A stretch of 64,000 nt of DNA from Eukaryota sp. TZLM1-RC (lineage: Eukaryota > Protista > Metamonada: BaSk clade). Shown piece after piece: positions 1 to 64,000 of the stretch. Numbering within the stretch: the first letter of the stretch is position 1; each line of letters opens with the position of its first letter. Where the stretch lies: the NCBI GenBank assembly GCA_040285825.1, contig JAUPSS010000001.1:2666001-2730000 (forward strand). Reading direction: 5' to 3'. The position numbers were made by a program, and so were the translations under genes. A model generated the notes under the pieces. That model was not told where the DNA came from. It made no database searches and saw only the letters and a list, made by a program, of their open reading frames with translations.

Positions 1-1152
1 ACTGGAGAATTCGATAACAAAACACATTTAAGTAAATTAAGTCGGAGACCAATTTTGGTAAATAATTCTTTAAAACATACAGTTGCTTTTTTCACAATAT
101 TTAAATCACCAATAAGCACAACATCATCCATATATGCAATCATTTTTAGTGAAGGAAACATCTCTTGAATTTGCAGTAGAATAGGATGAATGGCCAAACA
201 AAACAAAAGAGGTCCTAACGGATCTCCTTGCTTTACGCCACTTGATGAACTCAAAATGTTGTTACCAAAATGTAAATTAGAATATGTGCAATATGTTGAT
301 TGAAAATATGGTATTAATTCCGGCATATATTGCAATAGAGCACCATGGATACTGCGACGACTTAGTGAATTGAAAGCATTACTAAAATCCAATGACATGC
401 AAACATTGGATTCATTTTGACGAAATAAGACATCAGTATCAAAAATCGCTGAAGAGACTCCATCTGTAGTATTTATACCATATTGAAAGGGTAATAAAAT
501 CTTTTTAGCTTTTTCATTGAACCTGCTTAAGCAACACGCAGAAAAAATATTGTGTAAGCTCTCAGAGACTGCAATAGGACGAACATCCATTTTTGAATTT
601 TTGACAAGTGCAGTCAAACGAGAACTTCTTAATTCTTCTGGGTATTTGCGTTGACCAGATAATATTTGGTTGAAAAATTTGGTCAATAAACCAAGGCAAT
701 CTTCTGAAGAAATAATCGCGGCTTTAACATGATCAATAGTAATACCAGAAAGTCCGGCAGATTTACCACGAGGTCTCTTTTTGATAACCGAAAAAACTTC
801 TGATGGCATCAATGGATAATTTTCCCAGTATGTACCGTAAAAATTTTGATCCATTATAGGGTCTTCATAAGGATGAAGTATTTTCAGTTTATCTATTGTA
901 TTTTCATTGTTCGGTGCTTTAACTCCGGGACTTAAAGCTGACAAAGCCTTGGACCATTTGTTGTCAAAGCATTTGTCTTCAAAAATTTTACTTAATTTCT
1001 CGGATGACTGATTTCTCGGTGCTATATTAGTTAAATCTTCGGAAATATTAACGAAATTTTGTTCAAAAGGAGGACAAAAAGAACCAAAAAATTCCCAAAT
1101 AATATTGATAGCATACTTTCCTTTACATAATTGATCCAAAAATCTTTGAAAA
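1..1152 (-). mobile_element. 5'-truncated CRE-like non-LTR retrotransposon (family A), RT region, runs off window start
   Basis: Near-identical to the reverse complement of 26797-27950; encodes DVRPIAVSE, LDFSNAFNS, GVKQGDPLGP and YMDD RT motifs. Confidence 0.93.
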
Positions 1153-1506
1153 TCCAAGTTCTCTAAAACTTATAAGATTTTTTTGCAACTTGCAAATTTC
1201 AATGGTAAGGAGAACAAGCTTCTTGGAGAAAGTTCCACAATACCAGAGGGAAAATATTGAGACCAAATTTTTGGTGAAAGAGAATCAATTTCACGTTGTA
1301 AAGAAATCAGATAAAAGTTTGCCACAGTTATCATTGACATCAATTAAATTATATATCTGTAGTAAAGACTGCTGACTCAACTCTATCAGTAGCATTTATT
1401 CCATAATTCAAAAGGCAACAAAGTGGTTTTGCTCTTCCTTTAAATCTGTTTAAACAATTAAACAAGAGGCTGAAAAATTATTTTGTAAACTCTCAGAAAC
1501 TTGTAT
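1153..1506 (-). repeat. Composite ~350-bp tail (decayed RT relic plus family-B relic), also at 13284-13667
   Basis: Reverse complement aligns along its length with 13284-13667; translates to decayed VSE...YGINxTD and FPS..VEL.PRSL.SLPL motifs. Confidence 0.85.
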
Positions 1507-4209
1507 TTATTGAATTTGCACACTTAATTAAATTAACTCATAACTAATGGGACGACTATCATTGAACCAAAATTTCCTCTACAAAATCTTGATCTGCTTG
1601 CTGTCTAGCAAAAGCTTCTCTTATTCGATTGAAAAACCGAGGTAATCTATTAATAATGGCAAATAGAATCCGTGAACGCCTTAAAAAATATCAAATCTTT
1701 TCAAATCTTTTGTTTTTTCTTGAACCATTTTTTGGAAGTCATTCAACAAAGTTTCTGCTTCATCTGATAATCTTCCATTTATCGAAAATGGGAATGCAAT
1801 AAAAACCAACTGTGTATTTCTACCAGCATTAGCTTCTTCAATATCTTTATCATATTTTCTATGTTTCTCTTTTGCTTTAAAATCCAGAGCAGCCACAGGA
1901 TTTAGTTTTCTTCTGTGAACCAAAGTATCATTTGCAACATTACAGGAGACAAAATCAACAAAAGCTTCAGAGTTCTCAATCCAATCACAGTATACATCAC
2001 CTCTATCATCTGAACCAAAATAATTCAGAGAAAGTGTTTCCTTCAGCAGGGGCTCTTTGATACACGATATTCTTGCAGTTTGTGCCTTATTGAAAACAGT
2101 GTCTCTAACAGCACCATGTAATGAAGAACGATAAGTTATCAATTTAGAGCAATTCAGAGCATGGCGCAAAGTGTGTTGAGGTGAATTCGAACAAATACAT
2201 TTTTCTTTTGAAAATAATTGATTAATGGGGATATTCAAATATAATCTCATTTTTGTTACAAATGCTGCATTAGTGGCACACAATCCAAATCTTCGTGGTA
2301 CAATGGTTACAATAAGTGAAGAATTTGACGCCTTGTTTTCACAAACACCCTTTTCCAATAACAATGAGTGAAGATCTTGATTTAAAACAGCCGAGCTGCA
2401 AATATTATTATAAAGATCTTTTTCATACATTCCAGTCAATCTTTTCTGTAATGTTCGAAGAGTGTACTTCAAATTTAAAACATTTTTTCTGGAATATTGC
2501 CATTGAATGATTGGGGAAAACATCGACCCCATTTTTCTACATCAATTCTTGAAATTTCTTCATTTAATGCAAAAACAGTGGAACTTTGCGTTGTCATCAA
2601 TAAATCTTCCCAATCTGCAAATCTTTCGGAAAACTCAAAGATTGCATTTCTGCATCCACCAACAAAAGCACACGAGGTAAGAATAGAAGCCTTCGTCCAC
2701 CCTAAACCACCATAATGTGGACTAAGGTAAGCATGATCTGGAATTTGAAACATTTTACATCCCAGTAATTGAGACAGAACTTTTGCACGTAACTCATTAA
2801 ACTTCTGAGCCAAAGGCCTAGTGACAAGAGGATTTGTAGATCGAAATATATGATTAAAATTGGAACTAAAACACAGTCTTATAATGGTAAATTTGATGTG
2901 TTTTTTTATATCTAAATTCATCATTCGGTCAATTTTGTCAGAAATTGAGTTCAACTTTTCAAACAATTTTTTGGTAATTTCATCATTATTTCCTAAAAAC
3001 GAACCCAAATGACGAATAGCATCAATTGAATATAATTTGGCTTGAATTTCAATATCATCAATTATTGTGGAAACTGGAGAATTCGATAACAAAACACATT
3101 TAAGTAAATTAAGTCGGAGACCAATTTTGGTAAATAATTCTTTAAAACATACAGTTGCTTTTTTCACAATATTTAAATCACCAATAAGCACAACATCATC
3201 CATATATGCAATCATTTTTAGTGAAGGAAACATCTCTTGAATTTGCAGTAGAATAGGATGAATGGCCAAACAAAACAAAAAGAGGTCCTAACGGATCTCC
3301 TTGCTTTACGCCACTTGATGAACTCAAAATGTTGTTACCAAAATGTAAATTAGAATATGTGCAATATGTTGATTGAAAATATGGTATTAATTCCGGCATA
3401 TATTGCAATAGAGCACCATGGATACTGCGACGACTTAGTGAATTGAAAGCATTACTAAAATCCAATGACATGCAAACATTGGATTCATTTTGACGAAATA
3501 AGACATCAGTAGCAAAAATCGCTGAAGAGACTCCATCTGTAGTATTTATACCATATTGAAAGGGTAATAAAATCTTTTTAGCTTTTTCATTGAACCTGCT
3601 TAAGCAACACGCAGAAAAATATTGTGTAAGCTCTCAGAGACTGCAATAGGACGAACATCCATTTTTGAATTTTTGACAAGTGCAGTCTAACGAGAACTTC
3701 TTAATTCTTCTGGGTATTTGCGTTGACCAGATAATATTTGGTTGAAAAATTTAGTCAATAGACCAAGGCAATCTTCTGAAGAAATCATCGCGGCTTTTAC
3801 ATGATCAATAGTAATACCAGAAAGTCCGGCAGACTTACCACGAGGTCTCTTTTTGATAACCGAAAAAACTTCCGATGGCATCAATGGATAATTTTCCCAG
3901 TATGTGCCGTAAAAATTTTGATCCATTATAGGGTCTTCATAAGGATGAAGTATTTTCAGTTTATCTATTGTATTTTCATTGTTCGGTGCTTTAACTCCGG
4001 GACTTAAAGCTGACAAGGCCTTGGACCATTTGTTGTCAAAGCATTTGTCTTCAAAAATTTTACTTAATTTCTCGGATGACTGATTTCTCGGTGCTATATT
4101 AGTTAAATCTTCGGAAATATTAACAAAATTTTGTTCAAAAGCAGGACAAAAAGAACCAAAAAATTCCCAAATAATATTGATAGCATACTTTCCTTTACAC
4201 AATTGATAA
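1507..4209 (-). mobile_element. 5'-truncated family-A non-LTR retrotransposon (RT, CCHC, RLE, 3' UTR), frameshifted
   Basis: ORF pieces 3687-4202, 3196-3471, 2475-3278 and 1681-2532 are collinear with the 26181-29517 copy; 3' UTR ends in AATAAAT. Confidence 0.93.
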
Positions 4210-4287
4210 TACAGTTATAATGGAAATCAAATTATACTTTTCTTAAATTTGCATCATCGCGCATCTTAGACTAGACTAGTAGACGTA

Positions 4288-5093
4288 ATGCATTTCATAC
4301 TGGTATTTGCTCTCTTAGCCACTGTCACTCTTGCGGGAACACCACCTATTGTTGTTCTCGAAAATTCTCTCTCTACCAAACTTACTCTTCTTGAACACTC
4401 GTTTAGGTATGCAATATTTTTTTGACTCATCTTAGATATGGATGTTTCACTGATGACCCTCTTCCTGAAGTTGTAGGATCCGGTGAAACCGCTTCCTTTA
4501 AAATCGATTGTTCTTTTGCTGCTGAATTTGAAGTGTGTTGTGTTACCTAGCACTTATCTTAGGTCAACGCTCAATTCCACTTCCGTACCGATGACGGCAA
4601 ACTTCTCACCGTTATTGTTGAAAAATACGACTTTTTCAATGTTACTTCCCAAGGTATTTCAGTTGCTGTCAAGTCTGTTTTTACTGATAATGGGCCTCAG
4701 ATTGAATTTGAATTCACCAATGGTAAGCCTTCCTCCAAGATGATGTCTCTTGATTTCACCCCCATTCCCAATGATTCAACCTGGCTGAGCCTACAGAACA
4801 ATTTCCCATTTCCTCTTTCACTCAAGGACTACAGTGCTCATAATTTTGATACTACCAATCCTAGCAAAGTAATTGAGCCAAAGAAGGCTACCAGAACGCA
4901 TCTTACCCAAACTGCTTATCCCGCTGATTTCATGGCCAACTATGTTACTGATTCTGATAATTATTATGTTTCAGCTGGTGTTGATTCTTCTTCTCAGGAT
5001 GATTTTTCTGTTCTTTGTTACATTGGTGGGAAAACTCAATCAAATGTTGTTCGCAATCACAATGGGGATGTAAACATTCAAGTTTCTTTTTAG
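4288..5093 (+). CDS. Putative secreted protein, 248 aa, 3 exons (4288-4406, 4436-4532, 4563-5093)
   Basis: Signal-peptide-like MHFILVFALLATVTLAG; removing two GT-AG introns gives one open 747-nt frame that runs into ORF 4740-5093. Confidence 0.8.
4407..4435 (+). other. 29-nt spliceosomal intron
   Basis: GTATGC...ACTCATCTTAG; removal restores the frame. Confidence 0.8.
4533..4562 (+). other. 30-nt spliceosomal intron
   Basis: GTGTGT...ACTTATCTTAG; contains an in-frame TAG that is removed by splicing. Confidence 0.78.
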
Positions 5094-5183
5094 TAAGTTT
5101 AGTTATAAATAATTTATTTTGTTTTAATTTTAATTTTAATTTATTTTAAACTTTTTTGAAGAGTGACAACATGTAGCTAAGAG

Positions 5184-5690
5184 CTAGAACTCAAAAGAAG
5201 AAAAATTCTCCACATCTACCCTTACACTTCTATATAACTTCTTGAATATCTGAGGCAAATATTTGGGAAAGCTTCGAAATGGAGCAAAGATGATTCTATT
5301 ACGCCAAATGGAGATGTTAAATAATTTGTTACGTTCAAGACATAACTTGGCAAAAGAATCAAGAAACTTTTGGCCTATCTTGCCAATACTTCCAAAAATC
5401 GAAATTGTAAACTGAATGAAAAAAGAAGAGTATAAGTTTTGATTAAGAATCCTCATTACTTCATCATACAACTGATTTTTATGTGCCTCCGCCTGACACA
5501 GATGCGAACTTTCATCATTAAAAACTGAAGATCAACTGAAGGATCAACAGTAGTAAAATCAACAACCGCCTGAGTTGAGTCGGTAAAGGGTATAATCAAA
5601 TCTCCACGGCAACAATTGAAGATAACATTATCACTGTAGTGTTTCAGAAGAGGTTCTATTTTTCCATTAAAACCAAAATTAATTTACAAT
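5184..5690 (-). mobile_element. 3' RLE fragment of a related non-LTR retrotransposon
   Basis: RGDLIIP, F.ISIFGSIG and WRNRIIF motifs shared with the other RLE tails. Confidence 0.75.
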
Positions 5691-5941
5691 ATTGTTTTGT
5701 TATTTTCCATAGTGCTACATCTTTTACACAAACAGTTCCTTGATCGTTTTTCATTTTCAAAGAAACTGATTTTAATGCAGTGTGCTCATTTTTTCTTCAA
5801 AAGCGGGGAACAAATCATCCACAGAAAAGTTTTGAGAGAAAAGGAAATTTCCAAAATTAATTTTATGACATTAAAATAGGGATTTTATTCTTGGTAATTA
5901 ACTACTGTATCAGCTTGGTCGTGCTGATCAACCAGCTCTAA

Positions 5942-7435
5942 ATGTATCACTTGTTACTCAACCTTTCCTTAATGGTGGCCATTGTACTTAGTACACCAGT
6001 CACTCAGAGACCAGCTTATCACTTTGCAGCTCCCCCTGGGGGCTGGATCAATGATCCAGTGGGTACTATTCATCACAAAGGCATTTATCATCTCTACTAT
6101 CAACTCAATCCTCACAGTACATCATGGGATGCACCATATTGGGGACATGTATATTCTGAGGACCTTGTACATTGGAAAAGTCTTCCTCCATCACTGATTC
6201 CGTCTACACCATACGAAAACGAGGGATGTTGGTCAGGAAGTGCCTTCAAAATTAATAACCTTGATGATCAGGTGTATTTCTGGTACACAGCTGCTCAGCC
6301 ACAAACACAGTGCATAGCCACCTCTTCCGATCCCCTTCTCCAAAAATTCACTAGAGCAAAGACCAACCCTGTAGTTCCTTACTCTGCCAAGCCTAGTCGG
6401 TTTAATGAAGCTTTTAGAGACCCTCAACTGTTCATGGTTGATGATTCATTAATCATGCTATTGGGGGGAGGGCTGAAGAACCGTCAAGGAGGTGCAGTGT
6501 TGAAGTATGTTGCAAAAAACCCAGATTTCATGAACAACTTATTCAACTTTAAATACAATGGAACTCTACTGGAAGATGATGGATTTTGTTCCCAAGATCT
6601 TCTCTCCAAATGGGAGTGCCCAGTATTGTTCAATATTGGGGATTATTATGGACTTTTATTATCTGTAGAGCATGAAGAACCTAGTACCACCTATATTATA
6701 ATTGGCAACCTTGACCAAAAGTCTTTCAAGTTTGAGCCTTTATTGACCTTTCTTTTTGACCCTGGAGTGTATGCACCTAGAACTTTCGTTATGGACAATA
6801 ATGAAGTCGTTATAGTAAGCTGGATTCCTGAAGACCGTGACGTGGTGCAAGACTATTCGGGACTTTTATCGATTCCAAAGAGAACCGCTATTGGCATGTC
6901 TGTATCAAATCATTATTTATACCAACATTTGAGAAATTTTGCCAGCTTTGAATATTACTTTCACAACAATTTAGAAACACTGAGACTTGACCATAAAAAT
7001 CTTATTGCAGATCCAAAAAAGAGAACTTTGATTGGTTATTGCGCAAACGGTTGTGAAGTATTACTTGATTCAAGTATTAGTGATTATTCGAAACCATTTG
7101 TTCTTGAAATTTTTTCTCATCCTCAACAAAAGGAATTTACAATTATAGAATTTAATTTTGAAAAGGGTGAAGTTTTGATTGATAGGTCAAATAGTTCTCT
7201 CTCTGACAATCAAAATACGTCATCAATCACAATTCCTTTGTTATTTGATTCTTCAAAACCAAATGTATTAACTATTCATTTATTAATTGATAGAACAGTC
7301 GCTGAATTAATTGTTAATCACAGAAGTTTAGCAACCACAAGAATATACCCTTTATTATCAAATTCTAATCAAATATATGTACATTCTTTTTTCAAAACTA
7401 GAATTGAATATTTCAACTATAAACCAATATTTTGA
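5942..7435 (+). CDS. Secreted glycoside hydrolase family 32 (beta-fructofuranosidase/invertase)
   Basis: WINDPVG, WSGSA, FRDP and WECP catalytic motifs, N-terminal signal peptide, C-terminal IDRTVAE beta-sandwich motif. Confidence 0.93.
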   Translation: MYHLLLNLSLMVAIVLSTPVTQRPAYHFAAPPGGWINDPVGTIHHKGIYHLYYQLNPHSTSWDAPYWGHVYSEDLVHWKSLPPSLIPSTPYENEGCWSGSAFKINNLDDQVYFWYTAAQPQTQCIATSSDPLLQKFTRAKTNPVVPYSAKPSRFNEAFRDPQLFMVDDSLIMLLGGGLKNRQGGAVLKYVAKNPDFMNNLFNFKYNGTLLEDDGFCSQDLLSKWECPVLFNIGDYYGLLLSVEHEEPSTTYIIIGNLDQKSFKFEPLLTFLFDPGVYAPRTFVMDNNEVVIVSWIPEDRDVVQDYSGLLSIPKRTAIGMSVSNHYLYQHLRNFASFEYYFHNNLETLRLDHKNLIADPKKRTLIGYCANGCEVLLDSSISDYSKPFVLEIFSHPQQKEFTIIEFNFEKGEVLIDRSNSSLSDNQNTSSITIPLLFDSSKPNVLTIHLLIDRTVAELIVNHRSLATTRIYPLLSNSNQIYVHSFFKTRIEYFNYKPIF

Positions 7436-7446
7436 TCTTGTTTAAA

Positions 7447-8547
7447 TTACCTTGCAAATATACTAACAACATCCTCATCACATAATTGATGAGCAAGACC
7501 AACACGTTGCCCCTTGTGTTTAGCAGAAGCACCATAAACAATTGCATACTTGAACCGTTCTTCCATTGTTGAATGGATATACCTGCAAAGATTCTTTACT
7601 GTTCCACCTTTACGTAGGACAATTGGCTCTGTGAAATCGGGAGGACATCCCTTTTTCTTTGTGTACACTCTAACAATTGAAAGCGCTTTCCAAAGAGAGA
7701 GCAGCAGTCTGTCCAAGTTGAGATTGTATGCGCAACTGATGGGCACCCAATAAGGTTTACTTGCTAATCTGTTAGTCTCTTCAATGACAATGTTGTCGAC
7801 CTTGTTGAAAGTATAGATACATGGCATGTATATTCTATTTTTAGCAACAACATCAATCAATGAGTCAACTCCTAAATCCTCTCTGAAAAGCACCTCAGCA
7901 TTCATTATCTTGTATGAATGAAGCACCGAAACTACATCTTTCTGAGTAATCCTGGTTAGAGGAACTCCCTGGGTAAGCTTAATTCCCCCAGTTTTAGTTT
8001 GTCTAACGGTAATATCTGGGGGCTGTTGGTTGAGTCTAATGCCCATAGCTTCGACTTCCTTGGTAAGAAGATCAACTTGGAGTTCAGCCTTATCGCTCTC
8101 CACCATCATGAGACAGAGATCGGCACTGCGAATGACGGAAAGCACTTCTTTTCCCCTCCCCCTCCCGCTTGCAGCTCCTTCAATGATACCAGGCAAGTCA
8201 AGCAATTGAATATGGACATCATTATAAATCAAGTTTCCAGGAATACAGGTAAGGGTACAAAAGTCTTGCTCTGAAACTTCTGACTTAGTTTCCGTGAGAA
8301 GGTTGAGCAAACTGGATTTTCCTACTGAAGGAAATCCGAGAAGAGCAACACGGACATCGCCAGTCTTTTCAACAGCAAATCCTGACCCTTTACCACCTGC
8401 AGAACTCTTGGCGTTTGATTCTATGAGTTCACTGCGAAGTTGTGCAAGCCGAGCTTTTAGTCGACAAAGATGTGATTCGGTTGCCTTGTTACGTTGTGTG
8501 CGAGCCATTTCGGCCTGAATCTCCGCGATCCTTTCGCTGAGACCCAT
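7447..8547 (-). CDS. DRG2: Developmentally regulated GTP-binding protein (DRG2/Rbg2-like)
   Basis: EMARTQRNKATESH, GFPSVGKS, DLPGIIEGA, NKVD and a TGS tail; start taken at MGLSERI. Confidence 0.92.
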   Translation of the reverse strand: MGLSERIAEIQAEMARTQRNKATESHLCRLKARLAQLRSELIESNAKSSAGGKGSGFAVEKTGDVRVALLGFPSVGKSSLLNLLTETKSEVSEQDFCTLTCIPGNLIYNDVHIQLLDLPGIIEGAASGRGRGKEVLSVIRSADLCLMMVESDKAELQVDLLTKEVEAMGIRLNQQPPDITVRQTKTGGIKLTQGVPLTRITQKDVVSVLHSYKIMNAEVLFREDLGVDSLIDVVAKNRIYMPCIYTFNKVDNIVIEETNRLASKPYWVPISCAYNLNLDRLLLSLWKALSIVRVYTKKKGCPPDFTEPIVLRKGGTVKNLCRYIHSTMEERFKYAIVYGASAKHKGQRVGLAHQLCDEDVVSIFAR

Positions 8548-8620
8548 TAGAGAGAGATTAGAGGATTGATGACAGGGAAATTGAACTGAAAATAAAATAC
8601 ACAATACACAATACACAAGT

Positions 8621-10636
8621 ATGGTTAATAATGGTATAGATTCTATCTCTGCTTTCAATGAATTTCAATCTCACACACTTCTCCTCACGGCGACTGGTGA
8701 TGTCTATGGATGGGGAAACAATTACTTCAACCAAGTCTTTCCAGGTCTCACGGGACCACCCGCTTTTGATGACTCTGATTTCATTCCAATTCCTGTCAAG
8801 CTTCCTCTCAGCAACATTGTGTCAATATCAGCTGGAATGGATCATTCCCTTGCGTTGATGAAGGATGGAACTGTATACGGATGGGGAAGCAACCAATATG
8901 ATCAAATTAATCAATCATCCGATCAAACCCTGCCATTCACTAAACTAAATCTTCCTCAATCCAATATAACTAATATCTATGCCTCTAACTTCTACTCATT
9001 GGCACTAACGGTTCAGGGTAAAGTTGTTAAATGGGGACTTGATCATCCTCCAACTTTGATTGATGGTTTGATTGAGGTTTGTTCAATCAAATTAGATTGG
9101 GAGTATTTTGTGGCTTTAACTAAATCTGGTGATTTAAAGATCATCAAATTTGATAGCGAATTCACCAAATTTGACATCCATGGTATCAATCTCATTCACT
9201 CCGCTCTTCCAAAACCTTTACTTCCACGTGATGTAACGACTTGTTTTTCGTTGTGCTTCATTGTTGATCAAGATCAATTTGTTTGGAAATTCAACATTGA
9301 TGAAAAAGATTCTCTTCCTGTTCAAATTCAAGGTTTAAGTGAAATTAAATCAATAGTAGCAGGAAATGGTTTTTACGTTGCTCTTGAAACTAATGGTAAA
9401 GTTTATTTGTTTGGTGATTTTGAACGAATTTATAACCCGATCGATCGGGATGACGATGACGTTCCGTGTTTGGTAAAGGAGTTAACCCACATTCAATCTA
9501 TTGCTGCTGGTGATTCATTTTTTTTCGCTTTTAACAATACTTCAGCTTTCTACTTTGGTCGTTATAGTCCTGATCAATTATCAACACGACCACTTGTTGG
9601 CAAGTCCTTTGTTGACATCTATACTCAGCCAATAAAACTTTTTGGAAGCGAAATCATAGGATCATTTGCTCGTGCTTGTTCAACTAAGAAGTTTAATCAT
9701 GATGATGATCATGGTTTGACTTCATGTTTAATCAAACTCATTTTCCATCATTACCTAGATTACCTCGAGGGATTTTTTCCTGGTCATTCTTATGTCAAAT
9801 ATAGGTTCATTTCCAAGTTGTCCCTCAGCCAAAGGTTTCATTCTATGACCAAGGAAGTTTTGAATACTTATCCATTTTGTGAAGTTTTTATAAATCCAAA
9901 TGAATTAAAGCCATCTTGTAATTGTAAATCATTACAGTTGAGGTTGAATCTTCCTTGTCAAGGAGATAAAGTTAATCCTAACATTACGAAACTTTACCTC
10001 TTAACAAATGATATTTCCCGTGATTTGAGTTTAATTTTATTATTTCCAAATTTAGTTTCCCTTTCAGTATTAAAGAATGGTGAAGAGTTTCTTCCTTTTT
10101 CTTTGGACTGTTCCGGTCTTGGTAACTTGAAATCTTTGGAAATTGGTTGTGTCGTCAATGATTTGAGTCATTTACCAAAATCAATCCAGAAATTGGTCAT
10201 CCACAGTTACGTTGATAATGTTAATTTTCGCTGTCTTGAAAATCTTGAACATCTGGTTATTCATTCTCGTCAACTTTCTGAAGAAATTCTGACTTCTCAT
10301 CATAAGATCCCATGCTCAATTTTAAAGCTTGAAATTGCATTATCCAATGAAGAATTCACGAATGGTTGCAAGTTGCCAAAGCTGCGTCAATTAGTAGTCT
10401 TTGAAGATCTTTGTCTCAACCTAAATGTTGATTATTTCCCGCTGTTAGCGTTTGTGGAGATCAAAAACGAATTTGCTTCAATTGCGGGCTCTGTTTTTTG
10501 TCCTGAAAACTTTAACAGAGGTGGCTTTGTCAAGTCTACCTTGCTATGTAGGAATGGTGTTTTGGTAGAATTAACTTGTTTTCCATGGTGGATTAAATAT
10601 CCTGTTTGCGAAGAAGTTACTGATGTGTTTCAATAA
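8621..10636 (+). CDS. RCC1-repeat protein with C-terminal LRR-like region
   Basis: Repeated ISAGxxHSLAL..DGTVYGWGSN..Q units; LxxLxI repeats near the C-terminus. Confidence 0.85.
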   Translation: MVNNGIDSISAFNEFQSHTLLLTATGDVYGWGNNYFNQVFPGLTGPPAFDDSDFIPIPVKLPLSNIVSISAGMDHSLALMKDGTVYGWGSNQYDQINQSSDQTLPFTKLNLPQSNITNIYASNFYSLALTVQGKVVKWGLDHPPTLIDGLIEVCSIKLDWEYFVALTKSGDLKIIKFDSEFTKFDIHGINLIHSALPKPLLPRDVTTCFSLCFIVDQDQFVWKFNIDEKDSLPVQIQGLSEIKSIVAGNGFYVALETNGKVYLFGDFERIYNPIDRDDDDVPCLVKELTHIQSIAAGDSFFFAFNNTSAFYFGRYSPDQLSTRPLVGKSFVDIYTQPIKLFGSEIIGSFARACSTKKFNHDDDHGLTSCLIKLIFHHYLDYLEGFFPGHSYVKYRFISKLSLSQRFHSMTKEVLNTYPFCEVFINPNELKPSCNCKSLQLRLNLPCQGDKVNPNITKLYLLTNDISRDLSLILLFPNLVSLSVLKNGEEFLPFSLDCSGLGNLKSLEIGCVVNDLSHLPKSIQKLVIHSYVDNVNFRCLENLEHLVIHSRQLSEEILTSHHKIPCSILKLEIALSNEEFTNGCKLPKLRQLVVFEDLCLNLNVDYFPLLAFVEIKNEFASIAGSVFCPENFNRGGFVKSTLLCRNGVLVELTCFPWWIKYPVCEEVTDVFQ

Positions 10637-11463
10637 ATTTTGCATTTTAGCAATGGGATTCGTTAATGTTCTTTTATCAATACCCTAATTGGAAAAGTCG
10701 CAAGTCACCAATAGCAATAGTTATGGTTCATCAACGAACCTTCCCAAACCACTGTACCAATTCTTTTAACTCTCAATAGTCATACAACTAAGAATTTTCC
10801 TAAGGGCTAACTCTTGTGTTCTACCAAATGAAAACAAAAAAGTGCTAACTTTTCTAAATAAACAAAACAGTTTTAACTGGTTATTCTTTTTAATATCTGT
10901 TTCTATTTCCACAACTTCTCTACTAACTCAAACTTGCCAACATTTATGAATTAATGCTCCAGCTTAATTTAAATGATGAAAATAATTTTTCAACAATACT
11001 AATGACGGGGTGTGTTTGTTTATGCTAAATACGTTTATTCTATTGGAACAACGGTAATTTGTCAAATTCTTTGGCATTAATAATTTGAAATTGTGGCCAT
11101 AATTTCCTTTATTATTTTCTGTTTGGTTGAGTTTGGTATAGAAAACTTCTTAATGGCTTTGTGAAACTTGGAAGATTGAAGTATATGTTCAAGGATCGAT
11201 CACATAAGTTTAACAATGTATTTATTAAATAAACAAAGTGGAGAATGAATGTCAAAATAATCACAAGTTTGTACATAAGTTAAACACTTAGTCTAGTACA
11301 CTTGTAATACAGACTTCACTAGTGATGACCTTTATCAGGGATGGGGAGTCATCTTTTATCACTACTAGTGGTTGATAGTTGGTATAATTGGTGCTTGCAG
11401 GGGAAATTTTCCCCAACACTTACCATAATTTCATTGTAATTGTCATAGACATTATCTATAAGA

Positions 11464-12516
11464 ATGACCTCTGTTGATGGTATTCTGTCTGAATTATCCA
11501 ATGACAACCAGTCCTTGAATAGCACCACTCATTCCGATTCTCCTTCGAAATCGGTTGTTCTTGACCACTACTACTCCCTACTTGGAACCACATCCATTCC
11601 AGTCTCTGCTTTCATCAAGAATGCTGATTCTCGTTATATTTCCCTTGCCAATCTTCATCTAGGTCCTGTTAGCTCAACCCACATTATCACAGCCCTGCAG
11701 AGTTCCCATCACCTCACCTCTCTGAACCTCTACAACAATTCCTTTGGTACTCAGGGGTTAAAGGCTCTGTCAAACCTTCTCAACACTTCTCAAACACTTC
11801 AGTCTTTGAATATTGGTAGAAACTGTCTGCGATACGCACTTGGACCTTTTCTCTCTTCTTCTTTGTCCAATCTGTTGAATTCTGAAGATGATGATGTGTG
11901 TTTTGACCTTGAGTGTTTTGCTTCATCAAATTTGATTGATTTGGATGTGAGTGGTAATGAATTGGGAGATTTTTGTTTCAAAATTCTCGCTGATTCCCTT
12001 CTTAAATCAAAAAAAATTAAGAAATTATCAGTAAGAGATAATAAATTAGGAAGCAAATCAATCAATGTTTTGATCGCTTTAATTAATGACTTAGAACTGG
12101 AATTTTTGGATGTTTCCAACAATTGTCTTGTTAATTCCTCCAATTTTGAATCATTTCTTGAATGTTTAAGGAGTTCTTCGTTAAAAAGTCTCAAGTTGGG
12201 ATCAATAGGGCTCATTGATTCAAATATTGATGATTTAGTTTCCTGTTTAGACTCAATGAAATTGGAAACAATTGACATTTCTGAAAACAGTTTGTCATTC
12301 AATGGCCTGTTGAAATTTTCACACCTGCTTAGGAGTGGTGAAATTAAATATTTCGACATGTCCAAAATATTGATTGGATCGGATGAGCTCTTTTCTTTTC
12401 TCAATGAATTATTACCAAACTCTACCTTGACTTTAAATATTCACAGATGCTATCGAACACTTTCACTAAATTTGGAAAACTTGATTAAAAACTATAGAAA
12501 AAGGCTTTTAATATAG
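11464..12516 (+). CDS. Leucine-rich repeat (RNI-like) protein
   Basis: LTSLNLYNNSFG, LIDLDVSGNELG, LETIDISENSL repeats. Confidence 0.85.
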   Translation: MTSVDGILSELSNDNQSLNSTTHSDSPSKSVVLDHYYSLLGTTSIPVSAFIKNADSRYISLANLHLGPVSSTHIITALQSSHHLTSLNLYNNSFGTQGLKALSNLLNTSQTLQSLNIGRNCLRYALGPFLSSSLSNLLNSEDDDVCFDLECFASSNLIDLDVSGNELGDFCFKILADSLLKSKKIKKLSVRDNKLGSKSINVLIALINDLELEFLDVSNNCLVNSSNFESFLECLRSSSLKSLKLGSIGLIDSNIDDLVSCLDSMKLETIDISENSLSFNGLLKFSHLLRSGEIKYFDMSKILIGSDELFSFLNELLPNSTLTLNIHRCYRTLSLNLENLIKNYRKRLLI

Positions 12517-12639
12517 CATTAGATGTTTTTCTTTATTTTTTTATTTGTATATATTAATATTAGATTTGATATTGTTATTATTTCCTTTTATAAACTTCAT
12601 AATTAAACAATGTAAAATAGACAAAATTCCCCCAACCTG

Positions 12640-13283
12640 CTCTGAATTGTTCTAAATTGATAACTTATCGTTCTTCATTACATGATGCTGTTAGAGATAC
12701 TGATTTTAATATGGCACAAACTGCAAGAATATCGTGTACTAAAGAGCCTTTGCTGAAGGAAACACTTTCTCTGAATAATTTTGGTTCTGATGATAGAGGT
12801 GATGTATACTGTGATTGGATTGATAATTCTGAAGCTATTGTTGACTTTGTCTCATGTAATGTTGCAAATGATACTTTGGTTCACAGAAGAAAACTTAATC
12901 CTGTGAGTGATTTTACAGCAAAAAAAAACATAGAAAATATGATAAAGATCTTGAAGAGGCTAATGCTGATAGAAATACACAGCTGGTTTTTATTACTTTC
13001 CCATTTTCGATAAATGGAAGATTATCAGATGAAGCAGAAACTTTTTTGAATGACTTCCAAAAAATGGTTCAAGAAAAAACAATGAAAAGATTTGATATTT
13101 TTTTATGGTGTGCACGAATTCAATTTGCCATTATTAATAGATTACCTCGGTTTTTCAATCGAATACGAGAAGCTTTAGCTAGACAGCAAGCAGATCAAGA
13201 TTTTGTAGAGGAAATCTTGGTTCAATGATAGTCGTCCCATTAGTTATGAGTTAATTTAATTAAGTGTGCAAATTCAATAAATA
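12640..13283 (+). mobile_element. Family-A retrotransposon 3' fragment (RLE plus 3' UTR)
   Basis: Matches 28860-29510 (DDRGDVYCDWIDN...DFVEEILV). Confidence 0.9.
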
Positions 13284-13667
13284 CAAGTTTCTGAGAGGTT
13301 ACAAAATAATTTTTCAGCCTCTTGTTTAATTGTTTAAACAGATTTAAAGAAAGAGCAAAACCACTTTGTTGCCTTTCGAATTATGGAATTAATACTACTG
13401 ATAGAGTTGAGTCAACAGTCTTTACTACAGATATATAATTTAATTGATGTCAATGATAACTGTGGTAAACTTTTATCTGATTTCTTTACACCGTGAAATT
13501 GATTCTCTTTCACCAAATATTTGGTCCTCTAAATAAATAAATAAATAAATAAATAAATATTTTCCCTCTGGTATGGTGGAACTTTCTCCTAGAAGCTTGT
13601 TCTCCTTACCATTGACATTTGCAAAGTTGCAAAAATAATCTTATGAGTTTTAGAGAACTTGGATTAT
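13284..13667 (+). repeat. Composite tail, second copy, with a (TAAA)n tract at 13530-13558
   Basis: Aligns with the reverse complement of 1153-1506. Confidence 0.85.
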
Positions 13668-13680
13668 ATTGTTCGAATAT

Positions 13681-14395
13681 TGCTATCGAACACTTTCACT
13701 AAATTTGGAAAACTTGATTAAAAACTATAGAAAAAGGCTTTTAATATAGCATTAGATGTTTTTCTTTATTTTTTTATTTGTATATATTAATATTAGATTT
13801 GATATTGTTATTATTTCCTTTTATAAACTTCATAATTAAACAATGTAAAATAGACAAAATTCCCCCAACCTGCTCTGAATTGTTCTAAATTGATAACTTA
13901 TCGTTCTTCATTACATGATGCTGTTAGAGACACTGATTTTAATATGGCACAAACTGCAAGAATATCGTGTACTAAAGAGCCTTTGCTGAAGGAAACACTT
14001 TCTCTGAATAATTTTGGTTCTGATGATAGGGGTGATGTATACTGTGATTGGATTGATAACTCTGAAGCTGCTGTTGATTTTGTCTCCTGTAATGTTGCAA
14101 ATGAGACCTTGGTTCAAAGAAGAAAACTTAATCCTGTAGATGCTCTTGAATTTAAGGCCAATGAAAATATGACAAAGATATCAAAGAAGCTAATGGTGAT
14201 AGAAACAGACAACTAGTTTTTATTGTTTGTCCATTTTCTATAAACGGAAGACTATCAGTAGAAGCAGGAACTTTTTTGAATGATTTCCAAAAAATGGTTT
14301 TAGGAAAAACAATGAAGAGATTTGATATCTTTTTAGGACACTCTCGAATTCAATTTGCTATAATTAATAGGCTACTAAAGTGTTCCATCGAGTAG
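13681..14395 (+). repeat. Direct duplication starting from 12448: LRR gene end, 3' flank and a retrotransposon RLE fragment
   Basis: TGCTATCGAACACTTTCACTAAATTTGG... occurs at 12448 and 13681, near-identical for about 380 bp, then diverges into an older RLE variant. Confidence 0.88.
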
Positions 14396-14717
14396 GAGAA
14401 GCAATGGTGGTGATGTCATATGTCCTTGATTAACTAGAAAAAGAAAAAAGTCTACGAAAGTTGAACAAAAAACTGTCTTGGTAGACAGTAATCAATCCGT
14501 GTCTGGTAAAAAATCCATAGTAAAACAAAACTTTGGTATTGGCTATAGAAAGATAAAAAAAATCAGAAAAGACAGTCTTTGCTACTGTGATCAATATGAT
14601 TCTGAGATTAATGATTTGTTAGTGCTTCTAGAGAACGATTAATGTGATTAATGTGGAGAATGTACTGATATATTCAAGAAATGAATGAGTTGTTTGTAAC
14701 TATTTTTCTGGTAGAGT

Positions 14718-14870
14718 AGCATTGATGAATAAGTGGCAACACATCAGCTTACTATTTGTAAATCAGGCTGGAGATTTAGGAATAGAGATCGAAATGCTTC
14801 GCTGAATATGATGACAGTGATGGAAGCACATGTAAATGGTGAGGATAGACCAGTATAACTACAAAGAGTC
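14718..14870 (+). pseudogene. Fanzor C-terminal relic (RuvC-II/III)
   Basis: One frame reads SIDE*VATHQLTICKSGWRFRNRDRNASLNMMTVMEAHVNGEDRPV*LQR, paralleling the C-terminus of ORF 55896-56414. Confidence 0.78.
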
Positions 14871-14993
14871 AAGGTTGTTGAAGGTTTAAATGATGTTATC
14901 AAGGAGAAAATCTTCTACTTTTCAAAAGCTCAGTCCCTCTACATTGGTGTAAAAAGGACACTTATTTCATTGATATAGACAATATCTGTAATA

Positions 14994-16582
14994 ATGGACT
15001 CACCTGATGACTTTTCAAATATCTTTAATATCGCCCCACATCTGGCAGGACCATGGCGTAGCAGCTCTGCACCCCCTGAACTAAGTGTTTGCTCATCTTG
15101 GTTTGCTCATCTCAGGTTCGTTCACCCGGCCCCGAGGACAATGACCAAAACGATCCCCGCTTCAGTAAAGAGTATTCTGAATTCTACTACTCTATGAACC
15201 CTCGTGATCCCCGCCTACCTCCCCCATTCAACCACTCCCGTCAATGGCCTGCTATTGGTAACTTGCCCATCCATCGCAGCTCCCCTCTGGACCAAGAGGA
15301 TGGCGACATTGAAGACGAGTCTCTACAACGTTCCATCTCCACCCTACACATGGACATTGACGATGAAGAGTCCTCTGTCCCCAATACACCAGAAGATATT
15401 ATGCCCATTTCCCCTCTTTCAAGACAACCTTATTCTACACCCACCCGTACTTCACTCGCTGCACCCCCACGTGCCTTCCCCTACAAGGCACCATCGTTAC
15501 CAATGCAACCAAAGGAACCTCAAACTCAACCTCCAAGCCGGTTTTCCTCCAATGCGGTTCCCTTTAACCCCAAGAACTCCAACTCAAGAGGAGGTGCTGA
15601 TAGATTTAGAGGTAGATCAATCACCTCTTTTGCTGGTAAATTAGGAGAACTTTGCTGCGACCAACATGGAAGCCGCTATATTCAAGAACGATTAGAAGAC
15701 GCAAGTGATCATGAAAAGGAGCTCGTTTTTAGTGAATTGAGACCTGTCTTGGTTAACATGGCCTTGGAACCCTTTGGTAATTATGTCATCCAAAAGTTCT
15801 TCTCTGTCGGTCTTGCTACTCACATTGACGAACTAGTTGAGATGCTTAGAGGCAGAATTAAAGATTTGACACTCCAAATGTATGGGTGTAGAGTCGTTCA
15901 AAAAGCATTTACTTCCCTCCAAGCTCCTGTACTGCTGCCTTTGGTCAAGGAATTAACTGGTGTGGTTTGGGAATGCATAAGAGATCAGAATGGAAACCAT
16001 GTGATTCAATGTGCAGTCGAAACAGTGTCAAAGATTGATCCCAGGGAACTTGATTTCTTGATTGCTGCCGTAACAGGAAGGTGTATTCAACTGGCCACTC
16101 ATGCTTATGGATGTAGAGTCATTCAGCGCATTCTAGAACACTGTGCAGTAGATCAAATAACTCCTTTATTGGATGAGTTACTAAGAGGTGCAAAAACATT
16201 GGTAAATGACCAATATGGAAATTATGTTTGCCAGCACATCATTGAATATGAGCGATTAGCTGCCGAACGTCTGTTTGCTTTACTACAAGGCAATTTTGTT
16301 GAACTTTCTAGACAAAAGTTTAGCTCCAATGTTGTTGAAACTATGTGCAGGTTTATGACTAAGAAACATATTGGTATTATCGTTAAAGAATTCTGCCACT
16401 CTGAAGACACTTTGGTGACGTTGATGAGGGATCCTTATGGGAACTTTGTGGTCCAAAAGGTTGTAAATGCTGCCGATACCAAGGACGCTCGTATTATTAT
16501 TGAAGCCGGAAAGAAACAAATTACTGGACCCAGAAAGTTTCAATTTGGCAGGTACATCCGCAGCTTCTTTGAGTCGGCTTAG
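14994..16582 (+). CDS. Pumilio/PUF RNA-binding protein, 2 exons (14994-15086, 15116-16582)
   Basis: Eight Puf repeats (DQHGSRYIQ, FGNYVIQK, DQNGNHVIQ...); an RSSSAPP N-terminal motif is joined via a 29-nt intron. Confidence 0.9.
15087..15115 (+). other. 29-nt spliceosomal intron
   Basis: GTTTGC...GCTCATCTCAG, phase 0, joins the ATG 14994 frame to the PUF frame. Confidence 0.75.
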
Positions 16583-16696
16583 TTTGTAAATTTTCTTTTT
16601 TATTGTACCGTAGCTTTATTGTTTGGTGTATAGATAGTCCTTTTTGTTTATAAATTTTGAATATAGAAAATTACATTGGTTTATTAATAACAAATT

Positions 16697-19051
16697 CTAT
16701 TTGTACAGAGGTTCATCACATGATTCTTTATAATAATCATTGAAATTAAAACTTGAGATCAAAAATTTCAAAGATTGATCAGAGATCTTTTTAAGAGCTT
16801 CAATCAAAATAAACAATTGTTGACGAAATTCCTTTTGAAGATTCAATACACAATGTGAACATTTGTGCGAGATGATATTCATTTCAGATTCAATTTGTTG
16901 TTTTTTTAAGTTCAATTCATCCACATTATAGAAATCTTCCTGAACAAAATTTGCCTGTAATTTCGATTTGATATCAACAAGTGAAAATGAATTGCTTTCT
17001 AATTCATGAGAAAGTTGATCCAAAACCAATTTAAACTTTCCAATAAGGTCAAAAATAGAGGTCAAAATACTGCTGACTTCTTGAGAAGCAACATCATCAC
17101 CAATGAAATTTCTACAAATCAATTGATTGATGAAGGAATTATGAGCTATTATCACATCATCCAAAGACGTCGAATGTTTTAGCTTATCCTCTAGAACTTT
17201 GAAGCTATCTTCGATCACAGCAAAAAATACATGATGTTCTAAAGTTGAAACAAAATTTACCAATTCTAATCTGAAAATATAAATTAAATGTAACAAATCT
17301 CCACAAATTTTGGGCAATGATCTCTTCTTCAGCGCTGTAAACAAGTCCCAAATCATTCCAAGAGCCACAGAACCCTTTTTAATTTTCCATATAAAATTGA
17401 AACACTTCAAATATTGATCAATAACATTTCTGGATAAGACCACTGAAATGGGACTATTTGAATCTATTCTATATTCCAAGGTAAAAAAATCTCTATTAGA
17501 ATGAGCATCATCTGGGGTTCTTATATCCAAACAATCACGAGTGATCACGTCATCATGACAGACATTTGAGCTTCTGATTGCATTATCCAACTGTGAAAGG
17601 AGGTTATGACGAAGTAAATCTAGGTTTCTTACCACCAAAGAATTACCTAAAGACTCTATAAGAGACATTGCAAAATCACCTTGAACTAACAAAAGGTATC
17701 TCTTAATAGCATCAAGATGAAGACGCAAGGAGAATCGGGTACAAACTAATTCCAAAAGACGTTGATTGGCAGCTTCAAAAGCATGATTGATTGACCTACA
17801 AAGACTTCGACAGTCACCTTGCGATAGATCATTAATCACTTGACTTGATTGGATTGATGATGTATTAACCAAAAACTCAGGATCATTACAGAATTTTCGA
17901 ACAAAAGAAACCGCTTTTCCAACCTTGAATATTTTATTGGCAAATTCTATTGGCAGAAAGCAAGGAATTTGGTCTTGCACAACAAAAAAACAATCGGACC
18001 AGAATTCTTTAGCAGTCTGAGAATTATGCCCTGATGACGTGATCCATAGCTCAAAAACCGTGTCACCATTTGATGGATTGATCTTTTCTAGTTCACCATC
18101 AGCAACCCAGATGCTAATCAACTCCAAAAGGGGTTTTAAACTGGCTACAAACGATTGCTGACAAATGGAAGCATACGCCACGTCACCATGACGTGACAAC
18201 TTGAACAATTCTGACACTAACTTTGACCCAATCGAACCTTGCTGTAACAATGAAGATACAACACAAGCATTGCTCAGGGTCTGTTCGCTTTGCTTGCTCC
18301 AAATGAAAACCTTGTTTAGTGTCAAGTCTGGCTGTAACAAAAGGTCAGAAATGTCTTGACGATGACGTGTAATGATGTGACGTAAGAAAGAACTGATTGA
18401 TGATGCTATTCTACCAGTGATTGGTTGTTCAAGGCTACTTTCTATTTTGAGGAGTAAAGTTCCTAGCTTACAAAACAAAGAAAATGCAGAATAAACGTCT
18501 ATAGAAAGAGTCCTTTCTGGTAACAACCTTTCTTCAACAAAATGAACAATTCTTGGAGTACTTATTCCCTGCATTGCGTGGATGGCTGCCTTGACCAGTT
18601 GGTCATCAGGTAGTAAAGGGGATGTAGAGAGACCATCCTTAGGAGAGGAGGGCTGAGGCTGAGGCTGAGGCTTATGTTGGGGTTGGGGTTGGGGTTGGGG
18701 TTGGCAAGAAAATAGAGAAAGTGATGAAGAGAAAAAGGAAGGGGTTTCTTCTATTTCGGAGAGAGAAAACAAGAGGTAAAGGATGGAAAAGTGGGAGGTA
18801 AAGGACCGAGATCCTTGGAACCTTCGAATCAAGGCTCTAAAAGGAGGTATTTGTGATGTAAGGTTGGCCTTTTGCAATCTACGCACAATGAGTTCTTGTA
18901 AAGCATGTATGGAAGTCACACATGGCGAACTGATGTTGGAAGAAATAATTTGAGTACACAGAGGGAGAGTAGAATCTACATGTTCATAAGGAACAAACTG
19001 TGACACAAGTAATCGCAGATGAGTGACAATGGTAACCGCATTGTCTGTCAT
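16697..19051 (-). CDS. TUBGCP3: Gamma-tubulin complex component 3 (Spc98/GCP3)
   Basis: LRLHLDAIKRYLLLVQGDFA, IPCFLP..FANKIFKVGKAVSF, LDDVIIAH and FNFNDYY GRIP motifs. Confidence 0.85.
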   Translation of the reverse strand: MTDNAVTIVTHLRLLVSQFVPYEHVDSTLPLCTQIISSNISSPCVTSIHALQELIVRRLQKANLTSQIPPFRALIRRFQGSRSFTSHFSILYLLFSLSEIEETPSFFSSSLSLFSCQPQPQPQPQHKPQPQPQPSSPKDGLSTSPLLPDDQLVKAAIHAMQGISTPRIVHFVEERLLPERTLSIDVYSAFSLFCKLGTLLLKIESSLEQPITGRIASSISSFLRHIITRHRQDISDLLLQPDLTLNKVFIWSKQSEQTLSNACVVSSLLQQGSIGSKLVSELFKLSRHGDVAYASICQQSFVASLKPLLELISIWVADGELEKINPSNGDTVFELWITSSGHNSQTAKEFWSDCFFVVQDQIPCFLPIEFANKIFKVGKAVSFVRKFCNDPEFLVNTSSIQSSQVINDLSQGDCRSLCRSINHAFEAANQRLLELVCTRFSLRLHLDAIKRYLLLVQGDFAMSLIESLGNSLVVRNLDLLRHNLLSQLDNAIRSSNVCHDDVITRDCLDIRTPDDAHSNRDFFTLEYRIDSNSPISVVLSRNVIDQYLKCFNFIWKIKKGSVALGMIWDLFTALKKRSLPKICGDLLHLIYIFRLELVNFVSTLEHHVFFAVIEDSFKVLEDKLKHSTSLDDVIIAHNSFINQLICRNFIGDDVASQEVSSILTSIFDLIGKFKLVLDQLSHELESNSFSLVDIKSKLQANFVQEDFYNVDELNLKKQQIESEMNIISHKCSHCVLNLQKEFRQQLFILIEALKKISDQSLKFLISSFNFNDYYKESCDEPLYK

Positions 19052-19121
19052 CGGCTATATAGCAGAAGAGTGTTTGCTGTTGTCGATGGAAATACTGTAT
19101 CTGAAATGTCAATTTCTTGTA

Positions 19122-19203
19122 CTTCAACCACATCCACATCCCTAAACTTAACCATCCTGAGATGATTGGCTTAGATCAAAATACGATAAAAATGGATTTG
19201 AAG
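19122..19203 (-). ncRNA. omegaRNA-like stem-loop downstream of a Fanzor pseudogene
   Basis: Minus-strand helices CUUCAA/UUGAAG, AUCCAU/GUGGAU, UCUAAGC/GUUUAGG and AAUCAUC/GAUGGUU; the G-U pairs form only on the Fanzor sense strand. Confidence 0.5.
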
Positions 19204-19207
19204 ACTC

Positions 19208-20075
19208 TTATTGAGGTCTTCTAAAAGCTAGGGGTGTAGTGTTCAAAAAGTATTCGCTTACTGCAATCTCCCACTGGTTTCTCGATGCAGAGATATCTCT
19301 TGACCAAACCATCCCACATTCTGGACATGTAAAATAGGCTTTAGACTTTTTCCTTTCTCCATTCTCTATGAAGTAAAGGTCTTCACGCAAAACTTTGCAA
19401 CAGTTCACTTTCGATGATGTTTAATCTTCATCGCCGTCCTTCACGGTTGGAAATCGAGCCTTGAGATACTTCAGAAAACGCTTTCTTGGTGTTTCACTCT
19501 TTGACGTGATGGTCCATCACCTCCTTTCCCAAACCAAATAATCACTTGACGATTTTCATCCATGTTTTTGATTTTCTGGACAAAATGGCTGAATTTCTTT
19601 TGGCGACGGACAATAAAGTTGAAGCGATTACGCCGAATTGCTTTTCTTTTTCCTTGATGTAGATGGTGGTCCAATAAACTTTGTTTTTCAGTGTTGTCTC
19701 TTTGGGGATTCACATTAAAAGTTGGAATTAAGCAATGTTTCACATAAGCAAAAAACTTCAAAGTCAACTCTGACTGGGGAAAGGGAAAAACGATGTGGTC
19801 ATTGATAGGAACTTCATCAAAGTTTCCACCGATAATGGCTTCCCTGACTTTGTTGAGTTTAGTCAATAATTCTTTCTTCAAATGATTTCCATGAATTTGT
19901 TCTAGTCTGAACTTCTTCAAGGTGACAATGTTTAACCAACGCAAAACGTATTCATGAAAGTGTTTACTGAGAGCATTTCCATAATTAATGGAAATTTGTT
20001 TGGCAGTGTACTGGAAAACTCGATTCATAGATGTAGTATCTCGAAATTGAGTCTTTCTTTGACCAAGCTCATTAG
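19208..20075 (-). pseudogene. Fanzor pseudogene (RuvC-I deleted, frameshift and premature stop)
   Basis: FQYTAKQISINYGN, VIIWFGKG, GDED*TSSKVNCC, CPECGMVWSRDISASRN. Confidence 0.85.
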
Positions 20076-20195
20076 TAAGATTTGGTAGAATTGAATAAAA
20101 GAAAATCAGGTAATTAAAACTGCCTTACTCTAATAACGCAAAACAAAACAAATACTTTTTTTGACTGGAATATCTATTGAGATAAAAAAACCCAT

Positions 20196-21190
20196 CTAGA
20201 ATTCAATATCCTCCAAACAAGCTTCACTATTACTAAACCTACTCACAGCATTACGTTCATATTCTATACCAATTGCTAAAAGTGCCTTTGAAATCATTGT
20301 TGGAATAGACTTGAAAATGCAAAAAACAATTCTATTTAACCAGAAAGTGGAGTTCATTGTTTGACCAGACCTATTTAGTAACACTATTTTAAAATTTTCA
20401 AAAAAGTGCAACCCTGAAGGTCCAATATTGCCAAAAAAAGACATTGCAAACGGCACAAACTGATATTTCACATGTTCCACTCTACCTAACTGTGCCAAAG
20501 GTTCTTCATATTTTTTATCTTCTTTTTTTCGGCGTTAGATAACGGCGAATCAGCGGAATACACTAAACGAGCAGCAGAATTTTTGCAAACATCAACTGAG
20601 ACAACATCCACAACATTGAGAACACCATCGATCCCTGGAGCTACTAAATCTGCCTTTCTTTTACCAAAGGAATCATCAGTTTGATCTGAAGACAGCTTAC
20701 GTACTAATGGCTCAATAAATGCCTCTATATTGAAACTTTTGCACATGGCATATAATTGATCACGAACTCAGTCATGAACAATTGAGCGATAAGTTATAAA
20801 ATACTTACAGTTAAAAATATGGGAAAGCGTAACAACACTCTTGCAGCGACAAATTAAATCATTTGGTAAAGAACAAGGCCATAGAAAACATCTCATTCTC
20901 GTTGCAGTGGTCCATTGGTGATCATTGAGTAGAAGGCCATAAATGTTGGGAATTTGGGAGATAAGGCAACTTGAGCAACTGTCTTCAAGATCAATCAAAA
21001 AGTTTGCAAAAACGGGATTTTTTTCTTTAGCCATGCTAAGACGTACAATATAATCCACGTTTTCTAAAACTTTTAAGATTTTTTTTCTGCAATTTTGCAA
21101 AAGTCAGTGGTAAGGAGAGCAAGCTTCTTGGAGGAAGTTCCACAATATCAGAGGGGAAACATTTAGAAAAAATATTGGGTAAACAAATAC
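20196..21190 (-). mobile_element. Family-B non-LTR retrotransposon 3' fragment (CCHC plus RLE)
   Basis: CRCKSVVTLSHIFNC zinc motif, RKADLVAPG...DVVSVD, FWLNRIVF, EDIEF* end. Confidence 0.85.
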
Positions 21191-21249
21191 TTGGAAAAAT
21201 AAAATCGAATAAACATATTTACACTTACAACATTAAAGACCAAGAAACA

Positions 21250-21819
21250 TCAACAACAACTAGTCCTTCTCAATTTTCTGACAGAGGGACGCTCTATTCT
21301 ACAGCTCGCTGGAATCAACTCCATGAGGTACTCATCACGAGAGACATCATAATCGGTGGGATCTAGATGAATAGACGATAGATTTGGACACATCCCAACA
21401 ACAGAACGTAACAGATTAACTTTCATCGATGGAACGACACGAGGTAGTTCGAGGAACGATTGAGTAAATGTAGGCATGTCTATGTTAGATCTGTCAATAC
21501 AGTCTTCCTTCACCAGGTTTGCAAACCTTTTACTGACCATCCTAAATTTAGTAAGGCCCAGAAGATCAGAGCGGCGTATGACATCGGATAGGACCTCGTC
21601 TGACAGTGAGAGGATAATGTCTGGCTGATATCTCAGTGTGACAGGTCTTCCCTTACATTTTACGAATTCTTGCACAGACAAGTAATCGAGGAAATTACCA
21701 CGAAACACGATGATCTTCGGACACTCCACCATGTTACTGAGTAGGGAGCAGAGCTGATCAGGTTCGTGAACTGTTGTAGTTCTACCATCATTGTACGTGA
21801 GTTGTATACTGAAGTTCAT
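21250..21819 (-). CDS. Small protein with ubiquitin-like N-terminus and F-box motif
   Basis: LSLSDEVLSDVIRRSDLLGLTKFRMVSKRFANLV fits the F-box consensus; FSIQLT..DGRTTTV..KIIVFRGNFL..VTLRY resembles a UBL fold (weaker). Confidence 0.6.
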   Translation of the reverse strand: MNFSIQLTYNDGRTTTVHEPDQLCSLLSNMVECPKIIVFRGNFLDYLSVQEFVKCKGRPVTLRYQPDIILSLSDEVLSDVIRRSDLLGLTKFRMVSKRFANLVKEDCIDRSNIDMPTFTQSFLELPRVVPSMKVNLLRSVVGMCPNLSSIHLDPTDYDVSRDEYLMELIPASCRIERPSVRKLRRTSCC

Positions 21820-22015
21820 ATACGACAAGAATTATTCGTTAGTCAAACAAGTTTCCTTTTTTGTAAAATCTACAAAATGTTGATCATTACTGTGAATTTC
21901 ACTTATCATGCATTCCCCTGTGAAATTCACTCCTGTTTTCAACTTTCTCAATGTCTACTCACAGGTTGTAAGAGACATGTAGCATCATTTGACAAAGACA
22001 ATCATGATCTTCATC

Positions 22016-22190
22016 AATGGGCTACCTCACTTAAATACACCTACTGCTTTCACAGAACAAAGTCTCGCGACTTGATGTATCAAAGTGGATCTACCAAATG
22101 CTACTAGGGCATTTGTAGATCGGTCTCAAAAGTTTTTGTTTCTGTATGCTCAGGTTCCCCATTCATCTTCTCAACAGAGCATCTGGGCAA
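22016..22190 (-). ncRNA. Predicted Fanzor omegaRNA scaffold (~175 nt)
   Basis: Lies directly 3' of the Fanzor stop; 13-bp hairpin at 22088-22121; three-way junction with GCGA and GAAA tetraloop hairpins at 22028-22087; possible pseudoknot of 22152-22163 with 22016-22027. Confidence 0.72.
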
Positions 22191-22192
22191 AT

Positions 22193-24118
22193 CTATCTTT
22201 CAGGCCACAATTCCGCTTTCTTCTTAATTTGAATATTTTTTGCAGCGGAAATATCTCTGTCATATACTATTTGACACTCAGTACAAATACGCATCTGCCA
22301 TGAGCCTGCTTGAATATTCTCGGCCATGCAACAACTTGACATTTTGCTTGTATTAAATTCACTGGTTGACAAGTGCTTCACGTCCTTTTGATAACACAAC
22401 CATTTTCTGAAAGCCCTTGCTGATCCATATCGATTGACTTTTCGGCAATGAGAAGGGAAATTAGCAGAACCCACAGCAAGATAGAGTTTTTCAGGATGTC
22501 CAGCCAGCCTTTGAAATTTGTTGAGACTCTCTCTGAACCGTCTCTCTTTTCGTCTGCGGTTATCAAATTTAATTATTTTCCATTTCTGGCGATTACTTTC
22601 CAAATACACTTTCCTCCTGACCAAATTCCAATGGTTCAAATATTGGTTGAAATTTTGAACGGAATATTGGTTGGGAGAGTGTTTACTGGCTGAAGGTTTT
22701 GTCATGTATCTTCTGCCAGTTGGACAAGGGATAACTCCACATTGATTGTCATTTAAGAAGTAACCACATAATCTTGATTGGCCAAGATCAACGCCGATAA
22801 GGGGCCTTTCAGGTAAAATTTCGACTGGATGTCTACGTCTTCGACGGGGCATTTTTTTAGTACCCTTCAACTGTGTTTCTCTGGTTTTGTTGGCATTAGG
22901 GTCACTTTTCATTTCATTTTTTGATCTTCTTTTCTTTTTCGGTGGTTCATCCAGCTCATCTGTGTTTTCTGAGTCATTATTTTTACCTTCAAAGGTCAAA
23001 AGCAGTTCATTACCATTAGTTTTCAATAAAATTTTGTTAAATCTATTTTTCAAACTTTTTCTGTTGATATTGAATTTTTGGTAAGGACATTGTTTGATTA
23101 TTCGTTTCAGACATGTATTTTTGATAAACTTTGTTTTGGAAGATGATCCTTCAATAATTGGAAATTTTTTCACAGAGTGGAAAATTTGTGAAGGTACCTC
23201 AATAAATTTAGAACCTTTATGAGAAGCTAAAGGTATTATTCTAAATTTCTTCCAGCAATGCATATGAGAAAAGAAAGTGAGTAAGTATTGTGAAATTTTA
23301 AGATTGAAGAGAAAAAGCTCACTAATTTCCTTTGATGAAATGGTGATTTTATCGTGTGAGGACAGTAGGGAGGCAGTGGTAGGAAATCTTTGAAGGAGAT
23401 TCAAGATAAACTTACATGCATTAAATAAAAAGAATCTTTCTCTTGAATTATTCAAATTGAAATTGATGAGGTATTCAAGAACAGAATCAACTACTACTTC
23501 CTCGGGTTGGGCTAGTGGTTCATCTGGCAAAAGTGAAAGAATATTATTTGCAAAGACATTTGTTTTATCCAGGGCTCTACAATGAGCACGAAGAAAGTTT
23601 TTTGTCCAGGATTGACAAATTTTAGGTAAACTTGTCTTCACGTTAGACGCCAATTGACGAGCCCGACAAGCAAGGTAAGGAGAAAGCCCTTTTCTATTGA
23701 TAAAATTACAATTCTGAGATTGCAGCCAAGCATTGAGAAAAAGATTTAATGAATTTCTGTAAGGCACTAAAGAATTTTCCCACACAGAAACAAGAGACCT
23801 GTCTTGTGGGCATTCAGGAAGAAATCCATTGTAAAAGATATGGAGTAATTGGCGTTGGCCTTTAGATGTGGAAGGCTTAGGAAAAGAACCAGTGGTGGTG
23901 ACGGTCATAAACAGATACCATACATCCTGTTCCACTAAAGCTCTAGATGCCAACGGAAAATTTAGAAGAAAAGATTGAAGTAATAAAGAAGCTTCATGAC
24001 AAATCTCGGTGACAACAGGAAGGTCAGTCCGAATTTGTTGCACCGCTGCAGGGGTCAGCAGCGAGTTAAGTGCACAAAACCGAGTGAATACACGTGACAC
24101 AGAGTGGGTGTCTGTCAT
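22193..24118 (-). CDS. Fanzor (Fanzor1-like, TnpB-derived RNA-guided endonuclease), 641 aa, intact
   Basis: RuvC-I LIGVDLGQ, RuvC-II TSEFNTSK, zinc ligands CC...CTEC, RuvC-III YDRDISAAKNI; basic NLS-like tracts. Confidence 0.92.
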   Translation of the reverse strand: MTDTHSVSRVFTRFCALNSLLTPAAVQQIRTDLPVVTEICHEASLLLQSFLLNFPLASRALVEQDVWYLFMTVTTTGSFPKPSTSKGQRQLLHIFYNGFLPECPQDRSLVSVWENSLVPYRNSLNLFLNAWLQSQNCNFINRKGLSPYLACRARQLASNVKTSLPKICQSWTKNFLRAHCRALDKTNVFANNILSLLPDEPLAQPEEVVVDSVLEYLINFNLNNSRERFFLFNACKFILNLLQRFPTTASLLSSHDKITISSKEISELFLFNLKISQYLLTFFSHMHCWKKFRIIPLASHKGSKFIEVPSQIFHSVKKFPIIEGSSSKTKFIKNTCLKRIIKQCPYQKFNINRKSLKNRFNKILLKTNGNELLLTFEGKNNDSENTDELDEPPKKKRRSKNEMKSDPNANKTRETQLKGTKKMPRRRRRHPVEILPERPLIGVDLGQSRLCGYFLNDNQCGVIPCPTGRRYMTKPSASKHSPNQYSVQNFNQYLNHWNLVRRKVYLESNRQKWKIIKFDNRRRKERRFRESLNKFQRLAGHPEKLYLAVGSANFPSHCRKVNRYGSARAFRKWLCYQKDVKHLSTSEFNTSKMSSCCMAENIQAGSWQMRICTECQIVYDRDISAAKNIQIKKKAELWPER

Positions 24119-24257
24119 GTAGTGAGAATAAAGAGCTCATCTATCAAATTTTACACTTGTCACCCAATTTTCGACTTCTGGTTGCCTGTTCTGGGAGGTT
24201 TTTAACCCTCAACTTGGTTTTGGGAGGTTTTCACTATTCCCACACTTTCCCCTCACT

Positions 24258-24283
24258 TCATAAACTAGGTTCATAAACTAGGT
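24258..24283 (+). repeat. 13-bp tandem duplication TTCATAAACTAGG x2
   Basis: Seen directly, about 140 bp upstream of the Fanzor ATG. Confidence 0.8.
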
Positions 24284-24325
24284 ATCCTTTGTAAAAGTTT
24301 CTGGAATTTCAACTCTATGTAACTC

Positions 24326-24750
24326 ATGAAAGACGCTCTCAGCATCATCAACAGATTAGTCCACGATACTTCTTTGTCTAAAGAACGTTTCTTTGTTGGT
24401 TTTGAGGATAGATTTGGCGGTGTATTCTTCCTCCCTCTTCACGATTTTCTTGCCTTATCTGTACCATCTCACGGAATTCGCTACATATATTAAGGAAACT
24501 CAATTCTCTGGTCTCGCACAAAACGAATCAACCTTATTGGCTCTGTTGCACCTTCTGTTTCTTTATTCTCATCTCCAACACCTGGTGTTCTCTCCCGATA
24601 TTTTCCTCCTCATGCTACTGGTAGAAAGAATTTCCAGTTACCCTTCTTCTCTAACATTGTTTCTTGTAGTGTAGGTGTTCATCATACATTGGCACTCACT
24701 GCTTGTGGTAATTGCTATGGATTTGGTCTGAACAAATCTACCAATTAGGC
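24326..24750 (+). pseudogene. MJ1316/DUF504-like domain fused to an RCC1 repeat, disrupted
   Basis: MKDALSIINRLVHD...FFVGFEDRFGG...VPSHGIRYIY*GNSILWSRTKR, then SVGVHHTLALTACGNCYGFGLN; in-frame TAA at 24491. Confidence 0.7.
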
Positions 24751-25294
24751 AACAACTCAATCAATTTATCTATCCTAAATGAACCCTGGAGAAAACCAAA
24801 AGTCGAAATGCTATACGACACGTGTGGATAAGGTTTGTCAAGTGGCATAAAGGTAGTTAGTGTTCATCATCTACTGAGATTTCATGTTATTATTGATTAG
24901 CTACTTGCTTCAATTGTGATGTATCCATGACAATTCCACAGAAATGATACTATCAATAATGATTGAAGTTTGTTAACAATAATTGAGTTCTGCGAAACAG
25001 TGAAAAGATTTCTGTATGTATGTCATCATGAAGCTTCAGTTGTTTTGATGAACACACAACCATCCTTTTATGAACAGCAATTATAAATCCTCTATTAATG
25101 AGAAAAACATTAAAACAGCCAACAAAAGATTCACATATTTACACTGTTGTGACAGCATGTCAATGCTAAAACATTAAAATCAAATAATTAAGCCATATTT
25201 ATTTCTATGCAATACAAATCCAACTATCCTTGTTGTTGAGCTTTCATTGACAAGCTTCTTCCTAAAGTTAACAGAATGATCATAAGGTAACAAA

Positions 25295-25822
25295 CCAGCA
25301 GCTATAATTTCATCACACAACAATAATTGAGAAGAAATAACAGCAGATGAACGAATCATATTTCTTAAAACACAATAGTTGTCCCAAATTCCAAGTTCCT
25401 TTGAATCACAGGGTTCTCCAGAAAAGACATCTAAACCAACAATGCCACCCTCTTCGGCTTCTTCTTGCAAGTTGATAATAGTCTCTTCAGCATCAAGACC
25501 AGAGTTTTGAGCAAGTGTTTTGGGGATAATGAGTAGAGATTCAGCAAAAACTTCTACTCCTCTCTTTACTCTACCTTTAAGGGTTTTCTTAAAGTCATGT
25601 AACATGGCATTAGCAGCGATATGGAAAGAACCAGCTCCAGGGATTAAACAACCATCATCCAATGCATTCTTGACAGCTCGTAGACCATCTCTGAGTGCTT
25701 CCTTAGTTTGAGCAATGGTGTGTATGTTGGGACCTTTAATAAGTACAGTACAAGAGTCGGGGTTTGGTACATCCTCAATAAAAGTGACAGTGGATCAACA
25801 CCCTTTTGGTTAATGACAAATT
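25295..25822 (-). pseudogene. CCT6: CCT-zeta (CCT6) chaperonin fragment with internal deletion
   Basis: FVINQKGVDPLSL joined out of frame to TFIEDVPNPDSCTVLIKGPN...RDGLRAVKNA...GAGSF...GIWDNY...LLLCDEII. Confidence 0.85.
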
Positions 25823-25840
25823 GGTCAGAAACACAAAAAA

Positions 25841-25880
25841 GGGATTAGGGAGGGATTAGGGAGGGAAGGGAAAAAAAGGG
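25841..25880 (+). repeat. G-rich telomere-like / G-quadruplex-capable tract
   Basis: GGGATTAGGGAGGGATTAGGGAGGGAAGGG contains two TTAGGG and six GGG runs. Confidence 0.65.
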
Positions 25881-25894
25881 ATTTGTATTCAACC

Positions 25895-26020
25895 TAAAAT
25901 TCAACCACAGTAATATAGTTCATTTATCTGTTCAGACCCTTGATTTCTACAGTCCTGACTTGTGGAGTATTTTTGAAATCCATACAAGACCTCACAACAA
26001 AAGACTGAGAGTTTGTTAAT
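25895..26020 (+). pseudogene. Short Fanzor relic (same subfamily as the 55896 locus)
   Basis: TTGATTTCTACAGTCCTGACTTGTGGAGTATT matches the reverse complement of about 56376-56407 at 28 of 32 nt (LDFYSPDLWSI vs IDFYSLDLWSI), followed by CAAAAGACTGAGAGT (QKTES). Confidence 0.75.
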
Positions 26021-26180
26021 GTATGGTTCTGTAAAACTATGCGCGATTTGAAATTTTGAACTCATCACCGAGCCACTCGAGGACTGGAATGGATTGAAGT
26101 TCAGAAGTCAAATACATTTGAAGTATCGATGAGCAACAAAAAATAAGAAAATACAAAATTGATTACTTCCAAGTTATGCT

Positions 26181-29100
26181 TTTTTTTTCTTCCTCTACAT
26201 ATAACCGTTTAACTTAAAACCTGGCTGAACCGAGATCATTGCTTCTATTCTTTCTTGTTGATGTCTGAATCAGTTTCTGATTCTAATGGAGTCAAAAGAA
26301 AGAACGATAGTCAACAAGATGCTCAAGACGTCCTTTCCACCTCTCCTCCTCAACCTCTTCTCTCTTCATTTTTGGACAAAAAAAATTCTGATCAAGAATT
26401 TTTAGACAATCACGATGAAAAAAAAGTTTGTTCAAAAACAAAGCCACGCTCCTACAGATGCTCAAAGTGTCGACAACAGGGACATAATGCTCGAACATGC
26501 CCCAATGTTGGAAAAAATGATGCGGCAAATTCTGAAACACAATGTAAAAGAAAATTTATTAGAAGGAAAGAGTCTAAGGTAGAACCCATAAATAATGCTC
26601 CACAAGTTGTTGCAAAACCAGTTAGCAATCGATTGAAGCACAAAACTTGCAACACTTGTGGTATTTCTTTTAGAAAAAATGCAAAAGGAAAAACTTCTGA
26701 TCGCTGCTTGAAATGCCGCATGGTTGATAACTACCATCCTCCTATAAGAATACCTCAAGAAATTCATCCGACCAAATGCAATGAATTTGCTTTCGTTTTT
26801 CAAAGGTTTTTGGATCAATTATGTAAAGGAAAGTATGCTATCAATATTATTTGGGAATTTTTTGGTTCTTTTTGTCCTCCTTTTGAACAAAATTTCGTTA
26901 ATATTTCCGAAGATTTAACCAATATAGCACCGAGAAATCAGTCATCCGAGAAATTAAGTAAAATTTTTGAAGACAAATGCTTTGACAACAAATGGTCCAA
27001 GGCTTTGTCAGCTTTAAGTCCCGGAGTCAAAGCACCGAACAATGAAGATACAGTAGATAAACTGAAAATACTTCATCCTTATGAAGACCCTGTTATGGAT
27101 CAAAATTTTTACGGCACATACTGGGAAAATTATCCATTGATGCCATCAGAAGTTTTTCGGTTATCAAAAAGAGACCTCGTGGTAAGTCTGCCGGACTTTC
27201 TGGTATTACTATTGATCATGTAAAAGCCGCGATTATTTCTTCAGAAGATTGCCTTGGTTTATTGACCAAATTTTTCAACCAAATATTATCTGGTCAACGC
27301 AAGTACCCAGAAGAATTAAGAAGTTCTCGTTTGACTGCACTTGTCAAAAATTCAAAAATGGATGTTCGTCCTATTGCAGTCTCTGAGAGCTTACATAATA
27401 TTTTTTCTGCGTGTTGCTTAAGCAGGTTCAATGAAAAAGCTAAAAAGATTTTATTACCCTTTCAATATGGTATAAATACGACAGATGGAGTCTCTTCAGC
27501 GATTTTTGCTACTGATGTCTTATTTCGTCAAAATGAATCCAATGTTTGCATGTCATTGGATTTTAGTAATGCTTTCAATTCGCTAAGTCGTCGCAGTATC
27601 CATGGTGCTCTATTGCAATATATGCCAGAATTAATACCATATTTTCAATCAACATATTGCACATATTCTAATTTACATTTTGGTAACAACATTTTGATTT
27701 CATCAAGTGGCGTAAAGCAAGGAGATCCGTTAGGACCTCTTTTGTTTTGTTTGGCCATTCATCCTATTCTACTGCAAATTCAAGAGATGTTTCCTTCACT
27801 AAAAATGATTGCATATATGGATGATGTTGTGCTTATTGGTGAATTAAATATTGTGAAAAAAGCAACTGTATGTTTTAAAGAATTATTTACCAAAATTGGT
27901 CTCCGACTTAATTTACTTAAATGTGTTTTGTTATCGAATTCTCCAGTTTCCACAATAATTGATGATATTGAAATTCAAGCCAAATTATATTCAATTGATG
28001 CTATTCGTCATTTGGGTTCGTTTTTAGGAAATAATGATGAAATTACCAAAAATTGTTTGAAAAGTTGAACTCAATTTCTGACAAAATTGACCGAATGATG
28101 AATTTAGATATAAAAAAACACATCAAATTTACCATTATAAGACTGTGTTTTAGTTCCAATTTTAATCATATATTTCGATCTACAAATCCTCTCGTCACTA
28201 GACCTTTGGCTCAAAAGTTTAATGAGTTACGTGCAAAAGTTCTGTCTCAATTACTGGGATGTAAAATGTTTCAAATTCTAGATCATGCTTACCTTAGTCC
28301 ACAATATGGTGGTTTAGGGTGGACGAAGGCTTCTATTCTTACCTCGTGTGCTTTTTGTTGGTGGATGCAGAAATGCAATCTTTGAGTTCTCCGAAAGATT
28401 TGCAGATTGGGAAGATTTATTGATGACAACGCAAAGTTCCACTGTTTTTGCATTAAATGAAGAAATTTCAAGAATTGATGTAGAAAAATGGGGTCGATGT
28501 TTTCCCCAATCATTCAATGGCAATATTCCAGAAAAAAATGTTTTAAATTTGAAGTACACTCTTCGAACATTACAGAAAAGATTGACTGGAATGTATGAAA
28601 AGATCTTTATAATAATATTTGCAGCTCGGCTGTTTTAAATCAAGATCTTCACTCATTGTTATTGGAAAAGGGTGTTTGTGAAAACAAGGTGTCAGATTCT
28701 TCACTTTTTGTAACCATTGTACCACGAAGATTTGGATTGTGTGCTACTAATGAAGCATTTGTAACAAAAATGAGATTATATTTGAACATCCCCATTAACC
28801 AATTATTATCAAAAGAAAAATGTATTTGTTCGAATTCACCTCAACTCACTTTGCGCCATGCTCTAAATTGCTCTAAATTGATAACTTATCGTTCTTCATT
28901 ACATGATGCTGTTAGAGACACTGTTTTCAATATGGCACAAACTGCAAGGATATCGTGTATCAAAGAGCCCCTGCTGAAAGAAACACTTTCTCTGAATAAT
29001 TTTGGTTCTGATGATAGAGGTGATGTATACTGTGATTGGATTGATAATTCTGAAGCTATTGTTGACTTTGTCTCATGTAATGTTGCAAATGATACTTTGG

Positions 29101-29517
29101 TTCACAGAAGAAAACTTAATCCTGTGGCTGCTCTGGATTTTAAAGCAAAAGAAAAACATAGAAAATATGATAAAGAAATTGAAGATGCAAATATCGATAG
29201 AAATACACAGCTGGTTTTTATTGCTTTTCCATTTTCGATAAATGGAAGATTATCAGTTGAAGCAGAAACTTTTTTGGATGACTTCCAAAAAATGGTGAAA
29301 GAAAAAACAATGAAAAGATTTGATATTTTTTTATGGCGTTCACGGATTCAATTTGCCATTGTTAATAGATTACCGCGGTTTTTCAATCGAATTAGAGAAG
29401 CTTTAGCTAGACAGCAAGCAAATCAAGATTTTGTAGAGGAAATCTTGGTTTAATGATAGTCGTCCCATTAGTTATGATTTAATTTAATCAAGTGTGCAAA
29501 TTCAATAAATTATATTT
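26181..29517 (+). mobile_element. Full-length CRE-like RLE non-LTR retrotransposon (family A), single ORF 26261-29453 broken by four homopolymer indels
   Basis: CSKCRQQGHNARTC zinc knuckle, C4 finger, RT (QGDPLG, YMDD), CICS..HALNC, RGD..D..K RLE; flanked by AAGTTATGCT at 26171-26180 and 29518-29527. Confidence 0.93.
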
Positions 29518-30231
29518 AAGTTATGCTATGTTGAGACATAAAACATTGACAAGTTATCAAATGTACGTTGCTCGAATCGTTGAAGCTGTCACATTAAATT
29601 AACAAGTGTGATTGCCAGAAATTAGGTAATTTTGTTTACTGTGTATCTTGTAACTGGATAAAAAATCTCTTTCTGTTCTGCTAAACAGATATGAACCCAC
29701 AAACATTTCGATTGGTATTACTACAATTACAATCACTAAAACTCAATCCCATTAACATTGTTCCATGTTGACAAAATTGTGAAACAATGACAAGTTTCTT
29801 TAAACAATTTATGACCAATCAATTTCAAAGTTATGTAGTTGAAAGTTTCAGCTTCTTCCAGTTAATCACGCACAGTTGAGTCCAAGTACAATCTTTGTTG
29901 ATTTTGTCTCCTGCATTATTGTAAACGATAGTTTTAGAGAAGTAAATTAAGACTACTAGATAGATTTTGACATTGTCCCGCCTAACACTTCTTTTTGCTC
30001 ACAATGTCAACACGCCCGCAAATAAACGCACTATACAAGTATCTAGTGTAACTTGTTTCAATCAATATTGTTGAGTTGAGGTAAGCATTTAAGGCCATAT
30101 AGTAATTGCTATCATTAATTGGTCCCAGAATTGATGATCCAATTAATTGGCAAGTCAATTTTTCTAAGTCCTGTCCATTTCTCATTCAATTTTGGAAGAA
30201 TTATAATTGTAAAATTCATTTTTTGAAACTG

Positions 30232-31611
30232 ATGTTCTGCTCCATATCCAACACTATCCCCAAGCATCCTGTGGTTACTCCTTCAGGATATGTCTTTGAA
30301 AAGGAACTTGCAGTCAAATATATTGAAGAAACTGGCGGTAAATGTCCAATAACTAATGCAGCTCTCGCCATCAATGACTTAATAGATATTAAGAGCCAAA
30401 CTATTAGTGAACCTCGTCAACCAGATACAATGTCCATTCCTGGAATTTTAGGTCATCTTCACTCCGAGTGGGAGTCACTGATTCTTGAAACTCACTCATT
30501 ACGTTTAGAACTAACCAAAACAAGGGAAGAGCTTGCTCAAGCGACTGAAAAGAACAATAAAGCTCAGGATACAATCCAACGTCTTCTGTCTGAACGTCAG
30601 TCACCACCAGTTGCTTCCCCACAACACGAGGAAAACATTCTTGATGTTGTAGAGGAGTCGGTGAAGTCTCTCAGTACCATTAGAAAGGGATTGAGAAAGT
30701 CAAGACCCGCTGTACCGTTGGCTGCTGATTTTGAGACCTGTGGCTCCAATTATTTTACTTTGCCAATTGAGAGTTATACCAATGTTGCAAATCTCTATGA
30801 TTCTTCTACGTTTTGCTTCTCCAATGAACAAGGGGAACTTGCATTTGGGGAATTAGGAAAGGAGTTTCAGAACTTTCAAGTCAGTTCCAAGGTTATTGAC
30901 AGTCATTCTCTATTCAGAATGGATAAACCTAAATTATTAATCACCACTCCCAAGACAGTGACCCTTTTCACTCTAAAGGGTCAGAATGTTGAAGAAAGTC
31001 TTCGTTTTTCTGGAGGTTTTTCTTCTGCTTCGTTGCTTCCTTTTAATGATTACTGCCTTTGCTCAGGTGTGGAATCTGGAGTGTATTCCTTAACTTCCGG
31101 GCAATATCTATCAAAGTTTGAATTGGAGGACCAAACTGCTCCATTGTTGATCAGAAGTCATGTTGATGGTGGATTGTCGTTGGTTGCCGATACTCGATCA
31201 AATATTCAAATTTTCGACAATAGATCAAATGATTTGGTTTCTGTTTTCAAAAACTCTGATCAGAATCATAGAATTGTAGATTTATTGTCAATGGAAAATG
31301 GTTCTTTTGTTTGTGCGGCATTGGATAACAATACTGTTTTGAATTGGGATTTAAGAAAGCCGCAAAATCCCCCAATAACCATATCAACTGACTCCCATCA
31401 CGTCATAGGGTCAAAAAGCGGTTACTTAATTGCCCTTACTTCTGAGCGATCAGTTTCTCTTTTAGATACAAAACCACTGAGTCCTGGAAAAGCAATTTCA
31501 TTAGATGTTGATGCTTCTAAGCTGGGTAGTCTTTCAAAATCATTCTTTTCTACAGATGAAAAGAGTGTTTACGTCTTTGGGAGCTCTGGTTTTGGAAAAT
31601 TTTCAGTTTAA
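30232..31611 (+). CDS. PRPF19: Pre-mRNA processing factor 19 (U-box, coiled coil, WD40)
   Basis: MFCSIS..PKHPVVTPSGYVFEK...CPIT U-box; SIPGIL..L.SEWESLILE Prp19 helix. Confidence 0.92.
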   Translation: MFCSISNTIPKHPVVTPSGYVFEKELAVKYIEETGGKCPITNAALAINDLIDIKSQTISEPRQPDTMSIPGILGHLHSEWESLILETHSLRLELTKTREELAQATEKNNKAQDTIQRLLSERQSPPVASPQHEENILDVVEESVKSLSTIRKGLRKSRPAVPLAADFETCGSNYFTLPIESYTNVANLYDSSTFCFSNEQGELAFGELGKEFQNFQVSSKVIDSHSLFRMDKPKLLITTPKTVTLFTLKGQNVEESLRFSGGFSSASLLPFNDYCLCSGVESGVYSLTSGQYLSKFELEDQTAPLLIRSHVDGGLSLVADTRSNIQIFDNRSNDLVSVFKNSDQNHRIVDLLSMENGSFVCAALDNNTVLNWDLRKPQNPPITISTDSHHVIGSKSGYLIALTSERSVSLLDTKPLSPGKAISLDVDASKLGSLSKSFFSTDEKSVYVFGSSGFGKFSV

Positions 31612-31670
31612 AGTTTTATAAATTTGTTAAGTTTAGGTGGTTTTTATTTTGAAATTATTAGAAACACAAT

Positions 31671-32876
31671 TCAATCTTCACTCAAATTATTCTTACTTTT
31701 GGAATGTAACACGTCTAAAATCCAATTTAACTCCATATCGACCCTATGGCTCCCAGCCAAAGAGGAAAGTTGGTGTGGATTAGACCAAAAAGGAAGTTTC
31801 TGACTGCCAAGATTACGTGATTGATGACGTGATTTTGACTTGGTTGACACATCTGAATTATCACAAGGCTCCTCAATGAAAGGCTGTGGTGTCGAGAATT
31901 CCTTTGAACTTGGTGGAATATATTTGAAATACTTTGGATAAATCTTAGACAAGCAAGCCAAAACATCATTGTAGGATGGTTTAAGTGGAAATTTTGATAA
32001 ATAAGCTTCCAAGTCTTGTGTTGATAAAAACCCATCTAAATTGGGATCAACTTTAGCCTGTAAGATAGGTGTGACACCCCCTGACATGTTCAAATTTTTA
32101 TCGTTGATCTCTACTTTTCTATTTCGATTTCTTCTTCTTCTTTTGTACAATATCCAATAATTTTCAACTACTTTCACTGCTTCTAATACAGTAAACTCCC
32201 GTTGTATAATCCGTGATTCCTTAATCATTTCCTTCCTTCTGTTAGAGGCTTTTTCTGCATTGACTTGTGCGGCATTTAAAACAAAAGTATTGAAATCCAA
32301 AACTTTTTCAACAGAAACCATATCGTTCTTCAGCTTGGAACAGCATGGTGGTACAAGCAAGTTATCACAAAAGGGTTGTGGATTAATAAAAGAATTTGGA
32401 CCGCTAGTTATTTTGAAATTTTTACTACGAATAGTGAGAAAGGATTTGATTTTGGATTTTTGGGTTAAAGATTTATTGATGTGATAGCTAACCATTTCCT
32501 CTAGTCGTTGATGTTTCAACTGATGTAACCTCGAAACAATATCCTGAGACAGAATTTGGATGTGATGAGGTAGAGGGAGTGATGATCTCCGAGGGAGCAC
32601 AGTGCCATCTGGACGAAGACGGTTAAGGTACTCTGACACTTCAGGAATGTGGCGAGATTTAACAGGTGATGGCGGTAGAGGAGAAGAAATGCGAGAAGTA
32701 GCTTTGGTGGCTTTGGTCGCTCGCTTAACAGGGGAGAGGGTATTGAGGAACTTTTCTTGTGATCGTTGTAGTTTTGATATGTTAGATGTACAATGCTTAA
32801 TACGTTGGTCAAGAAGTTCAAGTTCTTTACTTTGAGCCTTGATGGCGAAAGAGAATGATCGATTAAGAGGTGTCAT
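31671..32876 (-). CDS. Hypothetical protein with coiled coil and IQ-like motif
   Basis: 401-aa ORF; AVKVVENYWILYKRRR. Confidence 0.65.
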   Translation of the reverse strand: MTPLNRSFSFAIKAQSKELELLDQRIKHCTSNISKLQRSQEKFLNTLSPVKRATKATKATSRISSPLPPSPVKSRHIPEVSEYLNRLRPDGTVLPRRSSLPLPHHIQILSQDIVSRLHQLKHQRLEEMVSYHINKSLTQKSKIKSFLTIRSKNFKITSGPNSFINPQPFCDNLLVPPCCSKLKNDMVSVEKVLDFNTFVLNAAQVNAEKASNRRKEMIKESRIIQREFTVLEAVKVVENYWILYKRRRRNRNRKVEINDKNLNMSGGVTPILQAKVDPNLDGFLSTQDLEAYLSKFPLKPSYNDVLACLSKIYPKYFKYIPPSSKEFSTPQPFIEEPCDNSDVSTKSKSRHQSRNLGSQKLPFWSNPHQLSSLAGSHRVDMELNWILDVLHSKSKNNLSED

Positions 32877-33006
32877 TCTTGCAGATAATGTCTATAACAA
32901 TAGAATAAGTGGCTGTTTTAGAAATAAGAAACCCAATAAAAGATTCTTTTTTGAAGAAATCAATATTGAAATTAAATTTAAATAATAAATCAAATTATTG
33001 TACACT

Positions 33007-33777
33007 TTATTGATCATTGTCATCATCAGACTTTGGTTCTTCAATTTCTTCCTTTTCAGAATCAACGGTAACTTCTTCCATGTCTTTTTCATCATCCACA
33101 CTATCTAAAAGTTTGCCATTTTCCTTATAAATATCCATCAAGCTCATCCAATTCTTGACCAAAATCAACATTAAAGAGGCAAACTGATTGATATCATCTC
33201 CAAACCCAACACACTTTCCAAGACAAAAACCAACTCTATTCACCGTTTGAGCACCACAAGGCTCCAAATAATTCTGTTGCAGGGCTTCAAACATTTCACC
33301 CGTCAACAAATCTTTTGCTTCATTCCAATCTGTGGGTATTTGAGAAGGTAAAAACCCAGAAATATACAGTATGCATCGAGATAGCCTAAAAACATCTTCA
33401 TGTGGTTCTTCATCTTCCATCATCTCTTCCTTGAAGGAACCATCCAATGACTTGAGTTCTTCCAAGGAAGAAGATAGTAGTGAACGAGCTTCATCTATCT
33501 GTTGTTGAATTTTGGCTAACCTCTCTTCCTCATCACGACGGGCCTTTTCTTCGGCTTCAATTCGACGTTGTTCTGCTACAGTTTCTCGAGCAGTAGTGAG
33601 ATTATTTCTAAAATCAATGCGTTCCTGTAATTGAACGGCTAAAGATTCGCGGCGGAGGAGCCAGTTGGCTAAGTATTCAACGGGGTCAGAAGGATTGGCG
33701 AGGACAGTGGCTGCGATAGCATCTGTAAGGATAGGTCCTACAGTCGAGTTGATATAATCAGATGGAGAGTTGGGCAT
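33007..33777 (-). CDS. Dpy-30 motif protein (DYDC/radial-spoke-like)
   Basis: YINSTVGPILTDAIAATVLANPSDPVEYLANWLL followed by a coiled coil and acidic tail. Confidence 0.8.
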   Translation of the reverse strand: MPNSPSDYINSTVGPILTDAIAATVLANPSDPVEYLANWLLRRESLAVQLQERIDFRNNLTTARETVAEQRRIEAEEKARRDEEERLAKIQQQIDEARSLLSSSLEELKSLDGSFKEEMMEDEEPHEDVFRLSRCILYISGFLPSQIPTDWNEAKDLLTGEMFEALQQNYLEPCGAQTVNRVGFCLGKCVGFGDDINQFASLMLILVKNWMSLMDIYKENGKLLDSVDDEKDMEEVTVDSEKEEIEEPKSDDDNDQ

Positions 33778-33873
33778 CGGTAATAAGCACAAAGAAGATT
33801 CTCAGTTGGCTAAACAGTTCCAAGAATTAAAACTTTTTTTGATACATTTTTATTTAAACAAAATTGTAAAAAA

Positions 33874-34070
33874 CTAAAAATCAATCTCCTCAAACTCCAC
33901 ATCTACTATTTAAAACTTACCTACAGCATTTTCTTCATAAAATTTTCCTAGTGATAACAACGAGCTAGAAACAAGGCTATACATTCCCTTAGAAATAGAA
34001 AATACAATTCTGTTTTGCCAAAACGTTCAGTCCAAATATTCTTCCAGTTCTATTTTTGACAATAAGAATT
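33874..34070 (-). mobile_element. RLE retrotransposon extreme 3' fragment
   Basis: WQNRIVFSISKGM...EFEEIDF*, matching 62891-63106. Confidence 0.75.
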
Positions 34071-34461
34071 AAAATTGTTGTGAATAATCTTCACTCATTT
34101 CAAACTCTGCGTCTCAGTCTCTTACCGATCACAACTGATTTTTTGTCTTGTCAAAAATTCACAGAGCATGAATTATCTGCCAATTCGTCAAACATTATTT
34201 AAATACGGAAAGATGTAGTACGATTGTATTTTTCTTCTTCTGAAAGCCAATGCTACCCTCGATTGACCACTAAGAAAATCATTTAATTTTGATGAATTAT
34301 TGCTGGTTGCTCAGGCAGAAATTCAACAATGGTCAATTAGCTAATCTTTTGAACAAAACAATTGCTTTGAATTAATCACCAAATAGCTTAAGTATATTTA
34401 TTCCCATCTAGAATAATTATATAAGTAATGAAATAATAGCAACAAATCATTTAAACTAAAA

Positions 34462-35265
34462 CTAAATTCTATAATACAAAATATTCGGCTTTTTAATTCC
34501 AATCCAAAACTTAATAGCGATATCTGAAGCAAATCCTGTCACTACAGGAATCATTACATTGTCTCCCAGAAAACCTTCAGTAGCGAATAGCTCTGTGATG
34601 GTTGTGGCAAGACTGGAGACTATAGCTACTCGTACTGCTGAGGAAAAACTAAACAGAAGGAAATACGTGAGAAAATGCAGACCCAAAAGAAAACAAACAA
34701 GTAAACAAGCAACACTTCCTTCAAAACTCTTCTTATTCACCAACCTATGCCTTCCCCATCTCACACCAACAATACTAGCAGCTAGATCACCAACAACAGC
34801 GTTAGTGAGTCCAATAATAGCAGCTGGTATTGAATACAGAATAATCGACAAAAGATTCCCAATCATTGTGTAGGCAAGTGCAGATGGCTGATGGTACTCT
34901 GACTTTCTCAAAAACGGCTTGTTGAATGCAGTAACTGATCGATGTGGGTGGCGTAACCTGTCGTACTCTGCAATTTGAATAATGATCGTAGCTATGGAAA
35001 CCAAAAGTATGCATGTTGACTTTGTTCCCAGATGCGTAGCCACCATTGTGTAGTAAAGCGTTGGAAATAAATATCCAACAAAGTGAAATGACTTTCTCTT
35101 CAACTCGGTCTTCAACTTAGTTAGTCGACGTGACATTTCTGGGGTTGCATCTGGAGGGGCCACGACAGCCATTGGAGTCATAAACGATAGCCATAAAAAC
35201 ACCAAAACGTCAGCAAGAATGGTGAATAAGATAACCAAAACCCGAGCATTCTCAAAGATCGTCAT
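34462..35265 (-). CDS. CTP-dependent lipid kinase (Dgk1/phytol/dolichol kinase family)
   Basis: RKSFH, GDLAASIVGVRWG, KKSFEGS and DN motifs in a multi-TM protein. Confidence 0.85.
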   Translation of the reverse strand: MTIFENARVLVILFTILADVLVFLWLSFMTPMAVVAPPDATPEMSRRLTKLKTELKRKSFHFVGYLFPTLYYTMVATHLGTKSTCILLVSIATIIIQIAEYDRLRHPHRSVTAFNKPFLRKSEYHQPSALAYTMIGNLLSIILYSIPAAIIGLTNAVVGDLAASIVGVRWGRHRLVNKKSFEGSVACLLVCFLLGLHFLTYFLLFSFSSAVRVAIVSSLATTITELFATEGFLGDNVMIPVVTGFASDIAIKFWIGIKKPNILYYRI

Positions 35266-36048
35266 TGGGACGGAATCACAAAGCAGGACCTAGGGGAATC
35301 AGCTGAGATGGGACGAAGAGATATCCTGTTTGACACTTGCTATATCAATAAATTGTTTTGAATCATGACCATTATTGTAATAATGATAGTCATTAGTCCT
35401 AACCCTGTAACATGTCACAATGACAAGTTGTAGAACTAGGAACCTTCAAAATAATCAGAAGTTTTACATATTACTGTTGAAGAGGGTTTACACATGCTAT
35501 GATGAGGACTCAAGCACTGTACACCTAGCAATGATTAGGTGTACCTTTTCCATTTAAAAACGATGTTGGGAAGGAAACAAGTGCACTATTGAAGATCCAA
35601 TTTGATACTCTGGTAGGAGCTGTTGCTGAAAGAATCCCTAGATTTACAACTCTTTCAATGACATAACTTCATTACGGTTTCAGTACCAAAGTGCATTGAT
35701 AACTTCAGGAATCTATTGTCTACTATATTTTAATACTTTTCAATAGAATAAGTGTCTTTTATTGTTTCAAGACGTTTATCTTGTTTACAATTGACTTTTA
35801 GATCTGAATGTACACAAGATGGAAAATTCACATAATTAATAGCGACTTAAAATTAAAGAAGTTATTATTGTGGACACCAAAAAGATTGAAGTGTCCAAGT
35901 ATCTGGTTTTGACCTGCAAATATGATCAATTTAACTGGTCTCTTGGTTGGCTTGGACCGTTACTAGCCAAGAACAGTACAATTGGTAATTGATTTGGTTG
36001 AAAGAGAATTAATTGTCAAAAATAATAATTGAATCAATATATTTTTTA

Positions 36049-38547
36049 TTAATTTGGACAAACAAAACAGTGTTTTGATTGTCCAATTGCACTACTCCGC
36101 CGCTTTCTTATGGCAAAATCTTTACCGAACTCAAAAGGACAACCACTGCTTAATTGTTGAAGGGTGATTAAAGAATTCTTTAATGGAATTAAATCTGAAA
36201 AATAAAAAACAGACTTTTTTAAAAGTTTGGTCAAAGTATCCGAAACAAACTCATTGTTTAGGGGATAAATTCCTAATTGATTAGCAAAATTGAACAAGAA
36301 AGAGGGAAATGGAAAGTTTCCTTCATCAATAGCCAATCGACTAAATATCTGACCTACATCAGAGGGTGAAAATTGTGTAAAGAGCTCAACAAAATAATGG
36401 TTACACAAACTTAAAGAATTTCTCTTGTTGGCCAACCTCAACCAATTTTTCAACGAAATAGAAGGAAAAAATTCAGTCATTGAAGCCAAGTTTAAATATT
36501 CAGTTGCAATTAATCTTGAACCTGCACTAAATCGATCACTTGTGATTGCAACTACAGTTTCAATTGACTTCAATTGACTTTTTAAAAGATTCCAATCTGA
36601 TTCATCGGTGATGACAATGCAAAAGGAATACTTGGATGCAGAAACCAAAGCAAATGAACTATTCAGTGCATTTGAATCAATTTTGAAAAATGGCAACTTT
36701 GAAAATAATTTTTTGATAAAATATAACGAATAAGCATCAAACCCACAAAAGCAAATGGATAGTAATTTTTTAACCCTACACGAAGAGCTCTCTGTAGAGT
36801 GATCCTTACTCAACTCCTCCAAAATTTCAATAATTGACACTTTTGGAAGCACTGGGATAGGCTGAGTCTTGTAAAAAGATTCACTTGATCCTATTTTTGG
36901 TTTTCTTACCTTGGAGGTTTTGAAAAAAGAACGACTCAGTAATTCATTATTTGTTTCTTTTCGTAGTTTCCTTTGGTGATCCAAGGTCTTGAGATAACCA
37001 TCAACTCTTTTCCAATAAGAAAACAAGCTGTACAATTGATGCAAATTCCATTTTCTAAAGTTTAACAGAATCTTTCTGTGGAATTCTTCTTTTTCTTTTT
37101 CAACTTGATGTTCCTCTTCTTCTTTTTCTTTTACCCTTGCATCTTCTGCTTCTCTCTCTATTTCCACTTTCTTTTGCTCAACAAAGCTATCTGGAATAGA
37201 TTTTGCAGGCAAGTGCAAGAGTTCACTAGTGAAATCTCTTTCTTGCACTATTTTCCTTGTCAACTTTGCATTTGGTTTTGTATGAATAACAACGGGCGGG
37301 GGGAAATCAAATGGTTTAAGCTTTTTTTCTTTTCTGGTATCCATAACGAATCCCTCTCTTTTCTCTTTGTTTCCCCCCTCTTTGTGAAAAAACTGCTGCT
37401 TCTGTGGCAAAACAGATTCCATTGACTTCTCAAGACTTTTTGATTTGATGACATCATCAAGGGTCTCTGAAACAGTCAATAACCCCCTTCCTTCTCTGTC
37501 TAATACTTTACTAAACGGCTTGTCTAGCATTGAATCTAGACTTGGTCTCATACGTTCACCTGGGATGGTTCGTTGGTTTCCAGGAACATCAGGGAAACTA
37601 ATCAAATCACTAGGTCGAGATGACGTCATGATTTGATTGTTTTCAACCCTCAAGCCGCCCAATTTTACAAGTTCAATTAATCGGTCGCTAGTGATGGCTA
37701 ACCAATTAGTTGTTGTTGTTAATGGTAAAGAATAATTTAGAAAATTCGAAGATATTGCTGAAATGGCATATCTTCGGAATTGTCTAGCAGTGGATAACAA
37801 CAATGTTGCTTGGAAGAAATCAGATTGGGTAAAAAATTCAAAAAATTTCAAAAAATTTCGTGATGATATTGCTTGAATAATGTTATTTGTCCAATTAAAT
37901 ACTTTATAATCTTGATCTGATTTTAATTTTGACATACATGTAGTATTAAATCTATGAAAACTTAATAGAATATCTTCAGACATTTTCAAATTAAACCCCT
38001 TTTGTGAGTTTATGTGGGTAAATATCAATAAAGATCGAAAATAAACTTCATTTTCCGAATAAGATATTTGAGAGTAAATATCACCCAATGCTGATAATAA
38101 AGACGACAACTGCTTAAACAGCACAGCAGTCGTAGCTGACGGCTGATCTTCATCAGCTTGAAGGTAGTCGAGTAAAATATACAAAAGGCACATTCTTTCG
38201 TGTATAGAAATTGCTTGAGGGGAACGGATTTCTTGTATAGTGAGGTCTTGGTAGATAGATCTGAGTCTGTCATTAATAAAAGCACAAATGTCAGAAAGCG
38301 GCAAGTCAGTAGAGTCAAGAAGGGATTCCAAATGGGATAGAGTTTGTTGTAGTATGGGAAGTGGACGAAGATTCTCAGGATTGTTAAGAGCAGTACCAGC
38401 AGCAGAGCGGGGGAAAGCTTTGACTGCGAGGGATTCAGAAGATTCATGATCAGTGCCAGGAACGATCTCCAGAGGGTCTAACTGGCGATTACGTTCTCGC
38501 TCCTGCCTCTCAGAAGGAGGACACATATGGCGACAGGTGCCATGCAT
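36049..38547 (-). CDS. SAC3/GANP-family protein
   Basis: GTCRHMCPPSERQERE, AVKAFPRSAAG, LRPLPIL, FINDRLRSIYQDLTIQ. Confidence 0.88.
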   Translation of the reverse strand: MHGTCRHMCPPSERQERERNRQLDPLEIVPGTDHESSESLAVKAFPRSAAGTALNNPENLRPLPILQQTLSHLESLLDSTDLPLSDICAFINDRLRSIYQDLTIQEIRSPQAISIHERMCLLYILLDYLQADEDQPSATTAVLFKQLSSLLSALGDIYSQISYSENEVYFRSLLIFTHINSQKGFNLKMSEDILLSFHRFNTTCMSKLKSDQDYKVFNWTNNIIQAISSRNFLKFFEFFTQSDFFQATLLLSTARQFRRYAISAISSNFLNYSLPLTTTTNWLAITSDRLIELVKLGGLRVENNQIMTSSRPSDLISFPDVPGNQRTIPGERMRPSLDSMLDKPFSKVLDREGRGLLTVSETLDDVIKSKSLEKSMESVLPQKQQFFHKEGGNKEKREGFVMDTRKEKKLKPFDFPPPVVIHTKPNAKLTRKIVQERDFTSELLHLPAKSIPDSFVEQKKVEIEREAEDARVKEKEEEEHQVEKEKEEFHRKILLNFRKWNLHQLYSLFSYWKRVDGYLKTLDHQRKLRKETNNELLSRSFFKTSKVRKPKIGSSESFYKTQPIPVLPKVSIIEILEELSKDHSTESSSCRVKKLLSICFCGFDAYSLYFIKKLFSKLPFFKIDSNALNSSFALVSASKYSFCIVITDESDWNLLKSQLKSIETVVAITSDRFSAGSRLIATEYLNLASMTEFFPSISLKNWLRLANKRNSLSLCNHYFVELFTQFSPSDVGQIFSRLAIDEGNFPFPSFLFNFANQLGIYPLNNEFVSDTLTKLLKKSVFYFSDLIPLKNSLITLQQLSSGCPFEFGKDFAIRKRRSSAIGQSKHCFVCPN

Positions 38548-38627
38548 AGAATGAAGTTTGATGAATGAAGTAGGAAATCAAGTATGTGGACTCTCCATAA
38601 TTTCAACTGTTTAAACATTGTTCACAA

Positions 38628-39059
38628 ATGGAAGTTCAACGGCGTTTACAGTCTGAACTGATGAATATTGTATCATCGGATGATGAATCCATATCTGCAT
38701 TTCCTTCAGGTGATTCTATCTTCTCTTGGAATGGTACAATCTCGGGACCTTCTGGAACAGCTTATGAAGACATGGATTACACACTTTCTCTCAACTTTCC
38801 TGAAGACTATCCTTATAAACCCCCAGTTGTGAAGTTTGTCACTCCTATTTTCCACCCTAATGTCGATCTTCAAGGAAATATATGTCTAGATATCCTTAAG
38901 GAAGAATGGACTGCTGCTTACGATGTTCGAACAATTCTATTATCCATCCAGAGTTTACTAGGTTCGCCAAACAACGACTCTCCTTTAAACAATGATGCAG
39001 CCTTGTTATGGTCAGATCAAGAAGCATTTAGGAAGCGTGTTCTTGCTGATAGTGATTGA
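38628..39059 (+). CDS. UBE2C: Ubiquitin-conjugating enzyme E2-C
   Basis: [47 protein letters not shown]. Confidence 0.9.
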
Positions 39060-39095
39060 ATTATAAATTAATTTAGTTTTTTTAAGTTTTTTTTG

Positions 39096-39872
39096 ATGTC
39101 CCTACCAACATCCGACTCTACTCCAGAAGAGATTGTTCAGTATATCTCCACAATTACATCACCCCAACAACTAGATGGTGTTCTTAATAAGGCTCCTTCT
39201 TCGTTTGCCACCCATCTCAACTTCATCCACACTGTTCTTTGCTCTTCTTCTCCTTCCACAACGGTTGTTGAGGGTCTCCTCCACCATTTAATAGACCAGT
39301 GTATCATAAAGTCCAGACTCACCAGTGTTTTTCGTTTCATTCTTCTCACATTCAAAATGTTTGCAGATAATGACGTTGATTTCTCTTCTTCTTATTCTCA
39401 TTTCCTTACAACTTTCAACATACCTTCTCCTCCGCCGCTTTCTAGTCATCTTCACTCAGAGGATACTTTGTTGGCACCAAGTGAGATTCTTTTCATGGAC
39501 ATTTATGATGAATGTGTAGACCAAAGGGAAAATGATTTCATTGAAGAATGTTTAGCTGACTTTGTTTTTGAGCCCCTTGTTAAATGTAAAAGATATTCAG
39601 ATGCTATGAATATTGATTCAAAATATAATTGCTCTGGACGCTTTATTAATAACATTGAAGAATTACTGAAAAGATTACAAAACAACGCTTTTAGTGAGTT
39701 TGATATAGGTGTGATGACTTCCTTAGTTTTATTATACGAGTTTAAGTTTAATTTAAATAGTTCAAATTACAATGAATTAAACCACATAAGGGTAATGGGA
39801 GCAGAATATTTAAAACAATGTCGCAAAAGTGACTTAATTGAACAATTTGAGAATGAATTACCTACACAATAA
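39096..39872 (+). CDS. Hypothetical protein
   Basis: 258-aa ORF in gene-like context; no family recognised. Confidence 0.65.
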   Translation: MSLPTSDSTPEEIVQYISTITSPQQLDGVLNKAPSSFATHLNFIHTVLCSSSPSTTVVEGLLHHLIDQCIIKSRLTSVFRFILLTFKMFADNDVDFSSSYSHFLTTFNIPSPPPLSSHLHSEDTLLAPSEILFMDIYDECVDQRENDFIEECLADFVFEPLVKCKRYSDAMNIDSKYNCSGRFINNIEELLKRLQNNAFSEFDIGVMTSLVLLYEFKFNLNSSNYNELNHIRVMGAEYLKQCRKSDLIEQFENELPTQ

Positions 39873-40113
39873 ATACTTTACGTTGTTGTTGTTTTAAATT
39901 CTGGACATTATTCGATTTGTTTCTGGTTCAAAGACTTTAAAGGAATTGGGTCAAGGAAAGTTCAAGTTTTTTCCGCTTATTTCTTAGTTGAGTTTCACTT
40001 AAAAATGTGGTAATGTGATCCAAAACGAAAACAATCGATATTAAATAATAGAAAAACAAATTAAATTCAGTTTACAACAAAACAAATAAACCTAAGAATA
40101 AACCTAAAAAAAC

Positions 40114-43100
40114 CTAAGAATACTCCTTACAAAGTAACAATGCTGTTCCCATTAAGGTGTAAGTATCGGGGGTAGCATTATAGCCGCATTTCAGATCTAC
40201 AGTTGTCACATAGCTTCCTCGTTGAATGGTTCCGGCTCTTTCGGGATAAATGTAAAGGGGTGCTTGATACATGGATTTTGAGGGTTTTTTCTTATTTTCA
40301 ACAGGTTTAAAGTGAACGATTGGCATTTCATCAAATAAAATCATTGGCAAAGGTTCGGCCAAGCAAGAATCCTCGCGATTCCATCTTGCTCCCTCCAAAT
40401 AAAGACCCCTAATGTAAGCACCTTCAGATGGATGACTTGTTATCTCCTCTGCTGACTGAGTGAGCACTGTGAATTCAAAGGAAAGTGCATCAACAGGAAC
40501 CCCATTAGCCCGAGCACTCGCCTGTAACAAACAAGTTAAGAACTGTGAAGGGTAAGTGAAGCCACCAAGCCAAAAAACACGTGGCGCCGAGCCCTCAGCC
40601 CAAGACCTAAGCTGTGCAATTCTTTCAATTAAATCCAATGTCCACGAAGCAAGTTTTCTTAAAGAAGGATAAGCAAAAGACCAGCTGACGGGAACATTTC
40701 CATTAAAGATTGCTTCGAAAATGTCTTCCAATTCTTTTGAAATGACAATCGTTCCATTGATACCAGCCTCTAATTGGGACAACTGATGATGAATCTTGGA
40801 TAACAAAACATTATAGCGCGAGACCTCTTGAAGAAGTACAGTATTCAATGGTGTCAAATCATCTCCAACACTTTTTTGAACCATTTCATAGTCAATTAAA
40901 GCAGGAATTTGAGTCTTTAACTTTGAAACCATTCTTAAAACTACTGCTTCCCTTGACTCTTCACCTACTGAAACAATCCTGGGCTGGAGTGATATAACAG
41001 TGTCCAGCAGCTGATGAGATTCTTGAATGGCTGAAGCAATATCAGCATTTGGATGTTGACCAAAGATGGAAGCAGGCTCAGACATTGGGAGAGAGTTGAT
41101 GTATTCAATAATGGCTTCTATATTGGAAGTATCAGGGACATAATAAATTTCAGAACCAAAAAACTTGTAATTAGGTACCTCTGCAACTTCTGGATTGTAA
41201 AAGGCTTTCATATAAGTATTAAGAGTAATAATATCAAAGAATTCAGTAACACGGCCGGCATAACACGCTTCACCAGTCAAATAACGAAGAGCCGTCCAAT
41301 TGACCTGACCATTATCATTGACAAAAGCACTATCAATGTAGGAAACAAGCAATTTCTCAGAAATATCCAAATCAGAAAAGTTAAAATCATAAGGAATGTT
41401 CCAACCCAAAGCCTTGAACTTCCTTCGCTCAATCAACACTGAATGGAAGAATGCCAAAGCAAAGAACAGACGACGATACATAACAGGATTCTTACATCTC
41501 TTAAAGTGCTCAGGGGGATAGCTATTAAATACTCGAAGCATGTTCTGCTTCAGACCCTTTGGTGGCTCTGTCGTGAGTTTGACTGCAATCTGCAATACAG
41601 AAATGGGAAATTTAGGATGAGGGTCAGAAGTCAACCAAAGTCTGAATTGGTCATGTGGTTTCCTTGAAGGTAAGGTTAGAATGATTTTTTCAAGTTCAGG
41701 CAGCCAAGAGATAGACAAATGACAATTCATCAACAGGACCCATCCCCCTTCAACAACAGCTTTCTCAATGGCAGAAGTAGCAAAACCAGATTGCCCTTGC
41801 CCTAGAGCAACAGTGGCAAGTTGTCCATCAAATCCTTTCTGTTCAGCCAACTGGACTACCATGGAGGTTGGATCAACACCTGGAGATAGAATAAAGATGA
41901 TTGGAATAGTCGATTTTGAGTCATTGAAAGCTTCATTCAAGTTAAATGGTGGAGGTTCAGTAAATTCAGAACCAATGCTTGAAGCTACAAAGTCCCTAAT
42001 GGCCAACAACAGCCTATCAGGTCGAAGACAGCGAACCAAGATGAGTTTCTGGGCTATATTGAGTTTGGTTTCCCATTCAGCTGGTAAAGTTGCCTTTTCT
42101 GGGGTTGAGTGACTGTACCAATAATGCCAGAGCTTTTCATTATCCTCAACATGTCCAACAAGACCTCTGAAGGACGAAAGCTTCTCTACTTCAGTAATAT
42201 TATCCCAATTCTGAGACGGAATCCAAGAAGGAAAAGGATTGGGAATTTGTCGAGAGCGATCTAAAACAGAGCCTCCACGAAGTAAGAACTGGTACTCATC
42301 ATTGTCAAGGCGGTTTTCATACAAGAGAATCTTTGAACACATTTGGAAGGAAAACAATAACTTATCTTTCTCGAATAAACCTCGACAAGTAAACTTGTAA
42401 ACCGCAAGTGAGTGAAAGTTGATAATTTCATTCACTCTGTCTTCTATTTTCTCCATTTTTTTGGCTTTCTGTATGGAAGTTTCAAACAAAGTCACATATG
42501 CATCTAAAGAAAATTGGTACATTGGATCAACTCTTGAAATGTCATCCAAGACAAAGAAAAGTAAGGAAGCTCTTTGAGCAACGGGTCTGTACTGTTCCCT
42601 CATTTCGTTAATTTGCTTCTCCGTGACAGCTGCTGCTTCTAATGAATTTTTAATCTCTTCAGATGTGACTTTGGATCGCTTTAATGTATTAATTAGCTTT
42701 GAATCCTCCAAAATGTTTTCAGAAGCAGACAGTAAATCAAGAATTTCATCTTCAAGCTCAACCATTTGGTTTTTCTTTGCTGCCATATCCATTACAAGAT
42801 CGTTTCTTTTGATTTCAATGTCGGGTATTTCAGTACGAACAACGATTCCAAGCAATTGATCTTCAAGTCCTTTTTCTTTAACAGCAAAATTCACTAGTGA
42901 AGTCTTTGTGGAGATTTCAGGGGTGTAAGTTGGATTTTGAAGTTTTGTGGTTATATAAAACCTGAAATTCGGATTAAATTCAACGTCAGAATCACCAAGT
43001 TTTAGCATTAGCTTATTACCAACTTTCTGGAAAGCTTTTGATAATAAAGGATCTAACGTAGGATCAAGTTCTTCACCTACATCTTCCAATAAAATAGGAG

Positions 43101-46100
43101 TTCCGTACATAACAGCAGATTCCAAAATCTTCAGGAAATCACTGTTTCTCAAATTGATAATCTTTAATCCATTATCTTTTTCAAGCTGTTTAATCCATTG
43201 GTTGGCCTGTCCTTGAGGATCAATCATAAGTGGCCATCTGCTGGACTGAGTTACCAAAATTCCATTCTCTTGAGAAAATTGATCGGATGGAAGGCCTTGA
43301 ATGGACCAGGATCTCAAATCAGTAGCTTTGCCCAAGTAATCAATAAGACTAGTAAAGGGTTCCTTGGTTGGAATTGACTGAGACACTCTCGTTACCCAAG
43401 AATCCAGTAATTCTGCCCTCAATTCAGACGTGAAGACACCTCCATAAGCCAAGAAAGCAGAAGCAATTACACAATCTCCAGGTAAAGTTCTTAATTGCTC
43501 ATTCAATTCAGTAATTTGGGCTTCCCACCTCTCTTTTTCACCAGATAGTCCAGAAACAAGACTAGCAGCTCTCTCTAATTTTAGTTCCGTAAACTCGGCT
43601 TCTTCAGACAACTTGATCTTGGTAGCTTCAGACTCCTCATATTCATTGTTAAGTTTTTCCACCACTGCATTGATCTCATCTAATTGCTTTTGCTTAGTCT
43701 GCAGTGCCAATTGTTTAGCAGAAAGTTTCTTCTGAGCTGATTCCAAGGCAGCTTTTCTAGGAGCCACGACTTTGTTAGCTTTACCATACTCTTCCATAGC
43801 AAGGACCCATTGGCAAAGCGAGGTGGCCGCTACAGACACATTTCTAATCACATCTGGATTAAAACCTTCTTGAGAAGTGAATTTGGCAAGTTTTTTCAAA
43901 ATTGAATCAGATAAAGAATCCAAGTCAAAATTAATCAATTCTTGTAAAAAGTTTGGATTAGACATGTGCTGCTTGGCTGTACCCCAAGAGGTATCAACCG
44001 CCTTCCTTAGAACCATTACAGCTGACAAAACCAATTTTACCAGTGGTGGAGGTTGTGAAAAGGTACGAACTTCACCAATAGCATTCTTTGTCAGAGCATT
44101 AAGCGCTTCCTTAGCCCTTTCGAGTGCAGGCAACACCGCATTGAGTTCCGCTTCAGCCTTTGTTGCTTCTGCTTCAATCTTTTCTTGTTCCATACCGAGC
44201 TTAACGCTATCCTCTCGTACTGATTTAGCCTGTTCATCAGAAACTTGCTTCTTTTTAACAATGGTTTGCAGAAGATCAGCACATTCAGCTTGTTTTACCT
44301 TTAACACTTCTCTGGTCTTATCAAGTTGAAGAGACATTGTTTGGACCTCCTTCTTGGTATTTTCTAATTTAACCAGACCGTTGCTCAATTTATTTATAAC
44401 AGAATTTAGATCATTCTTTTTCTTTTTAATTAAAGAGGAGAATTCTGAAATATGTTCCAAGTATGATGTAGGGGTTACAAAGTTGGAGCGTTTCAAAGTT
44501 AACTGCATCTTGTTTGACATTTCAATAACGCTTAAATGACAATGCACAAAGACATCAGCCAACTGTGGTTTTAATTCTTCATCCAAGTCATCTAATTCTT
44601 GGATAAAATGAAGGGCGACCTCCTTTAACGCGTCTTCAGGCCATGCATTAAACCAATCAATAGTGGTGGTTGAAACAAAAGCAGGATATTGACGAACACG
44701 TAGTCTAAAGTCTTGACCAATAGGTGAAAGACACAAGACCAAGTGAAGATTTTGACGAACTCTATTAATGAAAAAGTTCCATAAACCATCATCAGTCTCT
44801 AATAACCCAGACACTTCCTTCCTAAATATTGGTCTCAATTCATCCCGTAATGCAACCAATTCTTCAGCTGAATACATATTAGGAGTTTCACCAGTGGAGA
44901 GAATGTTATTCACATCTTCCAAAAACGACTCTAAAACCACCTGGGTATCACTAAAGATAAAGGTTGTAGGTTGATTCAAAACACCACATTTGTAATAAAG
45001 CTTTTGTAAATCTTGATGCCATTCATTAACTCTATAGTTCTTTTTAATTTCAATTTGAAAAACATGATAACCAGCAATAAATGAGGCTAGCTTTGCGAGA
45101 GATTGCCTCCCAGAACCACCTACACCAACTAACATTAGATTACCTCGTCTGGTTGTAAGAATGCGATGAATTCTGATTAAATGATCAATAGCATCTTTGA
45201 ACATAACCAAATTAAGAGGAATTTTGTTTTCTTGGTTGTAATCCTCAAGCTTTTCTTCTACAATTTCTCTCAATTGGGGAAGTGCAGGACATTCGGTGTA
45301 GTTTTCTTCAACAGCAAAAGAGGAGAACAAAGGAGGATTACCAGCTTTTGAACAAATTCGTTTCCAAGACGAACCAAATTTATCAATTAATTCGTTATTA
45401 ATAAAATCAACAACTTTTTGCCTATCTTCTTGATCAACCAGTCTATCAGCAAAAACTCGAAGACATTCATGAACCCATAACTTTACTATACCTTCTTTAG
45501 TAAAGCTACTATTAGATCGACATAAACCTTGGAAAATTCTAGAAATATCTCTTAAATTGAATAAATAGTGGGATTTCGCAGGAGTTGGTAAAAGACTAGA
45601 AGCTAAATGATCAAATAAGTCCAATGTTGAACTGGCAAAACTATCGGATAAAGAAAGTACTTCTTGTTCAAAAGTGGCTGTGTGAAAAGAAAATAAAGAT
45701 CCAAAAATTCTAATAATAGTAGCTCTGTCAGGGAAGGTGACATTTAGGCAATGTAAACGTGATGATAACCGGTCACAAATCACTTGCCGACCCCCACCAG
45801 GAATTCCCATAGCAGAAATCAGTTGAACATTATGAACATACTTAAAGAATTGCTTATCTAAATCATACCAGCCACCATAATCCAAGTATTGACGTACCAA
45901 TTCCAGAGGAGGCATGGAACCAAATTCAGTCTTGGCGGGCATATTGAATTCATCTATAAACAAAGCCATTTTAGAACAACCTTTGGGAATATAATTTCCA
46001 GAAGTTCTTTTGTCTAGTCTTGATTCTACCATTCGTTGGAATTGTTCAGTAGTAGTTCTTGCCGAAAAGGAAATTTCCAGCTTACCAAAGTTAAGATCCT

Positions 46101-49100
46101 CTGGTAATTCATTGAGACAAGATTTTACCAAAATAGTTTTTCCAGTACCAGTTTCACCTGTAACTAAAACAGATCTGTTATTTAAAATCAACTTATTTAA
46201 AAGAAAAGAGTTACGAAGGGTGTCCATGGTGGGTACGATAATATCATGGAAGTGTGCATTGGAAGAGGGTTTCCAGTTACTGGGAATCTTCTCCTCCCAG
46301 TGAGTGAACCCTTGCTTCTTTAGGTCGACAAAGTAATCAAAGACAGTGCCCTTGGATGGATATCTTGGTTCAATGTCACGGACGAACATATCATAGAGAG
46401 ATCTAGAAGTTACTGTTAAAGAAGCACCAACTGACCAAGTTAGGGCAAAAACAAAGTACAACTCAATGATTGAAGAAATACCATCAGGATTTTTAAGGTC
46501 ATTGACGAAATCATCAGTTACAAGGGAGTCAAAAAGAGAACAAAATGATTGAATTAAGTTCAATTTAGTGCAACAGACAACTTGTTCCCATTCTGAATAA
46601 AGCAAGTCAAAAGCTTTGGTGATGTACTTTGCAAACAACTTTTGCAGGATTGAAACAATCATTGGAACGTTTTTCCTCTTTGTATCCATCCATGATTCCA
46701 AGAAAGGTTCATACCCGACATCATTAACATCGACATAGACAATACCAACTCTGGAAACAGTAGCTGGGGAAGCAACTGAGAGATCCCTTGTTTCAAAAAG
46801 AAATGAAACCGTGGAGGGGAAAGCTATACGTTCAGAGTTAACCAAGGTTAAGACTTTGGAATCATCCAAGACTGTATTCATTGATTCGATCCATATTGTA
46901 TCGACCGGACCATCAAAGACTATCCATTGCTGGTCCTTTCTAGTGTCTGCAGAAACTTTTCGTAAAATCAAAGACAAAACCCCATCCTTCCACTCATTAG
47001 TAGCCAAGTCAGAATAACCATAAAGTTCCACAGTTTTGGGATTGATGACGTGTGTGTGAACGTGATCAAAACCATCCTTCTCCACCCCTCTGTTGTTCAA
47101 ACTGGTGAGTGCACTCTTCAGAGTCTTCCAAATAGTTGACTTGGCCGAAGTTAAACCCACAATCATTACACCATGACGAACTTGTTTGGTCTCGAATAGC
47201 TGAATCGCCTTGTTAATAACAACAGAATTCTTCTGAAGTCCTTCACTTTCAAGACTATTCTCCAGTGCTGATATCAATTCCTCATGCTTATTCGCTTCGA
47301 GCTCAACGCCAGGGAAGAGATCACCTAAAAGTGATTTGAAAAGAATTGAATCTTCAGCAACTAGCTTGGGAATATTAGAATCATACAAAGCCTTGAGCAT
47401 CAATACATCCTCAGACATTGTAATGTTATTTCTCTTTAAATGACCAGCCGCCCGGAGCACTGCCTTGACGGCCCTCATACCAAAGTCATAATGATCTTGT
47501 TTGGATAATTGTTGAGAGGCAAGGGAGTAAAGAGTGGTGAGCTTCCGGGATAATAATTTCGCACTGGTGAACCCTTCAGCAAAGAGTTCAACCTCTGCAA
47601 TTAAAGCAAGGTCAGGCTTCATCATAGCGACGGGACGGAATAGAGATTTTAAATTGTCAGGAAGTTCAGTTCTTCCAGCATATCCAGGGTTCATTGTAAT
47701 AAAAATACCAACTGAGGGCTTTAAAGGAATGGTTTTGCCTTCAAAGACAAACGTTTCAGCATTCTTGGCGACTGCTGAAAGAATACAAAGAATTTGTTGG
47801 GCGACAACAGAAAGAACTTCAATGTCAATACGATTAAATTCATCAAAGCAACCCCAAGAGCCTGTTTGAACCAAACCAAGAAAGATTCTACCCATTGACT
47901 TGTAATCAAAGTCATCAGAACAATTAAAAACTATACCATTCAAAGCCAAAGCCTTTGCCAAATCCTTTACAGTTTCTGTTTTTCCTGTACCTGCAGGTCC
48001 TTGAGGAGATCCACCTCGCTTGTACTCCAAGGCTGTGGTTAGAGTCATATAGCAACGATCTGTGAGTGGGGTAATGACAAGTCTTCCAGAATTTCCAATA
48101 TACTCATAACCATATCCTAAAACTGAAGTATTTTGAACAACTGTGCAAAGCTCATCTTCCAGATAATACCTTAGCTGAGATGTCCATTCGAATTCGTGGG
48201 GACTTTTGGTACCACTTGTTATTAACTTTTGAATAACATCTCTTGCATGAACTTCAATAGTAATGAGGGCAATTAGTTTTAATCTATTGAGCGAAGAGAG
48301 ATCTCCTCGAACCATAGCAGTCATTCTATTCAACAACATTACTTGTCTTTTTCGTAGTATTTTGAGGGCGTTAGGATTACCCCCATTATCAAGCTCTTGT
48401 AAGGCTCTGGTGACGTCAGCAGTCCAGAGTAATTGACCGGCAGTTATAATCAGTTGCCCATGCCAATTCTGAATCCATTTTTCCCTCTTTAAAGCATTTG
48501 GTCTTAGCTGAGACAAACAGTCCCTTAAATACTTTTGCAAAGAAAGCTGCATCGATCGTTCCACATCACAAAGCCATTCTTCAACAGGACCATCTGCCAT
48601 TGTGGGATTAGCAAACTTTAAATACTCATTTTCCAACGACCACATACCTTGTACTTCGTGGAATCTTCTTCCATCCTTTCCTGGGGGAAGGAATTGTAGG
48701 TGAGAAACTGCCATGAAGAATTTCTTTAAATGTTTGTTGACAGAAGACGGATCTTTGGATTGGCCAAGGATTTCTAGCAAGTCGTCATTTGAAAGGAAGT
48801 AAAATCTTGGAAACACCATCCTTTTAGTTTCCAAGTAATCATCCAATCTCTTTTGAATTCGTTCCAATTCTTCATTCATTTCAGTAAGCAACTCAAACAA
48901 ACCATCGACATGAGTTCCCTTTAAAGCCAGACAATGATGTTCATTAATAAATCTATTCATTAAGAACTTCCAATTAGAATTAACCTTGGAAAAAAGTCTA
49001 GCTTCGTCTGGTAATTGTCTTGCAATAGCATCACCCGAAGAGAAAATAGATTCCATGTAGAGCCACTGTCTCTGAACCAATAACCAAAGATCAAAAGTTT

Positions 49101-52100
49101 CCATTATTGTATTAAGTGTCTTGTCCCACTCTTCAACATGTCTTAGGAAAGCAGTGACGTACTTAGAACCCTTCATTGTAGAGAGAGTTACATTGTTATC
49201 TTCAAGGGAATTGTTGACGTCATCGATTGATTTAAGTCTGTAAAAGTCAGATTTATATTTAGCAGTTTCCACTTTGAGATCAGTCCAAGTCTTGGAAATT
49301 TGGTTAAGAGTGTTTTCAATGGCTAATTCTTGGGAGGCAGCTGTGGAGAGAGCTGAAATTTCATCAATCATTTGGTGAAGTCCAATGGAAAAGACCTTCT
49401 GTAAAGTAAAGTCGTCATCATGAGGGTCAAATGAGTGACCTGATTGCTTTTGTAAACGTTTCCAATGGCGTTCTCTCAGAGCAGGATTACGTAAATCAGT
49501 AATGAGTGGCAAAATCTTTTTAAATTCATCAACCTTTTCCTTCACATAAACCCAGACGCCCCAATTCTTAATAATTTTACCCAGCTTATACAATCTCTTG
49601 TGTAATTGGCCTAGAACAATCTCCATGTCCTCAGTAACCAAGCTTTCAAAGGGTTTTGTTTTCCAATCTTCCCAGAGGTTTGCCCATTCTAATTCAAGAC
49701 TCCATATTTCCTCCAAGTGATCAAGATCTTTGAGAGTGTCATTTACCTCAGTGAAATCCTCAACTTCAACTTCAAACATCTGGAGACTCTTTCGAAGCGC
49801 AGACTCTTTATCTACATGACATCCTAATTGAGATCTAAAATCGTGAATGAGATCAAAAGCTTCTTTGGGGTCATTAACAGAGTTTCTGCTGAAAGGGGCT
49901 TTTTGTTCAAACACTGACCTAAAGTTGACAATCGCCTTTTTGTGGAGGTTTAAATCATCAGTTAATGACTCTCGGAAACGAACACGTGATTGTGTCAACA
50001 TTGATTCGATTGATTGCAACTGGGCGTTAAAGGAAACCCATTCATTTTGCAAATTGTTTAGCAAATCTTGCTCATTTTCTGAAGGAGTCACCCCATGCCT
50101 ACTGAGCAACTCATAAATCTGGCGAAGGGGATTGAAAGAACCTTCTATAACCTCAAGCTTTGACCTGACAACCTCTAGTTCAGACATTGAAGAACTTAGC
50201 ATTTCAAGAGAAGTGGGTCTTTTGGATAAAATAGCCAACTTATCATTGAAAAATTCAAATATTTCAGTCAGCCTGTTGTAGGCTATTGAATTAATTTTGG
50301 CAGAAAGAATGGAAATTTTGGATTCACATAAATGAACCAACGAATACTTCAATTTTGAAGAATCTACGTGAATAAACCTCAAAGTGGAAACAGTATCTTC
50401 AGCCTGTATTTGGGATTGAAGATGTTTAAAATTCCTTATTTGGTTATCCAAATTCTCCATTTCAGAAACCAAATCATCAAAAGTTTCAAAATAAAGTTCC
50501 GAATTATTCTTCCATAATGACCCATATTTCTGATCCCAGTGATTAGTATATTGAGCAATATCAGAAGCTATTGACTCAACTGCTGATAGAATTGCATTGG
50601 ATAGAGAAGAAATTTCGGTATTTGGAGCTAAATCAGAGTAATAACTTCCTGAATTTTCATCAATTTGGCATAGTTTTGGTAAATTTTCAGTAAGTTCAAC
50701 TAATCCATTGCAGGTGAGACCTACTAAAGAAGTCAAGTCCTCCAACACTGGGTCGAAAAGCAACATTTCGTTCTTTAATAATGAATAAATGGAAAAGACT
50801 GGTGGTACATCAGAATTATTACCATCATCTATAGAGGAAATCTTGAGGGCATTGGACAAAACAAGTAATGAATTCTTAATCATCTCAATTAATGAACGGA
50901 TAATTAAATTATCAATATTACTGACATAAAGATTCCATTCATTTAAAATAAAATCAGAATCCGTATTAAAAAAGGACTTCAATTGTTCTATTAAAGAAGT
51001 TATAGTGGTATAATGTCCCTTCAATTGAGTCAAACAGTTTTCTTTGGCCTCTAACTGAGTGGATTTAAAGGTTGAGTAAGTATAAAGCTTTTTTCGCTTA
51101 ATCACAATACCAGAACAATTAGAAATATCATTGCACACTGCAGAAATTTGATTATTAATAGATTCAAAACTAGAGACAACAGAAAAGGTATCACTGCAGA
51201 CGGCAAAAGCGTCATACAAGAAATCTAGGGCATTTCTACTTAGCCAGGTAAACTTTTCAAAACCTGGCTGGAGTTTTCTATCGATTATCTGAATACGTTC
51301 ACTCAACAATCTTTTGTTGTTATCATCAAGTCTCTTTTTGATACCATTGTACTTGCGCACCACCATCAAGACGTTTTCTAAAACAATTTTTAAATGTTTA
51401 GAGTGTCGAACTAGCGAAGAAGCAACAAAAGGAATATCAAATTGTAATAAATTCCAAAAATAAATCTCTGAAAAATGCTGCAAAAGACTGGTATCAAAGC
51501 TGGATTCAATAAGATCGTCATCTTCACTTTTCTTAAACAAGAACAAATCAAATTTCAAAGGTAAAGAAGGAGAGGCAACAACCTCTTTCCACTCAGTAAA
51601 AGTGGATTGGATAAAATCTGAAATCATGCTGGTGAGATATGAAAAGTTTTGTCTTGCTTCTACGGCATCCTTTACTATTAAATCTACATTAGGGAGTAGT
51701 TCTAATGCTTTGAAAGAAAAAGAGAGTCGATCTAACAAATTCTTTGCCCAACTTGCAGAACCAGAGTATTTAGGCATATAAAAGGGAAACACGGGGTCAT
51801 GACGAAATTGTTCAAATTCCTTTCTTACATTTGCAATTTCTGTCTGGAATAACTGAAAGACAAAAGCAATCTTTCGCTCCATTAATCTTTTAACTGAATC
51901 ACGATATGCAATGTAGTGAAAAGCATTTAGTAGAGAGACTGAATCAGCAACAGTGGAGACTTCTTCAAAAGCAGAATTAGCAGTGTTGAGAAAAACGACC
52001 TCCAGCTCTTTAACGGACGACTTAAAGCTAGCAAAGCCTTCGTACCATTTGGTTTCCCGGACATCCAAAGCAACCATTGATAGAGAGGAAAGTTTTTCCA

Positions 52101-53634
52101 GCTCGGTCATAAAAGATTGTTCAATATTAACCAATGAATTCTCAATAAACTCGCCTCTGGTACCACCAAATGTTGGAACAATTGACTCTTTATCAGCCTT
52201 CATTCGTGAACAGGCCGTGAATTGAATATAATACTGGCAAGCATCAACCAAATCATTACAACGTTGAATGAATGCATGGACTTGGGCAAAGATGGGAGCA
52301 GGATCAAAGTCCCAAAGGTTGGAATCTCGGCCGTATTGCTGGATATTACGTTTGGTTCCTTTTTTAACATCAGATTCTATACCATTTACTGTGTGACTGA
52401 ATAAATCTTGCCATCTTTGGTTAATTTCAATAGTAGAAGTTAAAGACTTTACCAACTTCTCAACAGATTTGATGCCTTCCGTCTCTAAAGAAAGTCCTTT
52501 TCTTTTATCTTGATCAAAAACAACACTAGAAGAAGAGAGGCATAGACCGAATAAGTCACGCAGGTCAATCACATCGCGGCAACGTGAGATGACGTCATTA
52601 GTAACTCTTCTTAAAAGACCAGAAATCCTTTTTGAGCTACAATAAAAAGCTGAATACTCCCAAATAAGCCGAACTCTGGTAATAAGAATAGGTAAAAGAT
52701 CCAGAATTTGAGGTAAAGTGGCCCTTGACAACTTTTCACACGGATCTGATAATGTAGTCAAAAACACCAAATTATTCTTAGCCTCTTGGTATTTTAATTT
52801 AATAACCTCGGCCAATGACTTAAACCCTTGTAAATATGTGGATAGAGAGTGTTCTAGAACAGAGATTATATTGAGAACTTCTTCTTGCTCCAATTGCTGC
52901 CTTATCCCTTCCAGATCTTCCACTCTTCCTTTCCAAAACTCCATCTCAGCCAAAGGACCCAGAGAATCACTAGCTTCTACCATTTCTTGGGAGGACACAA
53001 CGTCTTGGATTTGCTTTGTCCAGTAAATGACAATGGCCTCGAGGCGCTGTACCAGGTCTTTTTGCTTACTGGACTCTTCGGGATTGGAGATTTCTTCTGA
53101 GGGGATGAAGAGGACAGTTTTTCCCTGCGATTGGTAGACTGTTTCAGTCAGAACGGCCATGAAGCGGTGGAGTTGGCCGAGAAACTCTTTTCGCATGACT
53201 TCAGGCCAAGTGCGATTACTTGTGACAGAGGGAACGTAAATGGAGCTCATCAGTTGAAGAAGGGAGGACATTGCTGAAGATCCCATGACAGAGCCGTATT
53301 GGACAGAGCGAGTGATGTTTTCAGGAGTGAGAGGGGAGGTGATGGCAATAAAGTACAAAATCTCAGAGTGGATACGTGTTGGGGGTTCAGGGGTAAGCAT
53401 GCGACGTTGGTTAAGTTTATAAAAGTACAGGGTCGTATACTTACCGCGAACAAACTGTAAAAGGATTTGATGTTGCTTTGGAGAGAGTTCCTCACTGATA
53501 GTATCAACAGATAGTTTCATTAGAGAAGTAAGCCAAGCACAACAGGATAGTTCATCATCGGAAGGTTCAACGGATGAACTGGCATGTGTGAGGACAGGAG
53601 TAGAGTATGTCTCCTCCTCTGAAGAGCTAGACAT
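40114..53634 (-). CDS. DNAH2: Axonemal dynein heavy chain, inner-arm I1/f beta type
   Basis: About 4500 aa, intronless; GPAGTGKTET, GETGTGKT and GVGGSGRQS P-loops; KDLVQRLE..WTKQI and GPLAEMEFW N-terminal motifs. Confidence 0.9.
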   Translation of the reverse strand: MSSSSEEETYSTPVLTHASSSVEPSDDELSCCAWLTSLMKLSVDTISEELSPKQHQILLQFVRGKYTTLYFYKLNQRRMLTPEPPTRIHSEILYFIAITSPLTPENITRSVQYGSVMGSSAMSSLLQLMSSIYVPSVTSNRTWPEVMRKEFLGQLHRFMAVLTETVYQSQGKTVLFIPSEEISNPEESSKQKDLVQRLEAIVIYWTKQIQDVVSSQEMVEASDSLGPLAEMEFWKGRVEDLEGIRQQLEQEEVLNIISVLEHSLSTYLQGFKSLAEVIKLKYQEAKNNLVFLTTLSDPCEKLSRATLPQILDLLPILITRVRLIWEYSAFYCSSKRISGLLRRVTNDVISRCRDVIDLRDLFGLCLSSSSVVFDQDKRKGLSLETEGIKSVEKLVKSLTSTIEINQRWQDLFSHTVNGIESDVKKGTKRNIQQYGRDSNLWDFDPAPIFAQVHAFIQRCNDLVDACQYYIQFTACSRMKADKESIVPTFGGTRGEFIENSLVNIEQSFMTELEKLSSLSMVALDVRETKWYEGFASFKSSVKELEVVFLNTANSAFEEVSTVADSVSLLNAFHYIAYRDSVKRLMERKIAFVFQLFQTEIANVRKEFEQFRHDPVFPFYMPKYSGSASWAKNLLDRLSFSFKALELLPNVDLIVKDAVEARQNFSYLTSMISDFIQSTFTEWKEVVASPSLPLKFDLFLFKKSEDDDLIESSFDTSLLQHFSEIYFWNLLQFDIPFVASSLVRHSKHLKIVLENVLMVVRKYNGIKKRLDDNNKRLLSERIQIIDRKLQPGFEKFTWLSRNALDFLYDAFAVCSDTFSVVSSFESINNQISAVCNDISNCSGIVIKRKKLYTYSTFKSTQLEAKENCLTQLKGHYTTITSLIEQLKSFFNTDSDFILNEWNLYVSNIDNLIIRSLIEMIKNSLLVLSNALKISSIDDGNNSDVPPVFSIYSLLKNEMLLFDPVLEDLTSLVGLTCNGLVELTENLPKLCQIDENSGSYYSDLAPNTEISSLSNAILSAVESIASDIAQYTNHWDQKYGSLWKNNSELYFETFDDLVSEMENLDNQIRNFKHLQSQIQAEDTVSTLRFIHVDSSKLKYSLVHLCESKISILSAKINSIAYNRLTEIFEFFNDKLAILSKRPTSLEMLSSSMSELEVVRSKLEVIEGSFNPLRQIYELLSRHGVTPSENEQDLLNNLQNEWVSFNAQLQSIESMLTQSRVRFRESLTDDLNLHKKAIVNFRSVFEQKAPFSRNSVNDPKEAFDLIHDFRSQLGCHVDKESALRKSLQMFEVEVEDFTEVNDTLKDLDHLEEIWSLELEWANLWEDWKTKPFESLVTEDMEIVLGQLHKRLYKLGKIIKNWGVWVYVKEKVDEFKKILPLITDLRNPALRERHWKRLQKQSGHSFDPHDDDFTLQKVFSIGLHQMIDEISALSTAASQELAIENTLNQISKTWTDLKVETAKYKSDFYRLKSIDDVNNSLEDNNVTLSTMKGSKYVTAFLRHVEEWDKTLNTIMETFDLWLLVQRQWLYMESIFSSGDAIARQLPDEARLFSKVNSNWKFLMNRFINEHHCLALKGTHVDGLFELLTEMNEELERIQKRLDDYLETKRMVFPRFYFLSNDDLLEILGQSKDPSSVNKHLKKFFMAVSHLQFLPPGKDGRRFHEVQGMWSLENEYLKFANPTMADGPVEEWLCDVERSMQLSLQKYLRDCLSQLRPNALKREKWIQNWHGQLIITAGQLLWTADVTRALQELDNGGNPNALKILRKRQVMLLNRMTAMVRGDLSSLNRLKLIALITIEVHARDVIQKLITSGTKSPHEFEWTSQLRYYLEDELCTVVQNTSVLGYGYEYIGNSGRLVITPLTDRCYMTLTTALEYKRGGSPQGPAGTGKTETVKDLAKALALNGIVFNCSDDFDYKSMGRIFLGLVQTGSWGCFDEFNRIDIEVLSVVAQQILCILSAVAKNAETFVFEGKTIPLKPSVGIFITMNPGYAGRTELPDNLKSLFRPVAMMKPDLALIAEVELFAEGFTSAKLLSRKLTTLYSLASQQLSKQDHYDFGMRAVKAVLRAAGHLKRNNITMSEDVLMLKALYDSNIPKLVAEDSILFKSLLGDLFPGVELEANKHEELISALENSLESEGLQKNSVVINKAIQLFETKQVRHGVMIVGLTSAKSTIWKTLKSALTSLNNRGVEKDGFDHVHTHVINPKTVELYGYSDLATNEWKDGVLSLILRKVSADTRKDQQWIVFDGPVDTIWIESMNTVLDDSKVLTLVNSERIAFPSTVSFLFETRDLSVASPATVSRVGIVYVDVNDVGYEPFLESWMDTKRKNVPMIVSILQKLFAKYITKAFDLLYSEWEQVVCCTKLNLIQSFCSLFDSLVTDDFVNDLKNPDGISSIIELYFVFALTWSVGASLTVTSRSLYDMFVRDIEPRYPSKGTVFDYFVDLKKQGFTHWEEKIPSNWKPSSNAHFHDIIVPTMDTLRNSFLLNKLILNNRSVLVTGETGTGKTILVKSCLNELPEDLNFGKLEISFSARTTTEQFQRMVESRLDKRTSGNYIPKGCSKMALFIDEFNMPAKTEFGSMPPLELVRQYLDYGGWYDLDKQFFKYVHNVQLISAMGIPGGGRQVICDRLSSRLHCLNVTFPDRATIIRIFGSLFSFHTATFEQEVLSLSDSFASSTLDLFDHLASSLLPTPAKSHYLFNLRDISRIFQGLCRSNSSFTKEGIVKLWVHECLRVFADRLVDQEDRQKVVDFINNELIDKFGSSWKRICSKAGNPPLFSSFAVEENYTECPALPQLREIVEEKLEDYNQENKIPLNLVMFKDAIDHLIRIHRILTTRRGNLMLVGVGGSGRQSLAKLASFIAGYHVFQIEIKKNYRVNEWHQDLQKLYYKCGVLNQPTTFIFSDTQVVLESFLEDVNNILSTGETPNMYSAEELVALRDELRPIFRKEVSGLLETDDGLWNFFINRVRQNLHLVLCLSPIGQDFRLRVRQYPAFVSTTTIDWFNAWPEDALKEVALHFIQELDDLDEELKPQLADVFVHCHLSVIEMSNKMQLTLKRSNFVTPTSYLEHISEFSSLIKKKKNDLNSVINKLSNGLVKLENTKKEVQTMSLQLDKTREVLKVKQAECADLLQTIVKKKQVSDEQAKSVREDSVKLGMEQEKIEAEATKAEAELNAVLPALERAKEALNALTKNAIGEVRTFSQPPPLVKLVLSAVMVLRKAVDTSWGTAKQHMSNPNFLQELINFDLDSLSDSILKKLAKFTSQEGFNPDVIRNVSVAATSLCQWVLAMEEYGKANKVVAPRKAALESAQKKLSAKQLALQTKQKQLDEINAVVEKLNNEYEESEATKIKLSEEAEFTELKLERAASLVSGLSGEKERWEAQITELNEQLRTLPGDCVIASAFLAYGGVFTSELRAELLDSWVTRVSQSIPTKEPFTSLIDYLGKATDLRSWSIQGLPSDQFSQENGILVTQSSRWPLMIDPQGQANQWIKQLEKDNGLKIINLRNSDFLKILESAVMYGTPILLEDVGEELDPTLDPLLSKAFQKVGNKLMLKLGDSDVEFNPNFRFYITTKLQNPTYTPEISTKTSLVNFAVKEKGLEDQLLGIVVRTEIPDIEIKRNDLVMDMAAKKNQMVELEDEILDLLSASENILEDSKLINTLKRSKVTSEEIKNSLEAAAVTEKQINEMREQYRPVAQRASLLFFVLDDISRVDPMYQFSLDAYVTLFETSIQKAKKMEKIEDRVNEIINFHSLAVYKFTCRGLFEKDKLLFSFQMCSKILLYENRLDNDEYQFLLRGGSVLDRSRQIPNPFPSWIPSQNWDNITEVEKLSSFRGLVGHVEDNEKLWHYWYSHSTPEKATLPAEWETKLNIAQKLILVRCLRPDRLLLAIRDFVASSIGSEFTEPPPFNLNEAFNDSKSTIPIIFILSPGVDPTSMVVQLAEQKGFDGQLATVALGQGQSGFATSAIEKAVVEGGWVLLMNCHLSISWLPELEKIILTLPSRKPHDQFRLWLTSDPHPKFPISVLQIAVKLTTEPPKGLKQNMLRVFNSYPPEHFKRCKNPVMYRRLFFALAFFHSVLIERRKFKALGWNIPYDFNFSDLDISEKLLVSYIDSAFVNDNGQVNWTALRYLTGEACYAGRVTEFFDIITLNTYMKAFYNPEVAEVPNYKFFGSEIYYVPDTSNIEAIIEYINSLPMSEPASIFGQHPNADIASAIQESHQLLDTVISLQPRIVSVGEESREAVVLRMVSKLKTQIPALIDYEMVQKSVGDDLTPLNTVLLQEVSRYNVLLSKIHHQLSQLEAGINGTIVISKELEDIFEAIFNGNVPVSWSFAYPSLRKLASWTLDLIERIAQLRSWAEGSAPRVFWLGGFTYPSQFLTCLLQASARANGVPVDALSFEFTVLTQSAEEITSHPSEGAYIRGLYLEGARWNREDSCLAEPLPMILFDEMPIVHFKPVENKKKPSKSMYQAPLYIYPERAGTIQRGSYVTTVDLKCGYNATPDTYTLMGTALLLCKEYS

Positions 53635-53681
53635 ATGAAATAACAAAAACAACTGCTGCTATTTATTTTCTCATTATTATC

Positions 53682-54383
53682 ATGGGTTGCTCCTCATCAA
53701 AAAGTGTTGTAGATTCAACTATGCCTGAAGAACAGGTCGTTGCTGACAGTCCTGATGTCAGTTCGCCCTCTTCTCCTCAACCTGAACAACCGACGCCTTT
53801 GGTAGAAGCTGAAAAGTCTACTCCTGAAGTTAAGCCCATCAAGTTTACTTTCGAGGAGTTGTTAGAACGTATCTCCGCCAATGACCCCAAAACGAAACAA
53901 ATTGTAATTAGTGATGAATCACCGTCTACAACTGAGGTTATTCAGCTCTGTACGGCTGTTTCATCCAACACTCATATCAATCAATTAAAACTCATTAATG
54001 TGACAATTCCTGTTGAAGCTTTTGATTCTCTTTCACAAATCTTTGGTGCTGCTGGGTTAGATGAGGTTATCTTTTCCAACACCAATTTGGGAAACGAAGG
54101 TGCTAGAGTAATCCTCAAGGAAACCCGCGTTACTTCCCTCTCGTCTGTTTCATTAGATGGAAATGAAATCACTGATGATATTGTTGATGATATTTGCTCC
54201 ACCATCAAGGAGAGTCCTGTTCTGTACAGGTTAAATTTATCTAATAACTGTTTGTCTTCAGAAGGACTCTTAAAGATTCATGAAGCTTGCAAAAGCAATG
54301 CTGCATTAGAACAAGTGATTGTCACTGGTAATAAGGAATCTATGGAGTTTGCAGTAGAAGGGGAGACCAATTTAGTTTTTTAG
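53682..54383 (+). CDS. LRR protein with N-terminal myristoylation/palmitoylation signal
   Basis: MGCSSSK start; LSSVSLDGNEITD, LYRLNLSNNCL. Confidence 0.8.
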   Translation: MGCSSSKSVVDSTMPEEQVVADSPDVSSPSSPQPEQPTPLVEAEKSTPEVKPIKFTFEELLERISANDPKTKQIVISDESPSTTEVIQLCTAVSSNTHINQLKLINVTIPVEAFDSLSQIFGAAGLDEVIFSNTNLGNEGARVILKETRVTSLSSVSLDGNEITDDIVDDICSTIKESPVLYRLNLSNNCLSSEGLLKIHEACKSNAALEQVIVTGNKESMEFAVEGETNLVF

Positions 54384-54675
54384 TTGATTTTTAACAACAA
54401 GATTTTGATGTATCGTTTTTGCTTGTTTGTTTTAGATAAACCAACAGCTTTATATATTATTATATAAAAAAACAATGAGTTGTGAGTAGCAAAATGGAAT
54501 CAATTTGATGGAGAAACTGAAACAAAAATGATTATAAAAGAGTCCCATAACGTGCACTTCTACATTGTCAAACAGTGAATGGAATGATTGTACAGGGGGT
54601 GTAAGCAAAGTTCAGTCTGTATATGATAAAGATTTATTAGCAATGAAAGACGGCATTTTTTGAATTGCCAAGTGC

Positions 54676-55830
54676 TTAGTCTAAATCAATAATCTCCATG
54701 TCATCCACTCTAGCAACCTTAATAGAAGGATTTAAATCACAACCAACTGGAAGAGGTTCATTAGACACTTCTAACAAAATCTGCTCGACCGTATCAGGAC
54801 ATTCATTGGTATGAGGAAGCTTTGGTACTAATAACTTTATTGCTGCATCCACTTCCCTTGCAATGTCCAACTTACGAATCTTTCTGATAATTCGTACTTG
54901 GTTTAGTACTTCAATTTTAGATTCATAATCCTCAACATACTTTATAAATAATCGTTTGAACTCCGTGTTGTAGAGGTATCTCAACTTATTGGGTTCAGAC
55001 GCCAGAGAAGAAGCCAACCTTGCCATTTCATTTTCTAATTTAATTAAATCTGTGTTGAATTCATCATCAATGTGGTCTTGAATTTTGTGAATAATTTGAG
55101 CTTTTAAAAGTTTTTCTGAGAGGTGAATACATCTAGCACAGGTTCTAATGATCGACAGAACAACAGAAGAAGGCTCTAGAAAGAAATTATCGAAATAAAA
55201 AATGTACAATAACCGGAATTGATTCGAATCAAATAAAATAGTTCTGGTAGCCAGCCTGGAAGATGATGGAAAGCCTTCAGCAAAAAGACAGAAATCTCTA
55301 CAATAATTAGCAAATTTTTGTTCTAATTTGGAGAGAGAATATTTCTGTCCAAGTTTTTCAAAACTTGATTGAATTGATGGCCGCTCAATTGCATCTTTTA
55401 ACGAGCTTGACTCTGTAATACTCACCATACTAGTTCTATCTGGAGATTTTGGAGTTGGTTGGACAGATGATCGTGAAGGTTTCGGTTGGGAGGATTGTGG
55501 TGTCATTTTGGTGGGAATTTCTCCATCAAACTCATCTTCTGAAGAATCAGTATCAACCAAGACTTCTCCAAGTGGAGGTGGGTCAGAAAGGTTACCAAAA
55601 CTCCATGGAGCGTATTCTTTAGAGACGAACAGTAGCTGGGAGTCATCTATAAAATCATCCTCGTATTCATGACGAGAGAGGTGAGCACGTTTCTCAAGAC
55701 GACGAAGAAACCTGGAAGATTTAAGGTCTGTCTGAACTGATGAAGAAGATAAATCATTATCAACTTCTGTTCGGAAAACGTTGTTACAGTCTATGGATTT
55801 TGAAGAAGAGGTGGAGAACTGAAAGAGCAT
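54676..55830 (-). CDS. HPC2/ubinuclein-like protein (HIRA complex), tentative
   Basis: YEDDFIDDSQL resembles the Hpc2-related domain. Confidence 0.55.
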   Translation of the reverse strand: MLFQFSTSSSKSIDCNNVFRTEVDNDLSSSSVQTDLKSSRFLRRLEKRAHLSRHEYEDDFIDDSQLLFVSKEYAPWSFGNLSDPPPLGEVLVDTDSSEDEFDGEIPTKMTPQSSQPKPSRSSVQPTPKSPDRTSMVSITESSSLKDAIERPSIQSSFEKLGQKYSLSKLEQKFANYCRDFCLFAEGFPSSSRLATRTILFDSNQFRLLYIFYFDNFFLEPSSVVLSIIRTCARCIHLSEKLLKAQIIHKIQDHIDDEFNTDLIKLENEMARLASSLASEPNKLRYLYNTEFKRLFIKYVEDYESKIEVLNQVRIIRKIRKLDIAREVDAAIKLLVPKLPHTNECPDTVEQILLEVSNEPLPVGCDLNPSIKVARVDDMEIIDLD

Positions 55831-55895
55831 TTGTATGGGGAAATTCCCATAAATACACCATGACAATCAATTTTCGTGTGGAATAATTACAAAAA

Positions 55896-56960
55896 CTATC
55901 TGCACAGATACTGAGGCCTTTCATTACCACTCATTCTGGCTTCAGCAATTGCAAACATATTCAGACAAGCCAGCTTATTTCTATTGAAAAGCTTTGTTGA
56001 GCCTTTGTTACTGAGTTTGCAACTCTCACTATTACAAGCTAATAAACCATGACACATAGTAACAGGCGTGTTTTTTCTTCTATAGCATCTGGGATTTGTT
56101 ACTCTCAAAAACGTAGCAACCTTTTCAAAACAAACAGGACATTTTGCTGAAGTGAAAGCTTCATTAATCATCAATACTTCAAATCCATTTCTTTTCAGAA
56201 ATTGAGTCCATCCAATTCCTCTAGTAGGTCTCTGATGTTTCAAATTCTTGGAACCTTTTTTACCATAATCACCCATTAGAATTAAAGTGTCTTTTGGATT
56301 GCATAACTGCTGGACAAGGTTTTTTAACAACCAACTTTCAGTCTTTTGCTTGTGAATAAAAGCTTGCATTTTGTGAATGCTCCACAAGTCAAGACTGTAA
56401 AAGTCAATTGTCAAAAAACTTGCCGAAGTTTGGCAACCACAAAGTTGGAAAAATCTATAAAAGTTGCTGAATTGGCAGCAAACGTGAATAATTCGGTGTT
56501 GGCATCTTCAATTGTCATTTCGTTAGACTCTATCATTTGGTTCCTGTCGGAACCTACCTCAGTATACTTTGTCGCCCATCGTTTCTGTTTTTCATTCATC
56601 CTACTTTTCAAAGACCAGGACATCTGAGTCATTCTCAACCATTTGTACTTCTTGTCTTGATTCATCACCCGACTATTTCTTTGCTGTTCAGTTTCATGTT
56701 CAGGCACCATGGCTAGTTCTTCATCAGTCTTTTTGCTGCCAAAATACAATAAATCACGTTTTCCAGGATCACAAACAACAATTCGTTTGTCTTGAAAAGC
56801 ATCAACATCAACATCATGAATATATAAATCAGAAATACTAGCCTTGTTGTCTGGCTTACATTTCTGACCTTGTAAATCCCGACGAACAAATTCTACTGCA
56901 ATATTAAATCCATCTGTGTGTATAATGTTGTTGAATTTATAGTTGAATTTATTGAATTTA
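55896..56960 (-). pseudogene. Fanzor C-terminal half (frameshift at 56411-56418; RuvC-III Asp to Asn)
   Basis: IHTDGFNIAV, RIVVCDPGKRDLLY, LMGDYG, INEAFTSAKCPVC, CHGLLAC, FNRNKLACLN, ERPQYLCR. Confidence 0.88.
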
Positions 56961-58213
56961 TATTTACTCTCCAAAAAGAAATTATGGCGATCAAACTTAC
57001 CAATAACAATCGAAATTAAAAACACTTTTTGATCTGAATTCCACTCACCCATTTGCTCATCAGTTTTCTTTTTCAAAACAGTTGCACCCTCTTTTCTCTT
57101 TTTGTTGATAATCTTATCAGGAGGGAGAAATTGGCCATCATGATCTTGGTAAAGATAACCATCCTGATAGGTTTCAAAATCAAAGCACATAACAGTGGGA
57201 AGATTTTGATTTGTGGTCATTGATTTGAATTGAATTAAAGGATCAGGCTTGAAGCCACTAAGACTTGGCTCAATTTTTTTGACCATACTCGGTTTCAATG
57301 GTTGTTTTGTCAAAATCTTCCTGTTCTCGATATTCAACATTGTATTCTCAATACAAATTTCTCGGTTCAGTGCTTTTTGTTGTTTTTTTAGCTTACGCTT
57401 TGATGTTTGTTGGTCAAAAATCGCATTTCTAATAATTTTTGATGGAGGAGTTGATTCAAAATTAGATCTTCTCTTTCTGGGACCAGGATTTGCTTCAACA
57501 TCTCCATCAATTGTTAAATCAACAGTAAATGGGTTTGTTGATAGAAGATGTTGGCAGCTTCTGGATTGAAAAGATAAATTATAAACATTATAATCAAACT
57601 CAACATTATCAAAATAACAATTTAAGACACAACATCCCATATCTAAAGTGCAAGAATCTAAACCACAAAAATGAACAAACTCATAAACATCAAAACAACT
57701 ATGTAAAACAAAACATATACAAAAGAAACATCCCACATCTACAGTACAAGTACCTAAACCAAAAACATCAACAAAATCAACAACATCAAAGTAACAACAA
57801 TGTACAACAAAACACAAACAAGAACAACATCCCATATCTACAGTACAAGTACCTAAACCAAAAACATCAACAAAATCAACAACATCAAAGTAACAATGTA
57901 AAACAAAACACAAACAAGAACATCTCATATGCAAGGTGATTACCACCATGGCCGACTCAACAGGATCCATATCATGACTCACATGATGACGGAAAAAAAT
58001 ACAATACTCTACCCCCACGGAAGGATCAGAACGACGATGCCGATAGGAAATCGAGGCTCTGACCTTCCGTTTATTCCTGTAAAGCAGGATTACTCTTCCC
58101 GACTGAGGAGTTCGGGAGGAAGTACTCTGCTGTTCTGTGAAGAACAGGTTGAAGGAGGAGGTGGGAACTGAGTCCGTAACCTCGTTATCCTTGTTCTCCT
58201 TTTGTGGATGCAT
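56411..58213 (-). CDS. Chimeric ORF: Cys-rich repeats, 2A peptide, PolB-type exonuclease fragment, Fanzor RuvC-I region
   Basis: One open frame containing GDVEANPGP, VMCFDFETYQ...DQKVFLISIVIG and VCDPGKRD. Confidence 0.6.
   Translation of the reverse strand: MHPQKENKDNEVTDSVPTSSFNLFFTEQQSTSSRTPQSGRVILLYRNKRKVRASISYRHRRSDPSVGVEYCIFFRHHVSHDMDPVESAMVVITLHMRCSCLCFVLHCYFDVVDFVDVFGLGTCTVDMGCCSCLCFVVHCCYFDVVDFVDVFGLGTCTVDVGCFFCICFVLHSCFDVYEFVHFCGLDSCTLDMGCCVLNCYFDNVEFDYNVYNLSFQSRSCQHLLSTNPFTVDLTIDGDVEANPGPRKRRSNFESTPPSKIIRNAIFDQQTSKRKLKKQQKALNREICIENTMLNIENRKILTKQPLKPSMVKKIEPSLSGFKPDPLIQFKSMTTNQNLPTVMCFDFETYQDGYLYQDHDGQFLPPDKIINKKRKEGATVLKKKTDEQMGEWNSDQKVFLISIVIGKFDRHNFFLESKYKFNKFNYKFNNIIHTDGFNIAVEFVRRDLQGQKCKPDNKASISDLYIHDVDVDAFQDKRIVVCDPGKRDLLYFGSKKTDEELAMVPEHETEQQRNSRVMNQDKKYKWLRMTQMSWSLKSRMNEKQKRWATKYTEVGSDRNQMIESNEMTIEDANTELFTFAANSATFIDFSNFVVAKLRQVF
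57479..57550 (-). other. 2A (StopGo) ribosome-skipping peptide
   Basis: LLSTNPFTVDLTIDGDVEANPGP matches the D(V/I)ExNPGP consensus, including the usual preceding Gly. Confidence 0.85.
57590..57935. repeat. About 3.5 tandem copies of a 93-99-bp A/C-rich unit
   Basis: AACATCCCATATCTA-like anchors at 57631, 57727, 57826 and 57919. Confidence 0.9.
58017..58205. other. GC-rich cluster of five consecutive stem-loops
   Basis: ACGGAAGG-TCAGA/TCTGA-CCTTCCGT, TCCTG/CAGGA, CTTCCCGA/TCGGGAGG, CTGTTCT-GTGA-AGAACAG, GAGGT/ACCTC. Confidence 0.6.
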
Positions 58214-58291
58214 ATTTTGACCAACGAAATTATTTATGGAGTTTTTCAAGACGTATTTGTGGAGTTGTAAAAAAATTGAACATCCTCAATA

Positions 58292-58510
58292 GTGGTTGCT
58301 TCATCAGCTTTATATGCACCTTTACGAACACATGGGGCTGTTGCCACTGGTCCACTGGCACTTCATACCCAAGGCAACTCATCTATGATTGCTGCGGCAG
58401 TTGAACATTCCTTCATTGTTTACTCCACAGATCGATTACACATACTCTACACTGGTCCTCCTCTTCCTGGACCTATCAGTCACATGATATGGGTGAAGCG
58501 AGTTTTAGTC
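58292..58510 (+). pseudogene. WDR36/Utp21 N-terminal fragment
   Basis: SALYAPLRTHGAVA...AVEHSFIVYSTDRLHILYTGPPLPGPISHM resembles the Utp21 N-terminus; no ATG; ends in AT-rich low complexity. Confidence 0.6.
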
Positions 58511-58899
58511 TTCTCTATATCCAATTCTATCACAATATTTATAAATATACTATATATGATTAGTATATTAGTATATTATAATTATAATGATTATAATAAT
58601 AATATTAGGTAAATTATATAGTATAATTTATAATAATATAATAATACCTATTATTTATATAAATTTATATTATATTATATTAAAAATTCTATATCCAATT
58701 CTATATCCAATTCTGTCTACTCGTGGACACCTGGATCTCAAACAACTTCTGTCGTCCTCTCTTCCCATGCCCACATAGCCTCTCTACTCTCCCTTTTGTA
58801 TGGTTGTGTTTGATGAATCATTTTGGATTTGTTGAAACTTCATTGGTAAAAGCTTTACCTATACTAAACTTGCTCTGTTTACGTCGTTGCTGTAGTTTA

Positions 58900-61000
58900 A
58901 CTTCTATGGTTGAAAAACAATGGCGTTCTTATAAATGGCTAATTTTCTGATAAAGTCATGGCATCATATCATAATTCTTCATTGTATTTTTCCTAAACCT
59001 CTTTCTTGGAAGTCATCCTGAAAATTTCCTGCTCCTTCAGTTAGCCTTCCATCTATGAAAATTGAAAACCAAACAAGACAAGTTGTCTATTTCTTCAGAA
59101 CTACCTTCTTCGATATCATAATCTTACGGTTTATTTTGCTTGGATTGCCAGTGCAACTTCGGGATTTTAATTTTTCTCTGCACTAGTTTGCCATTTGCAA
59201 CAATACATAAAACAGATTCAATGAAATTGTTTCTTTTACCAAATGAGATTCCTGCATTTCTTGCAGCATTCAAAACTGTGTTTCTAGCAGCAGCTTGTAA
59301 GGAATAACAATCTTTTATCCACTCAAAAATTATGTACTCTGAGATGATGTGAGTTGTGGATTATAAATATACAATGAGTAATTTTAATAATTACAAAACC
59401 AATTTTTTACAATGTATATCGATGATTTTAACTTATCATTATCACTTTATATGCCGTTCAGTGATTAAGGTCATTTTGATTCCATTTTTGTATTTTAATT
59501 TTGGTATTTCCTCCTTTTTGTGAAAAAAATCGTTGGGTAGTCATTTTCTACTTTGTCCAACCTACAAATCTTTCAGAAAACTGAAGACAGGTTTTTTTGC
59601 ATTCACTGATGAAAGTACAGGAAGTAAGAATTGAATCCTTATTACATCCTAAACAACAGTATGTGGGCTATGGAATGTGTGACTAACAATTTTGAACACA
59701 TTGTATCCCATTCATTTGAACAACGCCTCTGCTCTGAATAAATTGAACATATGGGCTCAGGGATAATGACATTAATAGATCAAAATCGGAATTCAAAAAT
59801 GGTCTAAGAGTTGTAAATTTTTGGTGTTTTCGGACATTGTATATCATCATTTTGATTCATTCAATATTCAAACAACTGATCAGTAAATTGTTCATAATTT
59901 CCTCGAAAAGACCGTACAGTGGCGATCTGTAGGCAGAAAATATTGTTTGTGAAAACAATTCGTGTGAGCTTCAACATAGTGAAGAGTCAAAAAAACAAAA
60001 TCAAAACTTGGAAAATTTGATTGTTAAGTCAAGGCCCAATACTGTTAAAATTTGGTCGCAACAATACAGTTGTTTTTTTGATAATCAGAAATTCCCTGTT
60101 TAAAACAAAAACAACCATTCGAGCAATCATGTTCAGCAAAAGGAACATTTTTTGCTTTGGAAGTAACATTGAAAATACTGTCAAGCCCGAAAAAATCACC
60201 GTGTTTAACAGCAGTGGATTGTTTATAAATAGAATGTACATAATAAGTTTTTTGAAAAAAGCAAAATTTTGGTCAATAGTTCAACAAACAAAGAGAAATA
60301 CTTATTAAACTTAATAAAACCATTGAATTAAATGAATTACTCACATCCAAGAACAAACAAAATTTCAACTCATATACTGTGGTAAATACTGCAGCAAAAG
60401 TGGAACACAACGGGTCAACTGATCACAATTCACAATTACAAACAAATGGGATCAGAACAAATGAAGCACAGTTTCAGACTGTCACAACACATGGTGGTTT
60501 GTTTTCAGAATACTCCATCTTCTGTTAGGGAACTTCTTTTAGAGGGGAACTTTAAGTTCATAACGAAACATTACTTGTCTTTTCCGAATTACTGGAATAC
60601 ACTCATCACCCAAACACCAAGCGTTATGTCTTTATTATAATCCTTATGGAATCATAGATATTGTTATTGGGCAAAAATTGTTTAAGCCCACTTCACAATC
60701 TTAAAACCAATTGTTGTTCCTTACCTTTTAGATTTATGTATTTCTCAACAAGTTTGCCCAAGTTTTCCAGGAAATCCAAATTCCCAAAACCATCTGTGTT
60801 ACAGTAAAAAAACCAAATGATTTTTGAATTGAACATTCTATTACTCCATAATTGATAAATATAAAGCACAGTTACTTTCCTTAAATGGCGATTCGGATAA
60901 TCATTTGTTATTTGTCCATTGACTGTCTCCTTACATGCCTCTTTTGGACATACTACTTCGTCATTCTTAGATGAATCTGTTGAAATTGTGAAACAGTGTA
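58900..61000 (-). mobile_element. Old, heavily decayed family-A-related retrotransposon
   Basis: Collinear remnants: FLDVSNSFNS, KKTTVL..FNSIG, SILTSCTF, ARNTVLNAARNAGIS, FSIDGRLTE..DDFQ. Confidence 0.7.
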
Positions 61001-61087
61001 AAGGAAGAGTGTTTTGATAAGCTCTTATGGCAGAACAGAATTGTATTTTCTATTTTTAAAGGTGTTGTTCCCATATTAACTTCTGCT

Positions 61088-62520
61088 TTATTTTCTCTTG
61101 GTCGGTTTTATGAGAGAGAACATCTCATCAATACTTTCTGGTTGATTTGGGATATGAAGACATAGAGTGTTAGGTTTTTTTTGAATAAATTTAACCGAAG
61201 AACCGATCATGGAAGAAACAAAGGGACATACATTATATTGGGCATGAGAATTTTGATTAATCGAGGAAATGGGTTTCGCATATTTAGCAATTTTATATTT
61301 TTCGCCTGCAAGAAGAGGATTATTTACATCCGAGTTAATGAGATGTTCGTTAGAGGAATTACAAGGGTCAATAGACATGGCGTCCAAAATAGTAAAACTA
61401 CCATTTAAACCAGGAACAACTAGATCACCTCTAGATCGAGGCAACCGATGCACCTTCAATAGTTTTAATGCCAAATTGAAAATCAGAGAAGAAAGCATCC
61501 TGGTTAAAGACTCTCTAATAGCAATTGGTCTAACTCCATCGGGTTTGTTACTTTTTCCTGGTTTAACTAAAGCAACTAACCGGGCAGCAGTCAATTCAGG
61601 CGGAGGAACATAATTCAAACACATTAAACTTTGAAAATAAATGGCAAGATCCTCAGAAATTTCTGGAGTATTTTTACAAGCAGTTTTTAACAAATCAAAA
61701 GAAATGCCTGAGGGACCAGCAGCTTTTCCTTTTGGCAATTTAACAATAGCATTGAATACTTCTTGAGCCTGAAAAGGATTTTCGAGCCAATATTCACAAA
61801 TTGGCGGCTTAAGTGGGCAAATATTTTCAGTTGGATGAAGCACTTTCAGTTTTTCAACAGTTTCATAATTATTATCAGCCAACTTACCTGAAAAAATATT
61901 TTTTAAACCGCTTCCATATCTACCTCTCAAGAACAATTTTCTTGCTTGAAACCATGAACTGGCTTTACTTTTCTTCGGTTTGTAATTAATTGATTTTTTA
62001 TTCTTTTTGGCAAAGAATTTCCAAAATCTTGTTAAAAATAATAAAAAAAAATGTTGTTATGTTCCATTTGTTTGATTTCAATTGGGAGGAAAAAGAACGC
62101 ATTTCCATTGACACAGGAACAGAACTGACAGGACTCACCTCTACAGGAATTTTAACAGGTGCACGAAGAGAATCACTTGTTTGACAGTCAAAACAAAACA
62201 AGAGAGGGCGACAATTGGAAGAATTAGAGAGGAACTTTTTGCAAAAAGGACAATTATGTTTCAAGACATTATCCGTAGGATCAGGAGCAACAGTTTTTGG
62301 TAAATGAGTTTGATCAATATTTAAATCATAATTAACATCATCAGCAGAAACATTGGGAACAGGAGGAAGATTCAGTGCGGATGGCGTTTGCAAACTATTA
62401 ACAATAGAAATATTTGTTTTCAGTCTCATTGTTTCGGTAATAATATCAGGACATTTTCTAATGTTATTTGAAGTTGATTCAAATAAAAATTAGATTCACC
62501 ATGGATCAGATGAACATCAT
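61088..62520 (-). mobile_element. Internally deleted family-C RLE retrotransposon
   Basis: CPFC..CFDC finger, GKAAGPSGISFD, DGVRPIAI fused directly to the RGDLVVPG RLE region; RT core is missing. Confidence 0.8.
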
Positions 62521-62629
62521 AAGGAAACCTTTGAAAAAATTCAAAAACAAAATTTTTTCCACCTCCTAAAAAAGCTGCTTTACATAAAATTTTTTTTTGA
62601 AAAATTTTAATTTATTATTAAACTACAGT

Positions 62630-64000
62630 CTAAAAGTCAATATCTTCAAAACAAGCTTCCACACCATCAAACCTCACAACAGCAATTTCTTCGTAATGTG
62701 CACTGACAGACATCAAAGCTTTCGAAATCATTTTAGGAATTGATTTGAAAATAGTAAAAACAATACGATTTAGCCACAAGCGACGATCAAAACGCTTATT
62801 CATTCTTCTTTTCACAAGATTTTCAAAATCATCAATAAAATTTGTTTCATTTCATTTACTTTTATTCAACAACAAATACGAAATACACAATTAAAACTCC
62901 ACATCCTCAAAACCTGCCTCCCCTACATCAAAACAATTAATTGCTAAAGATTCAGAAAATTTCCCAAAAGAAGATAGTGAATCAGAAATTAGTTTTACCA
63001 TTCCCTTAAAAATAGAAAATACAATCCTGTTTTGCCAGTAAACACGATTGAAAATTCTTCCAGTTCTTTCCTTTACAACAACAACATAATCCTCAAGGAA
63101 AGCCATAGCAGCCTTACCTAGAGATCCAAGCAGAGAAAAAACAAATGGACATAAATTATATTGGGCATGAGAATTTTCATTAACCGAAGAAATGGGATTC
63201 GCATATTTAGCAATTTTATATTTTTCGCCTGCAAGAAGAGGATTATTTACATACGAGTTAATGAAAGAATGAAGAGGTAATGAAATGTTTACAGTTCAAA
63301 AGATGAGTAAACAAAAGAGGTTTACCACATTTACAAGTTAAATGATTGGGCAAATTGTTTGGCCACAGAAAACAACGAAAACGCATGTTTAGAAGCCATT
63401 CATTGTTTTTTAACAAAAGTCCATAAACAGAGGGAACTTGAGTTACTAAAGCAGCAGCTGAACTATCACGAATATCCTTTAAAAAATTACCGAAAGTGGG
63501 ATTTTTAGTTTTGGCCAAGCCAAGTCTTACTTCATAATCCAAGCCTTCATATAATTTAACCAGATGGTGCTGAAGCTTTTTCAAGCAAAAACGTAAATAT
63601 GGAAGTGATCGGGTGGGAATTTCTTGAACATTTTGAGGAAAACACTGAATCCAGATATTTTTTTATTTAAATTTAATTTTATGCAAAACCTATAAATCAA
63701 CATCTAAAAAAATCCATCTCTCCCAGAACAAAAACACTAGATGCAACTCTCTCATAGTGAGATTCAAGAGAAAGCAAAGCATCAGAAACCATCTTCAACA
63801 TCCCCTTAAAAATAGAAAACACAATTCTATTTTGCCAAAACAATCTGTTGAAATTTCTGCCAGTTCTTCTCTTTACAATCATTTCAAAATCATCCAAAAA
63901 ACGTAAAGCAGTTGGTGCAAGTGAACCAAAAAGGGAAAATACAAATGGATACAAATTGTATTTTGCATGCTGTAGACTGGCCAATTTGGACAAAGGTTCA
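62630..64000 (-). mobile_element. Stack of co-oriented RLE retrotransposon 3' fragments
   Basis: Three separate W(L/Q)NRIVF tails (62630, 62891, 63697) and a CKC..HLLNC segment (63258-63600). Confidence 0.82.

Follow-up and report, generated by a model that had tools for sequence, protein, structure and literature searches.

The Fanzor1 nucleases SpuFz1, PpFz1 and GtFz1 (PDB 8gkh, 9cf0 and 9cer) share a WED-REC-WED-RuvC-TNB fold, and the family is recognised by a RuvC-I Asp together with a RuvC-II Glu six residues before a zinc finger (PMC13565253). OMEGA systems work through restorative homing (PMC13565253), and the role of Fanzors in their hosts is still open (PMC10432273). The Spu-1 element carries no transposase, and the unclassified MCi-2 of Mucor circinelloides (PMC3627910), as far as the available part of its description extends, has a conserved 3' Fanzor part, variable 5' regions, no recognisable TIRs and TSDs of 11-12 bp, with no mention there of an exonuclease or a 2A. 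Motifs of the 2A type with a GDVExNPGP core lie near the N-terminus of ORFs of the non-LTR retrotransposons L1Tc, Ingi and CR1/L2 (PMC3708506). Moreover, 3'-5' exonucleases occur in other mobile elements, as DEDDh enzymes in P and piggyBac and as DnaQ-like enzymes in LTR retrotransposons, and the excerpts available for these describe no fusion to an RNA-guided nuclease.

The locus considered here, at 55,838-58,213 of a 64,000-nt window (the whole stretch of DNA that was analysed) from contig JAUPSS010000001.1 of Eukaryota sp. TZLM1-RC, brings these components together. The window copy is an internally deleted and frameshifted member of a multicopy protist element, and its neighbours, some of which were scanned, are host-type genes and retroelement remnants. 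A preliminary description had read one frame with, in order, Cys-rich repeats, GDVEANPG/P, RKRR, CFDFET, DQKVFLISIV, TDG and DPG, and each was recovered in its place on the minus strand, in a single frame extending from an ATG at 58213 to a stop at 56411 (Table 1).

Table 1. Features of the window copy and its immediate flanks (positions within the 64,000-nt window)
Feature	Position	Strand	Basis or remark
5' fragment of WDR36/Utp21 gene, head to head with element	58283-58528	+	PF25171 E 4.5e-4, below cut-off
Leader preceding the 2A (aa 1-231)	57521-58213	-	T 55%, G 24%
99-nt T/G-rich minisatellite, 3.1 copies, translating to Cys/Phe/Val-rich repeats	57624-57922	-	repeat analysis
2A/StopGo-like motif DLTIDGDVEANPG/P; predicted skip ahead of Pro codon 57479-57481	57479-57520	-	sequence, relatives
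Basic linker after skip site (RKRR, KRKLKK), NLS-like; NLS function putative	57188-57478	-	sequence
N-terminal third of Pol delta-like DEDDy 3'-5' exonuclease	56960-57187	-	69-90% identity to paralogues
ExoI CFDFET	57170-57187	-	sequence
DQKVFLISIV	57005-57034	-	sequence
17-nt templated insertion at internal deletion	56943-56959	-	X1/X2 loose ends, mapping on P0127
Fanzor1 WED-II, RuvC-I, bridge region	56411-56942	-	85-96% identity to paralogues; alignment A1 with full-length relatives
TDG	56909-56917	-	sequence
DPG of RuvC-I	56762-56770	-	sequence
T6 homopolymer frameshift	56413-56418	-	seven bases in X1/X2 contigs
Fanzor1 RuvC-II, TNB zinc finger, RuvC-III with Asn	55896-56420	-	PF07282 E 0.005 (below cut-off), relatives
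INE of RuvC-II	56160-56168	-	sequence
NRN of RuvC-III	55977-55985	-	sequence
3' tail terminating in GGAATTTCCC; element right end, candidate omegaRNA scaffold	55838-55895	-	contig ends
Flank, this copy's would-be guide; overlaps start (ATG 55830) of adjacent host-type ORF	55818-55837	-	inferred from Fanzor rule

Relatives were taken from the predicted proteins of three named protist genomes, of which 137 were fetched. In those that are undeleted, a single frame opens with a variable leader followed by a 2A-like motif and, in some families, a Ulp1 protease, and then encodes the whole of a DEDDy exonuclease of the Pol delta type and of a Fanzor1; in undeleted paralogues of the window copy ExoI, ExoII and ExoIII are followed directly by the Fanzor N-terminus. 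The join between exonuclease and Fanzor is present in 41 of the 137 proteins, all known as gene models rather than DNA, in which hidden introns could stitch frames together; they comprise at least eight families with 23-53% identity between families, and in all 41 the spacing from ExoIII to Fanzor is nearly constant, with a join of 8-12 residues. The 2A, ExoI, ExoII, DPG and NRN motifs occur together in eight chains, one with a degenerate NAGP, while P0092, P0089 and P0081 are full-length natural ORFs, and two clusters contain 14 and 10 members at ≥90% identity. On these predicted sequences we hold with high confidence that a 2A-like motif, an exonuclease and a Fanzor1 in one frame constitute the architecture of the intact relatives. 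The suggestion of a real exonuclease-Fanzor fusion is supported by the 41 fused proteins and by P0127, an undeleted member of the window's own family extending from leader through TDG. P0127 also answers the earlier proposal to look for an undeleted parent, and it carries exonuclease and Fanzor in one frame with no PolB polymerase domain.

In a tree with four outgroups and a midpoint root, exonuclease-bearing and plain Fanzors are separated at 99/100. Ulp1 domains occur in some of the families and a helicase in P0080, possibly through a gene-model fusion. Among longer proteins P0033 matched one, P0048, whose RT-exonuclease model probably arose as an artefact of nested elements. Scans of metagenomes and viral contigs with alignment A3 gave 237 and 203 pattern matches, respectively, none of which was confirmed, and word-based scans of this kind miss distant kin. 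No earlier description of a PolB exonuclease-Fanzor fusion was found in the literature searched, and within that literature these elements represent a new variant of Fanzor1 elements.

Because the window protein alone matches no Pfam family, its assignment as an exonuclease rests on paralogues, which are 69-90% identical to the window segment and match PF03104 above cut-off. The best match in a profile search is Pol delta (E 6.6e-13), so that the similarity to PolB proteins earlier proposed from the ExoI-like motif is upheld; an atlas search with the exonuclease part gave 0.94 to PF03104 clusters, and among solved structures the nearest are those of Pol delta and herpesvirus polymerases rather than of protein-primed PolBs. 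As in the Pol delta proofreading domain (PDB 3iay, 6s1m; PF03104), the relatives carry ExoI DxE, ExoII NxxxFD and ExoIII (Y)xxxD. The Asp and Glu of ExoI and the Asp of ExoII are invariant in alignment A4 (11 rows for ExoI), and the Asp of ExoIII is kept across families, with its Tyr replaced by Met in the 14-member P0092 family and by Phe in P0127. Unlike Pol delta, the clade has no polymerase domain, and it shows a charged helical insertion after ExoI and the fusion to Fanzor. The structure prediction earlier suggested for the post-2A product was obtained for the relative P0089, as an AlphaFold model (pLDDT 82, pTM 0.60, too low to fix where the exonuclease lies with respect to the R-loop), and it consists of a PolB-type exonuclease over residues 1-246 (Z 19, rmsd 2.5-2.8, about 186 residues aligned) and a SpuFz1-like part over 248-940 (Z 26.4, rmsd 3.4, 563 aligned), with no polymerase domain between them.

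The Fanzor part resembles described Fanzor1 proteins over the whole WED-REC-WED-RuvC-TNB fold (563-580 residues, Z 21-26), including the large REC lobe, which is seen in the P0089 model and deleted from the window copy. It shares with them the DPG motif and the Glu six residues ahead of the zinc finger (INEAFTSAKCPVC, 56130-56168), and the elements are likewise multicopy with a short 3' tail past the stop. They differ in the added N-terminal exonuclease of 245 residues, in the 2A-like motif, variable leader and optional Ulp1 domains, in that no terminal inverted repeat was found, and in a fixed RuvC-III Asn. This residue, which aligns to the NRD of SpuFz1, is Asn in 33/33 family sequences as against Asp in 3/3 unfused Fanzors, and the clade has a D-E-N RuvC triad, as does GtFz1. 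We considered whether the Asn might denote a dead nuclease and dropped the idea, given that Asn is active in GtFz1, and the D606N exchange increases SpuFz1 activity (PMC11423790). An atlas search with the whole of P0089 returned giant-virus Fanzor clusters only, at 0.76, which is a lead. With ExoII, ExoIII and all of REC gone, the window copy itself is predicted to be dead as an enzyme.

The 2A core, of the form D(V/I)ExNPGP, lies in frame inside a longer ORF, has a chance expectation of 4e-5 (searched as D[VI]ExNPGP), and has no second NPGP beside it in any of the window's six frames. An identical core is found in the catalogues of RNA-virus StopGo sequences, and the upstream W/F-x-x-D/N-L stands in the register of catalogue entry B670, as in hybrid class A/B viral 2As (10.64898/2026.09.24.754024). 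A motif of the NPGP type occurs at the same position in 6/8 families, with His replacing Glu in P0055, P0058 and P0086, and the window family has Phe where its relatives have Trp, a change that reduced class B 2A activity about 2.3-fold (PMC12338488). Ribosome skipping at NPG/P is predicted from the motif. The GDVExNPGP core near the N-terminus recalls the retrotransposon 2As, and the host element differs here in having no reverse transcriptase and in its exchangeable leader of 75-355 aa. The number of minisatellite repeats varies among paralogues, and the leaders of other families are unrelated and contain 0-5% Cys; metal binding by the Cys repeats, which are the product of a T/G-rich minisatellite, was considered and found unsupported. 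RKRR does follow the 2A, as had been remarked, and such a basic tract is seen in the window and P0092 families but is absent from four others.

Mapped on P0127, the window copy is short of about 1.73 kb, or ~578 codons (P0127 aa 452-1029), with the frame kept, and its breakpoints at 56960 and 56942 coincide with loose ends of X1/X2 contigs, those at one breakpoint extending into the exonuclease sequence lost here and those at the other into the lost Fanzor sequence. The deletion postulated in the preliminary description is real, but it did not create the exonuclease-Fanzor join, the parent being fused already; by comparison with P0127 it fell within an already fused gene. Similarly, the ATAAATTCAA microrepeat is present at the junction in three copies but did not pre-exist there, since the parent has one and the other two are the 17-nt insert (56943-56959); the triplication is a result of the deletion and not its cause. 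The junction occurs in 1/137 fetched proteins and is unbridged among the X1/X2 contig matches listed, and the flank contigs, at a depth of only 2-4, are uninformative on mis-assembly. A real repair event is more likely than mis-assembly, because the insert is templated and the frame is preserved. The remainder of RuvC (INE to CPVC, NRN) lies in another frame beyond the homopolymer at 56413-56418, and the missing T earlier held to separate it is confirmed by X1 and X2 contigs, which have seven bases against six in the window. This frameshift reflects decay of the copy or a mistake in its assembly. We rejected a programmed -1 frameshift, since 11 of 20 same-family proteins read through at this site, with the rest either stopping (4) or shifting the opposite way (5). 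Runs X3 and X4 gave low-complexity matches only.

The right end of the element is sharp, a fixed end at 55838 being supported by three other copies. One X1 contig departs from the window there, and a loose end of X2 has the terminal motif GGAATTTCCC in common with the C-terminus of P0035, beyond which the sequences diverge; over 55635-55785 an X2 contig (depth 2.2) shows no differences. The candidate omegaRNA matched no Rfam family, and its fold is no more stable than those of shuffled sequences (z -0.2 to -1.65). Inverting the right terminus gave no match for a left TIR at ≤1 mismatch in 10 nt or ≤3 in 14 nt, and the best local alignment score equals the shuffle mean (263/500 shuffles as good); the left end may have been lost or have decayed in this copy. 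As in Spu-1, no transposase was seen, none being matched by Pfam in the scanned fetched ORFs, and homing alone therefore leaves spread to new loci unexplained.

The explanation that we favour, by a little better than an even judgement, is that the fusion is guided by RNA to cut an empty site and then trims the freed 3' end, after which host repair copies the element. Skipping at NPG/P would free the enzyme from the upstream leader or from captured host sequence, and an RNA formed from the element 3' end and its flank would direct the D-E-N RuvC to an element-free site, as in the wider family. Least certain are the following steps, in which a Fanzor1 cut of the non-target strand 16-17 nt past the TAM, a distance derived from published Fanzor cut positions (PMC10432273), might leave a displaced 3' tail mismatched to the element left end, and the tethered exonuclease might trim this tail back toward the TAM, the insertion point, yielding an end that can prime copying and is not simply religated. 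Abandoned copying could then generate internal deletions with templated inserts like that of the window, as well as variable 5' ends. In yeast, Pol delta proofreading can resect up to 40 nt of an invading 3' end (PMC10868807). Correction patterns in a yeast SSA assay were, however, unaffected by pol3-01, which counts against a trimming role.

Trimming in the 3'-5' direction extends 5' overhangs, whereas homologous recombination needs resection of the opposite kind, and this speaks for a cut that the fused exonuclease makes destructive, eroding ends and deleting rival elements, viruses or empty alleles instead of converting them. A TREX2-SpCas9 fusion serves, in the part of its description available, to increase editing efficiency (PMC13370227), and deletions are common among copies. 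Destruction of the target would nevertheless bring a selfish element no copy gain, and the copies resemble scattered transposons whose 3' end is fixed; we consider such a role unlikely. RNases are also members of the DEDD superfamily, and the exonuclease could trim the omegaRNA at its 3' end, or act on other element-derived nucleic acid, rather than on cut DNA. Fanzor guides extend into the flank by a constant 14-15 nt and hence need 3' maturation (PMC10432273), but unfused Fanzors obtain mature guides with no exonuclease and the nearest relatives of the domain are the proofreading domains of DNA-specific Pol delta and of other PolB enzymes, which renders this improbable. The variable ExoIII Tyr, together with the gain of other domains (Ulp1, and the doubtful helicase) and host fragments, would fit an exonuclease that is a captured passenger or serves in structure or DNA binding, its catalysis being irrelevant. 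Yet four acidic residues are conserved among the divergent families, and the exonuclease is fused at a fixed spacing whereas leaders and Ulp1 come and go; we judge this reading quite improbable.

It had also been proposed that an endogenous DNA virus or Polinton-like element carried a 2A-PolB and a separate Fanzor, which a deletion then brought together. A genuine deletion junction does exist, large DNA viruses carry both Fanzor1 and PolB, and the closest viral fold matches are giant-virus Fanzors. Exonuclease and Fanzor are, however, fused already in the undeleted parent, which lacks a polymerase domain, the palm motifs DxxSLYPS and YxDTDS are absent from the 137 fetched proteins and the six frames of the window, the viral contig scan gave no relatives, and the protein-primed PolB with polymerase domain expected of a Polinton was not seen. 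Both P0127 and the loose ends of the X1/X2 contigs refute the proposal at this locus, and it is hardly credible, although an ancient viral origin of the exonuclease may be envisaged.

Retention of an intact-looking exonuclease with Fanzor1 across families only 23-53% identical would mark end processing after the cut as a step under selection, and provide a natural counterpart to engineered nuclease-exonuclease editors, in a clade that carries the D-E-N triad throughout and would use 2A recoding with no reverse transcriptase. A broader and rather doubtful extension is that the elements are selfish and lack a transposase, a single RNA-guided protein serving both to cut the target and to proofread the end to the exact insertion point, with spread by repair synthesis from the fixed 3' end, capture of upstream host DNA and an exchangeable 2A that frees the enzyme from captured frames. 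If this extension is true, the fusion would be a natural homing enzyme of the cut-and-trim type and, as far as our searches reach, belong to the first 2A-dependent DNA element. In P0046 and P0125 the ORF is likewise preceded by the antisense WDR36/Utp21 sequence seen beside the window copy, at 76-92%, and this fragment is probably carried along by a subfamily.

When the window was re-read, all features named in the preliminary description of its 2A-exonuclease-Fanzor frame were found where it had placed them, and the 2A core occurs once across the six frames (chance expectation 4e-5). By itself the window protein matched no Pfam family and its RuvC half matched PF07282 below cut-off, so its identity was taken from relatives. 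The post-2A segment matched 44 of 661 candidate proteins, 42 from Eukaryota sp. TZLM1-RC and two from TZLM3-RCL, and, deleted or spliced models aside (P0011 and P0012, for example), each aligns with only one part of the window protein, either amino acids 1-420 or amino acids 420-600. Ten continue past ESKY into further exonuclease sequence, 22 reach YKFN out of an intact Fanzor WED region, and the ESKY-YKFN junction is found only in the window. The exonuclease motifs ExoII (HNLMQFD) and/or ExoIII (YGLxD) lead straight into the Fanzor N-terminus in P0031, P0033, P0040, P0042 and P0025, with PF03104 above cut-off in the first three. The search for an undeleted parent, proposed earlier as a check, yielded P0127, a single chain carrying the window leader, then the 2A, all three Exo motifs, REC and sequence up to TDG; its amino acids 452-1029 (about 1.73 kb) are absent from the window copy.

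Contigs of sequencing runs X1 and X2, which represent one sample, depart from the window at 56960 into SLILRMSPQI (translation by eye), as the paralogues continue, and at 56942 into NQPMFKQKS, which is upstream Fanzor sequence. The triple microrepeat described earlier is indeed present at the junction but was not pre-existing: the intervening 17 bases are two copies of the sequence right of the break, adjoined by a TAT microhomology, and we infer a templated end-joining scar. At the frameshift, the homopolymer has seven bases in the same contigs; of 20 same-family proteins over this site, 11 are open, four carry a stop and five are shifted the opposite way. Judged from its sequence, the window locus is a dead derivative of a Fanzor1 element.

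Queried with P0033, phmmer recovered 34 matches among 1.84 billion representatives, seven of which (P0031, P0051, P0053, P0055, P0057, P0058 and P0067) span the exonuclease-Fanzor border, all from the protist genomes TZLM1-RC, TZLM3-RCL and GEM-RC1. Source was looked up for ten of the 34 (seven TZLM3-RCL, two GEM-RC1, one TZLM1-RC), weak matches to the Fanzor start alone being left out. A P0081 region search and cluster look-ups added the full-length chains P0092 (1,194 aa, 14 members), P0089 (940 aa, 10 members), P0088/P0118, where a pair of Ulp1 domains follows the 2A (PF02902, 64 bits), and P0111/P0120, with one Ulp1-like domain recognised by motif or below cut-off. At least eight families, with 23-53% mutual identity, are represented by P0127, P0089, P0081, P0092, P0082, P0086, P0058 and P0057/P0091. 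The ExoIII-to-Fanzor join is present in 41 of the 137 retrieved proteins, and eight chains combine 2A, ExoI, ExoII, DPG and NRN. These relatives are AUGUSTUS gene models (10.1101/2023.05.03.539051, whose species names we matched to the record labels by inference); a join created through hidden introns is possible, and its constancy across families argues against such an artefact.

Six of the eight families have a 2A-like motif ahead of the enzyme, the records of the other two beginning downstream or being partial, and the leaders are unrelated from family to family. P0092 and P0095, which belong to one family, carry near-identical enzymes behind distinct 2A peptides. Together with the recurrence of the P0092-type 2A at the head of the distant P0088 family, this suggests that 2A cassettes have been swapped between families. 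Three families (P0088, P0118, P0111, P0120, P0058) have Ulp1/SENP-type protease domains, one or two per chain and with visible His and Cys motifs, between the 2A and the exonuclease, a possible de-SUMOylase carried by a nuclease. Gene model P0080 has a DEAH-type helicase ahead of its exonuclease-Fanzor, either a captured gene or a model fusion.

An AlphaFold2 model of P0089 from a 37-row alignment (pLDDT 82, pTM 0.60) had SpuFz1, PpFz1 and GtFz1 as top structural matches. By VIA-align, residues 248-940 superimpose on SpuFz1 with Z 26.4 over 563 aligned positions (rmsd 3.4), and residues 1-246 match PolB exonucleases with Z about 19 over about 186 positions (rmsd 2.5-2.8). The exonuclease sequence profile is nearest to Pol delta (E 6.6e-13), followed by herpesvirus polymerase (8e-11). 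The ExoIII Tyr is kept in some families, not all. All 33 family sequences carry Asn as the RuvC-III residue, against Asp in the three unfused Fanzors; GtFz1 shares the non-canonical triad, which is active there and boosts SpuFz1 (PMC11423790).

The fused architecture, its conservation and the decay of the window copy are established here. Ribosome skipping at NPG|P would release the enzyme from exchangeable leaders; two studies report that hybrid W-x-x-D-L...GDVExNPGP peptides are active and P2A tolerates E-to-H (10.64898/2026.09.24.754024), and that W-to-F reduces class B 2A activity without abolishing it (PMC12338488). On the non-target strand, the SpuFz1 cut falls after base 16-17 (PMC10432273), and at an empty site the resulting 3' tail would have no homology to the element's left end. 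Since the Pol delta proofreading domain is able to shorten an invading end by as much as 40 nt (PMC10868807), we favour, with modest confidence, a fused exonuclease that trims the cut end for homing. What this reading chiefly lacks is a known transposase that would carry the element to new loci.

Destructive erosion of the cut ends by the exonuclease is a less probable role; RNA trimming seems unlikely, and a mere passenger domain marginally more so. One of the two origins proposed earlier, a chimera made when a deletion joined the 2A-PolB of an endogenous DNA virus or Polinton-like element to a Fanzor, is very improbable: P0127 is undeleted and already a single chain, and family B palm motifs were found neither in the 137 proteins nor in the window's six frames.

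At title and abstract level, with Fanzor supplements, Repbase and subscription papers outside the scope, the literature yielded no natural Fanzor-exonuclease (or Ulp1/2A) fusion. The word 'exonuclease' is absent from the main texts of PMC10530073, 10.1101/2023.08.09.552727, PMC10432273, PMC3627910 and PMC13565253, and 'Fanzor' from the 2A surveys examined and the supplements of some; the comparison also took in parts of PMC3708506 (section 14) and PMC6338049. As far as this literature extends, the fusion is a new form of Fanzor1 element, which supplements or Repbase may list.

At 55838 one X1 contig diverges from the window, and a terminal GGAATTTCCC is common to an X2 loose end and P0035 before the sequences diverge, which together place the right end 58 nt past the stop. 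No inverted copy of this terminus was found on the left side of the window element; the 3' tail has an unremarkable fold and a blank Rfam scan. Upstream of the ATG an antisense WDR36 fragment is present in the window, P0046 and P0125, and other sequence in P0011 and P0012. The Mucor circinelloides family MCi-2 is alike in its fixed 3' end and variable 5' parts (PMC3627910).

The window is AT-rich eukaryotic DNA, with an uninterrupted 4,500-codon frame read from its translation as dynein heavy chain, and with non-LTR retroelement and several unrelated Fanzor remnants. The minus-strand element lies between the first two features tabulated and, from the position of the host-type ATG, would occupy that ORF's promoter region. 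The retroelement fragments contain no NPGP motif.

Other features of the window
Feature	Position	Strand	Remarks
Host-type ORF	54676-55830	-	384 codons; ATG 7 nt past right end of element; no confident Pfam match
WDR36/Utp21 fragment	58283		Bounds element
Insert splitting WDR36 fragment	58514-58699		186 nt; AT-rich, partly palindromic; 17-nt flanking direct repeats
Second WDR36 piece	from 58700		Pfam scan blank
Plain Fanzor-type frame, unrelated	22196-24136	-	647 codons unbroken; PF07282 above cut-off; RuvC-III Asp; highly divergent in tree
Fanzor remnant	19200-20124	-	RuvC-III Asp
Fanzor remnant	14760-14867	+	RuvC-III Asp
Fanzor remnant	25927-26137	+	Decayed exonuclease-Fanzor family piece, 74% DNA identity
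Non-LTR retroelement fragments (many)	1-3300, 26213-29450, 58966-59222, 61088-64000		RT-like frames (label from translations)

The insert in the WDR36 fragment is absent from one X1 contig, and the frame of the fragment resumes directly after it.
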